Of a stretch of DNA of 64,000 bases, positions 1 to 64,000 are shown piece by piece. The stretch is from an uncultured virus (IMG/VR IMGVR_UViG_3300003320_000433) (taxonomy: Duplodnaviria; Heunggongvirae; Uroviricota; Caudoviricetes). The notes below the pieces were generated by a model. The model was not told the origin of the DNA and ran no database searches. It saw only the letters and a list, made by a program, of their open reading frames with translations. The stretch lies in IMG/VR virus record IMGVR_UViG_3300003320_000433; one strand, written 5' to 3'. The position numbers and the translations under genes were made by a program. Within the stretch, counting starts at the first letter, position 1, and each line of letters opens with the position of its first letter.

Positions 1-50
1 CGATCCGGCTCGACATGCGATCATCTGCGACATGATCGAGGAGGCCGGTC

Positions 51-311
51 GTGCCGATGTCGAACTCGGAGACAACATCGTCCTCGGATACAACTGAGCA
101 TCCAGGAGACCTCACAATCTCCGGTGCTCCGCATCGCGTAGGACAGTACCTGTACATACAGCGCGGCAGCCGAATGATCGCAGTCGCCAGATTCCTGAAT
201 GAGGACGCAATCGCCAACTTCAAGGAATGGGCGGAGGCGGTCTCAGATGCCGGCATGAGGATCAAATGGGTCGGTGATGGCGAAGAAGGGACTGGCGAGG
301 AACAGACGTAA
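51..311 (+). CDS. hypothetical protein
   Basis: 86-aa ORF with GAGGAGG upstream, in the rightward gene run. Confidence 0.55.
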   Translation: MPMSNSETTSSSDTTEHPGDLTISGAPHRVGQYLYIQRGSRMIAVARFLNEDAIANFKEWAEAVSDAGMRIKWVGDGEEGTGEEQT

Positions 312-777
312 ACTCGTAGCGCGAGACGGTCTGATATGCCAGGGATGTCGAATGGAATTCCCAAACGACAAGCTGACGATAGACCACATCCGTCCTCTGT
401 CAAAGGGCGGACACCCGCGAGCTCTGGGCAATCTACAGCTGATGTGTGAACCCTGTAACAACGACAAGGGCGACAGCTGGGACGGCAAGTCGGGGCTCGG
501 AGTTGACGACTGCAACAGGCGGAAGATGACCATCGAGGAACAGGCTCTCAATTGCCTGGAGAGCGCATACGCGGCCGTGGCCAGCGCGGTGCTGGAATCG
601 CGAGGCAACAAGTCGCTCCCCGAGCTGGTGTCGATCGGGGTTGCTGCGGCCATCGAGGCAATGCCCAACGGCTACATCGCGAATAGCGAGCTGGCCGCAA
701 GAATCCGGTCGGAGGGCTCCATGACGGAGATCTTCGCTCGGGAGATCGAGAAGAACGATCCTCTCTTCGGAGAGTAA
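274..777 (+). CDS. HNH endonuclease
   Basis: CQGC...TIDHIRPLSKGG...NLQLMCEPCNNDK matches the HNH signature. Confidence 0.9.
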   Translation: MMAKKGLARNRRKLVARDGLICQGCRMEFPNDKLTIDHIRPLSKGGHPRALGNLQLMCEPCNNDKGDSWDGKSGLGVDDCNRRKMTIEEQALNCLESAYAAVASAVLESRGNKSLPELVSIGVAAAIEAMPNGYIANSELAARIRSEGSMTEIFAREIEKNDPLFGE

Positions 778-787
778 GGAGCAGCAG

Positions 788-994
788 ATGCAGTGGCGCA
801 ATGATCGCGAGAAGGCTGTTGGCGTCGGCCTGGGATTCGTCATCACGGGTTCCGGCCGGAACGCTCGTCTGGTGAACCTCGTCTTCGACGAGAAGGACGC
901 CGACCACAACAGCCCGCGTCAGAGCCGTGTTCGTCCGGCTTCTCAGGCCGAGGTGAGCATGTGGCAGGTGCTCATCGGGAACAGGGCTCTGTGA
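788..994 (+). CDS. hypothetical protein
   Basis: AAGGAG RBS, packed between neighbours. Confidence 0.6.
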   Translation: MQWRNDREKAVGVGLGFVITGSGRNARLVNLVFDEKDADHNSPRQSRVRPASQAEVSMWQVLIGNRAL

Positions 995-1251
995 GCCCCG
1001 TGCCGATCGCAGACGCAACCAATGCACCCGTCCGCATCTGGGACGGTGGACCGTGGGACTTCTTCGAGGGCGAGGACTTCGACGAGGGCGAGTGGCCGAC
1101 GCTGGCTGTCGAGCTCCGAGCCATCGCGCAGCTCCTGGGAGGCCACGGCTCTGCGGTCGAGATCATCCATCGGAACAAGGACCTCACCATCAAGAAGAAG
1201 ACGTTCCGCTGGCGCTACATCGCCCGCTCAGGATGGAGAGGAGTTCTCTGA
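991..1251 (+). CDS. hypothetical protein
   Basis: GTGA overlap with the upstream stop. Confidence 0.55.
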   Translation: MSPVPIADATNAPVRIWDGGPWDFFEGEDFDEGEWPTLAVELRAIAQLLGGHGSAVEIIHRNKDLTIKKKTFRWRYIARSGWRGVL

Positions 1252-1860
1252 GTGGACTGGTCCTGGGCTGCAACAGAGCCGTCCGGAGGATCCAGCAACG
1301 GCATCCAGAGGCTTCGGGCCTCGGAGGACGACGATCTCTCGGCAGAGGCGTTCTCGTCTATCACCGCTGTTGACCCTGGAGGCTCTACGGGAATCTGCAC
1401 GGTCTGGTACTGGGCAGACGGTCTCGCTCAGCGAGACATCCCGCTTCAGCGATGCCTGTATGCATGGCAGGCTGCGTGTCTCAATGGCACTGAGAACGAA
1501 CAGACGTTGGAGATCCTGCGATGGTTCGCCAACCGGTCGTTCTGCCCCGAGAGGGCCGACATGGTCATCGAGGACTTCATCCTCAGGTCGGCCATCAAGG
1601 GACGAGAGCTGCTGTCGCCGGTTCGCATCGGTCACAAGGTGGACTACCAGCTCTGGCGTGGCCTGAAGGTGGCCAGCGGTCAGCGGGCTCAGTTCGAGCC
1701 GTACTGGCAGTCGCCCGGAGATGCCAAGTCGGTGATGACCGACCAGCGTCTCAAGATCATGGGCATGTACACACCTGGTCCTGATCATGCTCGGGATGCA
1801 ACCCGACACGCGATCATGTGGCTCCGCAAGCACAGGGTCGACCTGCTCAAGGCGGCCTGA
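1252..1860 (+). CDS. RuvC-like Holliday junction resolvase
   Basis: AVDPGGSTG, MVIEDF and DHARDATRH motifs of RNase H-fold resolvases. Confidence 0.75.
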   Translation: MDWSWAATEPSGGSSNGIQRLRASEDDDLSAEAFSSITAVDPGGSTGICTVWYWADGLAQRDIPLQRCLYAWQAACLNGTENEQTLEILRWFANRSFCPERADMVIEDFILRSAIKGRELLSPVRIGHKVDYQLWRGLKVASGQRAQFEPYWQSPGDAKSVMTDQRLKIMGMYTPGPDHARDATRHAIMWLRKHRVDLLKAA

Positions 1861-1967
1861 ATCGTAGGGACCGCCCGTCTGGTCATTTGCCGGGCGGTCC
1901 CTCTCGGGGTAAAATCTCGAGGTCCGAAAGAACTGAACACAAGAATGCAGACCAAGGAGTTAGGGCA

Positions 1968-3800
1968 ATGACCCAAGGAGTCTTCGAGACCGCCCTTGAG
2001 ATCATGCGGGATGCCGGCATCGAGCCGCGTCCGCGTCAGATCGACCTCATGCAGTACCTCAGCGAGAGCGGTGCTCGGTACGTCCAGGCTCCGACCGGTG
2101 TCGGCAAGTCCTTCGCCGCGATCGCCGTGGCAGCCGCGAACGCTGAGCTGACCGGCGACCACTCCATCATCATCGCTGCGGACAACACGCTGCTCGATCA
2201 GTACGCCGCCAAGGACCTGCCCCGCATGGCGCAGAGCGGCCGGTTCGAGTACGCAATCGTCAAGGGGCGTCGCCACTACGCGTGCGCGTCGGCCAACAAC
2301 GAGGACAACCCCGAGTACCAGGCGATGATGGACCGAGCGCTCTCCGTCGACCGGATGCGTGGCCCCGAGCAGGCCAAGCCCACCGGGGAGATCAACCCCT
2401 GCAACGGCGGTGGGCGCTGCGTCTCGTGCGCTGGCATCGGCGTGTGCGAGCGGGAGGACTGCGACCACGACGGAGGCATCTGCTGGGCCAAGCGGGCTCG
2501 CAAGCTCTCGCACGAGGCAGACGTCGTCCTCACCAACACCTCGCTGTGGCTGGTGAACTCCAACCTGTACGACCAGACCGACGGCATGGTGCAGCTCATC
2601 CCGTTCGGACAGGCGTTCGTGGACGAGGCTCAGCAGCTCCCGCAGACCGTGCGTGATTCGCTTGGCTGGGAGCTCTCCAAGACCTCCGGGCGCGTCCTCG
2701 GGCCGGATCTCTCCAAGGTTCTTCAGGAGGGCGTCGAGGCGGTCGTCGCCAAGTACATCGAGAGCGAGATCGCCGAGGGTCGGTCGGCTGACGCCAAGTC
2801 GCCGCAGAAGCGCTTCAAGGACCGGGCGCTCAGCGACAGCGAGCGTGCCGAGATGATCGCCATCCTGCGCGGACTGGAGCACGAGGTCAAGAACGACCCA
2901 CGCATCAGCGAGGAGGCCGACATCGACCCGGACGAGACCGAGAGCGCTCAGCAGTTCCTGGCTCGTCGGATCGCCGACCTGGACATCAAGCAAAAGGAGG
3001 AATGGGACAAGGGCTTCGGCCTCACGTGGATCGACCCGAGCGGCATCCACTGGGACGTGCTCAACGTCGGCGTGCATGTGCAGAACGCGTGCCGTCGCTG
3101 GCAGCCCAAGATGATCTCGGCCACGGTCCCTGCGTCGCTGCCGCGTCGCACCGGATACCCCAACTCCAAGCCGGACTTCATCCCGCAGATGTTCGACTGG
3201 CGTGGCGCGTGCGAGGGGCACGTCGTCGATGCCGGCATGGACCCCGGCGACTGGCAGAATCGGGGCTGGTTCGACCAGCGCTGGGAGACGCTCGCCGAGC
3301 ACATCGACACGACCGACGGAGGCGTGCTGATCCTGGCCACGTCCAACGTGGACGCCGACCGGCTGTACAATCTCGCTGCGAAGCGATACCAGGGTCGCCG
3401 CCTCGTGCTGTGCCAGGAGCCGGGTAACACGTCGGCGAACCCCGGTCTGGTGAAGGCGTTCAAGGAGGACGGTAACGCCATCCTCGTGGGCGTGGAGAGC
3501 TTCTGGAAGGGCGTCGACGTCCCCGGCAAGGCGCTCTCGCTCGTCGCCATCTGGAAGCTGCCCTACTCCGTTCCGACGCTGCTGCACAACGCGATCGGCG
3601 GGAAGACGCGTGACATGCAGTTCTCGTACAGCAACGAGTGCATGCACACCCGCCTCGTCCAGGGCATCGGCCGACTCCTCCGCAGCCAGGAGGACACCGG
3701 CAAGGTGGTCGTGTGCGACGGCCGGTTCCGTCGCGTCCTCCTGCGCGGCCCGATCCCGCAGATGTCCAAGCACCTCCCGCTCGTCTTCAAGAATGACTAG
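1968..3800 (+). CDS. DinG/XPD-family helicase
   Basis: QAPTGVGKS, KGRRHYAC, Cys cluster, VDEAQ, ISAT, FWKGVDVPG, QGIGRLLRS; AAGGAG RBS. Confidence 0.9.
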   Translation: MTQGVFETALEIMRDAGIEPRPRQIDLMQYLSESGARYVQAPTGVGKSFAAIAVAAANAELTGDHSIIIAADNTLLDQYAAKDLPRMAQSGRFEYAIVKGRRHYACASANNEDNPEYQAMMDRALSVDRMRGPEQAKPTGEINPCNGGGRCVSCAGIGVCEREDCDHDGGICWAKRARKLSHEADVVLTNTSLWLVNSNLYDQTDGMVQLIPFGQAFVDEAQQLPQTVRDSLGWELSKTSGRVLGPDLSKVLQEGVEAVVAKYIESEIAEGRSADAKSPQKRFKDRALSDSERAEMIAILRGLEHEVKNDPRISEEADIDPDETESAQQFLARRIADLDIKQKEEWDKGFGLTWIDPSGIHWDVLNVGVHVQNACRRWQPKMISATVPASLPRRTGYPNSKPDFIPQMFDWRGACEGHVVDAGMDPGDWQNRGWFDQRWETLAEHIDTTDGGVLILATSNVDADRLYNLAAKRYQGRRLVLCQEPGNTSANPGLVKAFKEDGNAILVGVESFWKGVDVPGKALSLVAIWKLPYSVPTLLHNAIGGKTRDMQFSYSNECMHTRLVQGIGRLLRSQEDTGKVVVCDGRFRRVLLRGPIPQMSKHLPLVFKND

Positions 3801-3810
3801 GAGCACAGAC

Positions 3811-4050
3811 GTGAGCAGGCAGCGCGAGATCCCTGAGTTGGTGTACCTCCTGGAGGCAGGAGCCAGCCATGCACAGGTGATCAACTACACCCAGAAGATC
3901 CTCGACTGGGCCGTGGAGACCGTGGCCACGACGCCCAGGCAGACGGTCACCGAGAGCGAGGCTCTGGTCAACGCGACCCGACGTCTCGTTGCCGGCAAGG
4001 AGCGACTGCTCGACACGGTCGGCCTCGGGACCGTTCCGGAAAAGCCGTAG
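3811..4050 (+). CDS. hypothetical protein
   Basis: AGGAG RBS before GTG; last gene before the convergent terminator. Confidence 0.6.
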   Translation: MSRQREIPELVYLLEAGASHAQVINYTQKILDWAVETVATTPRQTVTESEALVNATRRLVAGKERLLDTVGLGTVPEKP

Positions 4051-4156
4051 GAGCCCGCGTAACGGCCGAACGCGGCTCGGGTGGGCAAGGGGACCGACCC
4101 TGACCCGTTCGGCCGTTACGCGACCAGCTAGCCCTCATGCCGGCATCATAACGCCG

Positions 4157-4193
4157 AAGAGCCCCGCCTCCCTCTGTGGGAGACGGGGCTCTT
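4157..4193. terminator. intrinsic terminator between convergent arms
   Basis: AAGAGCCCCGCCTCCC...GGGAGACGGGGCTCTT hairpin followed by TGTGTTT. Confidence 0.75.
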
Positions 4194-4209
4194 TGTGTTT
4201 CCGGGGCTC

Positions 4210-4737
4210 TTACAGCTCGTGGGTCTCGCTGTAGTCCAGCAGCTTGGCGAAGGCTCCGAGGAAGTCGCCGCGACGCTGCTTCTTCTTGTCGGTGATCGCG
4301 ATGTTGCCCTTGACGAAGGAGCCGAAGAACATCCGGATCTGCGGGACCCAGGTGTACGTGTCAATCATCGCGTAGTCCTCCAGGCGAGCCTCCAGCCAGC
4401 CGACCTTCGTGGCCAGGACCGAGAGGAACTCGTGCGCGGCCTTGGTGCCAGAGACCTCGACCGTCCTCCAGCCCTTGTCCGTGCGGACCGCGAGGCGCAG
4501 ACTCTTCGGCTTGCCACCGAAGGAGGAGTTGTACATGTCGCACTCCTCCTGGGTCGGCCGGAACTCGGTGTCGTTGTACCGGGTGAAGTCCTCCGGGGCG
4601 ACCGGCAGGCGGAGCCGCATGGCGTCCACGAACGCGGTCTTGTCGATCGGGTGGTACCAGCCGTCCGTGTCGCCGATGCCACGGGAGACGTAGCCGGAGT
4701 AGGCGGCCTGCTCGAACTCAGCGGCGGTGGTGATCAT
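4210..4737 (-). CDS. hypothetical protein with its own early-type promoter
   Basis: CCCCAAGGAGG RBS; 175-aa ORF. Confidence 0.75.
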   Translation of the reverse strand: MITTAAEFEQAAYSGYVSRGIGDTDGWYHPIDKTAFVDAMRLRLPVAPEDFTRYNDTEFRPTQEECDMYNSSFGGKPKSLRLAVRTDKGWRTVEVSGTKAAHEFLSVLATKVGWLEARLEDYAMIDTYTWVPQIRMFFGSFVKGNIAITDKKKQRRGDFLGAFAKLLDYSETHEL

Positions 4738-4769
4738 GGGGAGCCTCCTTGGGGCCTTCGAGTTGTCCT

Positions 4770-4808
4770 GACGAGAAGAACTTTACCCCATGTCCATGCA
4801 GATCAAAA
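4770..4808 (-). promoter_or_regulatory. copy of the conserved phage promoter
   Basis: Minus strand TGGACATGGGG-TAAAGT matches the repeated motif at 37-46 kb. Confidence 0.55.
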
Positions 4809-4822
4809 CCTCTTCTGCAGAT

Positions 4823-5041
4823 TTACTGCCAGAGGATGTGCCAGAGGTACCAGCCGGAGAAGCCGACCCATGCGGCTCCGAACACCCACTTACCAGCGAT
4901 GGTGTCCGTCATGAACCACTTGCGTGTCGTGTCGGACAGGGTGTCCTTCCATCTCTTGGATCTGATGGCGGTCACCTCGTACACCAGGCCGCTGAACATC
5001 AGCAGCCCCCAGAAGACGTCCGCCTGTGTGCTGTCGCCCAT
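4823..5041 (-). CDS. small membrane protein
   Basis: Two hydrophobic Trp-rich segments; AAGGAGAGG RBS. Confidence 0.7.
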   Translation of the reverse strand: MGDSTQADVFWGLLMFSGLVYEVTAIRSKRWKDTLSDTTRKWFMTDTIAGKWVFGAAWVGFSGWYLWHILWQ

Positions 5042-5050
5042 CGCCTCTCC

Positions 5051-5902
5051 TTACGGCCACTCGACCACATAGCGCACCGACTTGCGCTCGGCGTCGAGAT
5101 CGATCGTTGTGTGGTCCTTGTAGCTGCGAGCACGGTCGTTGAGCTCGTCAGCGTTCATGGCCAGGATCTTCCGGGCTCGCTCCTCGACGGTGCCGTCCGG
5201 CATGGCACCCTTCCGGTGGTACCCGACGAACCCGGCGTGGTAAGCCCGAGGCACAGCCCCGTACATCGTCGGGATGCCCAGGTGCTCCTGCTGCCTGTGG
5301 AGCAAGCCGTCCTGCTCGGCGTGGCCAGCAGGGATGGCGGTGTTGGGGAAGTTCCGATGGCAGTAGCCGACCATGTCGTTGTAGTAGTCGCTCCCGATTC
5401 CGGCAAGCGAATACTCCAGAACGCTCCTTTGGAAGCTCACGCCGATGGACTGGTACGAGCCGTGCAGATACACCGCCTCGTCGTCCTGCTTGGGGTCCTG
5501 TCCGACGGGGAATTGCTGATTCCGACAGGCCGACACCGAGAAGGATTCTTCGAGCTCGTGGGCTCGCCGGTGGAAGTCGAAGTAGTCGTATCCGACGAGC
5601 ACATCCTCCTCAACGAGATGGATGAGGTCGAATCCGTCCGAGATTGCTTCCTTGTAGGACTCGATGACGTTGTAGCTGTTGCCCCGCGTCCTGTGCTGTC
5701 CGCTGTATCGGAGCTCCAGCTTGTTCTCGGCGACGCGAGAGTTGAACTGCTTGGCAGCCCATTCGGTCTCCGGGAAGTAGTGTCGGTCCAGGCACACACG
5801 AACAACAATGTCCTCGTTGTCTCGTGCAGTCCAGATCCGCGTGAGGGCGGCCCACAGGAACTCGGACCGCCGCCACGCAGGAACGAGAACGATCTCGCTC
5901 AT
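5051..5902 (-). CDS. GT-A fold glycosyltransferase
   Basis: IVLVPAWRR start and HLVEEDVLV (DxD-like); clustered with other GTs. Confidence 0.7.
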   Translation of the reverse strand: MSEIVLVPAWRRSEFLWAALTRIWTARDNEDIVVRVCLDRHYFPETEWAAKQFNSRVAENKLELRYSGQHRTRGNSYNVIESYKEAISDGFDLIHLVEEDVLVGYDYFDFHRRAHELEESFSVSACRNQQFPVGQDPKQDDEAVYLHGSYQSIGVSFQRSVLEYSLAGIGSDYYNDMVGYCHRNFPNTAIPAGHAEQDGLLHRQQEHLGIPTMYGAVPRAYHAGFVGYHRKGAMPDGTVEERARKILAMNADELNDRARSYKDHTTIDLDAERKSVRYVVEWP

Positions 5903-6456
5903 CACGAACTCCTGTATCGAGTGAAGCACACGCCACGTGGCGTGGGCAGGTAGAGGGGCGGCACGATGACGCCATCCGCAGCCAGCTTGTCGAGATCGCT
6001 CGCTATGGAGCCATGCGTAGCCGTGTCGTGGATTCCGAGCACGCATGCCGGACTGGCCCATTGCCTGAACCTTTGGATCTCCAACGGGCGGAGATACGGA
6101 AGCGAATCCAGCCACATGAAGTCGATGGGCTCGGTCGGCTCCCACAGGAGGCTCGATTCGGCAAGCACCGAGACAGGCAGCCCATCGCACCGTAGGACGG
6201 CCGTAGAGCGCCGTTCGGGATCGGGCTCAAGGGTTACGAGTCGGCCGTGTCCGTTGGCTGCGAGAGCGCGTCCTACGGCTTCGGCGGTCTGACCGAAGGC
6301 TGTGCCGGTCTCCAGCACAAAGCTCGGCTTGAGCGCGGTGATGAAGTCGGCGACGAGATCTGTGACCTGGTGCTCGGTGGACTCACCGTCGTCGGTCGTC
6401 CAGCGCTCTGGATGCGGACACTCCTTCCGAGGAGCAGTCCATTCGGATTCGAGCAT
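5902..6456 (-). CDS. class I SAM-dependent methyltransferase
   Basis: VLETGTAFG, LVTLE, DFMWLDS, LGIHDT motifs. Confidence 0.8.
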   Translation of the reverse strand: MLESEWTAPRKECPHPERWTTDDGESTEHQVTDLVADFITALKPSFVLETGTAFGQTAEAVGRALAANGHGRLVTLEPDPERRSTAVLRCDGLPVSVLAESSLLWEPTEPIDFMWLDSLPYLRPLEIQRFRQWASPACVLGIHDTATHGSIASDLDKLAADGVIVPPLYLPTPRGVCFTRYRSS

Positions 6457-6464
6457 CGCTCTCC

Positions 6465-7028
6465 TCAGAAGTCGACCGCGACAACGTCTGTCGCGTAGTT
6501 CGTGCCGGTGCGGCGCAGAGTCCTGTAGACGTGGCCGTGCTCGGTCAGCCATGGGATGATCTTGTCGCCCTTGAACACGTGCGGAGACGACAGGTTGACG
6601 TCGTCGAGCAGGAGCATGGCGTCCTTGGCCATGAGCCGCTTGGCGATCATGAACTCGTGCAGGATGAGGTTGCCCTCGTTGTCGCTGTCCAATAGGACGA
6701 CGTCGAACGACGGACGCGACTCCTTCGGGAGCTCCAGCATGCCGGCAAGGACGTCGACGGAGTAGCCCTGGTGCAGCGTGACGAACTCGCGCAGATGCGC
6801 GGCCGACAGCACGTTCTCTGCCGCTCCGATGAACAGATCGACACCGACGAGATCGCCGCCATTGTCGCGAACGTCCTCTGCGAACGTCAGAGTGGACCAG
6901 CCGTCGTTCTGCTGGTATTGCTCGCGCTCGTCCCGGATCGTTCCGGTCTCCAGGATGTTGAGCGCGGTCTTGCCCGTGCGCTCCCGGTAGGCGCTGAGCT
7001 CGATCCGCAGAAGCTCGCTCATGTGCAT
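6465..7028 (-). CDS. class I SAM-dependent methyltransferase
   Basis: ILETGT, LVGVD, FDVVLLDS, LLLDD motifs. Confidence 0.75.
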   Translation of the reverse strand: MHMSELLRIELSAYRERTGKTALNILETGTIRDEREQYQQNDGWSTLTFAEDVRDNGGDLVGVDLFIGAAENVLSAAHLREFVTLHQGYSVDVLAGMLELPKESRPSFDVVLLDSDNEGNLILHEFMIAKRLMAKDAMLLLDDVNLSSPHVFKGDKIIPWLTEHGHVYRTLRRTGTNYATDVVAVDF

Positions 7029-7933
7029 GAAAGTTCTCCCAGCAGCTGGATTGCAGTCTTACGGAATGCAGCATTCCGATCCGAGATGTGCTGCCGAGCC
7101 AGAGCCCCTCGCTTCTCACGCTCTTCGTGGCTCAGGTCGAGCGATGCACGAACAGCATTCGCGATGTCGTCTGGATCAACATCGTATTCCCGGACCATGT
7201 CACGAGCGTGGCTCGCAACCGGCTCGACAAGCATACCCCAATCGGGGTTCACTTGTTCATTCATGGGTGATGCATTGGTTGTGATTACAGACGCACCAGT
7301 CGACAAGCCCTCGGTGATATAGTGCCCCCACCCCTCGGCCCTGCTCGGACACAAATGCACATAGCACTCGTTCATGAGATGCTTGAGCTCGTCGCCGGGG
7401 ATCGCACGCCGAAGCGACACGTTCGGCGGAAGGTCCTCGACTGGATTGTTGGACACGATCACGAGCTCAGGCAGATCGGGATTCCGTCGCCATGCCTCCA
7501 GCACGGCCGGAGTGTTCTTCAGGTCGGAATGACCCTTGAGATGGAGCACCTTGTCCTCGCGAGCGACCGTCGGATCCCACATGTCCCTCGACAGGAAGCC
7601 GGTCAGATGCGTCCGCTTGTCGTGTCCGAGCGAGCGGAACACGGCGTCGGCCTCGGAGCTCTTGGCCCAGATCTGGTGCATGTTGTTGAGATAGCGTCGC
7701 CACTGGATCATGAACCACTCGGGGTTGAAGATGCCGACAGCGTGGCGCATCGCGGGCAGGAGTCGGGGCTGCAATAGCTCGATGTAGATTCCGACGTCAC
7801 ATTTCTCCATGCCTCGACAGGACCACTCAACGCGAATCACGTCGTGCCCCTCTTCGACGAGCATCTGCTCCAGCAGGCGCATGTCCGTGGACAAGCCAGC
7901 CCCGTTGTCCCTGCTGATCAGACTGATCTTCAC
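7019..7933 (-). CDS. GT-B (GT4-like) glycosyltransferase
   Basis: PSRAEGWGHYITEGLSTG has the ExxGxxxxE motif. Confidence 0.85.
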   Translation of the reverse strand: MKISLISRDNGAGLSTDMRLLEQMLVEEGHDVIRVEWSCRGMEKCDVGIYIELLQPRLLPAMRHAVGIFNPEWFMIQWRRYLNNMHQIWAKSSEADAVFRSLGHDKRTHLTGFLSRDMWDPTVAREDKVLHLKGHSDLKNTPAVLEAWRRNPDLPELVIVSNNPVEDLPPNVSLRRAIPGDELKHLMNECYVHLCPSRAEGWGHYITEGLSTGASVITTNASPMNEQVNPDWGMLVEPVASHARDMVREYDVDPDDIANAVRASLDLSHEEREKRGALARQHISDRNAAFRKTAIQLLGELSCT

Positions 7934-8859
7934 TTGAGAACCATCCTTGCTATCGACTCAAGCCGGTGGCGCCACATGTGCCGATCCCATGTTACCGCGA
8001 GAGCGGCCTCTCGCATTGCGGCCACGTCTGCATCCGACATGGAGTCGATCGCTTCACCCAGCCTGTCGAAGTCGAACCGGTCGAACAGGATCATGCTCCG
8101 GTCGTCATAGCCGTGCTCAGCCATCCCCGTGGTCCTAGGGTGTGCTAGGACGCCTCCGCGACCCATCGTGGTAGGAATCCGGTCAGACCAGTAGAACGGC
8201 GCTGGAGCGCTATCTCCGAGGGCGATGCGTGACTTGGCATAGAGCTGATTCAGATCCTCGCCATGCACACGATGATTGAGTCCGTAGTGCTTGAATGCTC
8301 GACCATATCGACGTGCAGCCCAGTTGAGAAGCTGCTGCCTGTGGTCGCCATGGATCCCTCTGGACGATGTTCCGACGAACACATATGGCGCTATGGCTCG
8401 TCCGCGACCAGGCTCTCGCAGGCCGAAGTGCTTGTCGCCTATTGCTGGTGGCATCCAGATATGGCGAATGCCGGCTGCAGAGAACTTGTCGTCGTGGCCG
8501 CCATCGGCCGTGAACACATATTGAGAAGAGAACCAGGGATTGCTGATCGGGTCGACCAGAGGCTCTCTGCTGTCAATTCCCCAGTACAGGTCCATGTGCA
8601 ATCCGACAGTCGTCGTTCCTGCGTCCTCGATCTTGCGGAGCATGGTCCACGGATCACCGGCCGGATCGCATCTGTTCATTCGCAACCACAAGAAGATGTC
8701 GCACCGTCCTGCCTCGCGTGCGACATCCTCCGGATCGGCGCTCTGCGCTTCTCTGTAGACGACATCCCAGCCCAGACGCTCGGCCGAATCCTTGATGTCG
8801 AATCGCCATCTGTTCCCTCGGAAGTCGTTGTTGCTTCCGAGTATATAGATCTTGATCAT
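7930..8859 (-). CDS. CgeB-like GT-B glycosyltransferase
   Basis: VFVGT, HGEDLNQLYAKSRIALG, YWSDRIPTTMGRGG and HMWRHR resemble Glyco_trans_1_2. Confidence 0.75.
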   Translation of the reverse strand: MIKIYILGSNNDFRGNRWRFDIKDSAERLGWDVVYREAQSADPEDVAREAGRCDIFLWLRMNRCDPAGDPWTMLRKIEDAGTTTVGLHMDLYWGIDSREPLVDPISNPWFSSQYVFTADGGHDDKFSAAGIRHIWMPPAIGDKHFGLREPGRGRAIAPYVFVGTSSRGIHGDHRQQLLNWAARRYGRAFKHYGLNHRVHGEDLNQLYAKSRIALGDSAPAPFYWSDRIPTTMGRGGVLAHPRTTGMAEHGYDDRSMILFDRFDFDRLGEAIDSMSDADVAAMREAALAVTWDRHMWRHRLESIARMVLK

Positions 8860-10760
8860 GCAGTCGTGTTGTCCGTGATCAGGCCGAGCGTGGCGAGCGC
8901 CGTGATCAGAGATGCGAGAGCAGCATTTCCGCCTCGCGATCCTGTGACAGTCTGTCGACCCACGTTGATGTCTCCGAAGAATCCCACGGTTCCGAAGAAC
9001 CTCATTCCTCCGTCAACCTGTCCGTTGGAGATGTCGGTGTATCCGGTGAGGCTCTTGTTGCCAGCGATGGTCTGGTCGCCAGTCGTCTTGACGACATTGC
9101 CAGCGTCTCCGAACACGGTCAGGCTGTCGTCTGTGGCCATGGAGTCAGCTGCCAGCCTGTACAGGTTGACATCTCCTGTTGAACCGAGCTGAAGCGCTCC
9201 AGCCGCACCGATGCGGAATGTGTCATCGGTCCCGAGGAGATTCGCAGCCATGCGATACAGATTGGTGTCACGAGCCGCATTCCCAGGACCCCATTCCTGG
9301 AGGCCATCCGCATATCGGCGATACCTGTCGAAGGTGTCGCCTGTGACGAGCGAGGCCAGAGCGACGGTGGCTGCTGTGGCGAGCGTGGCGTTGATCGTGC
9401 CGGTCATCGTGCCGCCGGAAAGAGCAAGGGCGAGCGCGAGCGTGGATGAGACACCAGCCGGGTTCTCGCTGAACCGGGCGGCAGAGATGATCCTGGCCTG
9501 AGACGAGACGCTCAGGTTCGAGCAGTTCTTCGTCATGACGAGATATCCGATCAGCACACCGTCGTTGTTGATCGGATTCTTCACGTATGCAGACGTGTTG
9601 ATCGCTGCCACGGCCGCATCGAGACTGCTGTAGACCGTCTGGCCATACTGCACGACGATCTGATTCGCGACATCGTTCTCGGGGAATAGGAACACACGCT
9701 GGATCGTGGCCACGGTGCCCGCACCCGGAATCGCCGTGATGACGCCGCCGTTGTCGTAGCTGCCAGGGATGACACTTGTCACGGTCGGCACAGGAGCCGA
9801 AGGTGTACGCGTGACATAGCGCATCGTCACGGGATTCTGTGCAGCGACAGACGTGACATGCGGATCGTTTTGATACACGTCGTTCTCGTACTTGCTGAAT
9901 CCACGGTCGAACACCGTTCCGGATTCCTTGGCGAGCGTGAGATTCGTGCTAGCAGCAGACAGCCGGTTGCCAGAGATGTTGAATGGACCGATGGCGTCCA
10001 TGAGGTCGTACAGCTGATTGATCGGGTTCGACAGCTGCTGATTGATGGTCTGCTCAAGAAGCACATCGCCAGCAGATATGACCACTGCTCCGAGCTGGAT
10101 GTGCGTGCGACGCTGCGAGTTGGTTGGCTTCGTCGTCTGCTGAACGATCGCTCCAGCCGAGCTGACCATCAGCCATGTGACTGGCGACACGAGGTCTGTG
10201 ATGGTCACCGTCTGCGCCGAGATGGGCACGAGCGTTACGGTTGGCGATCCGTCGTCCGCAGTGTAATCCACTACGATGCCTGAACCCGCCGTGAGCGCGA
10301 CAGCCCCGACCGTTGCGCTGTTGTTGAGCTGGGCACCCCAGAGGATGCCGGTGTCGAGCCCCATGACCTTGACAGCCTCGGTGCGGAACACAGAGGCGCT
10401 GGACAGAGCCGGGCTCGTCGACGTCGAATCCAAGATGTCCGACAGGATGACGCTCGGCTCGTTCTTGCTGAGGACCGAATAGCGCGTCCATCCGGGCGCA
10501 TTCGTGAACTCGGCAATGATGGTGTAGGACCATCCGGTCGGCGAGATGCCCGTGGCGTCCTGCGGGACGAGCGAGATCGAGAACGCTCCATCGACGAGTT
10601 CCGCAACGGCTTCTCCTCCGAGGGTGTAGTCGTCCGTGGGGACCACTGCCAGATCCGGAGCGATGAATCGGATGTGCCCCTTGACGAACGTTCCGTCGGG
10701 CAGCGTGAGCGGCTCTCCGCTGCTGACGGTTACCTTTTCCACTCCTACGGGGATGGCCAT
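8856..10760 (-). CDS. tail fibre / minor tail protein
   Basis: Thr/Ser/Gly-rich 634 aa; repeated D(T/V)NLYRxAA..xTDD; C-terminal TVTGSRGGNAALASLITALATLGLI. Confidence 0.75.
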   Translation of the reverse strand: MAIPVGVEKVTVSSGEPLTLPDGTFVKGHIRFIAPDLAVVPTDDYTLGGEAVAELVDGAFSISLVPQDATGISPTGWSYTIIAEFTNAPGWTRYSVLSKNEPSVILSDILDSTSTSPALSSASVFRTEAVKVMGLDTGILWGAQLNNSATVGAVALTAGSGIVVDYTADDGSPTVTLVPISAQTVTITDLVSPVTWLMVSSAGAIVQQTTKPTNSQRRTHIQLGAVVISAGDVLLEQTINQQLSNPINQLYDLMDAIGPFNISGNRLSAASTNLTLAKESGTVFDRGFSKYENDVYQNDPHVTSVAAQNPVTMRYVTRTPSAPVPTVTSVIPGSYDNGGVITAIPGAGTVATIQRVFLFPENDVANQIVVQYGQTVYSSLDAAVAAINTSAYVKNPINNDGVLIGYLVMTKNCSNLSVSSQARIISAARFSENPAGVSSTLALALALSGGTMTGTINATLATAATVALASLVTGDTFDRYRRYADGLQEWGPGNAARDTNLYRMAANLLGTDDTFRIGAAGALQLGSTGDVNLYRLAADSMATDDSLTVFGDAGNVVKTTGDQTIAGNKSLTGYTDISNGQVDGGMRFFGTVGFFGDINVGRQTVTGSRGGNAALASLITALATLGLITDNTTA

Positions 10761-10785
10761 TGCAGAACTCCTCGATGTGTAGGTG

Positions 10786-11022
10786 CTACTTGATGAGCTG
10801 CTTCTCGTCGTTCTCGATGCTCGTGTTGAGAGCACCCATCATCTTCTGGCCGATCTCCGACGCCATGAAGCGCGTCACGACGCCGGACACGGCGACGACG
10901 GAAGCGAGCCAGCCAGCAGCCTCCACGCCGCCGACCTGCTGGACGAGGAGTGGCGCGACGACAGCCGCACCGACGACGACCTGGATGATGGTTCTGACGG
11001 TGACCTTGGTCTTGTGGTTCAT
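10786..11022 (-). CDS. holin
   Basis: 78 aa with two TM segments (RTIIQ...VVTRFMA), directly after the endolysin. Confidence 0.75.
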   Translation of the reverse strand: MNHKTKVTVRTIIQVVVGAAVVAPLLVQQVGGVEAAGWLASVVAVSGVVTRFMASEIGQKMMGALNTSIENDEKQLIK

Positions 11023-11033
11023 GGTGCCTCCTG

Positions 11034-12038
11034 CTAGTCCTTGAGTCGAGCGGCGAGCTTGTCGGCGACCTTCTCGGCGAGCGCGTCCATCTGCGCTTCC
11101 GTGAGGCCCGTGGCCGACATCGAGCCGAGCGCCGACTTGATGTGGGCAGTGTCGTCCAGGAGCGCGGTGAGCTTGGCGAGAGCCTCACGACCGGCGCGGA
11201 CGATGGTGTACAGCGCGTACTTGACGGTCCACGTGCCGTTCTTGATTGTCTTGCCGTCGGCCTCGTAGTAGTCCGGATTGTTGTACGGAGCGGGCTGCGC
11301 GGGGATCTCGTCCGCGTACCAGATGTTGTGGATGTCGTCCTTGCTGAGCGACACGGCGGTGCCACCTCCTGTGTTGTTGTCGGGGGCAGTGCTGGCGTTC
11401 CACTTGCCAGCCGGAAGAGCGAGCGCGGCCTTGACGTCCGAACGGAACTTCGTCATCGTGAAGCCACGCGGATCGATCTTCCAGTTCGACCACTCCAGGT
11501 GGCCGATGGCCGACTTCTCGGTCCATCCGTAGTGGCGCAGGATGGCGACAGTCGCCTTGACCATGGCCACGTACTGCACGAACGGCCAGGGGTCCTTGCC
11601 GTCGCCGAGGTTCTCGCACTCGAAGCCGTAGAAGCAGTCGTTGCCATCGGCTGCACCGGGAGAGCCCTCGTGGTATTCCGTCGCTGTCGGCTTGGTGTCG
11701 TACGACTCGTTGACGACCTGGTTGAGGACGCGCGGGTCGCCTCCGCCTGCATGATTGGCACGTCCCGCACTGCACATCAGGGCTTCGCCAGCCTTGTTGA
11801 TGTACACATGAGCACGTGGCCCAGGCAGGGACGAGTTGCCGTCGTAGACGATGTTGAAGTCGTCATGTCCTGCAGTGTGATGGATGAGAACGCCGTGGAT
11901 CGGGCCGAACGTCTTGCCCGTCTCGTCGTCTCGCTCGTGCGTGGCCCAGCCAGACCGAGGCGTCTTCACGATGACGCCCTCTGCACGCAGCACCGTGACG
12001 AGCGTGCTTGCGCTCATCGGATTCGCCATTCCTGGCAC
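11034..12038 (-). CDS. endolysin, N-acetylmuramoyl-L-alanine amidase
   Basis: LIHHTAG, GRANHAG, YGFECEN, IGHLEW..KIDP (Amidase_2 Zn ligands). Confidence 0.9.
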   Translation of the reverse strand: MPGMANPMSASTLVTVLRAEGVIVKTPRSGWATHERDDETGKTFGPIHGVLIHHTAGHDDFNIVYDGNSSLPGPRAHVYINKAGEALMCSAGRANHAGGGDPRVLNQVVNESYDTKPTATEYHEGSPGAADGNDCFYGFECENLGDGKDPWPFVQYVAMVKATVAILRHYGWTEKSAIGHLEWSNWKIDPRGFTMTKFRSDVKAALALPAGKWNASTAPDNNTGGGTAVSLSKDDIHNIWYADEIPAQPAPYNNPDYYEADGKTIKNGTWTVKYALYTIVRAGREALAKLTALLDDTAHIKSALGSMSATGLTEAQMDALAEKVADKLAARLKD

Positions 12039-12195
12039 CTACTTTCTCCCCCGAGTTGTGTTCCGATACCAATCATACCCGGACACGTCGCCCGGAGAGC
12101 CTCCGTAAAGCGCCGTAGAGGCCCGCGTAGCAGCCCCGTAGCTCAGGGTCGGTACGCGGGCCTCAGAGGCAGCCGTTCGGGCCTTACGCGGGCTC

Positions 12196-12402
12196 TCAGC
12201 CCTTTGGGGTTGAACCCGGAATGAGATTGACGACGGAGGCGATCACCGCCGCTCCCGTCCCGTACCTCCAGTACTCCAAGGCTCTGATCCTCGACCGGAA
12301 GTCGGTCCGGTCCTCGCGGGTCCTCTCCAAGATCTGGTCGACCTTGGTTTCGATCCTGGCCAGTCTCTCCGGGATCGAATCCTCTGAGGTGTTCGGCGGC
12401 AT
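12196..12402 (-). CDS. small coiled-coil/TM lysis-associated protein
   Basis: ERLARIETKVD...RIRALEYWRY plus hydrophobic tail; AAAGGAG RBS. Confidence 0.65.
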   Translation of the reverse strand: MPPNTSEDSIPERLARIETKVDQILERTREDRTDFRSRIRALEYWRYGTGAAVIASVVNLIPGSTPKG

Positions 12403-12471
12403 CGCGTAGGCTCCTTTCAGCTGACAGCGGTAATCCTACCCACTGCTCAGAAAGCGCGCTCTATCGGGTGC

Positions 12472-12978
12472 TCATTCAGCCTCGTATTCGATCACACCCT
12501 TAACAGTTGAACCAGAACCGAATGTGAACGGCGTGACGCGGTCAACAAGACCCGTATTTGCAATTGCACCAGCGTCGACCCGGTTGTTTGCAAGCTCGAT
12601 CTCTACAGTGGTTGTTGAGAACAAACGTGCACGACATATACACCTGGCACCTACAGCAGACGTAGATATGAAGAAATCTCCAACAGCCTGAACAAGAGTG
12701 CCCGACGAAGTTGCCGGCACTGGAAGGCTGAATGTGAAGTTGTCAGCTGTGGTTCCTGCATTGAAGTTGGTTGTAGATCCGAATGTGATGTCGAAGTGCG
12801 CAACTACCAGGTCGCCCGACTGCGAATAACGACAGTCGATGACTGCGTTGCCATACGTCGGGATGTTGGCTCCAGACGTTGTGCTCCAATCAGGCGTCCA
12901 GTCGTACATCTTGGGAAGCATGTTGGCAAGGCGCTCCGAAGACACACGGTCTCCTGCGGCCCATTGTGTGGCGCTCAT
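12472..12978 (-). CDS. minor tail protein (paralog B)
   Basis: Tail module position; similar to 12988-13479. Confidence 0.75.
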   Translation of the reverse strand: MSATQWAAGDRVSSERLANMLPKMYDWTPDWSTTSGANIPTYGNAVIDCRYSQSGDLVVAHFDITFGSTTNFNAGTTADNFTFSLPVPATSSGTLVQAVGDFFISTSAVGARCICRARLFSTTTVEIELANNRVDAGAIANTGLVDRVTPFTFGSGSTVKGVIEYEAE

Positions 12979-12987
12979 GCCGACTCC

Positions 12988-13479
12988 TCACGCAGCCTCG
13001 TACCGGATGACGCCCTTGAGCGTATGCCCCGATGCCCATGTCCACGGAGTGAGTGCATCGACGAGGCCCGTGTTCGCAGCAGCCACACCGTCCGGAGCAC
13101 CGCCGCCGAGCTCCATCTCGAAGAATGTTGTGCCAGTGAAACGGGCGCGACATGGATGCCGCTTCGCAGTGCTCTGCTCCACGAAGATGACGCCGGTCGC
13201 CTGAGTCGTGGACGCAGCCGTCACGGGCAGGCCGATGCGCCAGTTGGACCCGGTGCTCGCTGTTCCGAATGTAGAGGTCGAGCCCCAAACGATGTTGTAA
13301 TGCGCGGTGACCAGATCTCCGGACTGCGAGTACCTGCACAACACCGTGGCGTTGCCGTAGGTCGGAGCCGTACCCGACGACACGCCGAGCGTAGGAGTGA
13401 AATCGGAGAACTTGTTCAACATGTTGGCCAGACGCTCGGCCGTCACACGCTGTCCCCCGAGCCACGGAGACGAACTCAT
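12988..13479 (-). CDS. minor tail protein (paralog A)
   Basis: Shares ERLANML, PTYGNA and CRYSQSGDLV with its neighbour. Confidence 0.75.
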   Translation of the reverse strand: MSSSPWLGGQRVTAERLANMLNKFSDFTPTLGVSSGTAPTYGNATVLCRYSQSGDLVTAHYNIVWGSTSTFGTASTGSNWRIGLPVTAASTTQATGVIFVEQSTAKRHPCRARFTGTTFFEMELGGGAPDGVAAANTGLVDALTPWTWASGHTLKGVIRYEAA

Positions 13480-13492
13480 CAGAGCCCTCCAA

Positions 13493-16400
13493 TTACCTCA
13501 TCGTCGTGAAAAGTGGTTCGTTGACATTCACGTCGGATCCGGCCGGGAGAGACTTCACGACTCCGTTCCTGGATCGCTCGACATTGAACACCTGCGGATG
13601 ATTGTTCTTCGCGAAACTATACGCGATGGTCGGGTTCACATTGGTGTTCGACGAGAATGAGATCGACCTGAATCCCTGGAGCGTGCCGGTTGTGAGGCTT
13701 GTGTCAGTGGCTTCCAGGTCCCACTGGCGCGAGATGTCTTGGCCGTTCGTTTGGTCCCAGAGCTGTGCCTTGAGCGAGGACCCACGGATGTAGAACCTCA
13801 GGCCATATCCGCGATTCGCAACGTGCGCGATCTGTGTGTCGAGCGATGCGATCTCTGTCTCGACAGCAGCCACGCGCTTCCGCAGACTGAGCGTCAGGAA
13901 GCCGGTCGTCTTGAACTCGATCCGTGCTGCATACAGATTGTCGCTGTCTGCGTATCGACCTGTGATGCTTCCCGTCAGGCTTCCGCCGGTTGCAAGCTCG
14001 TGCGTGCCGATGATGCACGTAACGTCCATGTCGTCGCTAAGCTTGTTAATGAACGTCCTGCGAGAGACATTCACGCTCGCGAGAACGTGTCGTCCCTCAA
14101 GCGATGCGGAATCTACCGAGTAGTCGGTCGCGGAGCCTCCACCGGTTCCGTAGACGTGGCCCGAGTCAGAGGTGCCCCAGCCGCTCGCAACAGTCCTGAA
14201 GAAGGAGTCGTGATACTTCGGGATGCACGAGTCTGCACGGACAACCTCGCCCGCCACTCGGAGTGCAAGCGGATAATCGTCCTCGCTGAACTGCACGTAA
14301 ACAGAGGACCCCGTGCGACGGAGTCGAGCCTCTGTGCCGTACACAGCCGTCGAGACAGGAACCGATCCGGAGCCGCCCTCGTCATCCAGGCTGAAGTGGA
14401 CCGCACCGCGAGAAGCACTCGCAGGAGCGATCATCGAGCCCGACAGGTATATCCACGTCTTCGCCGGGATCGCTATCGTCGATCCGCTGGACGTTGCCAG
14501 ATATGTGTTGGATGCATCGGCCCAGTTGATCGCGATGCGGGCGCGAATGTTGGTCGTCGCGTAGATCCAGCCGTTCGCGAAATACGACAGGCCTGGGGTA
14601 ACTGTTCCCGCTGCAGACGAAGCGTTCAGAATCGACTGGATCGTCGAAGATCCATCGCTCGTGAACTGCGCGGCCTTGTCGGCGTCGAACGGCGGGAACC
14701 CAGGAGCGTCCGCATACGCCAGCGTTCCGCCCTGTGCGCTCCAGTTGGTGATACCGGTTCGCATCGAGGCATTCGTGCTGATCACTGGATATGCACTCGC
14801 CCACGGAACCTTGGCCTCGTCCGACATGATCGCTTCGAGCGCGGTGTCGGTCGTGCTCATCGCAGTGAGCAGAGTTGACCCGTTCAGGTCGGCTCGGTTG
14901 TAGGCGTTGGTTGCAGACTCCAGGCTGTCCTGATTCGACTGCGTGGCTCCGACGCGGTACGGGTCGCCGGGGATGCAGATGAACGTGATCTTCCACTCGT
15001 TCGGACCCATGGTCTCGTTGTATCCGATGACGATCAGGTCAACGTCGTCCGGCGGAAGGTCGCTCGGGAGATTCGTCAGACGGATCATGTCGCCAACGTC
15101 GACATTGAAGATCTCAGTGGCGAATGCGGCCACGCGGTCGTTCGCGAGATTGAGAGTGATCTTGGTGTATCGCAGGCCGTCAAATGTACCTGTGTGCAGC
15201 AGCCAAGATGCCAGGTTTTCGGCCAGCCCAAGGTTCTCAAGGCTGTAGGTGTACTCAACGTCGTACAGGCCAACACCATTCGGCGGGCTCTGAATCGACA
15301 TCGTTCCGCTCTCAAGCACCTGCGGAGAGCTGCTAGATCCTCCATCAACGGTAACGACCACGCTGTTGCGCGTGAGCTTGTCATCGTCCACCGGGTCGAA
15401 CGGAGGACTGATGATTCCATTGGAGTAATCCAGAATGACTCCGGGCTCCTGGTTGAGCATCGTCGTCATGGACCTGTACGAGATCTCCAGGGCATCTCGC
15501 GCCTCAAGGAGGAAGCCCTGGTCCGATATTGCGCATTCGGTGATCAGGTCCACGAGCGTCTTGATGCGCTGCGGACCCATGGTGATCTGGTTGGACTTCG
15601 GCGTGTAGTTATACGATGCAATGACACCGCTTTCGCTACACAGCCTGACGATCCTGCCGCCAGCCGTCTCACCGGCATACGCATCGAGCTGCTCAACGAT
15701 GTCGAACAGGTTGGTCTCGGCAGCCTGGAATGTCACGTGGCCCATCACTGTCTGGCCGAGACCAGCGGTCGAACCGAGCGTGATCTTGGTGACACGGCCC
15801 ACGGTTGCGCCATTGAGCGTGTCCACGAGTACGTTCGCGAGCGCCGCATTCGGCTCAAGCGAACCCATGGTGACCTGGACGTTGGCTCCGACCTGCGTGA
15901 GGCCGACTGAGAATCGCAGCAGCTTGCCGTCCACATCGAACGAGATGGGGCCTGTGTTGTCGATCTCTACGTTGTCGCCGTCGACCATCTGAACCTGAAG
16001 CGCTCCGCCTGTCGTGTAGATCAGGTTGAATGCCTTTGCCGTTCCTGTGCACGCCATGCGCATGATGACTGCATTGTTGGTCGTGCCGCCGGAAGGCACA
16101 TTCAGGAAGAATCGAACCTGGCTCGATCCGGTCGTCGTGTAGGACCGCACGGTCATATCGACAGTGCCGGCATTCATCGTTGGCAGTGCATCAGACGACG
16201 CGAACGGAGACGAGGACGCCAGATCGATGCCGCCCTTGATGATGCCGTTGGGGCCACCGTCGAGACCTGACGTGATGGCTGTCGCCTCAGAGCCGTCCTC
16301 CCAGGGCCAGTACTCCAGGATGGGCGCGTCCGGGTCGTTGAAGGTGATGGAGCGGAACGCGGCAGACTTGAGCGGCTTGGCTCCTGAGCCCAGCCTACGC

Positions 16401-17407
16401 AGGATTCCGGCGGGTGCGACAGGAACCGTCACGTGCCCCGACAAAGTCCGCTTAGGCGGCCATGCAGGCACCTCCCCGGCCAGGCGGGTGTGCGTGTTCG
16501 AGATGACAGCCGTACCTGTCAGCGACCAGCTTCGGCCAACCGAGTCTGTCCACGCGGTCGTGCCAGCAGTCAGGCTCGTGAAGTCTGCATCTGCAACAAG
16601 TGTGCCGTTGATTCCGTTGTAGCACTGGAATGCGTAGAACCGGCCAATGGGCCGACCCAGCAGAATGCCGTCAGTGTTGCCGACGTCGAGCGGAGAGGTG
16701 GAATTGAAGATGCTCGTCGTGCCGCTGGTGGTAACTGTCTGATTGCCGAACTGCGTCCACGGACCGGCGATCGTCGGCGCAGTGTAGAACGTGACGGTGT
16801 ATCCACCCGAGCCATTGTTCACGTCCAACGTGGCGCGGAGCGCGATGCGGGCATTCGGCGGCACACGCAGCACTTCGCTTGAGACGACGCTCACGCCGGT
16901 TGCGCCGGTGCCGTCCGTTGTCCAAGTGAATTCGATCGTACCGTTGGCCAGCTGGAGGAATCGCCACGACCGCTGATCGCCTGTGATTTGCTGCTTGTTG
17001 CACAGCTCGGTGATCTGTGGGAAGTTCCAGTTCTCCAGCTGAGCCTCGACGCGGACGTCTATGTCGCCAGTGATATCGAGTGCAGCATCGTCCGGCGTCC
17101 GAGCGCTCGACAGCGTGTTGTCGACGTCAGGGATCTCCAGCCACGGCTTGCCGGCATCAACCTTGAAGCGGATCGGCGTGTTACGCCCGATCTTGCCGTA
17201 CAGAGTGCTGTTGGGGTTCTTGGGGCTGAACTTGCCCGTGGGATTCTGCAGGAGAGCCGAGCCCTCGTTGGGGTCCGGCTGGTTCCCCTCCGACGTCGTA
17301 CCCCGCGTGATCTCGACCTGCTCAGTCTGACTGAGTGCGTCCGTGATGTCGTTCCACACGCCGTCGTAGAACAGGTCTGCTTGCATGCGGGGCGGCAGGC
17401 TCGGCAT
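13493..17407 (-). CDS. large minor tail / baseplate protein, probable carbohydrate-binding domains
   Basis: 1304 aa, beta-rich, immediately after the tape measure gene. Confidence 0.75.
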   Translation of the reverse strand: MPSLPPRMQADLFYDGVWNDITDALSQTEQVEITRGTTSEGNQPDPNEGSALLQNPTGKFSPKNPNSTLYGKIGRNTPIRFKVDAGKPWLEIPDVDNTLSSARTPDDAALDITGDIDVRVEAQLENWNFPQITELCNKQQITGDQRSWRFLQLANGTIEFTWTTDGTGATGVSVVSSEVLRVPPNARIALRATLDVNNGSGGYTVTFYTAPTIAGPWTQFGNQTVTTSGTTSIFNSTSPLDVGNTDGILLGRPIGRFYAFQCYNGINGTLVADADFTSLTAGTTAWTDSVGRSWSLTGTAVISNTHTRLAGEVPAWPPKRTLSGHVTVPVAPAGILRRLGSGAKPLKSAAFRSITFNDPDAPILEYWPWEDGSEATAITSGLDGGPNGIIKGGIDLASSSPFASSDALPTMNAGTVDMTVRSYTTTGSSQVRFFLNVPSGGTTNNAVIMRMACTGTAKAFNLIYTTGGALQVQMVDGDNVEIDNTGPISFDVDGKLLRFSVGLTQVGANVQVTMGSLEPNAALANVLVDTLNGATVGRVTKITLGSTAGLGQTVMGHVTFQAAETNLFDIVEQLDAYAGETAGGRIVRLCSESGVIASYNYTPKSNQITMGPQRIKTLVDLITECAISDQGFLLEARDALEISYRSMTTMLNQEPGVILDYSNGIISPPFDPVDDDKLTRNSVVVTVDGGSSSSPQVLESGTMSIQSPPNGVGLYDVEYTYSLENLGLAENLASWLLHTGTFDGLRYTKITLNLANDRVAAFATEIFNVDVGDMIRLTNLPSDLPPDDVDLIVIGYNETMGPNEWKITFICIPGDPYRVGATQSNQDSLESATNAYNRADLNGSTLLTAMSTTDTALEAIMSDEAKVPWASAYPVISTNASMRTGITNWSAQGGTLAYADAPGFPPFDADKAAQFTSDGSSTIQSILNASSAAGTVTPGLSYFANGWIYATTNIRARIAINWADASNTYLATSSGSTIAIPAKTWIYLSGSMIAPASASRGAVHFSLDDEGGSGSVPVSTAVYGTEARLRRTGSSVYVQFSEDDYPLALRVAGEVVRADSCIPKYHDSFFRTVASGWGTSDSGHVYGTGGGSATDYSVDSASLEGRHVLASVNVSRRTFINKLSDDMDVTCIIGTHELATGGSLTGSITGRYADSDNLYAARIEFKTTGFLTLSLRKRVAAVETEIASLDTQIAHVANRGYGLRFYIRGSSLKAQLWDQTNGQDISRQWDLEATDTSLTTGTLQGFRSISFSSNTNVNPTIAYSFAKNNHPQVFNVERSRNGVVKSLPAGSDVNVNEPLFTTMR

Positions 17408-17410
17408 CTC

Positions 17411-19069
17411 TCATCCCTCCGCGAACTTGACTACGCTTCCACCGGCCTGGGTGCGAACAGACTCCTGGAAGAACTCTCGGAATGCCCTGCTGCCACCCTT
17501 GAATTCGATAACGGCGACAGCCGTAGTCTGATTGCCACCGGCCATGTTAAGCATACCCTGAAGCTTGCTCAAAGGCAGAACAGCCTCCTGCTCACTTCCT
17601 TCGCCAATCATGGCGAGAGTCGGGCCGGTTGTCACACCACCATCTGCGAGATATGGGATGTACGGCACGTGCGGAATGTTGACGCCGGGGAGACGGTTCA
17701 CTCCGCTGATCAGGCTGTTGATTCCGCCAATGGCGCTGTTGATGAGTCCAATGGCTCCATTCAGCGCAGAGCGGAGGCCATTGCTGATTCCGCTCCACAT
17801 TCCGCTGAAGAATCCCTTGATGCGCTTCACAGCGTCACGAACGAATCCAGCAGCCTTGTCCCAGGCACCCTTGATCCAGCCGGTGATTCCGCCCCAGTTC
17901 TTGATGATGATTCCGAGCGGCATGAAGTTGAAGAAGATGTACTTGATGACGCTGATGGCTCCAGAGATCACGGCCTTGATCTTGTTCCACAGGCTGACGA
18001 AGAACGACCACACTGCATTCCATGCGGTCGAGATCCCCGACTTGATCGCTTCCCATGCCTTGGACAACCATCCCATGATCGCGTTCCACACAGCGATCGT
18101 TGCGGCCTTGATCTGGTCCCAATACATGATGATCAGGACGACCACGGCGATGATGGCAGCGACGATGAGTGCGATCGGCCAAATGGAAAGCAGCCATGCA
18201 GCAGCCATTGCGATGGCAGAAGCCGTGGCGGACGCAGCCATGGCGATCCAGCTACCAACCCACGCAGCAGCCGTGGCGACGGCCGAGGCAACGGCGGTCG
18301 CAGCGGTGGCTACAGTCTCTGCCCCGAACAGGGCGAACGTGCCGATGAGGCCGAACAGTGCTGTGGCGATCTGTGAGACCATGCCGACCCAGCTGCCCAT
18401 GACACCGGCTCCAACGACATTACGCTGTGCCTCGTTAAGGTCGAGCTGTGCATTGCTCGCATCGATGGCGGCCTGCTTGCCGTCCTGGTTCGCCTGCTTG
18501 TAGTCCTCGGTGGCCTGCTTGGCATCGATGTCGGCCTGCGTCGCGTCGGCTGTCGCCTGCTCAAGGTCGATCTGCGCCTGCTGGGCCTCGATGGAGTTCT
18601 TGCCGTGCTCCTTGACAGCGGTGTTGTAGTCGTCCTGCGCCTTCTTCTGGTCCAGCAGGGCCTGCTTCAGGTCGATGCCAGCCTGCTTGCCGTCAAGCTG
18701 AGCCTGGTTCGCGTCGATCTGGCTCTGAGCCATGTCTCGCGTCGCCTGCTCAACGTCGAGCGCGGCCTGAGCCACGTCGTTCTGTGCACGCTGGAGGTCG
18801 TCGGCTCGCTGTGCGCCGGTGTTCCACAGGTCGACTGCCTGGTTGACAATGTCGTCCATGGAGGCGAATGCAGCGCTCGCGCCGATGGCTCCGACGCCGA
18901 TCTTGTCCATGTGTCCGGCGAGACCCTGTGCGCTGTTGCCAGCTTCGTCCAGGTCAGACCCAGCCGTGTTGGCGGCATTGCCGAGATCGTCTAGGCTGTT
19001 GGAGGCGTCGTTGATCGTTGCAGGCGTGTTGCCAAGGTTGGCGTCAATGTCAATCGTTACGTCGGCCAT
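17411..19069 (-). CDS. tape measure protein (short, ~552 aa)
   Basis: Follows the chaperones; Ala/Gln coiled coil, TM region and W-x10 repeats. Confidence 0.85.
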   Translation of the reverse strand: MADVTIDIDANLGNTPATINDASNSLDDLGNAANTAGSDLDEAGNSAQGLAGHMDKIGVGAIGASAAFASMDDIVNQAVDLWNTGAQRADDLQRAQNDVAQAALDVEQATRDMAQSQIDANQAQLDGKQAGIDLKQALLDQKKAQDDYNTAVKEHGKNSIEAQQAQIDLEQATADATQADIDAKQATEDYKQANQDGKQAAIDASNAQLDLNEAQRNVVGAGVMGSWVGMVSQIATALFGLIGTFALFGAETVATAATAVASAVATAAAWVGSWIAMAASATASAIAMAAAWLLSIWPIALIVAAIIAVVVLIIMYWDQIKAATIAVWNAIMGWLSKAWEAIKSGISTAWNAVWSFFVSLWNKIKAVISGAISVIKYIFFNFMPLGIIIKNWGGITGWIKGAWDKAAGFVRDAVKRIKGFFSGMWSGISNGLRSALNGAIGLINSAIGGINSLISGVNRLPGVNIPHVPYIPYLADGGVTTGPTLAMIGEGSEQEAVLPLSKLQGMLNMAGGNQTTAVAVIEFKGGSRAFREFFQESVRTQAGGSVVKFAEG

Positions 19070-19768
19070 TCTCCACACCTCCCATCGACTTGTTCAACCC
19101 CTTGATCGCCGCAAGCATCTGCTCTGGCGACTTCGGTCCGCTGTCTTCGTACTTGATCAGGAAGTCGTCCACATTGAACTTCTTCCCCTTCTTGCTCCGG
19201 TTGGCGTTCGCGATTGTCGCCGCAATTGTGGCCGCCTGTATGTCCTGCCGACGCCGACCGAGTGGACCGGTGATCTTTTCGAACGCCATCCACTCGGTCA
19301 GCTCGGCCGAACCCAACCGGGAATCCAGGTCGGCCACGGTCATCCCGAGGTGCTCTGCTAGTCGGAATCGGAAGAGTCGCTCGGGGCGGCGTCGGAGTTT
19401 CCCTCCGCTTCCTTCACCGCGTACTTGCCCATGCCCGAGAGCTCCTGGACCTTCCCCGCGAGTCGCTCGATGACCGCACCGGACTTCCCGCCGAGGACAC
19501 CCGCTGCGATCTCCTTGTTGGAGTAGATCCGCTCGAAGTTCTCGTCCACCATCGACATGCCGACGAGCTTCTCGCGGTAGACCTTCAGCGACTCGACCTT
19601 GAGCTGCGGTGTCTGGCCGTTGGCGACGACCGAGCCAGCCTCGATGTAGCCGCGATCCGACGCGGACAACTCCATGAGTCGGACCTCGCCGTTCCACTCG
19701 GGAACAGGAACGTCCTCCCACTTGCGGTCGACCGCGTCGTTGATCTGCTGCTTGCCCAAGAGTGCCAT
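19050..19768 (-). CDS. tail assembly chaperone, -1 frameshift-extended (gpGT-like) product
   Basis: G GGA AAC at 19397-19403 shifts into the frame reading GKLRRRPERLFRFRLAEHLGMTV. Confidence 0.8.
19358..19768 (-). CDS. tail assembly chaperone (gpG-like)
   Basis: EDVPVPEWNGEVRLMELS motif; between the major tail and tape measure genes. Confidence 0.85.
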   Translation of the reverse strand: MALLGKQQINDAVDRKWEDVPVPEWNGEVRLMELSASDRGYIEAGSVVANGQTPQLKVESLKVYREKLVGMSMVDENFERIYSNKEIAAGVLGGKSGAVIERLAGKVQELSGMGKYAVKEAEGNSDAAPSDSSDSD

Positions 19769-19790
19769 GATGCTCTGTTCCTCGTTCTCG

Positions 19791-20225
19791 TCAGCTGCCG
19801 GCAGTCGGCGTCAGGGTGGGCTTGCCGGAGATCTTGAAGGTCGCCGTCCGCTCCATCTTGTCGTCGTGCGGGAACTCGTCGCCCAGCGCGGTGATGAGCG
19901 CGTCGAAGTCCCAGGTCCACTCGTTGATGGTGTCCGGGAAGATCTTGATCTGGTAGGCCCGGAGCGCGTCCTCCTCGAAGTCGTCGTCGAGGTCCTGGTG
20001 CGTCGGGCTACCCGCGTCGTAGTTGAGCGTGAGCTCCACCTCGCCGCCGTCCTTGAGCCCCTTGACGAACTCGCGGTACTGGTTCGGGGAGTCGTGCGCG
20101 GTGACCTCGATGGCCTCGCGCTCCCGGCTCGGACCCGAGATGTCCGTGACCTGCGCGATCACCACATAGGTCGATCCGGTCGTGTTGCGGAGGAACTGAG
20201 TTCCCCACGCATCCTGTCCTGCCAT
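19791..20225 (-). CDS. major tail (tube) protein
   Basis: IEVTAHDS..YREFVKGLKDGGE and TFKISGKP. Confidence 0.9.
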   Translation of the reverse strand: MAGQDAWGTQFLRNTTGSTYVVIAQVTDISGPSREREAIEVTAHDSPNQYREFVKGLKDGGEVELTLNYDAGSPTHQDLDDDFEEDALRAYQIKIFPDTINEWTWDFDALITALGDEFPHDDKMERTATFKISGKPTLTPTAGS

Positions 20226-20228
20226 GTG

Positions 20229-20639
20229 TCACACCTCCTGATTGATCAATATCCGGAATTGTACCGGAACGTGGCGTATCTCGGGGTCCGGATCGCGCAA
20301 TGTAGAAAGCTGCACGAATCGGATGCCTGTTATCGACCAGGGGTCCGGCAGGGCTATTGCGCTCCGCTTGTGGTCGAGGATCGGAATGATCTCATATGCG
20401 ACATCCAGCGCTGGCTTGAATCCGAGCGATTTCGTCCACACATGGATCGTGGCGAGCACGTCCCAGCCGAAGCTGTCGTGCTGATTGTCGGGGAGCGCGA
20501 TAATCTCTCCAACAGTTGCCCAAGGCTTCGTCTGGTCCTCGGGCACGTTGTCGTAGACGCCAGCCGTGATGTTGCCGTTGAGCGCGACATACAGCTGCTT
20601 CTGAAGCTCGTTGAAAGGGGGATTTGCAGTCTGTGTCAC
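20229..20639 (-). CDS. tail terminator (DUF3168-like)
   Basis: LQKQLYVAL, VYDNVP, TIHVWT; synteny. Confidence 0.8.
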   Translation of the reverse strand: MTQTANPPFNELQKQLYVALNGNITAGVYDNVPEDQTKPWATVGEIIALPDNQHDSFGWDVLATIHVWTKSLGFKPALDVAYEIIPILDHKRSAIALPDPWSITGIRFVQLSTLRDPDPEIRHVPVQFRILINQEV

Positions 20640-20989
20640 GACTCAATCTCCCCCTTGATCTTGTTGGCGATTCGCTTGGGTCCGTTGGCACGCGCCCACT
20701 CGATCGTCGGTCGGACGTACGGCTGAGCCGGTCCACGACTGGTTCCGTATTCCACGAACTCGGCATAGTTGACGCCACGTGGCCCGACGGTGACAGACGA
20801 CCCCTCGATCTTCTTGGAGATCGAGCCCTTGAGCTTGCCGGTATCCACCGGGACAATGCCCTTCATGTGGATCACGACCTCGTCTGCGAACTCGCTGATG
20901 GCCTCCTGGGTCACGCCAGCGAGCCTGTCTGCGATCCGCTCCAGGCGCTGCTGAGCAGCACGAATGCCCCGCGCACGGATGCCCATCAT
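20636..20989 (-). CDS. HK97 gp10-family neck protein
   Basis: PVDTGKLKGSI and YAEFVEYGTS..AQPYVRP. Confidence 0.85.
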   Translation of the reverse strand: MMGIRARGIRAAQQRLERIADRLAGVTQEAISEFADEVVIHMKGIVPVDTGKLKGSISKKIEGSSVTVGPRGVNYAEFVEYGTSRGPAQPYVRPTIEWARANGPKRIANKIKGEIES

Positions 20990-21147
20990 CGCCTCCCTTG
21001 CTGGTGCCGGGCCAGAGCGAGCAGGCCGAGCGTGGACCATGCTATGGATTCGTCCCAGTTGCCAGCGCGGGCTGCAGCTTCCGCCCGCTCACGCGCCTCA
21101 GTGGGACCGATCGGCTTCTCCGCCTGAGCGGGCTTCTCATCCTCCAT
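20986..21147 (-). CDS. small hypothetical protein (53 aa, not in ORF track)
   Basis: MEDEKPAQAEK...HQQGRR fills the gap; AGGAGAG RBS; stop overlaps the next start. Confidence 0.55.
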   Translation of the reverse strand: MEDEKPAQAEKPIGPTEARERAEAAARAGNWDESIAWSTLGLLALARHQQGRR

Positions 21148-21149
21148 GG

Positions 21150-21491
21150 TCAGCTCTCCTGCTCGCTCTGGATGATCTCGACGTCCGCGCGGATATACAC
21201 GCCCGGTGTCGAGGGCTTGACGACGTTCATCACACGGAAACGATCCGAGCCCTGGCGATATTCATCGCCGCGCTGGATGTCGTCGTCATGATTCTGGTAC
21301 ACCTTGTGGGTCAAAGATGCACCAGCCTGCTGCGCCTCGAACTGCTCACGGGCCGATGCCTGGTCAATCTTGACCTTGCGTCCGCTCTGGAGCAGGCTGA
21401 AGGAGTATGTCACTCCTCCTTGGCCGTCCGACACTTCAGTCCGTCGATAGACATCGGCGGTCTGCTTCAGCAGGTGTGACACCAAGCTCAT
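21150..21491 (-). CDS. head-to-tail stopper
   Basis: SDGQGG and DIQRGD motifs; synteny. Confidence 0.8.
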   Translation of the reverse strand: MSLVSHLLKQTADVYRRTEVSDGQGGVTYSFSLLQSGRKVKIDQASAREQFEAQQAGASLTHKVYQNHDDDIQRGDEYRQGSDRFRVMNVVKPSTPGVYIRADVEIIQSEQES

Positions 21492-21492
21492 C

Positions 21493-21966
21493 TCAGTACC
21501 CCGATCCGAGGTCGGGGCGCTCGACCCATGGAATGATTCCCTCCAGGTCTCCGTCGTTCAGCAGGACCTTCTCGGTCGGCGTCAACGGGTCCATGGTGCG
21601 GGTTCGCTTCCACCTGAGCTTGGTGATCCAGCGCTGCGCGATCGGAGCCAGCATCGCGGAATCCTCCGAGCTGCCGCCCGACCCCGAACCGCCGGAGCCG
21701 TTGGTGTAACTGTAGTCGCCGAGCGTCTCGCTCTGCTTCTCCGTGCCAGTGCCGAAGTCGTCGACACCCTGGTCCTTCTGCCACTTGGCCTGCCAGCTGA
21801 GGGCCTGCTTCAGGATGCGCAGTGTGCGCGGCTGCAGGTCCGCAACGAGTCCGTAGTGGATGTCTGTGTGCAAGTCGATGATGGACTGAGCTGTGTCCAG
21901 GTCGGACTGAAACAGCGTCACGCCGGTGATGGCGGAAGCCTCCGCCGGGGTCGCCCAGGTTCCCAT
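21493..21966 (-). CDS. head-to-tail adaptor
   Basis: QSETLGDYSYT motif; follows the capsid gene. Confidence 0.75.
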   Translation of the reverse strand: MGTWATPAEASAITGVTLFQSDLDTAQSIIDLHTDIHYGLVADLQPRTLRILKQALSWQAKWQKDQGVDDFGTGTEKQSETLGDYSYTNGSGGSGSGGSSEDSAMLAPIAQRWITKLRWKRTRTMDPLTPTEKVLLNDGDLEGIIPWVERPDLGSGY

Positions 21967-22015
21967 GCCGCCCTCCTCAGTCGGTATGCCCCTCGTATGG
22001 CCGCGTAACGAACGA

Positions 22016-22048
22016 ACGCCCCGTCCCCGGTGAAAAGGGACGGGGCGT
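22016..22048 (-). terminator. hairpin terminator downstream of the capsid gene
   Basis: ACGCCCCGTCCC...GGGACGGGGCGT inverted repeat. Confidence 0.6.
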
Positions 22049-22091
22049 CGCCCGCAGGCCGCTACGGGGGCGTTTACGGCCTACGCCGGGG

Positions 22092-23162
22092 TCAGCTCAG
22101 GGCGGAGCCGTCGTCGACCAGGACGGCGAACGCCTTCTCGTGGCCGATGGCGAAGCCCTTGCGGACACGGATCTTGACGTTGGCCTCGTCCGTCGTGGAG
22201 ATCGCGGCCGGGATCGGCTGGGTCTCGACGGTGGACCGGTCGCCGACGACCAGGAAGTCCCGGTTGCCGAAGACCATGATCGGCGCACCCGTGGGCGCGG
22301 CGGAGGCCGTGGCGTTGAGGCGGCAGCCGTTCGACCACTTGACCGGGATGTCGAAGACGGTGTCCGGCGTACCGGCGTCCCCACCCTGGCCACGGACGAA
22401 GATGGGCTGGCCCTGGTCGTCCTTGATCTGGCGGAGCTGCTTGCGGAAGGTCGGGTGCGCGATGCAGACCGACATCGACTCGTCGAAGTAGTCGCCGTCC
22501 TCGTACCGGCCCAGCGCCTCGGAGAGCTCGTTGTAGGTGACCGTGCCCTCGGTGACCGTGCCGACGATGTTGTCGTTGGCGGTGTAGCCGGTCGTGGCGT
22601 TGGTCTGGGTGAGCGCGTAGTAGACCGAGGTGTAGGGCACCGTCGGCGCGGACTCGGCGGCGGAGGTCGCCAGCGTCGCGTTGTCGAAGTACTTGGCGTA
22701 CGAGGTCGCCCAGTCCTTCTCCTTGGACGCGATGATGTCGGCCGCGCTGTCGTTGAGGTCCTCCTCGGCCACGGTCAGGAGGCCGGTGTGCTTCCGCGCC
22801 GTGAGCAGGACGTCGTCGTTCTCGTCGTTGCTGGAGGTGTAGGTGCCGCTCTTGTTGAGCGTCTTCACCTCCATGCCGGACGAACGCGGCTCCTTCTTGG
22901 TCGCCGAGTTCATCGGGGTGTGACGACCCCACGCCTCGACGGCCGAGACCTGGACGACCCGCTGGATGACCTCGGAGTCGGTCTCCTCCGGGATCCAGCT
23001 GTCGAAGTTGTCGGCCGCACCACCGGCGACGAAGAGGATGGCGGAGCCGTCGGCCTTGAAGCCGATGACGTCGCCGGGCTCGAACTCGGTCCATACCTGC
23101 GACGTGCGCTTGGCCGCGAACTCGGCCTTGCGTGCCGCCCAGTCTTCCATGGAGAAGTCCAT
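22092..23162 (-). CDS. major capsid protein (HK97 fold)
   Basis: WIPEE, LRQIKDDQGQPIF, VFGN, RVRKGFAI..EKAFAVL; strong codon bias. Confidence 0.85.
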   Translation of the reverse strand: MDFSMEDWAARKAEFAAKRTSQVWTEFEPGDVIGFKADGSAILFVAGGAADNFDSWIPEETDSEVIQRVVQVSAVEAWGRHTPMNSATKKEPRSSGMEVKTLNKSGTYTSSNDENDDVLLTARKHTGLLTVAEEDLNDSAADIIASKEKDWATSYAKYFDNATLATSAAESAPTVPYTSVYYALTQTNATTGYTANDNIVGTVTEGTVTYNELSEALGRYEDGDYFDESMSVCIAHPTFRKQLRQIKDDQGQPIFVRGQGGDAGTPDTVFDIPVKWSNGCRLNATASAAPTGAPIMVFGNRDFLVVGDRSTVETQPIPAAISTTDEANVKIRVRKGFAIGHEKAFAVLVDDGSALS

Positions 23163-23299
23163 GTGGGCTCCCTTCGGGAATTTGATCGGGTAAATGCAAA
23201 CAGCCCCAGGCGGGGTTGCCCCACCCAGGGCTGCTGCACTCGGCACTCGGCCGTGTGTGCTCGGGGCAATGATACCCCATCCAGCGGAAAGCAGCCGGA

Positions 23300-23560
23300 T
23301 CAGTATTCGTACCCTGCTTTCAGCCGATCGGCGGCCTGCTGTGCAGGTGTCTTCTTGTTGTTCATGCGATCGGCCGTGTCACGGATCTCGCGAGCGTTGT
23401 ACGTGTGCTGCTGAATGTGCCTCGCAGCCATTTGTACGACGCCATCCGGGCGACTGGAATTGTCGCTCTTGGCGAGGTACGTCTCGGACATCTTGACCGC
23501 CTTGTCGTGCAGGGCAGCCATGTCCTCCAGGTACTTCTGCTCCAGGTCTCCGAGCGCCAT
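23300..23560 (-). CDS. hypothetical protein
   Basis: 86-aa ORF between scaffold and capsid genes. Confidence 0.6.
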   Translation of the reverse strand: MALGDLEQKYLEDMAALHDKAVKMSETYLAKSDNSSRPDGVVQMAARHIQQHTYNAREIRDTADRMNNKKTPAQQAADRLKAGYEY

Positions 23561-23594
23561 TGCTACAACTCCTAGTCGCGTTGATCGCTATTGC

Positions 23595-24488
23595 CTACAG
23601 GCCTCGGAGCCTGTTGGCCACCTTCTGGGCTGCGGTGAGCCGCTCGTCACCGGCACCCTCGTCGCCACCACCGGACCCACCGGCCTTGCGCGCGGAGCCG
23701 CCCTTGGCAGCCGTGGTCTTGCCGGAGCCGTCCCCGTTGGAGGTGGTCCGCTTGCGGGTCGTCGTGGCCTTGCGCGGCCCGAACATCTCGGGCATGTCCT
23801 TCTTGAGCGCGATGACCTGGTCCGAGACGTCGATGGAGCCGTCCTCGTCGTCGATGTCCGCCTCGTTGACGTCGATCATACGGACGAGTCGGTCCACCAG
23901 CGCCGGACGCGCACCCTGCGCCATGAGCTCGGCCTTGGCCGCCATGCGGATGACGACCGGCTTGAAGGAGTTCTTGCCGTCCTCCTTGGCCTTCTCGATG
24001 AGCTCGTTGATGCGTCGCTGCGCGGCCTCGGAGTCGACCTCCTTGCCGGCAGTCTTCTGGAGCTCGGCGAACTGCTCCTGCAGGGTCGCGAAGTCCTGCT
24101 CCAGCTTGGACTTGGCGGACTCGGCCGCAGCGAGGCGCGTGCCCCGGTTCTTGGAGTTCTTGAGCTTCTTGAGGTAGGCCGCTCGGAGACGCTTGACTTC
24201 GGCACGGAGCTCGTCCTCGGACTTGCCCTTGTCCTCGTCATCGTCGTCTTCGTCGTCCTCCTCGTCGTCCTCGGAGCCCTTGCCCTTGTCGTCCTCCTCG
24301 TCCTCGTCCTCTTCGTCGTCCTCGTCCTCGCCACCGTCGGCGTAGAACACAGGCGAGAAGGGGTCCGTGGCGTAGGGATGGGCCCACCCAGGCTCGTATC
24401 CGTCCACACCGGCGGCAGTCAGCAGGTCCAGGCCCGCACCGGCGGACTTGGCGGCCGACAGGCCAGGACGGAGAAGGTTGTTCTGCAT
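23595..24488 (-). CDS. scaffolding protein
   Basis: Acidic tract, coiled coil and LKKDMPEMF; upstream of the capsid gene. Confidence 0.75.
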   Translation of the reverse strand: MQNNLLRPGLSAAKSAGAGLDLLTAAGVDGYEPGWAHPYATDPFSPVFYADGGEDEDDEEDEDEEDDKGKGSEDDEEDDEDDDDEDKGKSEDELRAEVKRLRAAYLKKLKNSKNRGTRLAAAESAKSKLEQDFATLQEQFAELQKTAGKEVDSEAAQRRINELIEKAKEDGKNSFKPVVIRMAAKAELMAQGARPALVDRLVRMIDVNEADIDDEDGSIDVSDQVIALKKDMPEMFGPRKATTTRKRTTSNGDGSGKTTAAKGGSARKAGGSGGGDEGAGDERLTAAQKVANRLRGL

Positions 24489-24505
24489 GTACGTAATCCT
24501 CACGA

Positions 24506-25546
24506 CTATGGGTTCGGAACACTCCGGCCCCGAGCGAACTCACCGCGCTTCAGGTCGCGGTGAGCCCTCTCGAGCACGGTCTTGGGGAGATTGGGACTGC
24601 CCGAAAGCAATTCCTTCAGCGCTCTGATCCTGCTTGCGTTGGATTCCGAAGGTAGTGAGAATCCACGAGCAACTGATCGCTGCGCCTCTCTTGAGATCGC
24701 GTCTGGCAAGCTTACCTCGCCTGGCTTTGCCCACGCTGGATTCCACGGAACAGGCCTGCAACGGCAATGTGGATGGAGCGGTGGACGAACTCCCTTGGCA
24801 TTCTTGTCGACCTGATTCGGATCCCAGGATTGTCCACCGGTCCAGTCCTCGCCACGCTTCACAACCTGGCCCGCGTATTTCAGGCAGCGCACACAGGCAT
24901 CTCGCTCAGACACCCATATCTCCATGGGAGCCTTATTGGCCGTGGCTGTGGCATGCATGGTCTTCTGCACGTTGTTGTTGACCGACGTCGTAATTGTCGC
25001 CTTGGCCCGGTCGAGAACCTTGCGTGCCTGCGTCAGGCCAGACAGGATGCCGCGCAGTCCGAGCCGCTCCACAACCGGCTTGCGCAGCAGTCGCTTGAAC
25101 AGGCCCTCACCCTCCTTGACGGCCGTCCTCACGGCCGCGCGCTCTTCCACGAGATCAACCGCAGGAGCCGCTACGTTGGTCGCTGCGGGCTTGCCGGTTG
25201 CCCCCGCAACGAACGCCGCTCCCTGTTCCTGCGCGGTCGTTACAGCGGCGCTCGCGGCCTCCGTGAGGGCTGAGATGGTCGACGCCTCCAGCCCCTTGAG
25301 CGCTCCGGTCGACGCCGACAATGCATCCCTGATCATCGAGTCCAGAGCAGGACCGGCTCCGGGCGCAGACATCGACCCGAACTCCTTGATCCATGCAGAC
25401 GTGGCTGAGCGCACAGCAGCATCGATGGCAGCGAATCGCTTGTCTGTCGCCGCCTTGATCGCCTTGTCCTCGATCGCCTTGATGGCTTCGATCTGCTTCT
25501 GCTGCACAAGCTCCAGCAGCTTCTCGGGATCTATGCGCTCAGCCAT
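24506..25546 (-). CDS. MuF-like minor capsid protein
   Basis: DACVRC and PPLHPHCRC motifs. Confidence 0.85.
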   Translation of the reverse strand: MAERIDPEKLLELVQQKQIEAIKAIEDKAIKAATDKRFAAIDAAVRSATSAWIKEFGSMSAPGAGPALDSMIRDALSASTGALKGLEASTISALTEAASAAVTTAQEQGAAFVAGATGKPAATNVAAPAVDLVEERAAVRTAVKEGEGLFKRLLRKPVVERLGLRGILSGLTQARKVLDRAKATITTSVNNNVQKTMHATATANKAPMEIWVSERDACVRCLKYAGQVVKRGEDWTGGQSWDPNQVDKNAKGVRPPLHPHCRCRPVPWNPAWAKPGEVSLPDAISREAQRSVARGFSLPSESNASRIRALKELLSGSPNLPKTVLERAHRDLKRGEFARGRSVPNP

Positions 25547-25549
25547 GTG

Positions 25550-25765
25550 TCAGTCCTCCAAGGAGAGAAGCATCTCGTCCCAGAGCGCTTCAGGAACCAG
25601 AAATCCCAAGATGGCCGGTCCGTCTGCTATCTGTCCGATTCGGTTGTCGTCCTTGAGCGCCATGTACGCCCTTGATGGAAGGTCCTTTCCACACTGCACG
25701 AGAATGACCGGTCCTGCTGCGCCAGTACTTCGTGCAAGCTTGAGAGCCTCCATGGTGCTCATCAT
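25550..25765 (-). CDS. hypothetical protein
   Basis: GAGGAG RBS; fills the gap. Confidence 0.55.
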   Translation of the reverse strand: MMSTMEALKLARSTGAAGPVILVQCGKDLPSRAYMALKDDNRIGQIADGPAILGFLVPEALWDEMLLSLED

Positions 25766-25779
25766 GTTGCTAACTCCTC

Positions 25780-26175
25780 TCAAACACCAACGCCGAAGTG
25801 CACGGCGAGACGGCCGAGGATGTCGGCCTTGAGCTTGAGGTCGGAGATGTCGACCTGTTCCTTGGCGGCGAGCTCCTTGAGCTCGGGGAGCTTGAGCGCC
25901 TCCAGGTCCTCCAGCGTCGGCTCGCCGCCCTCCTCGCGGGTGCTGGTGACGTCGGCCTGCTCCTCCTTGAAGTCGCCGGACTCCTGGGCCTCCAGCTCGG
26001 TCTCCTCCGACTCTTCGTCCGAGACCTCCAGGAACCAGATGCCGGCAGAGCCCTCCGCGCCGAAGCGCTCGCGGATGACGTCCTTCTCCTCGCGGGTGAG
26101 CGCGTCCCGCTCCAGCAGAACGCCACGCTTCCCCTTGGCGAGGAAGATCTCGATCGCTTCGATGGACATGGTCAT
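25780..26175 (-). CDS. acidic protein with C-terminal HeH/Rho-N-like domain
   Basis: LEALKLPELKELAAKEQVDISDLKLKADIL; ATGA overlap with the portal stop. Confidence 0.65.
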   Translation of the reverse strand: MTMSIEAIEIFLAKGKRGVLLERDALTREEKDVIRERFGAEGSAGIWFLEVSDEESEETELEAQESGDFKEEQADVTSTREEGGEPTLEDLEALKLPELKELAAKEQVDISDLKLKADILGRLAVHFGVGV

Positions 26176-27731
26176 GACCCTTCGTCGGTGGGCTCTTCCC
26201 TGAGCCCGGCGATGTCGATGAACAGTTGCGAGATGATCTCGTTGGCCTGGGACAGATCGATCCCCAGAGCCGCAGCCGTGCCGATCTTCTGCACAGCATC
26301 GCCCAGCGTGTTGAGCAGCGTGACACGGCGCAGCAGCTCTGTGTCGTTGGGCTGGCCAGACAGCCACTGGCGGACGGTCTCCTCGTCGTAGCCAGCCTCC
26401 GAGAAGGCGATCTCCGGCGGGATGCCGAGCTCGATCTTCTTCTGGACCATGTCCAGCTTCTCGTCCTCGGTGACGTACTCGATCGGCTTCCACTTGATCG
26501 AGATGGAGAGGTCCTCGTCGTCCTCGGTGTCGTAGAGGATCTCGTACGCCATGTACAGCATCTCCTTGAACTGGGAGTCCAGGAGCTTCTGCTGCCACTC
26601 GGTCTTGGTGTTGAGCCGGGCATCCCTCTGCCGGATCGACTCACCCGTGGGCGTGCCTCCGCCAGTGGAGTCTGCTGTGAAGTAGTACACAGGCGTGTTC
26701 GTGGCGGCAGCCATCAGCTCAACCGCCTTCTCCAGCGGCTTCAGGTACTGGTCCACATCCGCACTGGCGAACTGCCCCACGGAGTCGAAGCCTGACAGGT
26801 CCCAGATGCGTCCCGGACCCGACACCAGAGTCGACACGTTGTCGTTGCTGCGCCCGTCCGGAACGGTGTCGTCCTGCCCCGACCAGTCGATGTCGTCGCC
26901 ACCGGACATGCTGCGCGTCTTGGCCAGGGCGTAGCGCTGCGGGAAGGCGTTGAAGTCTGAACCCGACACCTCGTTCACGAGGAACTTGGTGATCTGGTTC
27001 TGCGGGCCGTACGCCTTCTGGTGCAGCGGGCAGCCATAGGGCAGGTCATTGCGCAGGTGGATGAACGGAATCTCGCCCAGCGGGTTGTCGCGGTCCTCGA
27101 CGTACTCGAAGTCGTCGATGCCGCACTTGTTGGGCGGAGTCTGGTAGTACTCGATCGTCCCGTCTTCCAGGTACAGCCACGCCTCCTCCTGCTTGCCCTT
27201 GCCAGTCTTCTTGCGCTTGACGGCGTGGGTCTTGCGGGCGGGGTTGAGGTCGTCATAGAAGACGCGCACCTTGAGCGGCGACTGGTAGCACGCCACAATC
27301 CCGGTCAGCGCCTGCTGCGGCTGCTCGGCCTCACCTTCGGGGGCAGCCTCGTCGACTGCACCCTCCATGTCCTCGTATTCCGGCCACATGAAGATGTAGG
27401 CGTCGCCGAACTTCTCGGCAGCGAGGATGGCGGTCTTGTGGACGAACTGCAGCTGATTGGCCTTCCAGACTTCCTCCTGGAGCGCCTCAGTGACGTCCGG
27501 ATCGTTGGTCTGGATGTCGACAATCTCCAGCTTCTCGACCACAGCGTCAACCGGCACAGCGCTCAACACAGCCTTGTAGTTGACGTCCTTGCGAACCAGA
27601 AGGCGCTGCATCACCAGCGACTGAAACGGCTCGACGAATGTGCCCTTGTAGAACTTGTCCGCCTCGACATATCCGGGCGTTGCCTTGTCGAGCTCCCTCA
27701 GAGAATCGCGGAGCAGCTGCTTGTGCGACAT
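26172..27731 (-). CDS. portal protein (SPP1 gp6-like)
   Basis: 519 aa after terminase; NPLGEIPF, AFPQRY, TGESIR. Confidence 0.85.
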   Translation of the reverse strand: MSHKQLLRDSLRELDKATPGYVEADKFYKGTFVEPFQSLVMQRLLVRKDVNYKAVLSAVPVDAVVEKLEIVDIQTNDPDVTEALQEEVWKANQLQFVHKTAILAAEKFGDAYIFMWPEYEDMEGAVDEAAPEGEAEQPQQALTGIVACYQSPLKVRVFYDDLNPARKTHAVKRKKTGKGKQEEAWLYLEDGTIEYYQTPPNKCGIDDFEYVEDRDNPLGEIPFIHLRNDLPYGCPLHQKAYGPQNQITKFLVNEVSGSDFNAFPQRYALAKTRSMSGGDDIDWSGQDDTVPDGRSNDNVSTLVSGPGRIWDLSGFDSVGQFASADVDQYLKPLEKAVELMAAATNTPVYYFTADSTGGGTPTGESIRQRDARLNTKTEWQQKLLDSQFKEMLYMAYEILYDTEDDEDLSISIKWKPIEYVTEDEKLDMVQKKIELGIPPEIAFSEAGYDEETVRQWLSGQPNDTELLRRVTLLNTLGDAVQKIGTAAALGIDLSQANEIISQLFIDIAGLREEPTDEGS

Positions 27732-27842
27732 ATGGATAACACCTCCTCAACGAATAGGCATAAGGCATCCCATAAGGAGGAGATGCCCCATTAGGGCTGC
27801 TGGCCCCACACAGGGCGTTCTGCTATGCGGCGAAGTATAACC

Positions 27843-29386
27843 TCACGCGTAATTCCCACTGGACACGCGGCGCTGCGGAGTCTTGGGCGGGCTGAGCAGC
27901 TTGAGGACGGCATTGCCAATTGCGTCAACAATGTCGTCATGCTTGAGTCGAGGGAATCCAACGAGATTCTCTTCAGCCTGCTGATGACGCTGCGTGTGCA
28001 GAACACGCGAGGGAATCCGCTGATACAGAGCATGGACCTTGCCGGCACGAACCTCCTTGGGCTCGCTGTTGTTGAACAGCACCACCTTGACCGGCATGTC
28101 GTGCATGACCTCTCGCCAGAGCTCACCGCCCTGGTTCGCCTCGACCAGGATCACCTTGATCTCGGGGTACATCTCCAGAATCTGCAGGATCTTCTGGCGC
28201 AGCGCCTTGCCCAGGAGCTTGACGCCCACAGCGTACTTGACCTCTGCACGCCGACGCGGATCTCCAGGCTTGTGAGGCGTGGCGCCGACGACGGCCAGTC
28301 CAGTGAAGTCCGACTTCTTCTTGTCGGTCACTGCACCGTCGACGCTGAGGATGGTGATGGCGCAAGGCAGCGAGCCATATGTGAAGTCGTCACGCGTCCA
28401 GTACTGACCGTCAACTGCCAGCGGGTCGTTCTCGTAGTTCTTGGCGAACGACCGGGTGTGGCGCACCGAGTTGAGCCACTCCATCGGCCACTTCTCCGGC
28501 CACAGGCTGGTCTCATTGCCGTCGTCGTCGATGTTGATCGGCTTGTAGTGGTGGACCTTGAACTTCTCAGTTGTGATCCACTCTTCGACCTCGTCCTCTG
28601 GCAGATCTCCGCGCTGTACAGCAGCCGCCTTCACCAACTGATGGGTGATGCTGCCCGGCATCGTTACAGTCCCAGCGAGGATGACGCGTGCCCTGATGTT
28701 GAGCGGCAGGATGGCGTCNNNNNNNNNNNNNNNNNGTCAGGACGCTTGTCCTCCACCTTCATACCCAGCACAGAGACATCTGCGCCTCCAGCCGCGAACA
28801 CGAATCCTGACTGTGCCTGGTACAGGTCCTGTGTATCGGCCACCGTCATGTTGCCACGCCTCTTCAGCGGCTGACACAGGTCTGGGAAGTCCGACTGGAT
28901 AAGCGGATTGGCTTCCAGCTCTCGCTTGAATGACGACAGGTGCTTCTTGGCCTGTGGTCCCGAGTCCGCGAATGCAGCGACGAACTTGACGTGGCCATGG
29001 GCGGCAGCCCACATGGGCAGGATCTTGAACAGCCATGTCGACTTGCCGGCATCTCGGGGCGCGATGAATGCATCCCGCATCTCTGCAGGACCGAATTGCG
29101 AGGCAGGCTTCTCAGCCCATTCACGAGCCTTCTCGCAGAGGTCCCAGTGGAACTCCGACATGGAGATAACGCCGACTTCGGAATCAGCGCCCTCAGCAAT
29201 GTCCTCCATTGGCGCTGGCATCTTCAGCGAATGCGGCATGTACGTCAGGGCGAACAACAACGGTTCGTCATATGTGAGATATCGACGCCCAACAGACGTA
29301 CCCAGCAACATGCGCAGCGCCTCAACAGAGCCATCGCACATGGCATCGGCCACGTCCTCAAAGTACTCAGCCAGCGTCGTCGTCAT
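27843..29386 (-). CDS. terminase large subunit (spans N gap 28719-28735)
   Basis: IAPRDAGKST Walker A; SVDGA, KSDFTG, VEANQGG and HDDIVDA nuclease motifs. Confidence 0.9.
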
Positions 29387-29666
29387 CGTTGTTCCATCCC
29401 AGCTCATTGCGCGCCACCTCAGCACGCATAACCGTTTGTGTGTAGTCCACGAGCCCCATCACACGGTGATATGGCAGCCCGCCTCCCATGGGGAGAATCA
29501 TCATGACCGAGCCCGCTGTGTCGCCCTCGTCGTCAATGGTCTGCACACCACAGAGCGTCACATACTCGGTCAGGATGCCTTGCGCACCACGGAGCCGGAG
29601 CACAGCCTCAATGGCGTGCTCCAGATCCGCGTATGCCTTCTTCTGTTCAGGCGAGAGGGGCGGCAC
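29367..29666 (-). CDS. hypothetical protein
   Basis: Overlaps neighbours in the leftward operon. Confidence 0.6.
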   Translation of the reverse strand: MPPLSPEQKKAYADLEHAIEAVLRLRGAQGILTEYVTLCGVQTIDDEGDTAGSVMMILPMGGGLPYHRVMGLVDYTQTVMRAEVARNELGWNNDDDDAG

Positions 29667-30075
29667 TGTCGTCCTCGTCGCCCACGATCGGAGCCGGGTC
29701 CGAGATAGCGTCCACAGAGACCGGAGGAGCGCTCTGCTGTCCCAGCGTGTCCATGCGCCCCACGGGAACGCCTGCCAGCGAAAGCATCTGGTCCACTCGT
29801 TCGGGGCCGGTGGCCAACTCCGCCTTCAACGCCTCACGGAGCTTCTGCGCCTCGAACAGTCCGGCCATCCGAGCGTCCATGGCCTCACGAGCTTCCTTGT
29901 AGCTGCTCAGTGGCGTCACAGGAGCAGGAACCGGCTCCACAGTCGCGCTGTCGGCCGGAGCCTCAGCAGGAGCCGTCCATCCGATGGACACCAGCCATGC
30001 GGCCGTCTTGGGTCCGACCGAGAACTCCACATCTGCCGACGTCGCCACATTGACGGCGAGGTTCGCGTCAGCCAT
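29647..30075 (-). CDS. hypothetical protein
   Basis: AAGGAGGAG RBS. Confidence 0.65.
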   Translation of the reverse strand: MADANLAVNVATSADVEFSVGPKTAAWLVSIGWTAPAEAPADSATVEPVPAPVTPLSSYKEAREAMDARMAGLFEAQKLREALKAELATGPERVDQMLSLAGVPVGRMDTLGQQSAPPVSVDAISDPAPIVGDEDDSAAPLA

Positions 30076-30436
30076 CGTTCTCCTCCTTGTCCAGCTCCTC
30101 CGGCGTCAGGCCGGGCTCTCCATGGCTCAGCTTCTCCAGGCCGCACTGGGCGTGGCGACGCGAGTAGCCAATCGTCGTCCCGTCTCCGAGCACCAGAGCG
30201 AGAGGCTTGCTGCACGCAGGACAGGGAACGCTGCGCATGATGAGGAGCTCGTTCCCCTCAGGCATGCGGAACGCCACAGCGCTCTCGATGCGCTCCCACT
30301 CCTGCGTATCTCTGTTGATGGTGTCTGCCGGCATCCCCAGCATGTTGATCTCCTCAGTGTGTCGGCACACCCAGCAGGCGCACCGTCTGTTCCCGACGCA
30401 GTGATGGCTGTCCATCCAGCAGGACGAACACGTCAT
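30068..30436 (-). CDS. Cys-rich hypothetical protein
   Basis: CSSC, CACWVC and CPAC motifs. Confidence 0.55.
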   Translation of the reverse strand: MTCSSCWMDSHHCVGNRRCACWVCRHTEEINMLGMPADTINRDTQEWERIESAVAFRMPEGNELLIMRSVPCPACSKPLALVLGDGTTIGYSRRHAQCGLEKLSHGEPGLTPEELDKEENDG

Positions 30437-30438
30437 CC

Positions 30439-30609
30439 TCAGCGGCCGACGTGCTTGCGCTCCGTCCCCTTCTTCGCGGGCCACCGGATCGCCTGTGCTG
30501 CCTGTGAGGCCCGGATCGCTGCTGCCTGCGCCTCCGCCTGCTTCCGGGTCGGATACACCTTCCCCGTCTTGCCCCATCGGTATCCACCCTTGACCTTCTC
30601 GATCGGCAT
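30439..30609 (-). CDS. small basic protein (56 aa, not in ORF track)
   Basis: MPIEKVKGGYRWGKTGKVYPTRKQAEAQAAAI; GGAGGTGA RBS. Confidence 0.65.
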   Translation of the reverse strand: MPIEKVKGGYRWGKTGKVYPTRKQAEAQAAAIRASQAAQAIRWPAKKGTERKHVGR

Positions 30610-30611
30610 GT

Positions 30612-30815
30612 TCACTCACCTCCCTGCGCCTCAATCCTACGCATTGCGTGGCCGTCCCAGGGCCACATCTCCTCTGTCCTGCTCAATGTGGCGAGCACAT
30701 CATTCAACGTCGGCGGCAGAACAGGCTCTGGAAGGCGTGGCCAGCGCCGGAGCACAAGTCGTCCTCCCAGGCGCATCCACAGATATCGCTTTCCGAAGAA
30801 CCAGACCTCCTTCAC
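30612..30815 (-). CDS. hypothetical protein
   Basis: GGAGG RBS; GTGA overlap. Confidence 0.5.
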   Translation of the reverse strand: MKEVWFFGKRYLWMRLGGRLVLRRWPRLPEPVLPPTLNDVLATLSRTEEMWPWDGHAMRRIEAQGGE

Positions 30816-31078
30816 GCCTCCACCTCCAACAGCTTCAGCAGCTCCTCGAAGTAGACCCCAGCGTCCATCCCAGACAGCAGGCCTCGCATCTCCACCACGA
30901 GCCACTGCACGCGGGCCTCCGGGTCGAATCGATAGCCCATGTTCCACAGCTGCGTAGCCATGGCCTTGAAGTCCGGTCGTGTCTGCTGCTCGCACGAGTG
31001 GCCGTCAGACGCGGCCAGCGCACCAGCCACAGTCCGCCTGAACTCCTGATAGCCCACAACCAGCTTGTCGCCACTCAT
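30812..31078 (-). CDS. hypothetical protein
   Basis: GGAGG RBS; ATGA overlap. Confidence 0.55.
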   Translation of the reverse strand: MSGDKLVVGYQEFRRTVAGALAASDGHSCEQQTRPDFKAMATQLWNMGYRFDPEARVQWLVVEMRGLLSGMDAGVYFEELLKLLEVEA

Positions 31079-31362
31079 GCCAGCTTCCTCCGCTCTCGCT
31101 GCACCCGAGAACACCCGTGCACATCCTTGCACTCCATGCGCCCGTCCCAGCGACGCATCCTGTCATCCCGCCTGATGCGCCCGCACCACGCGCACTCGTA
31201 CCTCTTGTGCTTCGATGTCGAGTCAGCCAGTGAGCAGTACCCGTTCCGATGCATCACAGCATGCACCGTGCAGTCGTGGCCGCAGCGCGGGCATCCGCCC
31301 ATCACTCCGGTCTTGCGTCTCCCTGACCACCCACACTTGCGACATCTGTGTCTCTTGCACAT
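31075..31362 (-). CDS. Cys-rich putative zinc-binding protein
   Basis: CRKC, CPRC and CAWC motifs. Confidence 0.5.
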   Translation of the reverse strand: MCKRHRCRKCGWSGRRKTGVMGGCPRCGHDCTVHAVMHRNGYCSLADSTSKHKRYECAWCGRIRRDDRMRRWDGRMECKDVHGCSRVQRERRKLA

Positions 31363-31536
31363 CTTACAACGCACCGACACCCGTCTCACGCTCCTTCCGA
31401 CCCGACCCGCGCCCCGCATTCACCCCGTAAACCGATTCTTTGGGGTCATAGCCGACCCCGTAGCCCTCTCTGAGGCCCCGGTCCCACCCACAGCGTAAAA
31501 GCTCGGCAAACGGCCATACGCTGATTCTGACCGCAG

Positions 31537-32058
31537 TCAGCTCTCGGAGCGCTTCACCACTTCACCCGCAATGACGTGGCCAGCACCGGCCGGAGCATTG
31601 CCGAAGAACTGATCCAGCAGTCGCTGCGCCTCCAGTGCATCCTGGTCTGCATTCGACACGTTGAGGTTGACAGCGATCGGCTTCTCCACACCTGTGAGCC
31701 GCATCTCGCGATCCACAAGCCGTGTCCATGCAGCGATCGCCTTCTCGTCACCCATCAGCATCTTGGGTTCGAGCCGCCGCTTCTGAAGCGAGATTTGCTC
31801 CAGCAACGTCTGACGATATGCCTCGGCCGTTTCCTCCAGCTCCGGCTTGATGCGCTCCTGTATCCACCGCCTCACAGTCTCGAACGCGAGATTGTCACCG
31901 AACTCCTCATTGACGATTTCCACAGTCTCGCGGAGCGTGTACGAATCCCGCCGCAACTCCATGGCGCGAATGGTGACCATGTCCTTGAACTCGTTGGTGA
32001 TATCCGACGGTCGTCCTGGTCGGCGCCCCTCGGTCCTTTTCGTCAACTTCCTTGCCAT
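31537..32058 (-). CDS. probable terminase small subunit / HTH protein
   Basis: GRPS, HTH-like segment, DREMRLTGVEKP; first gene of the virion arm. Confidence 0.65.
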   Translation of the reverse strand: MARKLTKRTEGRRPGRPSDITNEFKDMVTIRAMELRRDSYTLRETVEIVNEEFGDNLAFETVRRWIQERIKPELEETAEAYRQTLLEQISLQKRRLEPKMLMGDEKAIAAWTRLVDREMRLTGVEKPIAVNLNVSNADQDALEAQRLLDQFFGNAPAGAGHVIAGEVVKRSES

Positions 32059-32631
32059 TACACAGCACCTCGACTTTTTGTATAGGCCACCTGTATACCC
32101 TACCTCGCAGCGACTCGTTTACGCTCTCCACACACCACGCACCCATCCGACGGATGAATTTCCGATGTTCCTCCGATGCCGGCATCTCATCCGTCATACC
32201 TTCTACCTGCTCTTCTTTCCCTTTACCTCTTATGATCGGATGAATCAATGAAAACCCCCGGGATAGAGACCCTATGTAAATACACCCTTACGCCTCCATA
32301 AATAGCCCTTGAACGCCTCACACCCGTGTAACATACGTAGGAGCCGTAAGGGCGTAGAAATAGGGCGCGCATCCGTTCATCGGCCGTCATCAACCGTTTC
32401 CGCAGGTAGCCAATGATTTCCCATCGGAGCCCACGCATCCGCCCTCCAGCACCAGATCGACCATTTCGACCCATTTTCCACAGCCATCCACATGAACGCC
32501 TACGAGCCGTTACCCATTTCTTCCACATTCCATCTCGACATTCCAACCCCATCGAACGGCCCCGTACCGTTTGAGGTAAGGTTGACCCCGTAAGCTTGAA
32601 CGGCCCGACCCCGTCGAACAGGAGACGACAA

Positions 32632-33033
32632 ATGGGTATGAAGACCGCCAACGACGATGTGTACAGCCGCATCAAGTCAGGATCCAGCCTTATCGCTGCG
32701 GGTGTCCGCCTGCGTAAGCCCGAGATGGAGGCCAAGGGGCGCGCGGCCTATGCCGAGGCGATCATCGAGAACGCCGTACGGCTGTATGGCGAGCACCTGA
32801 CCGCCAACGCTCTGGTCCGCATCACCAACCTCATGTACGACGCGCAGCCCTCCGACACCAACAACGCCGACGACGACGCCACAGCGGACGCCGAGGAGAC
32901 CGGCCAGGAACTCGACGACTTGGCCTCCGAGCTCCACGACCTGCGCGAGACCGTCACCCCGGCTTCCGTCCTCGCGGCCGACCCCGCGCTCGACGAGGAC
33001 CCGGACGACGAGTTCGAGTACGACGAGGACTAG
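32632..33033 (+). CDS. hypothetical protein with acidic C-terminus
   Basis: AGGAG RBS; first gene of the rightward arm. Confidence 0.7.
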   Translation: MGMKTANDDVYSRIKSGSSLIAAGVRLRKPEMEAKGRAAYAEAIIENAVRLYGEHLTANALVRITNLMYDAQPSDTNNADDDATADAEETGQELDDLASELHDLRETVTPASVLAADPALDEDPDDEFEYDED

Positions 33034-33086
33034 CGACTAGCTCCGCAACGCAACACATCTACACCGAGCACGAACGGAGCATTCAA

Positions 33087-35654
33087 TTGGCCACACGGCC
33101 GACCAACGCACAGAGGGCCAAGTACAGGCCTGAACCCAAGCCCACGGACTTGTGCCAGTGCACGATGGCAGACGCTCGCCTCAAGAACTCCAAGGCGAAG
33201 GTCACGCATCAGTTCCCGTATCACGACGCGGACGGCATTCGTCTCTTCAGTCGGTTCCGTTTCGAGATTCCCCCGAACGAGACCCACTCTGACGGCGACA
33301 AGACGTATCGCTATTGCCAGCACTACGACCGGACCAGTCAGCAGCACATCGCTCTGCCGTACGGTCTGCCTCGGCTGCTGGAGGCCGTCCGCACCCAAGC
33401 GCCACGGATTTATCTGGTTGAGGGCGAGAAGGACTGCGAGGCCATCTGGGAGGAGGCCAACGAGTACGCCACGACCACGCATCTGGGCACTCGGTTCCCG
33501 TCTGAGACGGCTGCATACTTCGCCGGATACCAGCGCGAAGTCATCAACGTCATGGACAAGGACCAGTCCGACCCGGAGCACATGGAGCGGCTCAATCACG
33601 AGGATCCTGCCAAGAGGCGCGACCTCCCTGGGGCCGTGTCGGCGCTCCGGCGCTGGCGAGCGCTCCGCAAGGTCGGCGTGACGCGCGTGCCGTTCATGCA
33701 GGTGCTGTTCGGCAAGGACCCGGACGACCTGCTCAAGAAGAGCAAGCGCAAGCGGTCCATCGAGGACATGAAGCGCATCAAGCTCGACCAGATCAAGGCG
33801 TGGGCTCCCAGGGAGGCCGAGAACAGGCGCTCCACGACCTTGCAGCTGTCGGCCTCAGACTTGCCTGAGGGACCGGCGATGCGGCGCTTCTGCGAGGCTC
33901 TGGAGGCCAAGGGGCACCTCCTGGAGAAGATCGGGCCGACCCGGTACAAGACCAACTGCCCGCATCCGGACCACGACGACCACAACCCCAGCTTCGAGTT
34001 CGAGCAGGGCCAGAAGTCCAAGGTGGTTGGGTGGTGCGAGAGCGCGGAATGCACGCGTGGCCCGAAGGACGACCCGACGGCCGGTTGGAAGGCCATCTGC
34101 AAGTATCTGGGGCTTCCGCTGGCAGCGCTGCGAGACGACTGGGATCCGGACAAGCGACGTAGGGCCAAGGCGGACACGCCGGATAAGCCGAGCGACGGCG
34201 ATACGTACTGCCCGGACGCGGCCGACCCGATGGAGGTGGCTCGCCACATCCAGGATGAGTGGGTCAACAAGGAAGACGGATCGGTCGGCTTCATCTACGC
34301 CAACGAGGACACGTGGCTGTACCGGGGCACGCACTGGGAGTCGGTCCTCGACGGCACGATCAGATCCAAGCTGTACCACCGCATGGACAACGAGATGACG
34401 CTCAAGCTCCAGACTGTGGACGGCCAGCCGTCCTGGGTGCCAGTTCGCTGGGCTCCTGCCCCAGCCAAGATCGGCGCTCTGCTGGAGTCTGTGCGAGCCA
34501 TCAACTCGCGAGACAGTCTGCCGGACCCCAACACATGGCAGGGACCGCCCGAGCACGACACCAAGCACGTGGCGATGGTGAACGGTATCTTCGACATCGA
34601 GCGGAAGGAGATGCGGCCGCACACGCCACGCTACTTCAACACGTGGTCGCTCCCGTTCGAGTATGACCCGGATGCGCAGTGTCCGCAGTGGCTGGCGTTC
34701 CTGGACGACGTGTTCGAGAACGACCCGGAGTCCATTCGCACGCTTCGACAGTTCCTGGGCTACTTCATCTCTGGGCGCACCGACATGGAGAAGATCCTGG
34801 CGCTCATCGGTCCAAGCCGCTCAGGCAAGGGCACCATCGCAGAGATGATCGACGCGCTCATGGGTCCCAGCAGCGTCGCGGCGTTCACGCTCAAGTCGCT
34901 GGCTGGTGACTTCGGCCTCCAACCGCTCGTGGGCAAGTCCGTGATGATCGCAGCCGACTCTCGCAGCGCAATGAAGGCCGACGAAATGCAGATCGCCATC
35001 GAGCGGCTGCTCAGCCTGTCGGCCAACGACAAGCTGACCATCAACCGGAAGAACCAGCGACAGATCGACATGAAGCTCGGCGTGCGACCGGTCATCATGT
35101 CGAACGAACTGCCGGCATTCATGGACTCGTCCAACGCCATCAACCAGCGCATGGTCATGCTCAAGATGCGCAAGTCGTACGTAGGTCGCGAGGACCACAC
35201 GCTCAAGGCGCGGCTCATGAAGGAGGTCCAGGGCGTGTTCAACTGGGCCCTAGGCGGCCTGGACGACCTCAACAAGACCGGCAAGCTGCTCCAGCCCGCA
35301 TCTGCCCAGAACTACATCGACACGCTGGACGAGGGTGCGAGCCCGCACGAGCAGTTCCTGGCTCTGCACTGCGAGATCGGCGAGCCGGGCGACGAGGAGT
35401 TCTGGTGCTACCACCCGGAGCTCGTGCAGCTCTGGAAGTCGTACTGCGACCAGAACGACATGAAGCCGGGCAACCCCAACTGGCTTCCACGCAAGCTCGC
35501 TCCGATCGTGACCCGGCTCGGAGGCGAGATGGACAAGGGCTGGCACACCGATGAGAAGGGAAGCCAGTTCCGTACCATCACCGGCATCCGCATCAAGGAG
35601 TCAGCGCCCGGTCCGAAAGAGAAGGGGCTGAGCCTTCAGGTGGACAAGGGATGA
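33087..35654 (+). CDS. DNA primase-helicase (TOPRIM + Zn finger + D5/P4-type SF3 helicase)
   Basis: LVEGEKD, KDPDD, CPHPDHDDHNPS, CPQWLAFL, GPSRSGKGT, MSNELP. Confidence 0.9.
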   Translation: MATRPTNAQRAKYRPEPKPTDLCQCTMADARLKNSKAKVTHQFPYHDADGIRLFSRFRFEIPPNETHSDGDKTYRYCQHYDRTSQQHIALPYGLPRLLEAVRTQAPRIYLVEGEKDCEAIWEEANEYATTTHLGTRFPSETAAYFAGYQREVINVMDKDQSDPEHMERLNHEDPAKRRDLPGAVSALRRWRALRKVGVTRVPFMQVLFGKDPDDLLKKSKRKRSIEDMKRIKLDQIKAWAPREAENRRSTTLQLSASDLPEGPAMRRFCEALEAKGHLLEKIGPTRYKTNCPHPDHDDHNPSFEFEQGQKSKVVGWCESAECTRGPKDDPTAGWKAICKYLGLPLAALRDDWDPDKRRRAKADTPDKPSDGDTYCPDAADPMEVARHIQDEWVNKEDGSVGFIYANEDTWLYRGTHWESVLDGTIRSKLYHRMDNEMTLKLQTVDGQPSWVPVRWAPAPAKIGALLESVRAINSRDSLPDPNTWQGPPEHDTKHVAMVNGIFDIERKEMRPHTPRYFNTWSLPFEYDPDAQCPQWLAFLDDVFENDPESIRTLRQFLGYFISGRTDMEKILALIGPSRSGKGTIAEMIDALMGPSSVAAFTLKSLAGDFGLQPLVGKSVMIAADSRSAMKADEMQIAIERLLSLSANDKLTINRKNQRQIDMKLGVRPVIMSNELPAFMDSSNAINQRMVMLKMRKSYVGREDHTLKARLMKEVQGVFNWALGGLDDLNKTGKLLQPASAQNYIDTLDEGASPHEQFLALHCEIGEPGDEEFWCYHPELVQLWKSYCDQNDMKPGNPNWLPRKLAPIVTRLGGEMDKGWHTDEKGSQFRTITGIRIKESAPGPKEKGLSLQVDKG

Positions 35655-35929
35655 GCGGCGTTATCGGCCCAAGCAGCGATGATGTAGATGCCATGTTCGA
35701 CCTGAAATTCGAGGTCAGTAGATATGGCAACGTTCCCCTTTCGGTGGCATCTGGAATCTGGAGCCAATATTGCACCGAGACAGGGGTCGAGAGAGGGAGC
35801 GCGCTGAAGTTCATTGAGCATTTCTGTGCATCTGCAAGGAAGCGCAATCCGAAGGCTAGGCGATATGGATTCTCGAAGGTCGTCGGAGTCGCAGTGCGCG
35901 TGGTGCCCGTGGGACTGTCCGAGTCCTGA
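35651..35929 (+). CDS. hypothetical protein
   Basis: ATGA overlap with the primase stop. Confidence 0.5.
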   Translation: MSGVIGPSSDDVDAMFDLKFEVSRYGNVPLSVASGIWSQYCTETGVERGSALKFIEHFCASARKRNPKARRYGFSKVVGVAVRVVPVGLSES

Positions 35930-36074
35930 GACGGCTGCATGCCAGCAAGGTGCCAGGCCGGTGCCCCAGGTGCTGGCAGGGGTTTGCGATGCGGCCTGGC
36001 AGGGTACGCGCCGGACAAGGGGCACACAGGACGTGATACGCGACCTGTCCGACTATGCAGAGGAAGAGGACCGA

Positions 36075-36473
36075 GTGACGCTCGTCCTGACGCGGGAGCT
36101 CCACGATTCCATCGTGGCGCACGCCCGCAGCGAGGCACCGTTGGAAGCCTGCGGAGTGCTCACGGCTCCGATGGGCGCCAACCGGCCGCACACGTTCATC
36201 CCGATGGTCAACGCCTCGCAGTCCGACAGGTTCTACGAGTTCGACACGGACGAGCTCTTGTCGCTGCACCGCCACATGGAAGCGCGTGGCGAGGACATCA
36301 TCGCGATCTACCACTCGCACACGGCCACGGAGGCGATCCCTTCGGGCGTGGACATGCGGATGGCACAGAGCGGCATCCACTACATCATCACATCGACGCT
36401 CGACGGCTCCGTTCGCTCGTTCGTCAAGGGCGAGGACGGCAGCATGACCGAAGAGGAAGTGCGCGTAACGTGA
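36075..36473 (+). CDS. JAB/MPN+ metallopeptidase, Mec+ (CysO-cysteine peptidase)-like
   Basis: PLEACGVL and IYHSHTATEAIPSGVD form a complete JAMM motif. Confidence 0.9.
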   Translation: MTLVLTRELHDSIVAHARSEAPLEACGVLTAPMGANRPHTFIPMVNASQSDRFYEFDTDELLSLHRHMEARGEDIIAIYHSHTATEAIPSGVDMRMAQSGIHYIITSTLDGSVRSFVKGEDGSMTEEEVRVT

Positions 36474-36514
36474 GCGAGGCTGTATACGGCCAACTGCAGA
36501 GGCCATATGCACAT

Positions 36515-36534
36515 CGCATCCGTTAAAGCCCATC
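36515..36534 (+). repeat. 20-bp intergenic direct repeat, copy 1
   Basis: CGCATCCGTTAAAGCCCATC, identical at 38496-38515. Confidence 0.85.
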
Positions 36535-36742
36535 CAGAGGCCGGCATGTGCAGGCGGCCATATGCACAGGAAGGAACATCAAATGCTCGAAGCGCTCTGC
36601 TACGCAGCGGCGTTCATCCTGTTCACTCTGGCCGCCGTGCTCCCGCCGACCCCGCGCCATCACACGCTCACCAACGCCGGACTGGCCCTGGCCGTCCTGC
36701 CGAGCGCAGTGCACGCCTTCCAGGCGTAACCCCAAGAACGGC

Positions 36743-36778
36743 GAGAGCCCGCCTCCTCGGTCCAGGAGACGGGCTCTC
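36743..36778. terminator. hairpin terminator
   Basis: GAGAGCCCGCCTCCT...AGGAGACGGGCTCTC just past the stop at 36791. Confidence 0.7.
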
Positions 36779-36790
36779 GTCTTATGCAGA

Positions 36791-36994
36791 TCAGCCCCAG
36801 GCCATCGCCCGACGCTCGTCCTCTTCGACCTCCCAGCGGTACTGGTCGTTGGTCTCCAGGTGGCGCTCGTACGCCATCTCTGCGTCGTACTCGGCCTGCG
36901 CATCGCGCATCTCGTACAGCTCACGAGCCGTGAGGAGCTCGGGGTCCCAGAAGATCGGGAGAGGGAAGTTGCGGATCTTGGTGGTCTTGCGCAT
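36791..36994 (-). CDS. hypothetical protein
   Basis: GAGTCCCCAAGGAGG leader and own promoter. Confidence 0.75.
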   Translation of the reverse strand: MRKTTKIRNFPLPIFWDPELLTARELYEMRDAQAEYDAEMAYERHLETNDQYRWEVEEDERRAMAWG

Positions 36995-37017
36995 CTGGTC
37001 CTCCTTGGGGACTCGGC

Positions 37018-37058
37018 CTTACAACAAGAACTATACTCCAGTCGGGCTGGAGGCGCTA
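37018..37058 (-). promoter_or_regulatory. conserved phage promoter
   Basis: TAGCGC-17-TATAGT-7-GTAAG. Confidence 0.75.
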
Positions 37059-37081
37059 CCCTCCAGCCCGGCCAGGTTCCG

Positions 37082-37282
37082 TTATGCAGGCTGGAAGCCG
37101 GCATCCAGGATGCACTGCGCGTGGCCCGGCAGCGACACCTTGCGCTGCGGGTCGTAGTATTCGGTCGACTCCGCGTCCGCCATCTCGCCGCAGAGGCTGC
37201 AGCAGTCGGGGCACTCGGTCGGCTGCGAACCGTCAACCGGGCAGTAGAGCCGGGCTCCGCACTGGAAGCAGGTCTCGTCCAT
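37082..37282 (-). CDS. small Cys-rich protein
   Basis: CFQC, CPDC, CSLC, HAQC; GAGTCCCCAAGGAGG leader. Confidence 0.7.
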   Translation of the reverse strand: MDETCFQCGARLYCPVDGSQPTECPDCCSLCGEMADAESTEYYDPQRKVSLPGHAQCILDAGFQPA

Positions 37283-37303
37283 TTCGTCCTCCTTGGGGAC
37301 TCG

Positions 37304-37344
37304 CTTACAGTAAGAACTATACCTCATCTGCACACGAAAGGCAA
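37304..37344 (-). promoter_or_regulatory. conserved phage promoter
   Basis: TTGCCT-17-TATAGT-7-GTAAG. Confidence 0.75.
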
Positions 37345-37357
37345 CACCAAACTGCAG

Positions 37358-37386
37358 TTGCTTTCCATCTGGACATGGCGTATAGT
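37358..37386 (+). promoter_or_regulatory. conserved phage promoter (divergent partner)
   Basis: TTGCTT-17-TATAGT. Confidence 0.7.
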
Positions 37387-37417
37387 TGACGTAGTCAACG
37401 ACCCCAAGGAGGTCCAA

Positions 37418-37594
37418 ATGTCTGCTCCCGTCTTCGTCCCGGTCTACGCCCTCTACGTTCGGCTTACGCTGCTTGCGGCGGAGCGTGTGGCTGCGTGCCC
37501 GGACTGCGCCGCGCTCCCGCCGTTCCGCTACTGCCTGTCCCACGTCTGCCTGGACTGCGGCCGCATGGCCCACCCCCACGGCTTCGGCTGCTAG
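37418..37594 (+). CDS. small Cys-rich protein
   Basis: CCCCAAGGAGG RBS; CPDC and CLDC; hairpin follows. Confidence 0.65.
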   Translation: MSAPVFVPVYALYVRLTLLAAERVAACPDCAALPPFRYCLSHVCLDCGRMAHPHGFGC

Positions 37595-37749
37595 CGCCAA
37601 CCGTGCGCCCCGGTCTCCGGACCGGGGCGTGCCGGCATGTCCAAAGAATCTTGCGCGAGGGGTAGTGCCGGCATGTGGACATGGAGTAGACTTGGTTTGA
37701 TGCCCAAAATCCAGTTGGCAAAGATCTTCAAGAAAGTTGCACTGCAGAG

Positions 37750-37790
37750 TAGCCAGCGGTGTGCAGATGGAGTATAGTTCTTCTTGTAAG
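37750..37790 (+). promoter_or_regulatory. conserved phage promoter
   Basis: TAGCCA-17-TATAGT-7-GTAAG. Confidence 0.75.
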
Positions 37791-37817
37791 GAACAAGGAG
37801 CCCCAAGGAGGCCCAGG

Positions 37818-38048
37818 ATGACCAGCTACAAGATCTTCGAACTGACCGCCACCACCCCGAGCGGAACCGAGCGCTTCAAGATTCGCGCGACCTCCAGCGC
37901 TCAGGCCCAGGGCATCGCGGACGCGCAGATCGCAGATGCGGGTCGCGCCCCGGTCCGCACCTGGACGGTCAACGAGGTCCGCACCGCCTGCTTCAGCCAC
38001 GAGGGCTGCGACGGTGCCGACGACACGCACCGCGCGCTCGGCCTGTAA
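37818..38048 (+). CDS. hypothetical protein
   Basis: CCCCAAGGAGG RBS. Confidence 0.7.
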   Translation: MTSYKIFELTATTPSGTERFKIRATSSAQAQGIADAQIADAGRAPVRTWTVNEVRTACFSHEGCDGADDTHRALGL

Positions 38049-38075
38049 CAATCTTCAGAAAGTCGGCCTGCAGGG

Positions 38076-38117
38076 TAGCGCCTGCAGGCCGGCATGGAGT
38101 ATAGTTACTCCTGTAAG
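38076..38117 (+). promoter_or_regulatory. conserved phage promoter
   Basis: TAGCGC-18-TATAGT-7-GTAAG. Confidence 0.75.
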
Positions 38118-38138
38118 CAAGAGCCCCAAGGAGGCCAA

Positions 38139-38411
38139 GTGTACGACGCTGAGAACACCAACGAGGACCTGCTCAACAAGGTCCGCGCGACCATCGAGGA
38201 GCCCGCCACCCTGGAGGCGACCGGCCGAGTCCGTGGCCAGTGGCACGAGGTGGTCGAGACGCCGCTCCTGGGCGATGAGGCCTACGCCTACTGGGTCGCC
38301 GAGGACGATGTCAACGCCGTGGGCTACAAGCTGGTCGAGGTGGCCAGCAGCGATCCGGACGCGACCGACCTGGACTACGCCCACCTGACCCAGACCGACG
38401 GCGAGGGCTGA
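38139..38411 (+). CDS. hypothetical acidic protein
   Basis: CCCCAAGGAGG RBS, GTG start. Confidence 0.7.
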   Translation: MYDAENTNEDLLNKVRATIEEPATLEATGRVRGQWHEVVETPLLGDEAYAYWVAEDDVNAVGYKLVEVASSDPDATDLDYAHLTQTDGEG

Positions 38412-38418
38412 ACCCCGC

Positions 38419-38453
38419 GAGCCCCGCTTCTCCACACAGGAGGAGCGGGGCTC
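38419..38453 (+). terminator. hairpin terminator
   Basis: GAGCCCCGCTTCTCC...GGAGGAGCGGGGCTC. Confidence 0.65.
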
Positions 38454-38495
38454 CTGCATGTGCAGGCGGCTGTCTGCCGGCTCCAGGCGCACCGG

Positions 38496-38515
38496 CGCAT
38501 CCGTTAAAGCCCATC
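38496..38515 (+). repeat. 20-bp intergenic direct repeat, copy 2
   Basis: Identical to 36515-36534. Confidence 0.85.
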
Positions 38516-38576
38516 ACCACTCCAGAGGCCGGCAAATCAGCCTCTGCACAAATCCAAAGAAAGTTGCTGTGCAGAG

Positions 38577-38618
38577 TAGCCAACTCATGTCGACATGGGG
38601 TATAGTTACTCTCGTAAG
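38577..38618 (+). promoter_or_regulatory. conserved phage promoter
   Basis: TAGCCA-18-TATAGT-7-GTAAG. Confidence 0.75.
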
Positions 38619-38648
38619 GCAGGGAACGAAGCCCCGAGGAGGCACCCA

Positions 38649-39347
38649 ATGTTCAGCATCCGCTACAACCGAGCCACCAACCACATCGCTGGGATCGCCT
38701 GCAAGACCCAGAGCAACCAGACCGACGAGAACATCAACGAGACCGGCGTCGTGGCCTACTACGCGGAGAACGCCTGTGGCGTTCTGACCCGTGGCCGTCT
38801 GGCCCAGGGGCAGTCCTACGAGCGCCTGGAGGACGCGCTGGAGGCCGCTCGCAAGACCGGCGGTCGCAAGTGCTGCAAGACCTGCGAGAAGGCCGCGCTG
38901 GCCGCTCTGGAGGCGATCGTCAAGGCTGAGGCCGAGGCCAAGCCGGAGATCGTCGAGGGTGCCGAGCACCAGGTCGGCGACAAGCTGTACTTCCTGCCGG
39001 GCGAGCGTCCCCACGGCTACGTCTGCCCCGCCGGAGAGGTCGAGGTCGTCCGGGTGATCGACCACGGCGAGCCGACGCCGTACGCGCCCCGGTTCAGCTA
39101 CGTGGTCCAGGTGCCGGGCATCTCTGCGACGCGACAGGGCACGGACGCCAGCGAGCTGTACAAGATCGGCGAGGTGCCCAAGGACTACCGCTTCGAGTGG
39201 ACCTACCTGACGGCCATCTGCGGTGAATGCAAGGCCCAGGTCACCTACGCCAACACCAAGCTCGTCGAGGAGCCCATCCACCACGACGGCCCGGTCTACC
39301 CCGGCATGGCCACGGTGAAGCAGCGCCGAGTGTGCGCCCACCACTGA
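38649..39347 (+). CDS. hypothetical protein with Cys motifs
   Basis: CCCCGAGGAGG RBS; CKTC and CGEC. Confidence 0.75.
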   Translation: MFSIRYNRATNHIAGIACKTQSNQTDENINETGVVAYYAENACGVLTRGRLAQGQSYERLEDALEAARKTGGRKCCKTCEKAALAALEAIVKAEAEAKPEIVEGAEHQVGDKLYFLPGERPHGYVCPAGEVEVVRVIDHGEPTPYAPRFSYVVQVPGISATRQGTDASELYKIGEVPKDYRFEWTYLTAICGECKAQVTYANTKLVEEPIHHDGPVYPGMATVKQRRVCAHH

Positions 39348-39364
39348 CCCCAAGGAAGCCCGTA

Positions 39365-39395
39365 GAGGCCCTCTCCACAGCCGGAGAGGGCCTCT
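39365..39395 (+). terminator. hairpin terminator
   Basis: GAGGCCCTCTCC...GGAGAGGGCCTC. Confidence 0.65.
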
Positions 39396-39474
39396 CGGCT
39401 ACCCGCGTCCGGTCTGCTGCCGGCATGCCGGCAAACGGCCACCTACTGATTTTCAACAATCTTCCGGATGCAGG

Positions 39475-39515
39475 TTTCCATGCATGTGGAGATGGGGTAT
39501 AGTTCTTAGTGTAAG
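39475..39515 (+). promoter_or_regulatory. conserved phage promoter
   Basis: TTTCCA-17-TATAGT-7-GTAAG. Confidence 0.7.
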
Positions 39516-39557
39516 GCCGACCGCGAGGGTCGGCCCCGAGGCCCCAAGGAGGCCACG

Positions 39558-39875
39558 ATGGTCCACTCCATCGAGCACGAGAAGCACCAGGTCGCGATCC
39601 AGGTGTCGGTCCTGTCCTACGACCTCAACCGGCTCAACCCGGTCGTGCCGACCCTGATGGCCGAGAACACGCTGGACCAGCTCGTGGCCAAGCGGGACGA
39701 GCTGCTCAGCGCGATCGACGAGCAGGTCGCCCTGGACGGGTTCTACGAGGTTCCGGACCACATGGACGCGTCGTGGCTGGCCACGCTGCTCCAGACCGAG
39801 CTCGGCTCGTACGTGGATGCCGGCATGTACCGCGAGGTCAAGGCGATCATCCCGGTCGACCCCGGCACCGTCTGA
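39558..39875 (+). CDS. hypothetical protein
   Basis: CCCCAAGGAGG RBS. Confidence 0.75.
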   Translation: MVHSIEHEKHQVAIQVSVLSYDLNRLNPVVPTLMAENTLDQLVAKRDELLSAIDEQVALDGFYEVPDHMDASWLATLLQTELGSYVDAGMYREVKAIIPVDPGTV

Positions 39876-39884
39876 TCCATCCCA

Positions 39885-39917
39885 GGAGCCCCGGCTGCCC
39901 CGCGCAGCCGGGGCTCC
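39885..39917 (+). terminator. hairpin terminator
   Basis: GGAGCCCCGGCTGC...GCAGCCGGGGCTCC. Confidence 0.65.
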
Positions 39918-39959
39918 GCCCGTGTCCAAAAGAATCTTCGAGAAAAGTGCACAAACGGG

Positions 39960-40001
39960 TAGCGCGCCGATGTGCACATGGCGTAGAGTTCTTACTGTAA
40001 G
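39960..40001 (+). promoter_or_regulatory. conserved phage promoter
   Basis: TAGCGC-18-TAGAGT-7-GTAAG. Confidence 0.7.
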
Positions 40002-40031
40002 CGAGAGAGCAAGAGCCCCAAGGAGGCAGCC

Positions 40032-40373
40032 ATGAGCGAGAACATGATCTTCGGACACTTCGAGATCCTGGCGGACCTGGACACGTCCACCCGCGACTAC
40101 GACAGCGAGAGCTGCACGATGCTCCTGTGGAACACCGTCCTGGGCGGGCTGTTCCGGCTGGACGCGTCGGGGTGCACCTGCTGCGGGAACATGTACGACG
40201 ACATCAAGGTCGAGAACGCGGTGCTGGTCTCGGACCTGGAGGCGATGGCGCGTGAGGTCCACGAGGCGGTCGTGAGCTCGGACGAGCCCAACGTTCCCGC
40301 GCTGCGGGCGGGGCTGATCCGGGCGATGGAGCTCCTCGGGGTGACCCGCGAGCTCCCCGCGCTGGAGGGCTGA
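40032..40373 (+). CDS. hypothetical protein
   Basis: CCCCAAGGAGG RBS; SGCTC motif. Confidence 0.75.
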   Translation: MSENMIFGHFEILADLDTSTRDYDSESCTMLLWNTVLGGLFRLDASGCTCCGNMYDDIKVENAVLVSDLEAMAREVHEAVVSSDEPNVPALRAGLIRAMELLGVTRELPALEG

Positions 40374-40391
40374 GCGCAACTGCCGGCAACC

Positions 40392-40419
40392 GGCCCGCAT
40401 CCCTTCGGGGGTGCGGGCC
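40392..40419 (+). terminator. hairpin terminator with UUCG loop
   Basis: GGCCCGCATCCC-TTCG-GGGGTGCGGGCC. Confidence 0.65.
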
Positions 40420-40450
40420 TGAGGTGGTGAAAGAATCTTCCAAGTGCAGG

Positions 40451-40491
40451 TAGCCAAACACCTGCACATGGAGTATAGTAGTTCTCGTAAG
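40451..40491 (+). promoter_or_regulatory. conserved phage promoter
   Basis: TAGCCA-17-TATAGT-7-GTAAG. Confidence 0.75.
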
Positions 40492-40524
40492 GCCAACCGG
40501 AACGAAGCCCCAAGGAGGCTCCCG

Positions 40525-40858
40525 ATGATGAACTCCGCGAAGACCGCCGAGACCGTCGCCAAGATCGCCCAGTCCGCCGCGCAGACCCTGCTCACCGCTC
40601 AGGCCCGCGTCACNNNNNNNNNNNNNNNNNNNNNNNNNNNNNNNNNNNNNNNNNNNNNNNNNNNNNNNNNNNNNNNNNNNNNNNNNNNNNNNNNNNNNNN
40701 NNNNNNNNNNNNNNNNNNNGTGGCTGGAGGACGCCGAGGAGCAGCTGATCTTCAACTCCGCCCCCGGCTCCACCTCGCAGGTCCAGAACGAGATGGACAA
40801 GGCCGAGCGCAAGGCAATGCAGAACGCCTACAAGGCGCTGAGCCGCTGCAAGGCCTGA
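40525..40858 (+). CDS. hypothetical protein interrupted by an N gap
   Basis: MMNSAKTAE... before the gap and ...WLEDAEEQLIFN...RCKA* after it. Confidence 0.6.
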
Positions 40859-40874
40859 CCAACCGGCCCAACCC

Positions 40875-40907
40875 GGAGCCCCGTTCCCCAAGTGGGAGCG
40901 GGGCTCC
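40875..40907 (+). terminator. hairpin terminator
   Basis: GGAGCCCCGTTCCC...GGGAGCGGGGCTCC. Confidence 0.65.
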
Positions 40908-41148
40908 GCTGCGTTATGGGGTCGGCAAGGCCGCTACGTGGCCGCGTAACGGCTCCGCGCTGCGTGCGAGCCCCGTTGGGCCAGACTGAGGGCGTTCGGC
41001 CCGCTACGGGCCACGTAGGGCTTCCGCCCGGACGTAACGGCGAACCGGTCAGAGCGCCCCGGAGGGGCGAGTCCATGCCGGCTCCGCGCCCGATTCGACC
41101 CGATTCGTTCCGAGGCGCGGTGAATCGCCGTAGACGCCCAGCACTCAT

Positions 41149-41239
41149 GTCTACCTGGTCAAACAAAAGTTCTTGAAGAAAGTTCAAGAATGCCGGCAAG
41201 CCATCTACCAGGACATTCAGCATGTTTGACCAGGTAGAC
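41149..41239. repeat. perfect 17-bp inverted repeat upstream of the ncRNA-A promoter
   Basis: GTCTACCTGGTCAAACA (41149-41165) / TGTTTGACCAGGTAGAC (41223-41239). Confidence 0.8.
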
Positions 41240-41245
41240 GCGGTG

Positions 41246-41286
41246 TTGCCTTTCCTGTGGATATGGAGCATGATAGTTCCTGTAAG
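41246..41286 (+). promoter_or_regulatory. variant promoter driving ncRNA-A
   Basis: TTGCCT-17-CATGAT-7-GTAAG; same hexamers at 45596. Confidence 0.65.
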
Positions 41287-41647
41287 CGAGAGGGCGGCGA
41301 GCGAAGCTCCCGGGACGGCGACTCCAGCCGACGGTCGAGGCTCCACCCGAAGAACGCGAACACCGAGCAAGGCGGCCAGGCGACAGGTCGGTAGCAGCAA
41401 ATGCAGCGTCGGAGACAGGGCACCGACCCTCCACAAGAAAACGGCAGCGAAGGTAGTAGCGCGCAACTCTCCGGGGACGGACGCGCGGCAGGCTAGGGAG
41501 ACACGGAACCAGCCACCGCACGAGAGAACATCCGGAAGGTTGGCAAGGCGTGAGGGCGGAGCGAACGGGCGGAGCGGCTGGTAGGTCCCACCGACGCCCG
41601 AGTAACACAACAAGACGAAACAGCCCCGTCGGGAGACGCTGGCTGTC
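41282..41647 (+). ncRNA. putative structured ncRNA-A (~366 nt, ending at the hammerhead 1 cut)
   Basis: No RBS-led ORF; purine-rich; paralogous to 45632-46077 with compensatory changes. Confidence 0.6.
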
Positions 41648-41676
41648 GGCCGCTGAACGGCGGTCCTGAGGAGTCT
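41613..41676 (+). ncRNA. type II hammerhead ribozyme 1
   Basis: AGAC-GAAA-CAGCC..GGCTG-TC^(41647)-GGCCGCTG..CGGCGGTC-CTGAGGA-GTCT. Confidence 0.92.
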
Positions 41677-41687
41677 CTGGAGGAACG

Positions 41688-41888
41688 ATGTCCATGCGAA
41701 GCCGCAACACCGTGGCCGGTACGACCGACGCGGGGTTGCCCAAGCGGCGCATCAACGGCTCCAACCCGCCCAACAAGCCGGGCACAACGGCCGAGTCCCG
41801 CTCGACCGTGACGGACGGCTCGGTGCTGGAGGGTCCGGGCGATGTGGTCCAGGGTCCGACCAACGGCCCCGACCAGATCAACCGCTGA
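41688..41888 (+). CDS. hypothetical protein (66 aa)
   Basis: GGAGG RBS directly after hammerhead 1; hairpin follows the stop. Confidence 0.6.
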   Translation: MSMRSRNTVAGTTDAGLPKRRINGSNPPNKPGTTAESRSTVTDGSVLEGPGDVVQGPTNGPDQINR

Positions 41889-41959
41889 AGGAAGGCAGCC
41901 GGGGAGTCCAGCGCTCCCCGGCATGCCGGCAACAACTTTAAGAAACTTGCACTGCACAG

Positions 41960-42001
41960 TAGCCATGCCGGCTGCATGTGGAGTATAGTAGTTACTGTAA
42001 G
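41960..42001 (+). promoter_or_regulatory. conserved phage promoter
   Basis: TAGCCA-18-TATAGT-7-GTAAG. Confidence 0.75.
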
Positions 42002-42034
42002 GCCGACCGAACGAGAGTCCCCAAGGAGGACCCC

Positions 42035-42622
42035 ATGGCCCGCAACGAGAACAAGACCCCGAAGAACTACGAGGCGATCGCCGCCAAGGCTCCGACCCAG
42101 CTGCACCAGGACTTCGCCGAGTGGCTGTACCTGCAGACCGGCGTCCGCGTCGACCTGAAGACGGTCCAGCTGGTGACCGTCCTCCGGATGGACTTCCAGG
42201 CCAGCCCCGAGAACCAGGCCAAGCTGGCCGAGCGCAAGGCCAAGGCTGCGGCAGCCAAGAAGGCGTCGGCCGAGCGCAAGAAGGCCAAGCTGGAGAAGAT
42301 GCTGGCCGAGATCAAGGGCGAGACCAAGACCGAGAAGGCCGAGGAGCCTGAGGTCGAGGCTCCGGCCGAGCCGGGTCCGGTCCAGAAGCTGACCGTGGTC
42401 TACACAGGAACCGGCGAGCCCCAGGTCCACAAGTTCGGCTGCGCCGACCTGAAGAAGATGACCAAGGCCAAGGGCTTCTCCAAGGAGACCGCGCAGGTCC
42501 GCAGCCACACCGAGCTGACCCACTTGATCTACTCCGACATGATCGACTCCGGCGAGTCGAGCCTGGAGGACAACTACATGGCCTACGAGGCCAAGCCCTG
42601 CTGCCCCGCGCTGGACAGCTGA
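42035..42622 (+). CDS. KTVQL-family protein, paralog 1
   Basis: PTQLHQDFAEWL..TG..DLKTVQLVTVLRMDFQASPENQA. Confidence 0.8.
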   Translation: MARNENKTPKNYEAIAAKAPTQLHQDFAEWLYLQTGVRVDLKTVQLVTVLRMDFQASPENQAKLAERKAKAAAAKKASAERKKAKLEKMLAEIKGETKTEKAEEPEVEAPAEPGPVQKLTVVYTGTGEPQVHKFGCADLKKMTKAKGFSKETAQVRSHTELTHLIYSDMIDSGESSLEDNYMAYEAKPCCPALDS

Positions 42623-42628
42623 CCAACA

Positions 42629-42702
42629 GGACGAAACGGCCCGGACGCCTCAACCAGAGGCGGACGGGCCGTCTGCGGCTGAGTGGCCGTACTGACGAGT
42701 CC
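42629..42702 (+). ncRNA. type II hammerhead ribozyme 2
   Basis: GGAC-GAAA-CGGCCCG..CGGGCCG-TC^(42673)-TGCGGC..GCCGTA-CTGACGA-GTCC. Confidence 0.93.
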
Positions 42703-42711
42703 CCCAGGAGG

Positions 42712-43035
42712 ATGGTCATGGGTCTGGTTCCGCTGCCGAGCGACGACGAGGTCGTCAAGGCGTGGCGCAATCACGACAAGAACAACTCGCGGACTGCCAA
42801 GTACTTCGGCGTCAACGAGAGCACGATCCGCAAGGTCGTGCAGCGCGCAACTGGCCGGACGCCTCGGCCCTACAAGAGGCTCCCGCTGGGCGGTGCAGCG
42901 CTCTACGGGGCGTTCCTCAAGGAAGGCGGTGACTGCCACTCGGTAGGCCGCCTAGCGCGCTCCTACGGCGTCAAGCCGCAGTCTGTACGTGCGGCGCTCC
43001 GCCGCTATCTCGATCGGGTCGACCCGGTCAACTGA
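42712..43035 (+). CDS. helix-turn-helix DNA-binding protein
   Basis: NSRTAKYFGVNESTIRKVV and VGRLARSYGVKPQSVRAAL (two HTH-like motifs). Confidence 0.7.
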   Translation: MVMGLVPLPSDDEVVKAWRNHDKNNSRTAKYFGVNESTIRKVVQRATGRTPRPYKRLPLGGAALYGAFLKEGGDCHSVGRLARSYGVKPQSVRAALRRYLDRVDPVN

Positions 43036-43055
43036 GTCCCCAAGGAGGACACCCC

Positions 43056-43274
43056 ATGGACAACGACCGCAAGGCTGTGTACGACTACATCATGAACGCG
43101 GACGGCCTCATCAAGATGTCGACGTTCGCGATCTTCGACGGTGTGGTCAACAAGGACTACGTCGTCATCCACAGCGCACCGCCGCGTGTCGTGCGCGAGC
43201 TCGTCGGCTTCTGCAAGATGGTGTCGATGAGCGAGCAGGGCCTGCTGATCCCGCTGACCAAGAAGGAGAGCTAG
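43056..43274 (+). CDS. hypothetical protein
   Basis: GAGTCCCCAAGGAGG leader. Confidence 0.7.
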   Translation: MDNDRKAVYDYIMNADGLIKMSTFAIFDGVVNKDYVVIHSAPPRVVRELVGFCKMVSMSEQGLLIPLTKKES

Positions 43275-43438
43275 TGACACGGGGAACACCGATCCCGCAG
43301 GATCCGAGCGGAGCCCACGAGGCCGCTCCTCCGCCGGAGGCCGACCCGGTCGTCCAGGCGGAGGCACGGGGGCACAGCCCGGCGGATCAGGTCCAGCCGC
43401 CGGACGCGGACGCCATCGACCTCTACGGAGGCATCTGA
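43274..43438 (+). CDS. small hypothetical protein
   Basis: AAGGAG RBS; TAGTG coupling. Confidence 0.5.
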   Translation: MTRGTPIPQDPSGAHEAAPPPEADPVVQAEARGHSPADQVQPPDADAIDLYGGI

Positions 43439-43439
43439 C

Positions 43440-43520
43440 ATGTTCATCCTGGAGATCCTCGCCGAGACGATCGGCGAGTTCATCGGCGCTCTGTTCGGGC
43501 GCAGAAGGAGGCGCAAGTGA
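43440..43520 (+). CDS. 26-aa amphipathic peptide
   Basis: MFILEILAETIGEFIGALFGRRRRRK; GGAGG RBS. Confidence 0.5.
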   Translation: MFILEILAETIGEFIGALFGRRRRRK

Positions 43521-43693
43521 GCGGCGAGACACCGCGTGGCGTGACCGGGCCGGGATACGACGAGCACCAGGCCACGCCGCACAAGGACCACAACCACTCA
43601 GACCACCAGGTTCAGCCGGACAACCAGAACACCGGAACTGCCGGCACGACACATGGCGAGGGTGGACGCCAGCACACGGAGCACGCGCCATGA
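43517..43693 (+). CDS. small His-rich hypothetical protein
   Basis: AAGGAGG RBS; GTGA overlap. Confidence 0.5.
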   Translation: MSGETPRGVTGPGYDEHQATPHKDHNHSDHQVQPDNQNTGTAGTTHGEGGRQHTEHAP

Positions 43694-43833
43694 GTGCGCC
43701 CCAGGTCGTAGAGGTCGACGTCCCCGAGTGGGCCGTCGGCCTCCCTGGCGCACTGGAGCTCTATGCGGCAATCAAGGCTGAGTTCTCGTTCATGAGCGAC
43801 GACTGCATCTGGGAGCTCGTGCGCGACTGGTGA
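43690..43833 (+). CDS. small hypothetical protein
   Basis: ATGA overlap; stops 3 nt before hammerhead 3. Confidence 0.55.
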   Translation: MSAPQVVEVDVPEWAVGLPGALELYAAIKAEFSFMSDDCIWELVRDW

Positions 43834-43836
43834 CAA

Positions 43837-43889
43837 GGACGAAACCTCCGGAAGGAGGTCGGGTGCTGGATGGCACTCCTGATGAGTCC
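43837..43889 (+). ncRNA. type II hammerhead ribozyme 3
   Basis: GGAC-GAAA-CCTCC-GGAA-GGAGG-TC^(43860)-GGGTGC..GCACTC-CTGATGA-GTCC. Confidence 0.95.
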
Positions 43890-43903
43890 CCAAGGAGGAC
43901 ATC

Positions 43904-44137
43904 GTGTCCAGTAGCAGGATCAAGGCAGGGCTGGAGACCCTTGCGCCGTTCCAGGGCACACACATCCGGACCGACGACCGGTCCGAGTTCGTCAGGTTCC
44001 CCAACATGCTCATGGCTGCACAGTTCGTGAAGTACTTCCAGCTTGAGGAAGTCGCCTTCGCCTGTGTAGCGAGCGAGCACGCCGACAGGCGTAGGTTCGA
44101 CGTCCGTGTGGTCGTTGAGCTCGTACGTCGGCGCTGA
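43904..44137 (+). CDS. hypothetical protein
   Basis: CCAAGGAGG RBS fused to hammerhead 3. Confidence 0.65.
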   Translation: MSSSRIKAGLETLAPFQGTHIRTDDRSEFVRFPNMLMAAQFVKYFQLEEVAFACVASEHADRRRFDVRVVVELVRRR

Positions 44138-44156
44138 GGCCCGAAGGAGGCCCAAC

Positions 44157-44552
44157 ATGTACGACCGCAAGCATCGCATCCAGGTGGCGTTCGACGCCGA
44201 GACGGTCGGTGTCCCGCTGGACCCCGAGACGTTCGAGGACCACCTGGAATTCGCAACCGAGTACCAGCTGGCGATGTACCGGCTCGGGTCCAAGTCGAAG
44301 CGCGACGAGACCCGCCCGCACGTCCGCCACGGTCTGGCGTCGCGCTACTCTCTCATGGAGCTCCGCGCGCTGTTTCTGTTCGCCAACGCCGAGCACAAGG
44401 CCGAGATCGCCAAAGGCGGACGACTCAACGAGCTGGAGCGCGGAGAGCTCTGGGTGCAGATCGCCGACGACGGGCTGATCGAGTTCCCCGCCCGTGGCAC
44501 GGCTCCGGTTGCCACGGACAAGTCCATCACGATCAAGTACGACAACAACTAG
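44157..44552 (+). CDS. hypothetical protein
   Basis: AAGGAGG RBS. Confidence 0.7.
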   Translation: MYDRKHRIQVAFDAETVGVPLDPETFEDHLEFATEYQLAMYRLGSKSKRDETRPHVRHGLASRYSLMELRALFLFANAEHKAEIAKGGRLNELERGELWVQIADDGLIEFPARGTAPVATDKSITIKYDNN

Positions 44553-44582
44553 CATCACCAGTCCCCAAGGAGGACAAGCACA

Positions 44583-44930
44583 ATGGCTAAGCGCATCCAG
44601 GTTCGCCCCACGGTCGTCGAGGTGCTGTCGCACAACGTCGGCAAGGTCGTCACGATCAGCGACATCATGTCGCGTCTGCCCAAGGGAGCGCAGCCCGCTT
44701 CCGTCCGCAATGCCGTGCGCTGGCTCATGGACGAGGGCGGCATGTGCATCAGCGTCATCTCTGCCGGCAACAGCTGGCGTCTGGAGTCGCTGGACAACTC
44801 CGGCTTCAGCACCCGCGCCAACCCGGATGCCGGCAAGTCGCTGGTGTTCGAGCTCGTGGGCGAGAAGGAGGACGGCACCCGCGTTGTGCGCGACCCGGAC
44901 GGGAAGCTCTACGACGTAACGCCTCTCTAG
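44583..44930 (+). CDS. putative winged-helix protein
   Basis: GTCCCCAAGGAGG leader; VTISDIMSRL...SVRNAVRWL. Confidence 0.65.
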   Translation: MAKRIQVRPTVVEVLSHNVGKVVTISDIMSRLPKGAQPASVRNAVRWLMDEGGMCISVISAGNSWRLESLDNSGFSTRANPDAGKSLVFELVGEKEDGTRVVRDPDGKLYDVTPL

Positions 44931-45025
44931 CGGCCCTACGCGGCCACGTAACGAACGAACGCGCCCCGGTCAGGCACTCGCCCCGACCGGGGCGTTCCGA
45001 GCCCTTACACGAGCGAAGGACAGGC

Positions 45026-45427
45026 ATGAAGATCAGGAACGTGGCGATGGCCGGGGCAGTGCTGCTCGCGGTCGCTGCATGCGACGCCAATGCACCGGCC
45101 CAGAAGGCGGTCAGCGGCGACCGGGACGACGTCAAGAAGGTGGACGCCGTCAAGGAGAAGAGCCACAAGGAGCTGGCCAGCAGCACGACCTGCACCCGCA
45201 GAGTTGCCGGCAAGTGCAAGGCGACGAAGACGACCAAGACCTGGAAGAAGGTCGTCGACCAGGCCGCCAAGCCCGCGCTGTACTGCGTCGAGCTGGACAA
45301 CGTCAACGGCTCCGCCAAGGACGACGACGTGTGGTACACCACCACCAGCGCTGTCTACTGGAAGGCCGTGGCCAAGCACGAGGGCGATCGCATGAAGTTC
45401 ATGCCGCTCCACGGCGGCTGCTGGTAG
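45026..45427 (+). CDS. predicted lipoprotein
   Basis: MKIRNVAMAGAVLLAVAA-C signal with lipobox. Confidence 0.7.
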   Translation: MKIRNVAMAGAVLLAVAACDANAPAQKAVSGDRDDVKKVDAVKEKSHKELASSTTCTRRVAGKCKATKTTKTWKKVVDQAAKPALYCVELDNVNGSAKDDDVWYTTTSAVYWKAVAKHEGDRMKFMPLHGGCW

Positions 45428-45595
45428 GCCGCAGGCCGGGTGAATCGCCGTTGACGATGTGATTCGCCCGATTCGACCTGATACGCGTCGCACTCATGCC
45501 GGCCTGCGGAAACGTAGAAAGTCGAAAAAAGTTCCAAGAAGTTTGCACATGCCCCTACCTGCGCATTCACCGAGAATGACCAGGTAGGGGCTGAG

Positions 45596-45636
45596 TTGCC
45601 TCCGGCCCAGATCTGGCGCATGATTCTTCCTGTAAG
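45596..45636 (+). promoter_or_regulatory. variant promoter driving ncRNA-B
   Basis: TTGCCT-17-CATGAT-7-GTAAG. Confidence 0.65.
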
Positions 45637-46077
45637 CGAACGAGGGCAGGGAACGAAGCTCCCCAACTGGCCGGTCTGGCCGAGGGTAGAGGTTCCGCCC
45701 GAAGACCGCGAACCCGAGCAGGACAGCCAAGAGAGACGGCTGAGATCGCGCCCCGGAGACGGGCCGCTGACTCTAGACAGGAACCGGACTCCCCAAAACC
45801 GGTAGTTGCGAGCGAAGCGACTGGACTGGCCGAGGACGGGCAGCCGACTCCCACTGCGGGCGTCGGAAGCGCACACATCCGGTTGGTACTGAAAGCTGCT
45901 AGCGAGCGACGGACTCCACCTCTTCAAGCCTGGGTCAAGTGAGACACCCCGCTCGGGGCACCTCTGGCCAGGAAGTCGAAAGGTGGACGGTCTGCCGGCA
46001 ACCGCAACCCTCGAAGCGAGGAGATGCCGGCACGAACAACAAGGACGAAACGAGCCCGCTGGGAAGCGCTGCTCGTA
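45632..46077 (+). ncRNA. putative structured ncRNA-B (~446 nt, ending at the hammerhead 4 cut)
   Basis: No RBS-led ORF; paralogous to 41282-41647. Confidence 0.6.
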
Positions 46078-46106
46078 CGCCGGTGGATGCCGGTGCTGAG
46101 GAGTCC
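46043..46106 (+). ncRNA. type II hammerhead ribozyme 4
   Basis: GGAC-GAAA-CGAGC..GCTCG-TA^(46077)-CGCCGGT..GCCGGTG-CTGAGGA-GTCC. Confidence 0.92.
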
Positions 46107-46119
46107 CCAAGGAGGAACC

Positions 46120-46599
46120 ATGTCCGAGAACACCACCGCCAAGAAGACCTTCGCCGAGCGCGCCGCAGCGGAGCCCACCGAGCTCCACAAGCAGTTCGCG
46201 GCGTGGATCGAGGCGCAGACCGGGATCAAGCCCGACCTCAAGACCGTCCAGCTGGTCACGACCCTGCGGATGGACTTCCAGAAGTCGGACGAGAACCAGG
46301 CCGCGCTGAAGGAGCGCAAGGTCGCCGCCGAGAAGAAGGCGGCGGAGGCGCTGGCCCGGAAGCGGGCCAAGCTGGAGGCGGAGCTCGCCAAGCTCAACGG
46401 GAGCACGGCGAGCGAGGACAAGGCCGACGAGGCGAAGCCCGAGGAGCCCGCTGAGGCCCCGAAGGACGCCTCCGAGCCCACCGCTCAGGCGGAGGGCGAG
46501 AACGCCCCGGAGACGGCCACGGAGGCCGCCGCTGAGGCCAAGACGGACGCGCCCAAGCCGCGTGCCCGCCGCACTCGCCGGACCACCGGCACCAAGTAA
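46120..46599 (+). CDS. KTVQL-family protein, paralog 2
   Basis: PTELHKQFAAWI..TG..DLKTVQLVTTLRMDFQKSDENQA. Confidence 0.8.
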   Translation: MSENTTAKKTFAERAAAEPTELHKQFAAWIEAQTGIKPDLKTVQLVTTLRMDFQKSDENQAALKERKVAAEKKAAEALARKRAKLEAELAKLNGSTASEDKADEAKPEEPAEAPKDASEPTAQAEGENAPETATEAAAEAKTDAPKPRARRTRRTTGTK

Positions 46600-46661
46600 C
46601 ACCCCTGACGCCCCCGGTCGAGTGGCAGCCGCAGAGCACCTCGACCGGGGTGCATGGGTAA

Positions 46662-46725
46662 GGACGAAACCTAGGGCGGCTCGCCGCCCGATGGTCCGGC
46701 GCTGAACGGCGCTGCTGAGGAGTCC
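46662..46725 (+). ncRNA. type II hammerhead ribozyme 5
   Basis: GGAC-GAAA-CC..GGGCGGC/GCCGCCC..GG-TC^(46696)-CGGCGCTG..CGGCGCTG-CTGAGGA-GTCC. Confidence 0.88.
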
Positions 46726-46738
46726 CCAAGGAGGAACC

Positions 46739-47227
46739 ATGCTGGAAGCGTTCGCCCTGTACACCTGGTACGAAGAGGGCGAGGGCCGCGAGTTCGTGGC
46801 GGCGTTCGTGACGAGCCCCACGACCCCCGACCCGCACGGCCGTGCTCACGAGGTGATGCGGCGGATGTCGGCCGACGGAACGCGGGGTGACTGCTTCTCG
46901 GTCGAGAAGCTGGACATCAACATGAGCAACAAGGAGCTCGGCCTCAAGCCGACGATCGACGAGATCGAGACGGACGACTTCCTGGACGCTGTGTACCGCG
47001 AGCTCCTGGAGCATGGCGTCGTACAGCTTCCGCTCTGGATGAACCAGGCCTGGGTCAAGCACGAGATCAAGATGCGGTACAACGACTCCGTGGCACTGAC
47101 CGGGCGTCGGCTGGAGCTCGTGCCCAGGACCGCGCTGACCCGCTCAACGGACGCGGCCGAGTCTGAGGCGTATGATCGGGACGCAGCAGCCGAGGACGCC
47201 GGATTCGTAGAGAGCACCGACGCATGA
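46739..47227 (+). CDS. hypothetical protein
   Basis: CCAAGGAGG RBS fused to hammerhead 5. Confidence 0.75.
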   Translation: MLEAFALYTWYEEGEGREFVAAFVTSPTTPDPHGRAHEVMRRMSADGTRGDCFSVEKLDINMSNKELGLKPTIDEIETDDFLDAVYRELLEHGVVQLPLWMNQAWVKHEIKMRYNDSVALTGRRLELVPRTALTRSTDAAESEAYDRDAAAEDAGFVESTDA

Positions 47228-47319
47228 ACAAGCCTCAGCGCCCCGACCATTCGGGGCTGTGGTTCTGGTTATTAACCATCGCCCTGCTCGCGGCGTACAT
47301 TAAGTCGCAGCGGGGCTGA
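47224..47319 (+). CDS. 31-aa membrane peptide
   Basis: ATGA overlap; GLWFWLLTIALLAAYI. Confidence 0.5.
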   Translation: MNKPQRPDHSGLWFWLLTIALLAAYIKSQRG

Positions 47320-47331
47320 CTCTCCACCCCA

Positions 47332-47405
47332 GGTCGAAACGCTCGTGGCGCGACAGCCGGTCGTGCGCGAGCGTCCGCCGGTATGGTGCCGGTGCTGAAG
47401 AGACC
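47332..47405 (+). ncRNA. type II hammerhead ribozyme 6
   Basis: GGTC-GAAA-CGCTCG..CGAGCG-TC^(47375)-CGCCGGTA..TGCCGGTG-CTGAAGA-GACC. Confidence 0.92.
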
Positions 47406-47421
47406 GTGGAGGTCTGTGCAC

Positions 47422-47706
47422 ATGAAGTTGGACAAGCTGATCGAGGACCTGCTGGCCATCCAGGAGGAACTCCAGGAAGCTGGTGTGGACACGTCTGACA
47501 CGGACGTGCTTGCCGGCATCCAGCCCACGTATCCGCTCACCTCGGTCGTGGTCGGCGTTGTCTCGGGTGAGACGCTGGCTGACGAGTCCGAGAGCGAGCT
47601 CCGAGAGCCGGAGCGCAAGGCCGTCTGGGTCGCCACAGACCAGGTCGGCTCGTGGTCCAACTACAACCCCTACGCCCCGAAGGCGCTCTGGGAGGTGGCC
47701 AGGTGA
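47422..47706 (+). CDS. hypothetical acidic protein
   Basis: GGAGG RBS after hammerhead 6; MKLDKLIEDL...NPYAPKALWE. Confidence 0.75.
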   Translation: MKLDKLIEDLLAIQEELQEAGVDTSDTDVLAGIQPTYPLTSVVVGVVSGETLADESESELREPERKAVWVATDQVGSWSNYNPYAPKALWEVAR

Positions 47707-48020
47707 AACCGGAGATCAGCGTCACCCCGGCTCAGAAGGGGTCGAACTGCTACCTGTGCCACGAGACGGCTGCTGTGTGCTGCCTCCCGCGAGACCTGGA
47801 CGATCCTGACATCACGCCGGAGGCCAACGAGTGGTACGACATGGGCCTGCTCTCGTGCTGGGGCTGCATCCGCAAGATCCTCACCATGCTCATGTCCGAC
47901 CCCAAGCTCCCCGAGCGTGAGGCGGACGCGCTGGAGGAGGATGTGAGAGCGCTCCGACCCGAGCGTCTCGACGAGCTGGAACACAAGATCGACACGGCCA
48001 TCCAGGAACTGGAGAAGTGA
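47703..48020 (+). CDS. hypothetical Cys-motif protein
   Basis: GTGA overlap; CYLC and CWGC. Confidence 0.65.
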   Translation: MKPEISVTPAQKGSNCYLCHETAAVCCLPRDLDDPDITPEANEWYDMGLLSCWGCIRKILTMLMSDPKLPEREADALEEDVRALRPERLDELEHKIDTAIQELEK

Positions 48021-48175
48021 TGGCGAGCTTCACTAAGAACTGGTGGGCTAAGCATGACATGGACCGTGACGGCAAGGGCTGCTTCTTCATCGTCATGGTG
48101 ATAGCAGGAGCGCTCCTGTTCGTCGGCGTCGGACTCGGCATCATCGCCACGGTCGCAGTCGCCAAGCTGTTCTAA
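48020..48175 (+). CDS. small membrane protein
   Basis: TGATG coupling; long hydrophobic C-terminus. Confidence 0.55.
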   Translation: MASFTKNWWAKHDMDRDGKGCFFIVMVIAGALLFVGVGLGIIATVAVAKLF

Positions 48176-48186
48176 TCCTCAGCCTA

Positions 48187-48240
48187 GGACGAAACCTCCG
48201 TGAGGAGGTCCGCCGGTAAGGTACCGGTGCTGACGAGTCC
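48187..48240 (+). ncRNA. type II hammerhead ribozyme 7
   Basis: GGAC-GAAA-CCTCC-GTGA-GGAGG-TC^(48210)-CGCCGGTA..TACCGGTG-CTGACGA-GTCC. Confidence 0.95.
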
Positions 48241-48255
48241 CGAGGAGATTCGCGC

Positions 48256-49287
48256 ATGTCCGAGAGCATCACGAAGAGCAACCCCAAGCTGAAGACCATC
48301 CAGGCCCTGCTCGACAAGGCCAACCGGACCGAGAACCCGGCTGAGCGCGAGACCTTCCTGGAGAAGGCCGAGCAGCTCATGCAGAAGTACGCGATCGACG
48401 CGGCCATGCTGGCCGAGGCGAAGAGGATCGCGGGCGGAAAGCAGGAGATGCCGGAGAAGCGGATGACCACCTTCATGGCGGCCAACGACAAACTCGGCAA
48501 CCAGTGGTACAACCTGATCATCGCCGTGGCAGAGCACTACGACTGCCAGTTCTTCGGCTGGACCTCGGGCAATGGTTGGCTGGTCGGCTTCCCGTCGAAC
48601 ATGGACCTGGTCGAGATGGTCTACACGTCGCTGCAGCTGCAGGCTCTGCAGAAGCTCGACCCCAAGCCCGACAAGCGCAAGTCGTTCGACGAGAACGTCT
48701 ACATCCTGCACGAGGCTGGCATCAAGTGGCGGAACATCGCGCACCTGATGAACAAGGCGTATCACGAGGAGAAGGAGCTGGGTCGCCTGGAGCGTCTCGG
48801 CCTCCCCGAGGACACCGACACCTCCTGGTCCTTCCGCATCCCCGGTGCGGACAGCAGCTGGCAGGAGGTCCCCTGGGAGGTGGACGCTCAGGGCAAGGGC
48901 AAGAAGGACGGTGGCCGTCTGATCCGGGCGTGCAAGCGCTGGTGCTCCGAGATCGGAGAGCCGTACCGGGCCGTGCAGTCGCCGATCACCTTCCAGCGTT
49001 CCTACGCGCAGGGCTTCCTCAACGAGGTTCGCTACCGATTCGCCGCGCTGCGCAAGTATCGCGACGAGCAGGTCAAGGCGACCACGGGTGCTGAGCTGGT
49101 CCTGTTCGACCGCAACAAGCTCGTGCAGGACATGATGGACGAGCTCAAGCGGCTGATGGGGCACAAGGACGGCAAGGGTTACAGGCAGCGGATCGTGGGC
49201 GAGGCGTACGACCGTGGCCGACAGGACGGCCGCACGGCCGATATCGGGCAGGACCGCGTTGGTGGTCGCCGCAAGGAGATCTCATGA
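48256..49287 (+). CDS. DUF2786-like protein
   Basis: TIQALLDKA...ERETFLEKAEQLMQKYAID; FQRSYAQGF. Confidence 0.75.
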   Translation: MSESITKSNPKLKTIQALLDKANRTENPAERETFLEKAEQLMQKYAIDAAMLAEAKRIAGGKQEMPEKRMTTFMAANDKLGNQWYNLIIAVAEHYDCQFFGWTSGNGWLVGFPSNMDLVEMVYTSLQLQALQKLDPKPDKRKSFDENVYILHEAGIKWRNIAHLMNKAYHEEKELGRLERLGLPEDTDTSWSFRIPGADSSWQEVPWEVDAQGKGKKDGGRLIRACKRWCSEIGEPYRAVQSPITFQRSYAQGFLNEVRYRFAALRKYRDEQVKATTGAELVLFDRNKLVQDMMDELKRLMGHKDGKGYRQRIVGEAYDRGRQDGRTADIGQDRVGGRRKEIS

Positions 49288-49856
49288 GGTGCGGAAACTG
49301 CAAGGGTGAGCACGACACCGTGGCGCAGGTGCGGACGTGCTTCAACACGGTCGAGGGGCAGCCGTCAGCGAAGCAGATGTCGCTGGCGCAGGCTCTCGGT
49401 CGCGAGAAGGTGCGCCTGCCTGAGCATGCCGGCATGAGCGAGGAGGACTACCACCTCTTCATCGCCGGGCTCAACAGGAGCGCGATGGGCAAGTTCCTCG
49501 ACAAGATGCTCAAGCAGCCCAACTCGGGCCTGTCGAGGGACGAGCTGTTCGGCAAGCTGGAGAACGGCCGATACGCGCTGAAGAACGAAGAGGATGACGA
49601 CATCCGGTTCTATCACGTGTCTGGTACGCGACACAGGATCCTCTGGGAGCTCGTCGGGGCTCCTGGCGACTTCCGTCAGACGCGCATCTACAGGCCTGAG
49701 AAGATCCTCAAGCGCATCGCCGACGACCCGGTCGCCGCATTCGCGCTCTTCGGCCTCAACGTCGGAACGTGTGGACGGTGCGGATCACCGCTGACGCAGA
49801 AGCACACGCGTGAGCGCGGCATCGGCGACACCTGCTACGCCAAGATGACGGCATGA
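49284..49856 (+). CDS. DUF6011-like zinc-finger protein
   Basis: CGRCGSPLT....ERGIGDTC. Confidence 0.7.
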   Translation: MRCGNCKGEHDTVAQVRTCFNTVEGQPSAKQMSLAQALGREKVRLPEHAGMSEEDYHLFIAGLNRSAMGKFLDKMLKQPNSGLSRDELFGKLENGRYALKNEEDDDIRFYHVSGTRHRILWELVGAPGDFRQTRIYRPEKILKRIADDPVAAFALFGLNVGTCGRCGSPLTQKHTRERGIGDTCYAKMTA

Positions 49857-50076
49857 CGAGCAACGAGTTCGTACGGTGTGTGCTCTGGGGAATCATCCTG
49901 GGGTGTGCAGCTCGCGTGATCGTGGTAGTCGCCCAAAGCCTGTAAACGGGCGCGTAACGGCTCGGCGCGACCGCGTCGGGCAAAGGTACTCAGGGACGGC
50001 CCCGGAGCCGCCTACGACCCCGTAGGATCGCTCCTCGGGCCGTCCCTGCGTCTGTCCCTCGGCTCGGAGGCCGACG

Positions 50077-50295
50077 ATGAGATGGAATCAGGTGCCCGAC
50101 GGGGCATCTCTGGCCCTGTCCAAGGAAGCCGCGATGGAGATGCGCGGTGGTGGGCCCAAGACGTTCTTCACCGGAGTCATCTGCGGGGTGGTGTTGACCA
50201 TCGGCCTGCAGAGCTGCGGAACGAGCGACCACAAGACGACGGACAAGCCCAGCGACAAACCGTCCGTCAGCACAACCCACAAGCCCGGCAACTAG
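50077..50295 (+). CDS. small membrane / lipoprotein-like protein
   Basis: GGAGG RBS; hydrophobic segment ending LQSC. Confidence 0.55.
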   Translation: MRWNQVPDGASLALSKEAAMEMRGGGPKTFFTGVICGVVLTIGLQSCGTSDHKTTDKPSDKPSVSTTHKPGN

Positions 50296-50319
50296 CACAA
50301 GAGAGCGAGCAAGCCACAC

Positions 50320-50529
50320 ATGAGCGAGATCGGACTCGTCGGAATCCTGGTCATCCTGGGGCAGCTGGTCCTGGGGATCGGGGCCGGATCTGTGGCCCTG
50401 TGGGTCCAGCGACGGTTCTTCCTCCACGCCGACGAGGACCAGTCGTTCGTCATCCCTGGGACGGTAGCGTTCTTCACCTCCCTGTACTACTTCTGGATGG
50501 TGATCCAAATTGACGCTTTTGCGCAGTGA
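50320..50529 (+). CDS. small membrane protein
   Basis: Two hydrophobic segments. Confidence 0.6.
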   Translation: MSEIGLVGILVILGQLVLGIGAGSVALWVQRRFFLHADEDQSFVIPGTVAFFTSLYYFWMVIQIDAFAQ

Positions 50530-50926
50530 TGATGAACGGCGCAAGGTCTGGCTCGGTGTGGCAAGGGCCGTGGCCGAGGGCAGCCACTGCATCAGGTCGA
50601 AGGTCGGAGCGGTCATCGTCGTGAACGACTGCACGACATTCGTCGGATGGAACGATGTGCAAGGAATCGGCATTCCGTGCGATCTCGGTGGCTGTCCTCG
50701 CGGGGCAAAGACCAAGGACGAGCTTCCCAGCGGAGCCCCGTTCACGGGAGACGGCTGGTGCAATTCGATCCATGCAGAGATCATGGCGGCCATGCTGTAC
50801 TTCCGCCGATATCGACGCGTGAATCCCGACGTCATGCTGTACTCAACTCGTGAGCCGTGCGAGATGTGCTGGAAGGAGCTCATCGGACTCGGCTTCATGC
50901 GCGATCAGATCGTCTGGAGCAACTGA
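50510..50926 (+). CDS. dCMP (deoxycytidylate) deaminase
   Basis: SHCIRSKVGAVIV, IHAE and PCEMC zinc motif. Confidence 0.85.
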   Translation: MTLLRSDDERRKVWLGVARAVAEGSHCIRSKVGAVIVVNDCTTFVGWNDVQGIGIPCDLGGCPRGAKTKDELPSGAPFTGDGWCNSIHAEIMAAMLYFRRYRRVNPDVMLYSTREPCEMCWKELIGLGFMRDQIVWSN

Positions 50927-52812
50927 TGCCGGCACCCAGAGTGCATATCGAGCTGAGCGAGAAGGGTGACCGGATCGTTCTGCGCAGCCCGTTCTTCCCT
51001 GGCGTGAGCGAGATGTGCCAGGAGGTGCCGGGCCACAGCTGGTCCAAGACGAGGCGCTGCTGGAGCTATCCGGTGTCGCTCCAGACATGCCGCCTGCTGC
51101 GCCACGTCTTCACGGACATGCTGGTCGTCGGCAAGCGACTCTCAGCATGGGCTCGCGCAGCCATCGCCGAGGAAGAGGGCATGCGAGCTCTGGGGCAGCT
51201 CAGAGACACCGAGCTGGACCGTCTGCACGAGATCCTGCCCCGGTTGGCCGGTGCCATGGATGCTCGCACATATCAGCGGGTCGGAGCGGCGTTCCTCGCC
51301 AATCAGCCGCAAGGTGGCGTCCTGCTGGCTGACCAGCCGGGGCTCGGGAAGTCGATCCAAACGCTTGGCGGCATCGTTGAGCGCGGGCTTGAGGTCGGCC
51401 TCCACCTGATCGCATGCCCGGCCACGGCCATCAGGATCGTGTGGGAGAAGGAGGTTCGCAAGTGGACCGACTTCCGCGTGTTCCCCGTGGCTGGCAGCGC
51501 AGGGCAGAAGCAGAAGGCGATCGCTGCTGCTCTGGATGCTCCGGAGGACGAGCCCAGGTTCGTCATCATCAATCCGGAGACGACGCGCATCAAGATGGGG
51601 CGCTGGTGTCAGAAGTGCAAGTCGTTCGTCGAGGACTTCGCGACACCGCAGCAGGACATCGACCATCGCGAGGACGGCCACAAGACGCAGCCCAAGCCGT
51701 ACGTGATCCAGTTCCCGGAGTTCTTCGAGCCTACGTGGACGACGATCACAGTGGACGAGTCGCACAGGTTCCTGAGCGGCATCAAGGGTGCACACGCCAA
51801 GACTCAGATGGCCGAGGGCTTGTGTCGGCTGCCGATCGATCCCGACGGCCTCAAGGTGGCGCTCTCGGGCACGCCGATCAAGGGCAACCCGGTCAACTTC
51901 TGGGGTGTCCTCCACTGGCTGGATCCCAAGACCTACTCGTCCAAGTGGACTTGGGCATCTCAGTACTTGGAGGTCCAGGAGACCAGGTTCGGACAGAGCA
52001 TCGGCGGTCTGAACCCGGCTCGTGCGGAGGCTCTGTACCGATCGCTGGACTACGTGATGCTGCGCCGGACCAAGGCTGAGGTCGCAGAGGACCTGCCACC
52101 CAAGCAGTACATCGAGCACTGGTGCGACCCGTCTCCGCAGCAGCAGAAGCAGTACGACGAGATGCGCGAGATGGGCGAGGCCATGTTCGGCGAAGCCCAT
52201 GTGTCCGTCACTGGCGTTCTTGCCGAGCTGACCCGGCTCCGCCAGATCGCAACGGCGTACCAGGGTGCCGATGGCCCGATCATGTCTAAGAGCTGCAAGT
52301 GGACATTCCTCCTTGAGCTGTTGGAGGAACGTGGCCTGGTCGGGGGCAACCGGTACGACAACGGCACCAAGTACGTCATCGCCTCGCAGTTCAGCCGGGT
52401 GATCGACGCCATGGAGATCGAGTTCAAGAAGCTCAAGGTGCCCGTGCTGAAGATCACTGGCAGCGTGACGCCCAAGCAGCGCCTCGCAGCGCAGAACACA
52501 TTCCAGTCCGTTGGCGGGCCACGCATCATGCTCATCAACACGATGGCTGGTGGCGTCGCAATCGACCTGGACCAACACTGCGACGAGCTGTTCTTCATGG
52601 ACGAGACATTCATCCCGGACGACCAGGAGCAGGTTGAGGACCGCATCCACCGGGTGTCGCGCATCCACCGCGTGACAATCCACTATCTCTACGCACGGGG
52701 TAGCATCGACGAAAGCATCGCTCACTCCAATGTCGGCAAGGACGAGATCCAGAAGAAGATCCTCGACGGTCGGCGCGGAGTGAAGTTCGCACTTCGACTT
52801 CTCCAGGAGTAG
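50926..52812 (+). CDS. SNF2-family helicase
   Basis: LADQPGLGKS, VDESH, LSGTP, MLRRTKAEV, QVEDRIHR. Confidence 0.9.
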   Translation: MPAPRVHIELSEKGDRIVLRSPFFPGVSEMCQEVPGHSWSKTRRCWSYPVSLQTCRLLRHVFTDMLVVGKRLSAWARAAIAEEEGMRALGQLRDTELDRLHEILPRLAGAMDARTYQRVGAAFLANQPQGGVLLADQPGLGKSIQTLGGIVERGLEVGLHLIACPATAIRIVWEKEVRKWTDFRVFPVAGSAGQKQKAIAAALDAPEDEPRFVIINPETTRIKMGRWCQKCKSFVEDFATPQQDIDHREDGHKTQPKPYVIQFPEFFEPTWTTITVDESHRFLSGIKGAHAKTQMAEGLCRLPIDPDGLKVALSGTPIKGNPVNFWGVLHWLDPKTYSSKWTWASQYLEVQETRFGQSIGGLNPARAEALYRSLDYVMLRRTKAEVAEDLPPKQYIEHWCDPSPQQQKQYDEMREMGEAMFGEAHVSVTGVLAELTRLRQIATAYQGADGPIMSKSCKWTFLLELLEERGLVGGNRYDNGTKYVIASQFSRVIDAMEIEFKKLKVPVLKITGSVTPKQRLAAQNTFQSVGGPRIMLINTMAGGVAIDLDQHCDELFFMDETFIPDDQEQVEDRIHRVSRIHRVTIHYLYARGSIDESIAHSNVGKDEIQKKILDGRRGVKFALRLLQE

Positions 52813-52982
52813 ATATGGACTGGCTGGAAATTGCTCTGCTGATCGCTGTCGTGATTGTTCCTCCGCTCACTGCGTGGCGCGCATACCGCATGGGCTACCA
52901 GGCAGGAATTCGAGATGATCGAACACGACAGATAATCCGTAAGCGATACTCCAGTCGACCCAGAAACAGCAGAGAATCCTGA

Positions 52983-53013
52983 TTGCGCGAGCGACCGCCA
53001 TATGAGGTATAGT
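52983..53013 (+). promoter_or_regulatory. promoter motif copy
   Basis: ATATGAGG-TATAGT with TTGCGC upstream. Confidence 0.55.
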
Positions 53014-53050
53014 TGCTCGTGCCAAGCCTTCCGATCTGGAGCAGACACCC

Positions 53051-53599
53051 ATGACCGAACAGACCGCCGACCGCTTCGAGAAGCTGGTCGACAAGGACCC
53101 CTCGGACCTGCACGAGCGCTTCGCCGAGTGGCTCGTCGACAAGACCGGCTACGAGGACGTCGACACCAAGACCGTCCAGCTCGCCTGCTCCCTGCGGATC
53201 GAGTTCCAGAAGTCGCCGGAGAACCAGGCGGTGCTCGCCGAGAAGCGAGCGGCGGCGGAGGAGGCGGAAGCCAAGCGTGAGGAGAAGCGCGAGGCCCGCG
53301 AGCAGAAGAAGCGCGAGGAGGCCGAGGCCAAGGCGAAGAAGGCCGCGACCGCCAAGGCCAAGAAGGCCGCTCCGGTGGAGGCCGACGAGGACGAGGCCGA
53401 GGAGCCGCCTGCCAAGCCCGTGAGCCGTCGTCGCCGGGGTTCCGCCGCGAAGGCCGCGCCCGTCGTCGAGGAGGCCGAGGAGGCGGAGGAGCCCCCGGCC
53501 AAGCCGGTCTCCCGTCGCCGTCGTCGTCCGGCCGCCAAGGCCACCGCCGCGAAGGCCGCGCCCGTCGAGGACGACTTCGACGAGGACGACCTCGGCTGA
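53051..53599 (+). CDS. KTVQL-family protein, paralog 3, with Lys/Ala/Arg-rich repeat tail
   Basis: PSDLHERFAEWL..TG...DTKTVQLACSLRIEFQKSPENQA; EEPPAKPVSRRRR twice. Confidence 0.8.
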   Translation: MTEQTADRFEKLVDKDPSDLHERFAEWLVDKTGYEDVDTKTVQLACSLRIEFQKSPENQAVLAEKRAAAEEAEAKREEKREAREQKKREEAEAKAKKAATAKAKKAAPVEADEDEAEEPPAKPVSRRRRGSAAKAAPVVEEAEEAEEPPAKPVSRRRRRPAAKATAAKAAPVEDDFDEDDLG

Positions 53600-53691
53600 T
53601 TCGCCGCGCTGCCGGCAAGCACCAACCGCACAACCCTGAGGGGGACCGAGCCACAACCGGCCGGTCCCCCTCGTCATCCCCGGAGAGCACA

Positions 53692-53937
53692 ATGCAGATC
53701 TTCCTCCTGATTCAGGACCCCGAAGGACCGAGAACCAGAGTTCGTGGCGTGTTCACGACGGCCGACAAGGCCAAGAACCACGACAAGGAGCTCAAGGGTG
53801 GATGGAGCACCGGTCCGAGCATGGGCTGGTACGACATCAATCGTGGCAGTCTGACGGGGGCGCACCATATCGTCCGTCCAGCGCATGCCAACGAGGAGCT
53901 GGAGCTGTATGCCCATACAGATGCTGCGAACGTCTGA
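53692..53937 (+). CDS. hypothetical protein
   Basis: GGAG RBS. Confidence 0.6.
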   Translation: MQIFLLIQDPEGPRTRVRGVFTTADKAKNHDKELKGGWSTGPSMGWYDINRGSLTGAHHIVRPAHANEELELYAHTDAANV

Positions 53938-54907
53938 GCGCGGAACCTTCAAGGAGTGTCCTCAGAAGTGGCAGTGGTCCACCAATGAGGGGCTGGCAGC
54001 CAAGCGGGACTCGAACCCGCTCTGGTTCGGCCAGGGGATCCACATCGCCCTCGCCGAGTGGTATCAGAAGGGGCGGGAACGGGGACCGCACCCGGCTGAC
54101 ACCTGGGAGGACTTCTGCGCTGACGAGGAGCGCTACATCCCGACGGAGTACGACGAGGATGGAGCGAAGTTCGTCGAGGCCAAGGAGCTCGGCATCGCGA
54201 TGATGGAGGGCTACGTCGACAAGTACGGCGAGGACGAACACTGGGACGTCATCGCCACGGAGCAGACGTTCCGCCTCCTCATCGCCGATCCGCGTATCGA
54301 TCGGCTGCCCAACGGCAAGCGCAAGGCGCTGGTGCGCTATGTCGGCACGTTCGACGGTGTGTACAGGGATCTGGGCACCGGCGAGATCTTCCTCATGGAG
54401 CACAAGACGGCTGCCGGTATCACGACAGCGCATCTGCCGCTCGACGATCAGGCTGGCTCGTACTGGTACGTGGCCACGCGAGTACTCCGCAAGCAGGGCC
54501 TGATCGGGCCACGCGAGGAGATCGCAGGCATCCAGTACAACTTCATGCGCAAGGGTCTGCCGGACGACAGGCCGACCAACGAGCGCGGCGAGGCTCTCAA
54601 CAAGAACGGTTCGGTGTCGAAGAACCAACCGGCTCCGCTGTTCGTACGAGAGGTCGACTGGAAGTCAGAGGCCAACCGTGCGAACATGGAGCGTCGTATC
54701 CAGGCCGAGGCAATGCACATGGAGGCGATGCGCAACGGCACGCTTCCGATCTACAAGCGACCGCAGAGGGATTGCTCCTGGAGATGCGAGTTCTACAAGA
54801 TGTGCATGCTGGACGAGGCAGGCGCAGATGTGGAGGAGTACAAGGAGGCGGTCTACAAGAAGAGGGACCCGTACGGGGACCACCGAGATATGAGGAAGGC
54901 AGCATGA
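53909..54907 (+). CDS. PD-(D/E)XK Cas4/RecB-like exonuclease
   Basis: ECP, FGQGIH, GTFDG, MEHKT, CSWRCEFYKMC. Confidence 0.85.
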   Translation: MPIQMLRTSERGTFKECPQKWQWSTNEGLAAKRDSNPLWFGQGIHIALAEWYQKGRERGPHPADTWEDFCADEERYIPTEYDEDGAKFVEAKELGIAMMEGYVDKYGEDEHWDVIATEQTFRLLIADPRIDRLPNGKRKALVRYVGTFDGVYRDLGTGEIFLMEHKTAAGITTAHLPLDDQAGSYWYVATRVLRKQGLIGPREEIAGIQYNFMRKGLPDDRPTNERGEALNKNGSVSKNQPAPLFVREVDWKSEANRANMERRIQAEAMHMEAMRNGTLPIYKRPQRDCSWRCEFYKMCMLDEAGADVEEYKEAVYKKRDPYGDHRDMRKAA

Positions 54908-55080
54908 GGAGCGTCAAGGACGCTGGTCCCGGCGAGGTCGACCGACTGAGGCGTAGGATCGGACGGGCGCTCGGCGCTCAGGCGATCACAGCCGAGGATC
55001 ACGAGTACATCCGCACCCGACTCGACGAGATCGACCAGCGGATCGCGGACATGGAAGAGGAGGACGATGGCACGGCCTAA
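54904..55080 (+). CDS. hypothetical protein
   Basis: ATGA overlap. Confidence 0.55.
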   Translation: MRSVKDAGPGEVDRLRRRIGRALGAQAITAEDHEYIRTRLDEIDQRIADMEEEDDGTA

Positions 55081-55852
55081 AGCCATCAGGTCTGTAAGGG
55101 GTCAGAAGGCGAAGATCCACATGACCCTTGTCGCGGACGCGGGCTGGGGCAAGACGGTGTTCGGCGGATCGGACGAGGGCGTGCTGTTCCTCACGTGCGA
55201 CCCCGAGGGCACGATCTCGGCAGGAGCCCTCGGCTCAACCGCCCAGGAGTGGCCCATCAAGACGTACAAGGACCTGGACGAGGCGTACCGATGGCTCCGT
55301 GATGAGGGCCACGAAGAGTTCGACTGGGTGTGCGTCGACACCGTCGGCGGAGCCCAGCGGATCTTGCAGCGTTCGGCGCTGGACCTCTCGTACGCTGCCA
55401 ACCCTGGCAAGCGCGACCCCGACGTGCCGTCCATGGACGTGCACCAGAAGGCGCAGATCCAGACCATCAAGTTCATCATGCAGTTCAACGACCTGCCGAT
55501 GAACACGCTCTTCACCGCGCACCCGATGCATCTGGAGGACGGCGAGGGCGAGCCCTACATCCTCCCGTACGTGCACGGCGGTCGTGGCGAAGTCGCCCAG
55601 CAAGCGCTCGGACACATGAACGTGGCCGGGTACGGGGTCATGGCGGAAGACGACAACGGTCGCGAGGTGCGTCGTGTCTACTTCCGCAACACCGGTCCGT
55701 ACCGGGGCAAGGATCGCTTCAACAAGCTTCCTCGCTCTCTCGACAAGCCGACCCTCGCTCAGATCCGCGAGATCATCGAGGCTCCGGCTGCCCGCCCGGT
55801 CCGCAAGACGACGGCCAAGAAGACGGCCGCTCGTCGTACCACCTCTCAGTAA
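55067..55852 (+). CDS. Sak4-like (AAA_24) ATPase / recombinase
   Basis: ADAGWGKT, DPEG, VCVDT, FTAH, GKDR. Confidence 0.75.
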   Translation: MARPKAIRSVRGQKAKIHMTLVADAGWGKTVFGGSDEGVLFLTCDPEGTISAGALGSTAQEWPIKTYKDLDEAYRWLRDEGHEEFDWVCVDTVGGAQRILQRSALDLSYAANPGKRDPDVPSMDVHQKAQIQTIKFIMQFNDLPMNTLFTAHPMHLEDGEGEPYILPYVHGGRGEVAQQALGHMNVAGYGVMAEDDNGREVRRVYFRNTGPYRGKDRFNKLPRSLDKPTLAQIREIIEAPAARPVRKTTAKKTAARRTTSQ

Positions 55853-55867
55853 CCAGGAGCACTGCAT

Positions 55868-56731
55868 ATGCCCAAGATGAAGTTCGGTGTGAGCGACAAG
55901 GTCTCCACCGACTCCGGCTTCACTCCGTACGAGGGACCGCTGCCGAAGCCGGGTGTCATCTACCCGGTCGTGCAGAAGTCGGCCACTGTCCGGCTGACCG
56001 GCGAGAACTCCAAGAACCCCGGCACGGAGTACATCAACTCCATGTGGGAGGTCGAGTCCGGTGAGTGCAAGGGCTTCACGGCCTGGCACCGGCTCATCCC
56101 CGGCGAGCACGAGATCCAGCAGACCCGGATCGCCCAGTACATGCAGGCCGTCTGCGGCAAGAACAGCGGCGACGTCGTGCACGAGTCCGTCGAGGACGGG
56201 GGCAAGATCTCCAAGATCGGCGGTCGCAAGCCCGAGGGCGTCCGTGCCGGCATGACGTTCCAGCGCAAGAAGGACACGCGCAACGCCATCGAGGGCGAGG
56301 AGACGCCCTGGATCGCGGAGTCGGCCGACATCATCCCCGGCTGGAAGCCCAAGTCCAAGGTCGAGGCCGAGGACGAGGAGCCGGAGGAGGACGAGGTCGA
56401 AGACGAGGTCGAAGACGACGAGGACGACGTCGAGGAGCCCGAGGACGACGAGGCGGAAGAGGACGACGAGGACGCGGAGGACGACGAGGACTCCGACGAG
56501 GAGGACGAGGACGAGCCGGAGGACGCCGACGAGGACGAGGAGGAGGGCGTCCCGTACGAGACGGCCGCCAAGATGTCCCTCGTGGAGCTGAAGAAGCTCG
56601 CCAAGCAGTACGAGTACGAGGACTCGGACCTCAACCCTTTCAAGGGTCCCGCTGGTAAGAAGAAGCTCCTCGCCAAGCTCGTCGAGGACGAGATCGTCGT
56701 CCAGGACGGCGACGACGAGCCGCCGTTCTAA
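55868..56731 (+). CDS. probable single-stranded DNA-binding protein with long acidic tract
   Basis: Follows the Sak4-like gene; C-terminal DDEPPF. Confidence 0.6.
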   Translation: MPKMKFGVSDKVSTDSGFTPYEGPLPKPGVIYPVVQKSATVRLTGENSKNPGTEYINSMWEVESGECKGFTAWHRLIPGEHEIQQTRIAQYMQAVCGKNSGDVVHESVEDGGKISKIGGRKPEGVRAGMTFQRKKDTRNAIEGEETPWIAESADIIPGWKPKSKVEAEDEEPEEDEVEDEVEDDEDDVEEPEDDEAEEDDEDAEDDEDSDEEDEDEPEDADEDEEEGVPYETAAKMSLVELKKLAKQYEYEDSDLNPFKGPAGKKKLLAKLVEDEIVVQDGDDEPPF

Positions 56732-56901
56732 CCGGCGCGCGTCCGCAACACCCTGAGAGGCCCCAAGGCGACCCGCTACGGGGCCTCTCGCACGCTTTCA
56801 CCCTGGGGTCGGTCAAAGGGGCCGACCCCGCCCGGAGGAGCCCTTACGCGGGCTCCTACTGATTCCGGTCTGAGTGGACCGGAGAAGGAGTTGCAGTTCC
56901 C

Positions 56902-57615
56902 ATGGCGGATCTGAGCAAGGGTTACACCACGCAGGTCGTCGATGTCGACTACGCGCAGCTGCAGACCATCACGCCGGACGACGGCTGGAGCCCGCTCGAC
57001 TCGGTCGAGGTCCTGGAGATGGGCCTGGGCTGGGACAAGTCCACGGGCGGCCACGGTGGAGCGCTGGGCTGGCTGAGCCGGAAGGTCGGGTCCGACCTGG
57101 ACGGCGTCGGCACGTTCTACTCCGGACCCAAGCCGGTCAAGTACCTCGGCTGGGACGAACTGGACGCCTTCGCCAACGAGGGCTCTGCGGCCGGTTCGGC
57201 CACGCACACCGGTGACAACCAGACGGGCGAGGGAGCGGGCGACGACGAGACGCTCCGCCTGGAGTTCAAGCGGATCCCGATCCGCATCACGGACATCGTC
57301 CTCAACGCTGCCGCGTTCAAGAAGGGCAGCGACATGAAGCGGGCCAAGAACATCACGGTCACGCTGTACGACTCCACCGGCGGCACCAAGAGCCCCGTGG
57401 CCTGGATCGAGCCGAGCCTGTACAAGCCGAAGAACACCATCGCCGTGGCACACATCCGCCGGAAGCGCGACGCCGAGGGCAAGGTCATCCAGGGTGCGGC
57501 CGGTGGCTGGGAGCTCAAGGTCATCGACACGTCCGTGGACGTCAAGCAGGGCGACCGCGACGACTTCCTCCTGAAGTCCGGCCAGATGGTCGGCATCGCC
57601 GTCTCGGCTGGCTGA
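56902..57615 (+). CDS. TerD/TerZ-family protein
   Basis: MGLGWD, DLD, HTGDNQTGEGAGDDETL. Confidence 0.85.
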   Translation: MADLSKGYTTQVVDVDYAQLQTITPDDGWSPLDSVEVLEMGLGWDKSTGGHGGALGWLSRKVGSDLDGVGTFYSGPKPVKYLGWDELDAFANEGSAAGSATHTGDNQTGEGAGDDETLRLEFKRIPIRITDIVLNAAAFKKGSDMKRAKNITVTLYDSTGGTKSPVAWIEPSLYKPKNTIAVAHIRRKRDAEGKVIQGAAGGWELKVIDTSVDVKQGDRDDFLLKSGQMVGIAVSAG

Positions 57616-57704
57616 GCCGAGCCCTGAACACCGCGCTCCGGCTACTTCTCTGCATCCGAGCAGGGGAGCTGGACGAGTCGGAGCGCGGGATTGAGGGAGG
57701 TGGC

Positions 57705-58052
57705 ATGGACGTCTATTACAAGATCGACCCGCGTGAAGGCAATCTGCCGAAGTGGGTTCAGGACCATTTGAACTCGCTGCGTGCTTCAATCCGAACCATG
57801 CAGAAGGCACTTGAACAGGATGTGAACGACAGCAACACCTTCCTCCAGTGCCAACACCCCATTGAGAATGAGGCGTTGGGCAAGGACTCGCGAATCATCT
57901 TCAAGGTGAGCAACGCGAAGAACAGCAGCTGGGCAGACCAGTTCACTGTGCACATCGAGGGCGACACGCTGAAGATCTACGCGGCCACAACCGTGCTGAT
58001 CAAGCCGACGTCCTCGAATCTGCTGGAGATTCGCATGGAGGACAGGCGGTGA
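57705..58052 (+). CDS. hypothetical protein
   Basis: GGAGGTG RBS. Confidence 0.65.
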   Translation: MDVYYKIDPREGNLPKWVQDHLNSLRASIRTMQKALEQDVNDSNTFLQCQHPIENEALGKDSRIIFKVSNAKNSSWADQFTVHIEGDTLKIYAATTVLIKPTSSNLLEIRMEDRR

Positions 58053-58234
58053 AGAACTACAAGCCGGTCTGGTACAACGAACGTGGCGAGGTCACGACGT
58101 CGGTCGTCTCGTACAGTGAGGATGGTGCAAACGACCGCGCCGACGAGCTGGAGGAGGACGGCTTCGAGATCATCGACGTCGTAGAGTGCAAGCCGGGCAC
58201 TCCGCCCGAAGTCGTGGAAGGATGGTTCAAGTGA
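58049..58234 (+). CDS. hypothetical protein
   Basis: GTGA overlaps on both sides. Confidence 0.6.
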   Translation: MKNYKPVWYNERGEVTTSVVSYSEDGANDRADELEEDGFEIIDVVECKPGTPPEVVEGWFK

Positions 58235-58788
58235 GCGACCCGCGAGTCATCTGGTGGCTCGATCCCAGGCCGACCATGACGCTCGACTGCCTCATGGACG
58301 ACGCCCTCAAGGACATGGTGAAGCTGCTCGGGTCGGCACACAGCCGGTTCGATGGCGGAGCCGAGAAGCTGCCCGCTGCTGAGCAGGGATGGAAGGACAG
58401 GCATCTCGCTCTGCTGGTGTACGGCGCGCTGTCGTGCCAGGAGCTCCGGCTGAATCGCTATGACGACGTCGGCTGGTTCTGGCAATTCGCCAATGCAGGA
58501 CGGGACTTGGTCCGCAGAGGCCACGTGTTCGACATGCCGGCATGGTTCGAGGACGAGCACATCATGCAGTCGCATTGGTCGGCTGGCCGTCGGCACAAAG
58601 CGATCGTGGCGGACCTGAAGGTACCATGGCCTCAGGTCGACGAGTACTGGCCGATCCTGTGGCCCGTGCCCATCGAGGGTGGTGGATACGAACTCAGGAT
58701 CAACAAGCAAGACCGAGAGGCCATGAAGGTGGATGACCTCTGGCTGCCCGATGAAGTGAGACACAGGGTGGTGAACATCGATGGATGA
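58231..58788 (+). CDS. possible pyrimidine-dimer glycosylase-like (MSMEG_6728-like) protein
   Basis: W....LALLVYGALSCQE and MPAWFEDEHIMQSH..LWP resemble that family; divergent. Confidence 0.45.
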   Translation: MSDPRVIWWLDPRPTMTLDCLMDDALKDMVKLLGSAHSRFDGGAEKLPAAEQGWKDRHLALLVYGALSCQELRLNRYDDVGWFWQFANAGRDLVRRGHVFDMPAWFEDEHIMQSHWSAGRRHKAIVADLKVPWPQVDEYWPILWPVPIEGGGYELRINKQDREAMKVDDLWLPDEVRHRVVNIDG

Positions 58789-59014
58789 CCCGGACGCGTT
58801 CAGATTCCTCGGTACACGGATCAAGCTGGCCCGAGAGAACGGCAACCATCAACTCGTAGATGCTCTGCTCGACTTGTGGATCGAGCACAGCACACTGGCT
58901 ACCGACTGGGACGCAGTCCAGTGGGGAATCGACCCGAAGATGTGGGCCGACCCTCGCGACATCGCGGCCTTCAGGCGGATGGGGCATCCGGGAACGTCGA
59001 GGCTGAAACTGTGA
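58781..59014 (+). CDS. hypothetical protein
   Basis: Overlaps neighbours. Confidence 0.55.
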   Translation: MDDPDAFRFLGTRIKLARENGNHQLVDALLDLWIEHSTLATDWDAVQWGIDPKMWADPRDIAAFRRMGHPGTSRLKL

Positions 59015-59187
59015 GCCTCGTCTGCTGCCTCGCTCCCGAGCCGGGATGCATCTGCGAGAAGAACAAGTCGTGCGGCGGAATTCACGTGATAGACTCACAG
59101 TGCGTTCCGCACGCAAGGGCGGGCCAGGTAAGGTCTCGCATCCATGAGGTCGGACAGCGACCGACAGAGACAGTGGAGATCAAGTGA
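59011..59187 (+). CDS. small Cys-rich protein
   Basis: GTGA overlaps. Confidence 0.45.
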   Translation: MSLVCCLAPEPGCICEKNKSCGGIHVIDSQCVPHARAGQVRSRIHEVGQRPTETVEIK

Positions 59188-59948
59188 AGGTTCTGATCCT
59201 GGGCTGTGGCCCTGCAGGTCTGATCGCTGCGCATGCGGCGTACAACCGGGGTGCCGACTTCGTCGTCATGTCCAAGGCTCGTAAGTCGTACATGAATGGA
59301 GCTCAGTACCTGCACGCGCCGATTCCTGGCGTGTCGCTGGCGGATCCGTTCCTGATCAACTACGAGATCAGTGGCAGCGTGGCCGGGTACCGGGACAAGG
59401 TGTACGGGCCGGACGCCAAGGTCGAGGTCAGCCCCGAGACGCTCGTGGGTCGGCATCTCGCATGGGACATTCGCGAGGCATACGACAGCCTGTGGGGCCT
59501 GTATGGATCGGACGTGCAGGAGGTCACGATCACGCCGACGATTCTGTCGAAGGTGATTCGTGAATGGAATCCGGACGCGGTCATCTCGACCATTCCGGCG
59601 CACATCCTCTGCTACAACGGGAAGCACAAGTTCGAGTCCGAGCTCGTGTGGGCCACGAACTCCCTGGAATGCCAGCTGTCAGACAACACGGTGATGTGCA
59701 ACGGAGAGCCGAGCTTCGACTGGTACAGGGCATCGAAGATCCAGGGCTTCACCAACACCGAGTGGCCGCACGACAAGTATCCGGCAACCTACAACGGCCA
59801 GATCTGGCGCGTGACCAAGCCGCTCAGCACCAACTGCCGATGCTTCCCGCAGGTTCACCGGGTCGGCCGGTACGGTAAGTGGACCAAGGGCGTTCTCTCG
59901 CACGAGGCGTGGGAGGAAGCCAACAAGATCATGGATGGGATCGTCTGA
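59184..59948 (+). CDS. FAD/NAD-binding oxidoreductase
   Basis: ILGCGPAGL Rossmann motif, GAQYLH, VISTIP, VGRYGKW. Confidence 0.8.
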   Translation: MKVLILGCGPAGLIAAHAAYNRGADFVVMSKARKSYMNGAQYLHAPIPGVSLADPFLINYEISGSVAGYRDKVYGPDAKVEVSPETLVGRHLAWDIREAYDSLWGLYGSDVQEVTITPTILSKVIREWNPDAVISTIPAHILCYNGKHKFESELVWATNSLECQLSDNTVMCNGEPSFDWYRASKIQGFTNTEWPHDKYPATYNGQIWRVTKPLSTNCRCFPQVHRVGRYGKWTKGVLSHEAWEEANKIMDGIV

Positions 59949-60602
59949 ATGTATCGATCGAGGCGACCGGGTCCAGACGCACCGCTGGTTGCGCTGGACC
60001 TCGACGGGACGCTCGGCGATTACCACAGGCATTTCGAGATGTTCGCTCAAATGTGGACGGGTCGAGATGTCGTGTGGAATCCCGAGATCGTCGGGCCGTT
60101 CTACAAGCAGCTCGGAATGAGCAGAGCTGTATATCGCCAGTGCAAGCTGGCATACAGGATGGGTGGCATGAAGCGCTCCATCCCCGTATTCGAGGGGGCG
60201 AGCGATCTCACCAGAGCGATACGTGGCGCGGGTGTGCGCATTGCGGCGTGCACAACTCGGCCGTATCTGCACATGTCCACGATCGACCTGGACACCCAGC
60301 ACTGGCTCAAGCGCAACGGGATCCAGGTCGACCACATCCTGTACGGAGAGCACAAGTACAGGGACCTCGTCAAGTCCGTCGGCAGGCAGCGAATCGTGTG
60401 CGCGCTTGACGACGACATCAGCCAGCTGACCGTGGCCAGTCGCGTCGGCATCGTTCCGCTGCTCCGGCAGAACACGGCCAACAAGCTCTACGAACCGTCC
60501 AACGGCATGATGGCCGTCTGGACTCTCAAGGCAGCACAGGAGACCATCCTGGAGCTGATCGACATGCACAAGAATGGAACTGGGTTCTATGCGGATCGCT
60601 GA
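59949..60602 (+). CDS. HAD-superfamily phosphatase (5'-nucleotidase-like)
   Basis: ALDLDGTL, CTTRP, K, ALDDD (motifs I-IV). Confidence 0.85.
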   Translation: MYRSRRPGPDAPLVALDLDGTLGDYHRHFEMFAQMWTGRDVVWNPEIVGPFYKQLGMSRAVYRQCKLAYRMGGMKRSIPVFEGASDLTRAIRGAGVRIAACTTRPYLHMSTIDLDTQHWLKRNGIQVDHILYGEHKYRDLVKSVGRQRIVCALDDDISQLTVASRVGIVPLLRQNTANKLYEPSNGMMAVWTLKAAQETILELIDMHKNGTGFYADR

Positions 60603-61626
60603 CAACTCCATGGGCACCGGGATCGCCATCGAACGCGAGGAAGGCGACAGCCAGGAGCTCAACGTCATCGCCACGCGGATCATGCCCGAGTGGCTTGCTC
60701 TGTTCGCCCAGAAGAACCGGGACTACGGATCCGGCTCGGCCTACGAGCTCGGGGTGCGCGGGCAGTACTCCGACATCCACCGGAAGATGATCAAGCTCAA
60801 GCGGGCCATGTGGGACGGCCACGACCTCGACTTCGAGGACACCGACGAGATCATCAAGGACCTGATCAGCCACCTCTTCCTCACGCTGCACATGTTCGGA
60901 CTCCAGCGTGAGGCGGAGCAGGCGTACGTCTACACCGAGGACGACGCCGCCGTGGACGCCTTCTTCCGGATGGTCGGAGGCGACGCGGAGAACGCGCTCA
61001 AGATGTCCGGCGTTCTCACGGAGCCGTTCAAGCGGCTGGTCCGGGAGCGCGCCACGAAGATGCTCTCGGAGGAGCAGGCCGAACACGCTGCATCCCTGGG
61101 CGACGGCGAGGACAACAAGCCGGACGTCTCGCTCTGGCTCAGGGAGCACAAGTCTGCTCCTCGGGATGGATATCCCTCGATCGGCGACTGGGCTGCCAGG
61201 CAGCAGGCCGAGATGGCCGAGCGGCTGAAGCGCGGCACGGACGAGGCCCTCTACGGGGCGCGAGAGGCCCGTAGGCGAGCGCGGGAGGACGCCGGGTCGC
61301 CCGGTGAGCCCGACAGCTCGGAGCGAGCCTTCGAAGCCGCCTACGGCTTCCGGGCCGACGGATCGGACTTCGCCTCTGAGGAGTTCGCCCAGGGCGACTT
61401 CGAGCAGGCGTTCGGTCCGGCCAAGGTCGGTCCGGCCCGCATCGTCACCGAGTACGTGGACGGGCGCGTGCAGTACTTCCACGAGCCGTACCCCGGTGCC
61501 GACCGCGAGCCACTGGCTCTCGTGCCCAAGGCTCTGATCGAGCGTGCACAGAAGGACCAGCACGTGATGTCCAAGGAGCAGGAGGCCGGGCTCCGCACGC
61601 TGGCTGACTGGGCCAACAACCAGTAA
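60574..61626 (+). CDS. nucleotide-modification-associated (Nmad1/DUF1599-like) domain protein
   Basis: FAQKNRDYG....GVRG...IHRKMIKLK...DL. Confidence 0.6.
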   Translation: MELGSMRIADNSMGTGIAIEREEGDSQELNVIATRIMPEWLALFAQKNRDYGSGSAYELGVRGQYSDIHRKMIKLKRAMWDGHDLDFEDTDEIIKDLISHLFLTLHMFGLQREAEQAYVYTEDDAAVDAFFRMVGGDAENALKMSGVLTEPFKRLVRERATKMLSEEQAEHAASLGDGEDNKPDVSLWLREHKSAPRDGYPSIGDWAARQQAEMAERLKRGTDEALYGAREARRRAREDAGSPGEPDSSERAFEAAYGFRADGSDFASEEFAQGDFEQAFGPAKVGPARIVTEYVDGRVQYFHEPYPGADREPLALVPKALIERAQKDQHVMSKEQEAGLRTLADWANNQ

Positions 61627-61706
61627 GCCAGCAACCACCGCAAGACCGGGCCGACCGTCTGCCACCCCTCCGGTGGACGGTCGGCCCTCTGCATGAAAGG
61701 ACAACC

Positions 61707-61970
61707 ATGTCTGGAGCCCCCAGCAGAGCGACTATCACTTGGCTATTGGACGAGATCCTTCGGGCCAAATCCGAAATGGATGCCGGCAACAAGGACCGGT
61801 ATATTCGGGGACGACACGTGGCGCTGTGTGAGGCGGCCAGCCGCATATGCCAGGTGTCGCGAAGGGACTTGGACGCGTACCTCGAATGGCTTGAGCAACA
61901 GGTCACCGAGGGCAATCGGATAGGCGCTGTGCTGGAGCCTTCTCCATGGGTGAGGATCAACTGCAAATGA
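61707..61970 (+). CDS. hypothetical protein
   Basis: AAAGGA RBS. Confidence 0.6.
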   Translation: MSGAPSRATITWLLDEILRAKSEMDAGNKDRYIRGRHVALCEAASRICQVSRRDLDAYLEWLEQQVTEGNRIGAVLEPSPWVRINCK

Positions 61971-64000
61971 AGTATGTCTCTCTGCATCACCACTCAACAT
62001 ATTCATACATGGACGGATACGGATCGCCGGATGCGCACGCCAAGCGCGCTGCAGATCTGGGCATGTCGGCTCTCGCCCTGACGGAGCACGGCAACATCTC
62101 GTCGCACGTCAAGCACATGCTGTCGTGCCAGAAGTATGGGGTGAAGCCGCTGTTCGGCCTGGAGGCGTATACCGCTCCGGCCAACATGCGCGAGATGGAA
62201 TGGGTGGACAAGACCGGCAAGATCCGCGTCGGCATGTCGCAGAAGGCGCACCTCACTCTGCTCGCGATGGACGAGACGGGGTTGCACAACCTGAACCAGA
62301 TCGTGACGAGGTCCTGGGCTGAGGGGTTCTACCGCTGGCCGACCGTCACCGGGCAGATGCTCAAGGACCACCACGAGGGTCTCATTTGCCTGTCGGGCTG
62401 TGCGGACTCGATGCTCGCCAACAACCTGCTCGGCGGTAAGTGGATCCGCCAGGGAGATGAGCGTGCAGCGCTCAAGACGATGCGCAGCTTCCAGAAACTG
62501 TTCGGTGATCGCTATTACTTGGAGACGCAGCAGTTCCCCGAGCTCGCACGGTCTGGCCAGCTGAACCAGTGGTATGAGCAGCAGGGCAAGAAGTACGGCA
62601 TCAAGCTCGCAGCCACGTCAGACTGCCACTATCCGTTCCCAGACGACAACGAGATGCAGAAGATCCTGCATGCTGCAGGTCGTAACATCGGAACCGTGGC
62701 GGCAGCAGAGGCGGGCTGGGAGTACGACATCCGCCTGACATTCCCAACATCTGACGAGATGATCTACGAACGCCTGCGAGCCACGGGCCTGAGCAAGTCC
62801 GGAGCCGAACAGGCCATTGCTTCCACATCTGAGATCGCTGAGCGATGCAATGTGCTGCTTCCGAAGATGGACCGGGTTCGCTATCCGATCGACCAGGAGC
62901 CGGGTTACCGAGAGGGCATGTCCTCGGTCGACATGATTCGCAAGTGGATGAACGACGGCTGGAAGTATCGAGGATTCAACAAGTTCCCGCGCGACAGGCA
63001 GCTCAACTACAAGGCACGTGCCGAGTACGAGCTCGACCTGATCGTGCAGAAGGACTTTGTCGACTACTTCCTGATGCTGTCGGATGCCGTTCGCCACACC
63101 AAGGATGCCGGCATTCCGGTTGGACCTGCACGTGGCTCAGCGGCGGCATCGCTCGTGTGCTATCTGCTGCGGATCACCGAGATCGACCCGATGCTCTATC
63201 CGCAGATGATGTTCGAGCGCTTCATTGACCCGAACAGGCACGACCTGCCGGATGTCGACCTCGACTTCGATGACGAGCGACGCGACTATGTCCGCCAGCA
63301 CATGATCAAGCGCTACGGGGCAGACCGCGTCGGCAACATCGGAACCTACACTCGCTATCGCGGCAAGAACGCGGTCGACGATGTGGCGCGGGTGTACGAG
63401 ATCCCCAAGTTCAAGGCGGAGCAGGTCAAGGAGGTCATCGTCGAGCGGTCGGGCGGTGACAGCCGGTTCGACGCATCGCTGGCCGATACCGTGGAGGCTT
63501 TCCCACAGGCCAAGGAGGTGTTCGACGAATACCCCGATCTGCACCGCGCCATTCAGCTGGAGGGCAATCTCAAGGGGTTCGGCGTTCATGCGGCCGGTGT
63601 GGTCGTCGGAGCCAAGCCGCTCCACGAATACGTCGCCACGTACTCCAAGGAGAATGTAGGCAAGGAGAAGAAGACGCTGGCAGTGCTTTCCGTCGACAAG
63701 TACGACGGCGAGTATCTCGGCCTGCTGAAACTGGACGCCCTCGGCCTCCAGACGATGGGCATGATTCGCATCGCTCTCGATCTGATCGGGATGTCGCTGG
63801 AGGATCTGTATGCAATTTCGATGGAGGATGAGAAAACACTCGACGCATTCCGCCGGGCTGACGTTGTTGGCATCTTCCAGTTCGAGGGTCGTACTACTCG
63901 TATGGTCTGCCAGGAAGTGGCACCCACGACATTCCTCGAACTGTGTGATATCAATGCGCTCTCACGGCCTGGGCCGCTTCACTCTGGTTCGACTGGAGAC
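61967..64000 (+). CDS. dnaE: DNA polymerase III alpha subunit, truncated by the window end
   Basis: SLHHHSTYSYMDG, LTEHG (PHP); GPARGSAAASLVCYLLRIT; FERF...PDVDLDF; HAAGVV; LKLDALGL. Absent from the ORF track because it is open-ended. Confidence 0.93.
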   Translation, partial: MKYVSLHHHSTYSYMDGYGSPDAHAKRAADLGMSALALTEHGNISSHVKHMLSCQKYGVKPLFGLEAYTAPANMREMEWVDKTGKIRVGMSQKAHLTLLAMDETGLHNLNQIVTRSWAEGFYRWPTVTGQMLKDHHEGLICLSGCADSMLANNLLGGKWIRQGDERAALKTMRSFQKLFGDRYYLETQQFPELARSGQLNQWYEQQGKKYGIKLAATSDCHYPFPDDNEMQKILHAAGRNIGTVAAAEAGWEYDIRLTFPTSDEMIYERLRATGLSKSGAEQAIASTSEIAERCNVLLPKMDRVRYPIDQEPGYREGMSSVDMIRKWMNDGWKYRGFNKFPRDRQLNYKARAEYELDLIVQKDFVDYFLMLSDAVRHTKDAGIPVGPARGSAAASLVCYLLRITEIDPMLYPQMMFERFIDPNRHDLPDVDLDFDDERRDYVRQHMIKRYGADRVGNIGTYTRYRGKNAVDDVARVYEIPKFKAEQVKEVIVERSGGDSRFDASLADTVEAFPQAKEVFDEYPDLHRAIQLEGNLKGFGVHAAGVVVGAKPLHEYVATYSKENVGKEKKTLAVLSVDKYDGEYLGLLKLDALGLQTMGMIRIALDLIGMSLEDLYAISMEDEKTLDAFRRADVVGIFQFEGRTTRMVCQEVAPTTFLELCDINALSRPGPLHSGSTGD

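Follow-up and report, generated by a model that had tools for sequence, protein, structure and literature searches.

Clustered type II hammerhead ribozymes run directly into ribosome-binding leaders in the early region of a relative of Streptomyces phages

RESULTS

Seven hammerheads in the early region

Seven type II hammerhead ribozymes were found in the window, the 64,000-nucleotide stretch of viral DNA that was analyzed, and the last strand of each runs into a ribosome-binding leader. The overall best explanation, which we favor with modest confidence, is that these ribozymes cut the early RNA and so provide hairpin-capped, uniform leaders. A descriptor scan placed all of the copies on the plus strand between positions 41613 and 48240, within 6.6 kb; the same scan returned no hammerhead on the minus strand of the window. 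The seven copies are listed below with their predicted cleavage sites and with bit scores from our own covariance model and, where given, from the Rfam model RF02276.

Hammerhead 1, 41613 to 41676, plus strand: type II, stem II AGAC/GUCU, predicted cleavage after C41647, tail CUGGAGGAACG extending to the ATG at 41688; own model (R1) 74.5 bits, RF02276 20.6 bits; the minimum free energy (MFE) fold is a three-way junction
Hammerhead 2, 42629 to 42702, plus strand: predicted cleavage after C42673, tail CCCAGGAGGAUGGUC up to the ATG at 42718; own model 78.5 bits, RF02276 22.1 bits; fold z-score -6.08
Hammerhead 3, 43837 to 43889, plus strand: predicted cleavage after C43860, stem III CCUCC-GGAA-GGAGG, GTG start codon at 43904; own model 74.5 bits, absent from the Rfam matches at an E value of ≤10; z-score -2.54
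Hammerhead 4, 46043 to 46106, plus strand: triplet GUA, predicted cleavage after A46077, ATG at 46120; 80.8 bits
Hammerhead 5, 46662 to 46725, plus strand: predicted cleavage after C46696, ATG at 46739; 67.9 bits
Hammerhead 6, 47332 to 47405, plus strand: stem II GGUC/GACC, predicted cleavage after C47375, tail GUGGAGG, ATG at 47422; own model 59.9 bits, RF02276 32.2 bits; an upstream element, UCUCCAC (47321 to 47327), is able to pair with the Shine-Dalgarno sequence
Hammerhead 7, 48187 to 48240, plus strand: predicted cleavage after C48210, tail CGAGGAG, ATG at 48256; own model 68.1 bits, RF02276 31.9 bits; an upstream element, UCCUC (48176 to 48180), is able to pair with GAGGA

A further candidate, CTGACGAGTCC at position 47579, was rejected as a ribozyme: it lies inside an open reading frame (ORF), with neither GAAA nor stems upstream.

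The window is approximately 81% identical to the Streptomyces phages Rooney and Gibson. GenBank records of Rooney, Gibson, Lizz, Dryad, Wentworth, and phiRKBJ001, all of them isolated and sequenced phages, name Streptomyces strains as hosts, and no ribozyme is annotated in the six GenBank stretches of relatives that we examined. Five whole related genomes contained 7, 8, 6, 7, and 6 hammerheads, each set lying within a single early-region stretch of about 7 kb. All seven copies in Rooney end 13 to 17 nt ahead of an annotated coding sequence start. One search of public sequencing runs, stored as contigs, gave matches for 6% of the words sampled from the window. In four such runs, the contigs (100 to 280 nt) came from relatives at 90 to 99% identity and ended or jumped at the repeated ribozyme sequence, which is the typical behavior of assembly graphs at repeats.

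Core, fold, and covariation

Judged by sequence and structure, the seven copies are almost certainly real ribozymes. Each carries CUGANGA, GAAA, and a GUC or GUA triplet at the right spacing, and the type II core (C3-U4-G5-A6-N7-G8-A9, G12-A13-A14, A15.1:U16.1, and a nucleotide other than G at position 17) is present throughout. N7 in hammerheads 1 to 7 is G, C, U, G, G, A, and C, respectively; position 17 is C in six copies and A in one. The MFE and centroid folds of all seven are hammerhead three-way junctions, with z-scores between -1.29 and -6.08. In every MFE fold, loops close stems I and III, and stem II is open, holding the 5′ and 3′ ends.

Covariation was evaluated in 36 copies from the window and five relatives (34 distinct rows). 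Pairing was found in 98.5% of cells of this alignment, compared to 37 to 45% with slid partners, and two-sided, compensatory changes occurred in 11 of the 16 pairs. The covariation score was 0.511 versus 0.137 in shuffles, none of 500 shuffles scoring as high. Stem II was GGAC/GUCC in 27 copies, AGAC/GUCU in 6, GAUC/GAUC in 2, and GGUC/GACC in 1. Stems I, II, and III all show strong compensatory change, which indicates that the fold of the ribozyme is itself under selection.

At its gathering score (37 bits), RF02276 gave no match in the window. This score is a property of the Rfam model and not of the molecule, and the copies were assessed with Rfam in E-value mode, the descriptor scan, and a covariance model built from this phage group. 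In E-value mode, four of the seven copies scored 20.6 to 32.2 bits, below the 37-bit gathering score, and the other three were not among the matches at an E value of ≤10. The low scores fit the longer stem II of these copies, which has 4 bp instead of the 2 bp of the RF02276 consensus, and their lack of the consensus tail.

A pseudoknot between loop I and the tail has been reported for a majority, though not all, of type II hammerheads (Perreault 2011, PMC3088659). Unlike the RF02276 type, the present group has no detectable pseudoknot of this kind: Watson-Crick runs joining loop I to the tail reached 1 to 2 bp at best in all 36 unique copies, and all 1,000 permutations reached the observed mean. 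Fast cleavage requires a tertiary contact, and none was found in the form of this pseudoknot. Pairing of CCA in the leader with UGG in loop I was rejected for the same reason, the observed pairing being no better than that of permuted loop-tail pairs. As a separate observation, 29 of 34 tails bearing UCAG in other phages pair back onto the core, compared to none of 36 in this group.

The counterpart of hammerhead 4 has C in place of U at core position 4 in all six GenBank relatives, with an unchanged layout. A U4-to-C change is expected from mutagenesis to weaken hammerhead catalysis. Since this copy retains the layout, efficient cutting may not be needed for the arrangement of ribozyme and leader.

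Junction of ribozyme and leader

All seven ribozymes lie on the coding strand, and the 3′ strand of stem II (GUCC) continues without interruption into the leader CCAAGGAGG. A reading made earlier from the sequence alone had described hammerheads 3, 4, and 5 as sharing one ending and the other four as having variants of it. Both statements were borne out: GAGTCC-CCAAGGAGG is identical in hammerheads 3, 4, and 5, and the ends of hammerheads 1, 2, 6, and 7 are GTCT-CTGGAGG, GTCC-CCCAGGAGG, GACC-GTGGAGG, and GTCC-CGAGGAG, respectively. That reading put the ribozyme end 9 to 16 nt ahead of the start codon. We obtained 11, 15, 14, 13, 13, 16, and 15 nt for hammerheads 1 to 7, so that the upper bound holds and the lower one becomes 11 nt. 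The Shine-Dalgarno sequence starts 2 to 4 nt past stem II.

Leaders of about 40 to 46 nt after cleavage, with a terminal hairpin, had also been proposed. In agreement, the leaders of the predicted 3′ products measure 40, 44, 43, 42, 42, 46, and 45 nt for hammerheads 1 to 7, and the first nucleotide of the product is predicted to be paired in the stem I hairpin. The product of hammerhead 3 may serve as an example and coincides exactly with the stretch singled out in the sequence-only reading.

Predicted 3′ product leader of hammerhead 3, 43861 to 43906, plus strand: 43-nt leader ahead of the GTG at 43904, running in the order 5′-OH, stem I hairpin, CUGAUGA, GUCC, CCAAGGAGG, ACAUC, GTG, with the Shine-Dalgarno sequence at 43894

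A layout of the type engineered in the RiboJ insulator is present at the sequence level, with leaders of 40 to 46 nt in which the ribosome site closely follows stem II.

To place these junctions in a wider context, we inspected 147 unique hammerheads from viral contigs, a sample gathered irrespective of their tails. A Shine-Dalgarno-like motif within 20 nt together with a start codon was present in 77 of them, compared to 6 of 146 upstream flanks and 221 of 2,940 shuffled tails (4 to 8%). About half of the viral-contig hammerheads of this subfamily therefore directly precede a ribosome site and start codon.

The leader motif without a ribozyme

The leader is not confined to ribozymes. Allowing up to two mismatches, the 14-mer AGTCCCCAAGGAGG occurs 14 times, versus 0.48 expected, and none of 100 shuffles reached 14. 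The shorter core word CTGATGAGTCC, also with up to two mismatches, is not enriched in the window (26 found versus 28.9 expected). Eight copies of the 14-mer are exact; five of these have no ribozyme, which confirms the earlier remark that the leader also stands alone, and three of the five lie just 3′ of promoter-like sites.

14-mer, 42016 to 42029, plus strand: exact copy without ribozyme, 27 nt past the second hexamer of a promoter-like site at 41960 to 41989
14-mer, 43035 to 43048, plus strand: exact copy without ribozyme, immediately after the stop codon of a helix-turn-helix gene; 12.3 bits
14-mer, 44560 to 44573, plus strand: exact copy without ribozyme, preceding the ATG at 44583
14-mer, 37000 to 37013, minus strand: exact copy without ribozyme, 3′ of a promoter-like TATAGT box on the minus strand
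14-mer, 37288 to 37301, minus strand: exact copy without ribozyme, 3′ of a promoter-like site on the minus strand at 37344 to 37316

Cryptic or degenerate hammerheads at these five leaders were considered and rejected. When scored by the group covariance model with filters off, the sites reached at most 13.1 bits, compared to 59.9 to 80.8 bits for the seven ribozymes, so no cryptic hammerhead is hidden there. Promoter-like sites are overrepresented (6 found versus 0.8 expected), as is their conserved motif (15 matches versus 2.0). They cluster densely between 37.3 and 42.0 kb; the hammerheads extend from 41.6 to 48.2 kb, and six of the seven lie beyond the last strong promoter site.

DISCUSSION

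Proposed mechanism

The ribozymes occupy the intergenic gaps of a rightward early-gene block. Each would fold on the long nascent early RNA and cut after GUC or GUA, leaving the upstream mRNA with the stem III hairpin and a 2′,3′-cyclic phosphate end. If the fragments then separate, the downstream mRNA would begin with a 5′-OH on a base already paired in the 7- to 8-bp stem I hairpin, followed by about 11 single-stranded bases and, 2 to 4 nt past the ribozyme, a strong Shine-Dalgarno sequence, AAGGAGG. By a cut ahead of each gene, every ribozyme-preceded gene would be given the same short, hairpin-capped leader, and the same leader motif also stands behind the phage's own promoter-like sites. 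That the ribozymes process a polycistronic early transcript in vivo is likely. A RiboJ-like gain in mRNA stability or in context-independent translation as the selected benefit is a more tentative proposal, for which we would put the case at somewhat less than even. It is weakened by the folding results, in which cleavage does not consistently expose the ribosome site.

The sequence-only reading had derived stabilization from a preference of RNase J for 5′-monophosphate ends. This premise conflicts with the glmS ribozyme, whose 5′-OH product is a substrate of RNase J1 according to the accounts of it in PMC3328962 and PMC11780869. Given that decay of a 5′-OH product, any protection in the phage would have to come from the flush 5′ hairpin and not from the hydroxyl.

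Alternative explanations

The ribozymes might act in the opposite sense, timing decay or setting stoichiometry, so that the rate of decay would differ among cistrons and might be raised. The 5′-OH end would pass the downstream piece to RNase J, which Streptomyces has, after breathing or trimming of the hairpin, and the expression time of early genes would be limited. Degradation of the glmS 5′-OH product by RNase J1 and trimming of 5′-OH ends in Bacillus subtilis, as described in PMC3328962 and PMC11780869, are in line with such a timer, and different stabilities are a standing hypothesis in a review (PMC6765202). We nevertheless consider it unlikely, as the paired first nucleotide in a GC-rich hairpin of 7 to 8 bp should impede a 5′ exonuclease and the strong Shine-Dalgarno sequence directly downstream speaks for high rather than curtailed expression. 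A translational switch, in which an upstream anti-Shine-Dalgarno element lengthens stem II in the uncut RNA and masks the ribosome site until cleavage frees it and turns translation on, appears less probable still. It would suit hammerhead 6 and two homologues, in which UCUCCAC, CCUCCGC, or CUCCAC lies 4 to 5 nt 5′ of stem II and is complementary to the GUGGAGG after it, and hammerhead 7 and its homologues, in which (U)CCUC(A) lies 5 to 7 nt upstream and is complementary to GAGGA. For hammerhead 6, the Shine-Dalgarno sequence is predicted to be unpaired with a probability of 0.17 before cleavage and 0.46 after it. Such a mask is, however, seen in two of the seven classes only, and complementarity between upstream sequence and tail over 42 copies averaged 5.26 versus 5.29 after permutation, with 310 of 500 permutations reaching the observed value. 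We therefore rejected a general mask and retained it for hammerheads 6 and 7 alone. By folding, the unpaired probability of the ribosome site is 0.23 to 0.72 in the products versus 0.17 to 0.45 in the precursors, with no consistent gain from cleavage; for hammerheads 1, 3, 4, and 5, it is the same or lower after predicted cleavage. A composite helix of 9 to 11 bp might, moreover, keep the fragments joined after cutting.

The shared ribozyme and leader could instead be mainly a recombination junction, in which a repeated 25 to 30 nt, comprising core, stem II strand, and Shine-Dalgarno leader, lets gene cassettes come, go, and swap. The leaders would then be identical chiefly through past exchange and less through selection for a uniform 5′ terminus. 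The genomes provide several traces of such exchange. Hammerhead 2 of the window combines stems I and III of the first with the tail and helix-turn-helix gene of the second of two adjacent copies in Rooney and Lizz, and compared to these phages, one gene and one ribozyme are absent from the window exactly between the shared cores. In relatives, hammerhead 3 is followed directly by a gene from which it is separated in the window by an extra ORF (43904 to 44137) flanked by leader copies; tblastn against 50,697 phage records gave no match for this ORF. Hammerhead 6 is present in only three of the seven genomes compared. As the main explanation, we find the junction rather doubtful: it accounts for the spread of the layout but not for retention of the ribozyme, whose fold is under selection as judged from the compensatory changes in its three stems, and the copies did not arise by recent duplication, given that stem III at one position is unrelated in sequence to stem III at the others. 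The junction and the cutting of early RNA into uniform leaders, which we favor, are mutually compatible. Joining of the 5′-OH and 2′,3′-cyclic phosphate ends into circular or spliced RNAs, by a host RtcB-type ligase or by the reverse hammerhead reaction, is exceedingly improbable. A gene between two ribozymes would have exactly these ends, and the stem II GGAC/GUCC, common to five of the seven copies in the window, could let the ends of one fragment rebuild a hybrid hammerhead. Spliced or circular products were, however, sought with none detected in the experiments recounted in Perreault 2011 (PMC3088659), and Pfam models found no RNA ligase, kinase, or phosphoesterase family in 66 window ORFs, picked by eye from 108 of at least 100 amino acids with a GC3 of at least 0.70.

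Comparison with known systems

The seven-hammerhead layout belongs to an already known type of phage element (Perreault 2011). The clusters described there (RF02276) share the core, the topology, and the presence of several copies in the same orientation between single genes or short blocks, and the role proposed for them is likewise the cutting of long phage RNA to gene-length mRNAs (PMC3088659). Clustered prophage hammerheads were reported in that work to cleave in vitro and in Escherichia coli, and processing of polycistronic RNA by ribozymes into transcripts differing in stability or translation efficiency is an idea already published (PMC3088659, PMC6765202). The present copies are as clustered, with 6 to 8 per whole related genome. 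They differ from the clusters in the account of Perreault 2011 in belonging to Streptomyces phages and in having as tail a phage-wide ribosome-binding leader that is common to promoter-driven genes. In halovirus HF1/HF2, a hammerhead lies 13 nt before the helicase start, and the major early transcript has its mapped 5′ end at the cleavage site (PMC3088659). The position in the early region within about 13 nt of a start codon is similar, but the HF1/HF2 element is described as a single, variant, salt-dependent ribozyme of an archaeal virus, compared to seven copies with a canonical core in a bacterial virus.

The likeness to RiboJ drawn in the sequence-only reading extends to the hammerhead placed directly before the ribosome site; it does not include a spacer hairpin. 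RiboJ consists of the sTRSV hammerhead and a 23-nt hairpin, and its cleavage strips off upstream RNA and leaves a uniform hairpin-bearing leader (PMC6206723), as is predicted here. According to the same source, it raised transcript about 2-fold and protein 2- to 10-fold in E. coli, and its added hairpin is thought to expose the ribosome site. The phage copies have no such hairpin and no room for one in the 2 to 4 nt between stem II and the Shine-Dalgarno sequence. RiboJ is, furthermore, engineered and stands behind a promoter, whereas the phage copies lie between genes. With glmS, the phage elements share self-cleavage in a 5′ leader that yields a downstream mRNA with a 5′-OH (predicted here). 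In glmS, which is ligand controlled unlike the phage copies, the 5′-OH end triggers decay and turns the gene off (Collins et al. 2007, as related in PMC3328962 and PMC11780869). With the 5′-OH nucleotide buried in a hairpin and a strong ribosome site after it, the outcome in the phage may be the opposite.

Significance

A literature search covering sources other than subscription journals turned up no publication on hammerheads in phages of Streptomyces or in actinobacteriophages. As the Rfam type II model misses this subfamily at the gathering score, such ribozymes go unannotated in actinobacteriophage genomes. The role of phage hammerheads has been a standing question since their discovery in 2011, and a 2019 review asks for work that defines their purpose (PMC6765202). 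With 6 to 8 ribozymes per genome and isolated phages, the Rooney group offers a practical test bed, including natural variants such as the U4-to-C core at one position, the presence or absence of hammerhead 6, and the gain or loss of a gene-and-ribozyme cassette.

A broader proposal, speculative and in our estimate somewhat unlikely, is that two interchangeable devices, a dedicated promoter or a dedicated hammerhead, give almost all early mRNAs a standard 5′ end, both feeding the portable leader (G)AGUCCCCAAGGAGG. As natural insulators, the ribozymes would then free the translation and lifetime of each gene from the influence of its neighbors, in a module that doubles as a junction for cassette exchange. 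Proof of this proposal would give clustered phage hammerheads their first demonstrated biological function and would supply RiboJ with a counterpart in nature.

Gene layout and hammerhead elements

The region from 41500 to 48400 aligns to eight Streptomyces phages (Rooney, Gibson, Lizz, ShakeNBake, PHTowN, phiRKBJ001, Dryad, and Wentworth) with identities of 80.5 to 83.9%, covering 47 to 77% of its length. Its position within the gene layout of the window is as follows:

~11-28 kb, minus strand: tail, capsid, and portal genes (Pfam)
33-35.6 kb: D5-type primase (Pfam)
37.4-50 kb, plus strand: block of small, largely unnamed genes that contains the leader at 43861-43906
From 50.5 kb onward, plus strand: DNA-metabolism genes (Pfam)

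Both strands of the window were scanned with a descriptor of core and stem pattern, and seven type II hammerheads were found, all on the plus strand. Their predicted 3' product leaders range from 40 to 46 nt:

41613-41676, plus strand: hammerhead 1, leader of 40 nt
42629-42702, plus strand: hammerhead 2, leader of 44 nt
43837-43889, plus strand: hammerhead 3, leader of 43 nt
46043-46106, plus strand: hammerhead 4, leader of 42 nt
46662-46725, plus strand: hammerhead 5, leader of 42 nt
47332-47405, plus strand: hammerhead 6, leader of 46 nt
48187-48240, plus strand: hammerhead 7, leader of 45 nt

Hammerhead 3 and its leader read GGAC-GAAAC-CUCC GGAA GGAG-GUC^-GGGUGC UGGAUG GCACUC-CUGAUGA-GUCC-CCAAGGAGG-ACAUC-GUG. 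The topology is type II: loops close stems I and III, and stem II is left open. The three-way junction was both the minimum-energy and the centroid structure for all seven elements. Hammerheads 3, 4, and 5 end identically, in GAGUCC-CCAAGGAGG, the other four carry variants of this ending, and the start codon lies 11 to 16 nt past the end of stem II. The interval 43861-43906 corresponds to exactly one predicted product leader plus its GTG.

Comparative evidence for the ribozymes

No Rfam match reached the gathering score in the window. In E-value mode, four of the seven hammerheads were listed for RF02276 at 32.2, 31.9, 22.1, and 20.6 bits (cut-off, 37), and the remaining three, including hammerhead 3, were unlisted. 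The stretches of six GenBank relatives (Rooney, Gibson, Lizz, phiRKBJ001, Dryad, and Wentworth) carry CDS features only and no ribozyme annotation; the descriptor found 35 further copies in them (6, 6, 7, 5, 6, and 5). An alignment of 36 copies (34 distinct rows) was built from the 7 window elements and 29 copies from five relatives, Gibson being omitted due to its near-identity to Rooney. Standard pairs occupied 98.5% of its cells, compared to 37 to 45% when partners were slid by 1 to 3 columns, and 11 of 16 pairs showed changes on both sides. The covariation score was 0.511 versus 0.137 for shuffled alignments, with none of 500 shuffles attaining the observed value, and stem II occurs in four covarying forms. 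In the first three to four pairs of stems I and III, pairing is partly enforced by the descriptor itself; pairs 5 to 7 of stem I, which are free of this requirement, are canonical in 36/36 copies. Despite the lack of an Rfam call, this is strong comparative evidence that the ribozymes are genuine.

In the whole genomes of five relatives, a model derived from the alignment detected 7, 8, 6, 7, and 6 copies, all on a single strand and between ~52.7 and 59.7 kb of the 68- to 70-kb records. One extra copy per genome, missed by the descriptor, is the equivalent of hammerhead 4. In 6/6 GenBank relatives, this equivalent has CCGAUGA or CCGAAGA instead of CUGANGA, a U4-to-C core change.

Hammerhead 4 equivalents with the U4-to-C change in the stretches of the six relatives (L001, Rooney; L003, Lizz)
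L001:7476-7551
L002:7109-7184
L003:7814-7889
L004:7014-7089
L005:7291-7366
L006:7359-7434

Such a copy may be a naturally attenuated ribozyme. These copies retain all stems and an unchanged leader, with a compensatory stem III change in phiRKBJ001. The canonical U is found at this core position in the window and in several viral contigs.

A leader common to promoters and ribozymes

The leader 14-mer AGTCCCCAAGGAGG occurs 14 times in the window with up to 2 mismatches (0.48 expected). Five exact copies have no ribozyme; they scored at most 13.1 bits with the covariance model run with filters off, compared to 59.9 to 80.8 bits for the seven ribozymes. The elements, shared ending and variants, leader lengths, and ribozyme-free leaders described by the sequence-only reading were borne out in all particulars. 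Seven ribozyme-free leaders (three of the five exact copies and four with 1 to 2 mismatches) lie 5 to ~30 nt past promoter-like sites. Sigma-70-like sites (TAGCCA/TTTCCA, 17 to 18 nt, TATAGT) number 6 versus 0.8 expected, and the conserved extended promoter-like motif GTATAGTNNTNNNNGTAAG has 15 matches versus 2.0 expected, located as follows:

37018-42001, both strands: array of promoter-like sites bearing GTATAGTNNTNNNNGTAAG
4768-4786, minus strand: further promoter-like site

Between 37380 and 41983, promoter-like sites on the plus strand are spaced roughly 0.5 kb apart. The hammerheads span 41613-48240, six of the seven lying past 41983. It seems that early genes receive either a promoter or a ribozyme of their own, with one common ribosome-binding leader in both cases. 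This arrangement, which we infer from the layout, is consistent with the earlier idea of a standard leader.

A divergent promoter-like pair is located at 37304-37398, and short inverted repeats with TGCAG or CTGCA, possible operator sites, surround -35 regions.

Tail pairing and exposure of the ribosome-binding site

In most type II hammerheads, according to the sections of Perreault et al. that treat them (PMC3088659), loop I pairs with the bases directly after stem II to form a pseudoknot of 4 bp or more. Such a pseudoknot would give the leader a structural role. It was unsupported here: the longest Watson-Crick run was 1 to 2 bp in 36/36 unique copies, not above that for permuted loops and tails, and the pairing of 148 copies in a wider set did not exceed permutation either. 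The tail therefore appears free, which would fit a role in initiating translation.

Partition-function folding gave a mean unpaired probability of the Shine-Dalgarno sequence of 0.23 to 0.72 in products versus 0.17 to 0.45 in precursors that included 60 nt of upstream sequence; the shift was not consistent in direction. Only hammerheads 6 and 7 have an upstream anti-Shine-Dalgarno sequence that extends stem II: UCUCCAC at 47321-47327 for hammerhead 6 (CCUCCGC in Lizz, CUCCAC in Dryad) and UCCUC at 48176-48180 for hammerhead 7, also found in its homologues. Across 42 copies, upstream-tail complementarity equaled the permuted expectation.

A different tail feature was seen in unrelated phage hammerheads from viral contigs (loci L130-L274). 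Among the matches listed, 34 of 148 tails have UCAG within 14 nt after stem II, and the preceding base complements core N7 in 29 of these 34 (A/U7, 22; G/C7, 7), so that the tail can refold onto core CUGAN. This fold-back feature is present in 0/36 copies of the present phage group.

Generality of the layout

To establish whether adjacency to a ribosome-binding site is phage specific, viral contigs were scanned with a pattern that fixed the core and stem II only and left the tail free. At least 145 loci with at least 165 matches were obtained, at least 160 of which have stems I and III of 3 bp or more and at least 147 of which are unique. Among the matches listed, all confined to the stem II form GGAC/GUCC, 77 of 147 unique hammerheads have a Shine-Dalgarno-like motif that starts no more than 20 nt past stem II and a start codon 3 to 12 nt after that motif, versus 6/146 for the 45-nt upstream flanks and 221/2940 for shuffled tails. 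An earlier scan requiring GGAGG after the ribozyme returned at least 123 loci, with a complete hammerhead in 30 among the matches listed, including copies on clearly unrelated, AT-rich contigs. Judged from these sequence counts, the layout is a general trait of the hammerhead subfamily, and the present phage group lies at the tight end of its spacing range. The subfamily is far commoner than the loci from both scans.

Clusters of three to five copies within a few kilobases are present on many viral contigs (e.g., L130-L133, L140-L141, and L197-L200).

Gain and loss of cassettes

Hammerhead 2 with its tail (42629-42718) is a chimera of two adjacent Rooney/Lizz copies (L001:4145-4595, L003:4146-4594). 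Stems I and III derive from the first copy and the tail and downstream gene from the second; relative to Rooney and Lizz, a gene and a ribozyme are absent from between the shared cores. From the aligned sequences, we interpret this difference as loss or gain of a gene and ribozyme via exchange inside the shared core. The arrangement of the window is also that of phiRKBJ001 and Wentworth. Immediately after hammerhead 3, the window contains an extra 77-amino-acid ORF (43904-44137), for which tblastn against 50,697 phage records gave no match; in the relatives, the hammerhead 3 equivalent directly adjoins the gene whose window counterpart begins at 44158. This insert has a leader copy on either side (43885-43898 and 44137-44150), and hammerhead 6 occurs in just three of the seven compared genomes. 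Together, the chimera, the bounded insert, and the patchy hammerhead 6 indicate that the repeats also act as junctions at which cassettes are gained and lost. Such exchange may partly explain the likeness of the leaders.

Directly upstream of hammerhead 4, ~600 nt (45430-46040) lack a convincing ORF and contain a weak promoter-like site (45618-45636), an 18-nt inverted repeat (45551-45591), and four GACUCCCC-like words. The relatives have an unannotated gap of ~700 nt at the matching position, and the segment may be a long structured leader or noncoding RNA. A 31-amino-acid ORF with a hydrophobic core (MNKPQRPDHSGLWFWLLTIALLAAYIKSQRG, 47224-47319) overlaps the previous stop codon at ATGA and stops 12 nt ahead of hammerhead 6. 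By-eye reading of the nucleotide alignment shows the peptide kept in Lizz, where it is unannotated, and in Dryad.

Predicted products and relation to known systems

After cleavage, the 3' end of the upstream mRNA would consist of the stem III hairpin, two further bases, and a cyclic phosphate, and the downstream mRNA would begin with a 5'-OH base already paired in a 7- to 8-bp GC-rich hairpin, followed by ~11 unpaired bases and the Shine-Dalgarno sequence. From work on 5'-terminal stem-loops in Escherichia coli and Bacillus subtilis, both product ends are expected to resist exonucleases. The preference of RNase J for 5'-monophosphate ends, on which the stability argument had partly relied, needs correction, since RNase J1 takes the 5'-OH product of the glmS ribozyme as a substrate, as described in parts of PMC3328962 and PMC11780869. 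Should the products be stable here, the hairpin rather than the hydroxyl would likely be the reason.

The proposed likeness to RiboJ holds as a fair functional analogy. As outlined in part of PMC6206723, RiboJ consists of the 75-nt sTRSV hammerhead and a 23-nt hairpin and, in E. coli, raises transcript ~2-fold and protein 2- to 10-fold; the window hammerheads, in contrast, lack the spacer hairpin. Closer precedents appear in sections of Perreault et al. (PMC3088659), where prophage single genes are flanked by multiple hammerheads, processing into gene-length mRNAs is proposed, cleavage is demonstrated in vitro and in E. coli, and a halovirus hammerhead lies 13 nt ahead of a start codon. A 2019 review restates the hypothesis that processing yields transcripts differing in stability or translation efficiency (PMC6765202). 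The seven hammerheads are new, unannotated members of an already known kind, and an insulator function would be a reasonable variant of a published hypothesis. Overall, the earlier interpretation is partly supported. The chief value of this phage group is that it offers a tractable system in which to test the processing/insulator hypothesis.
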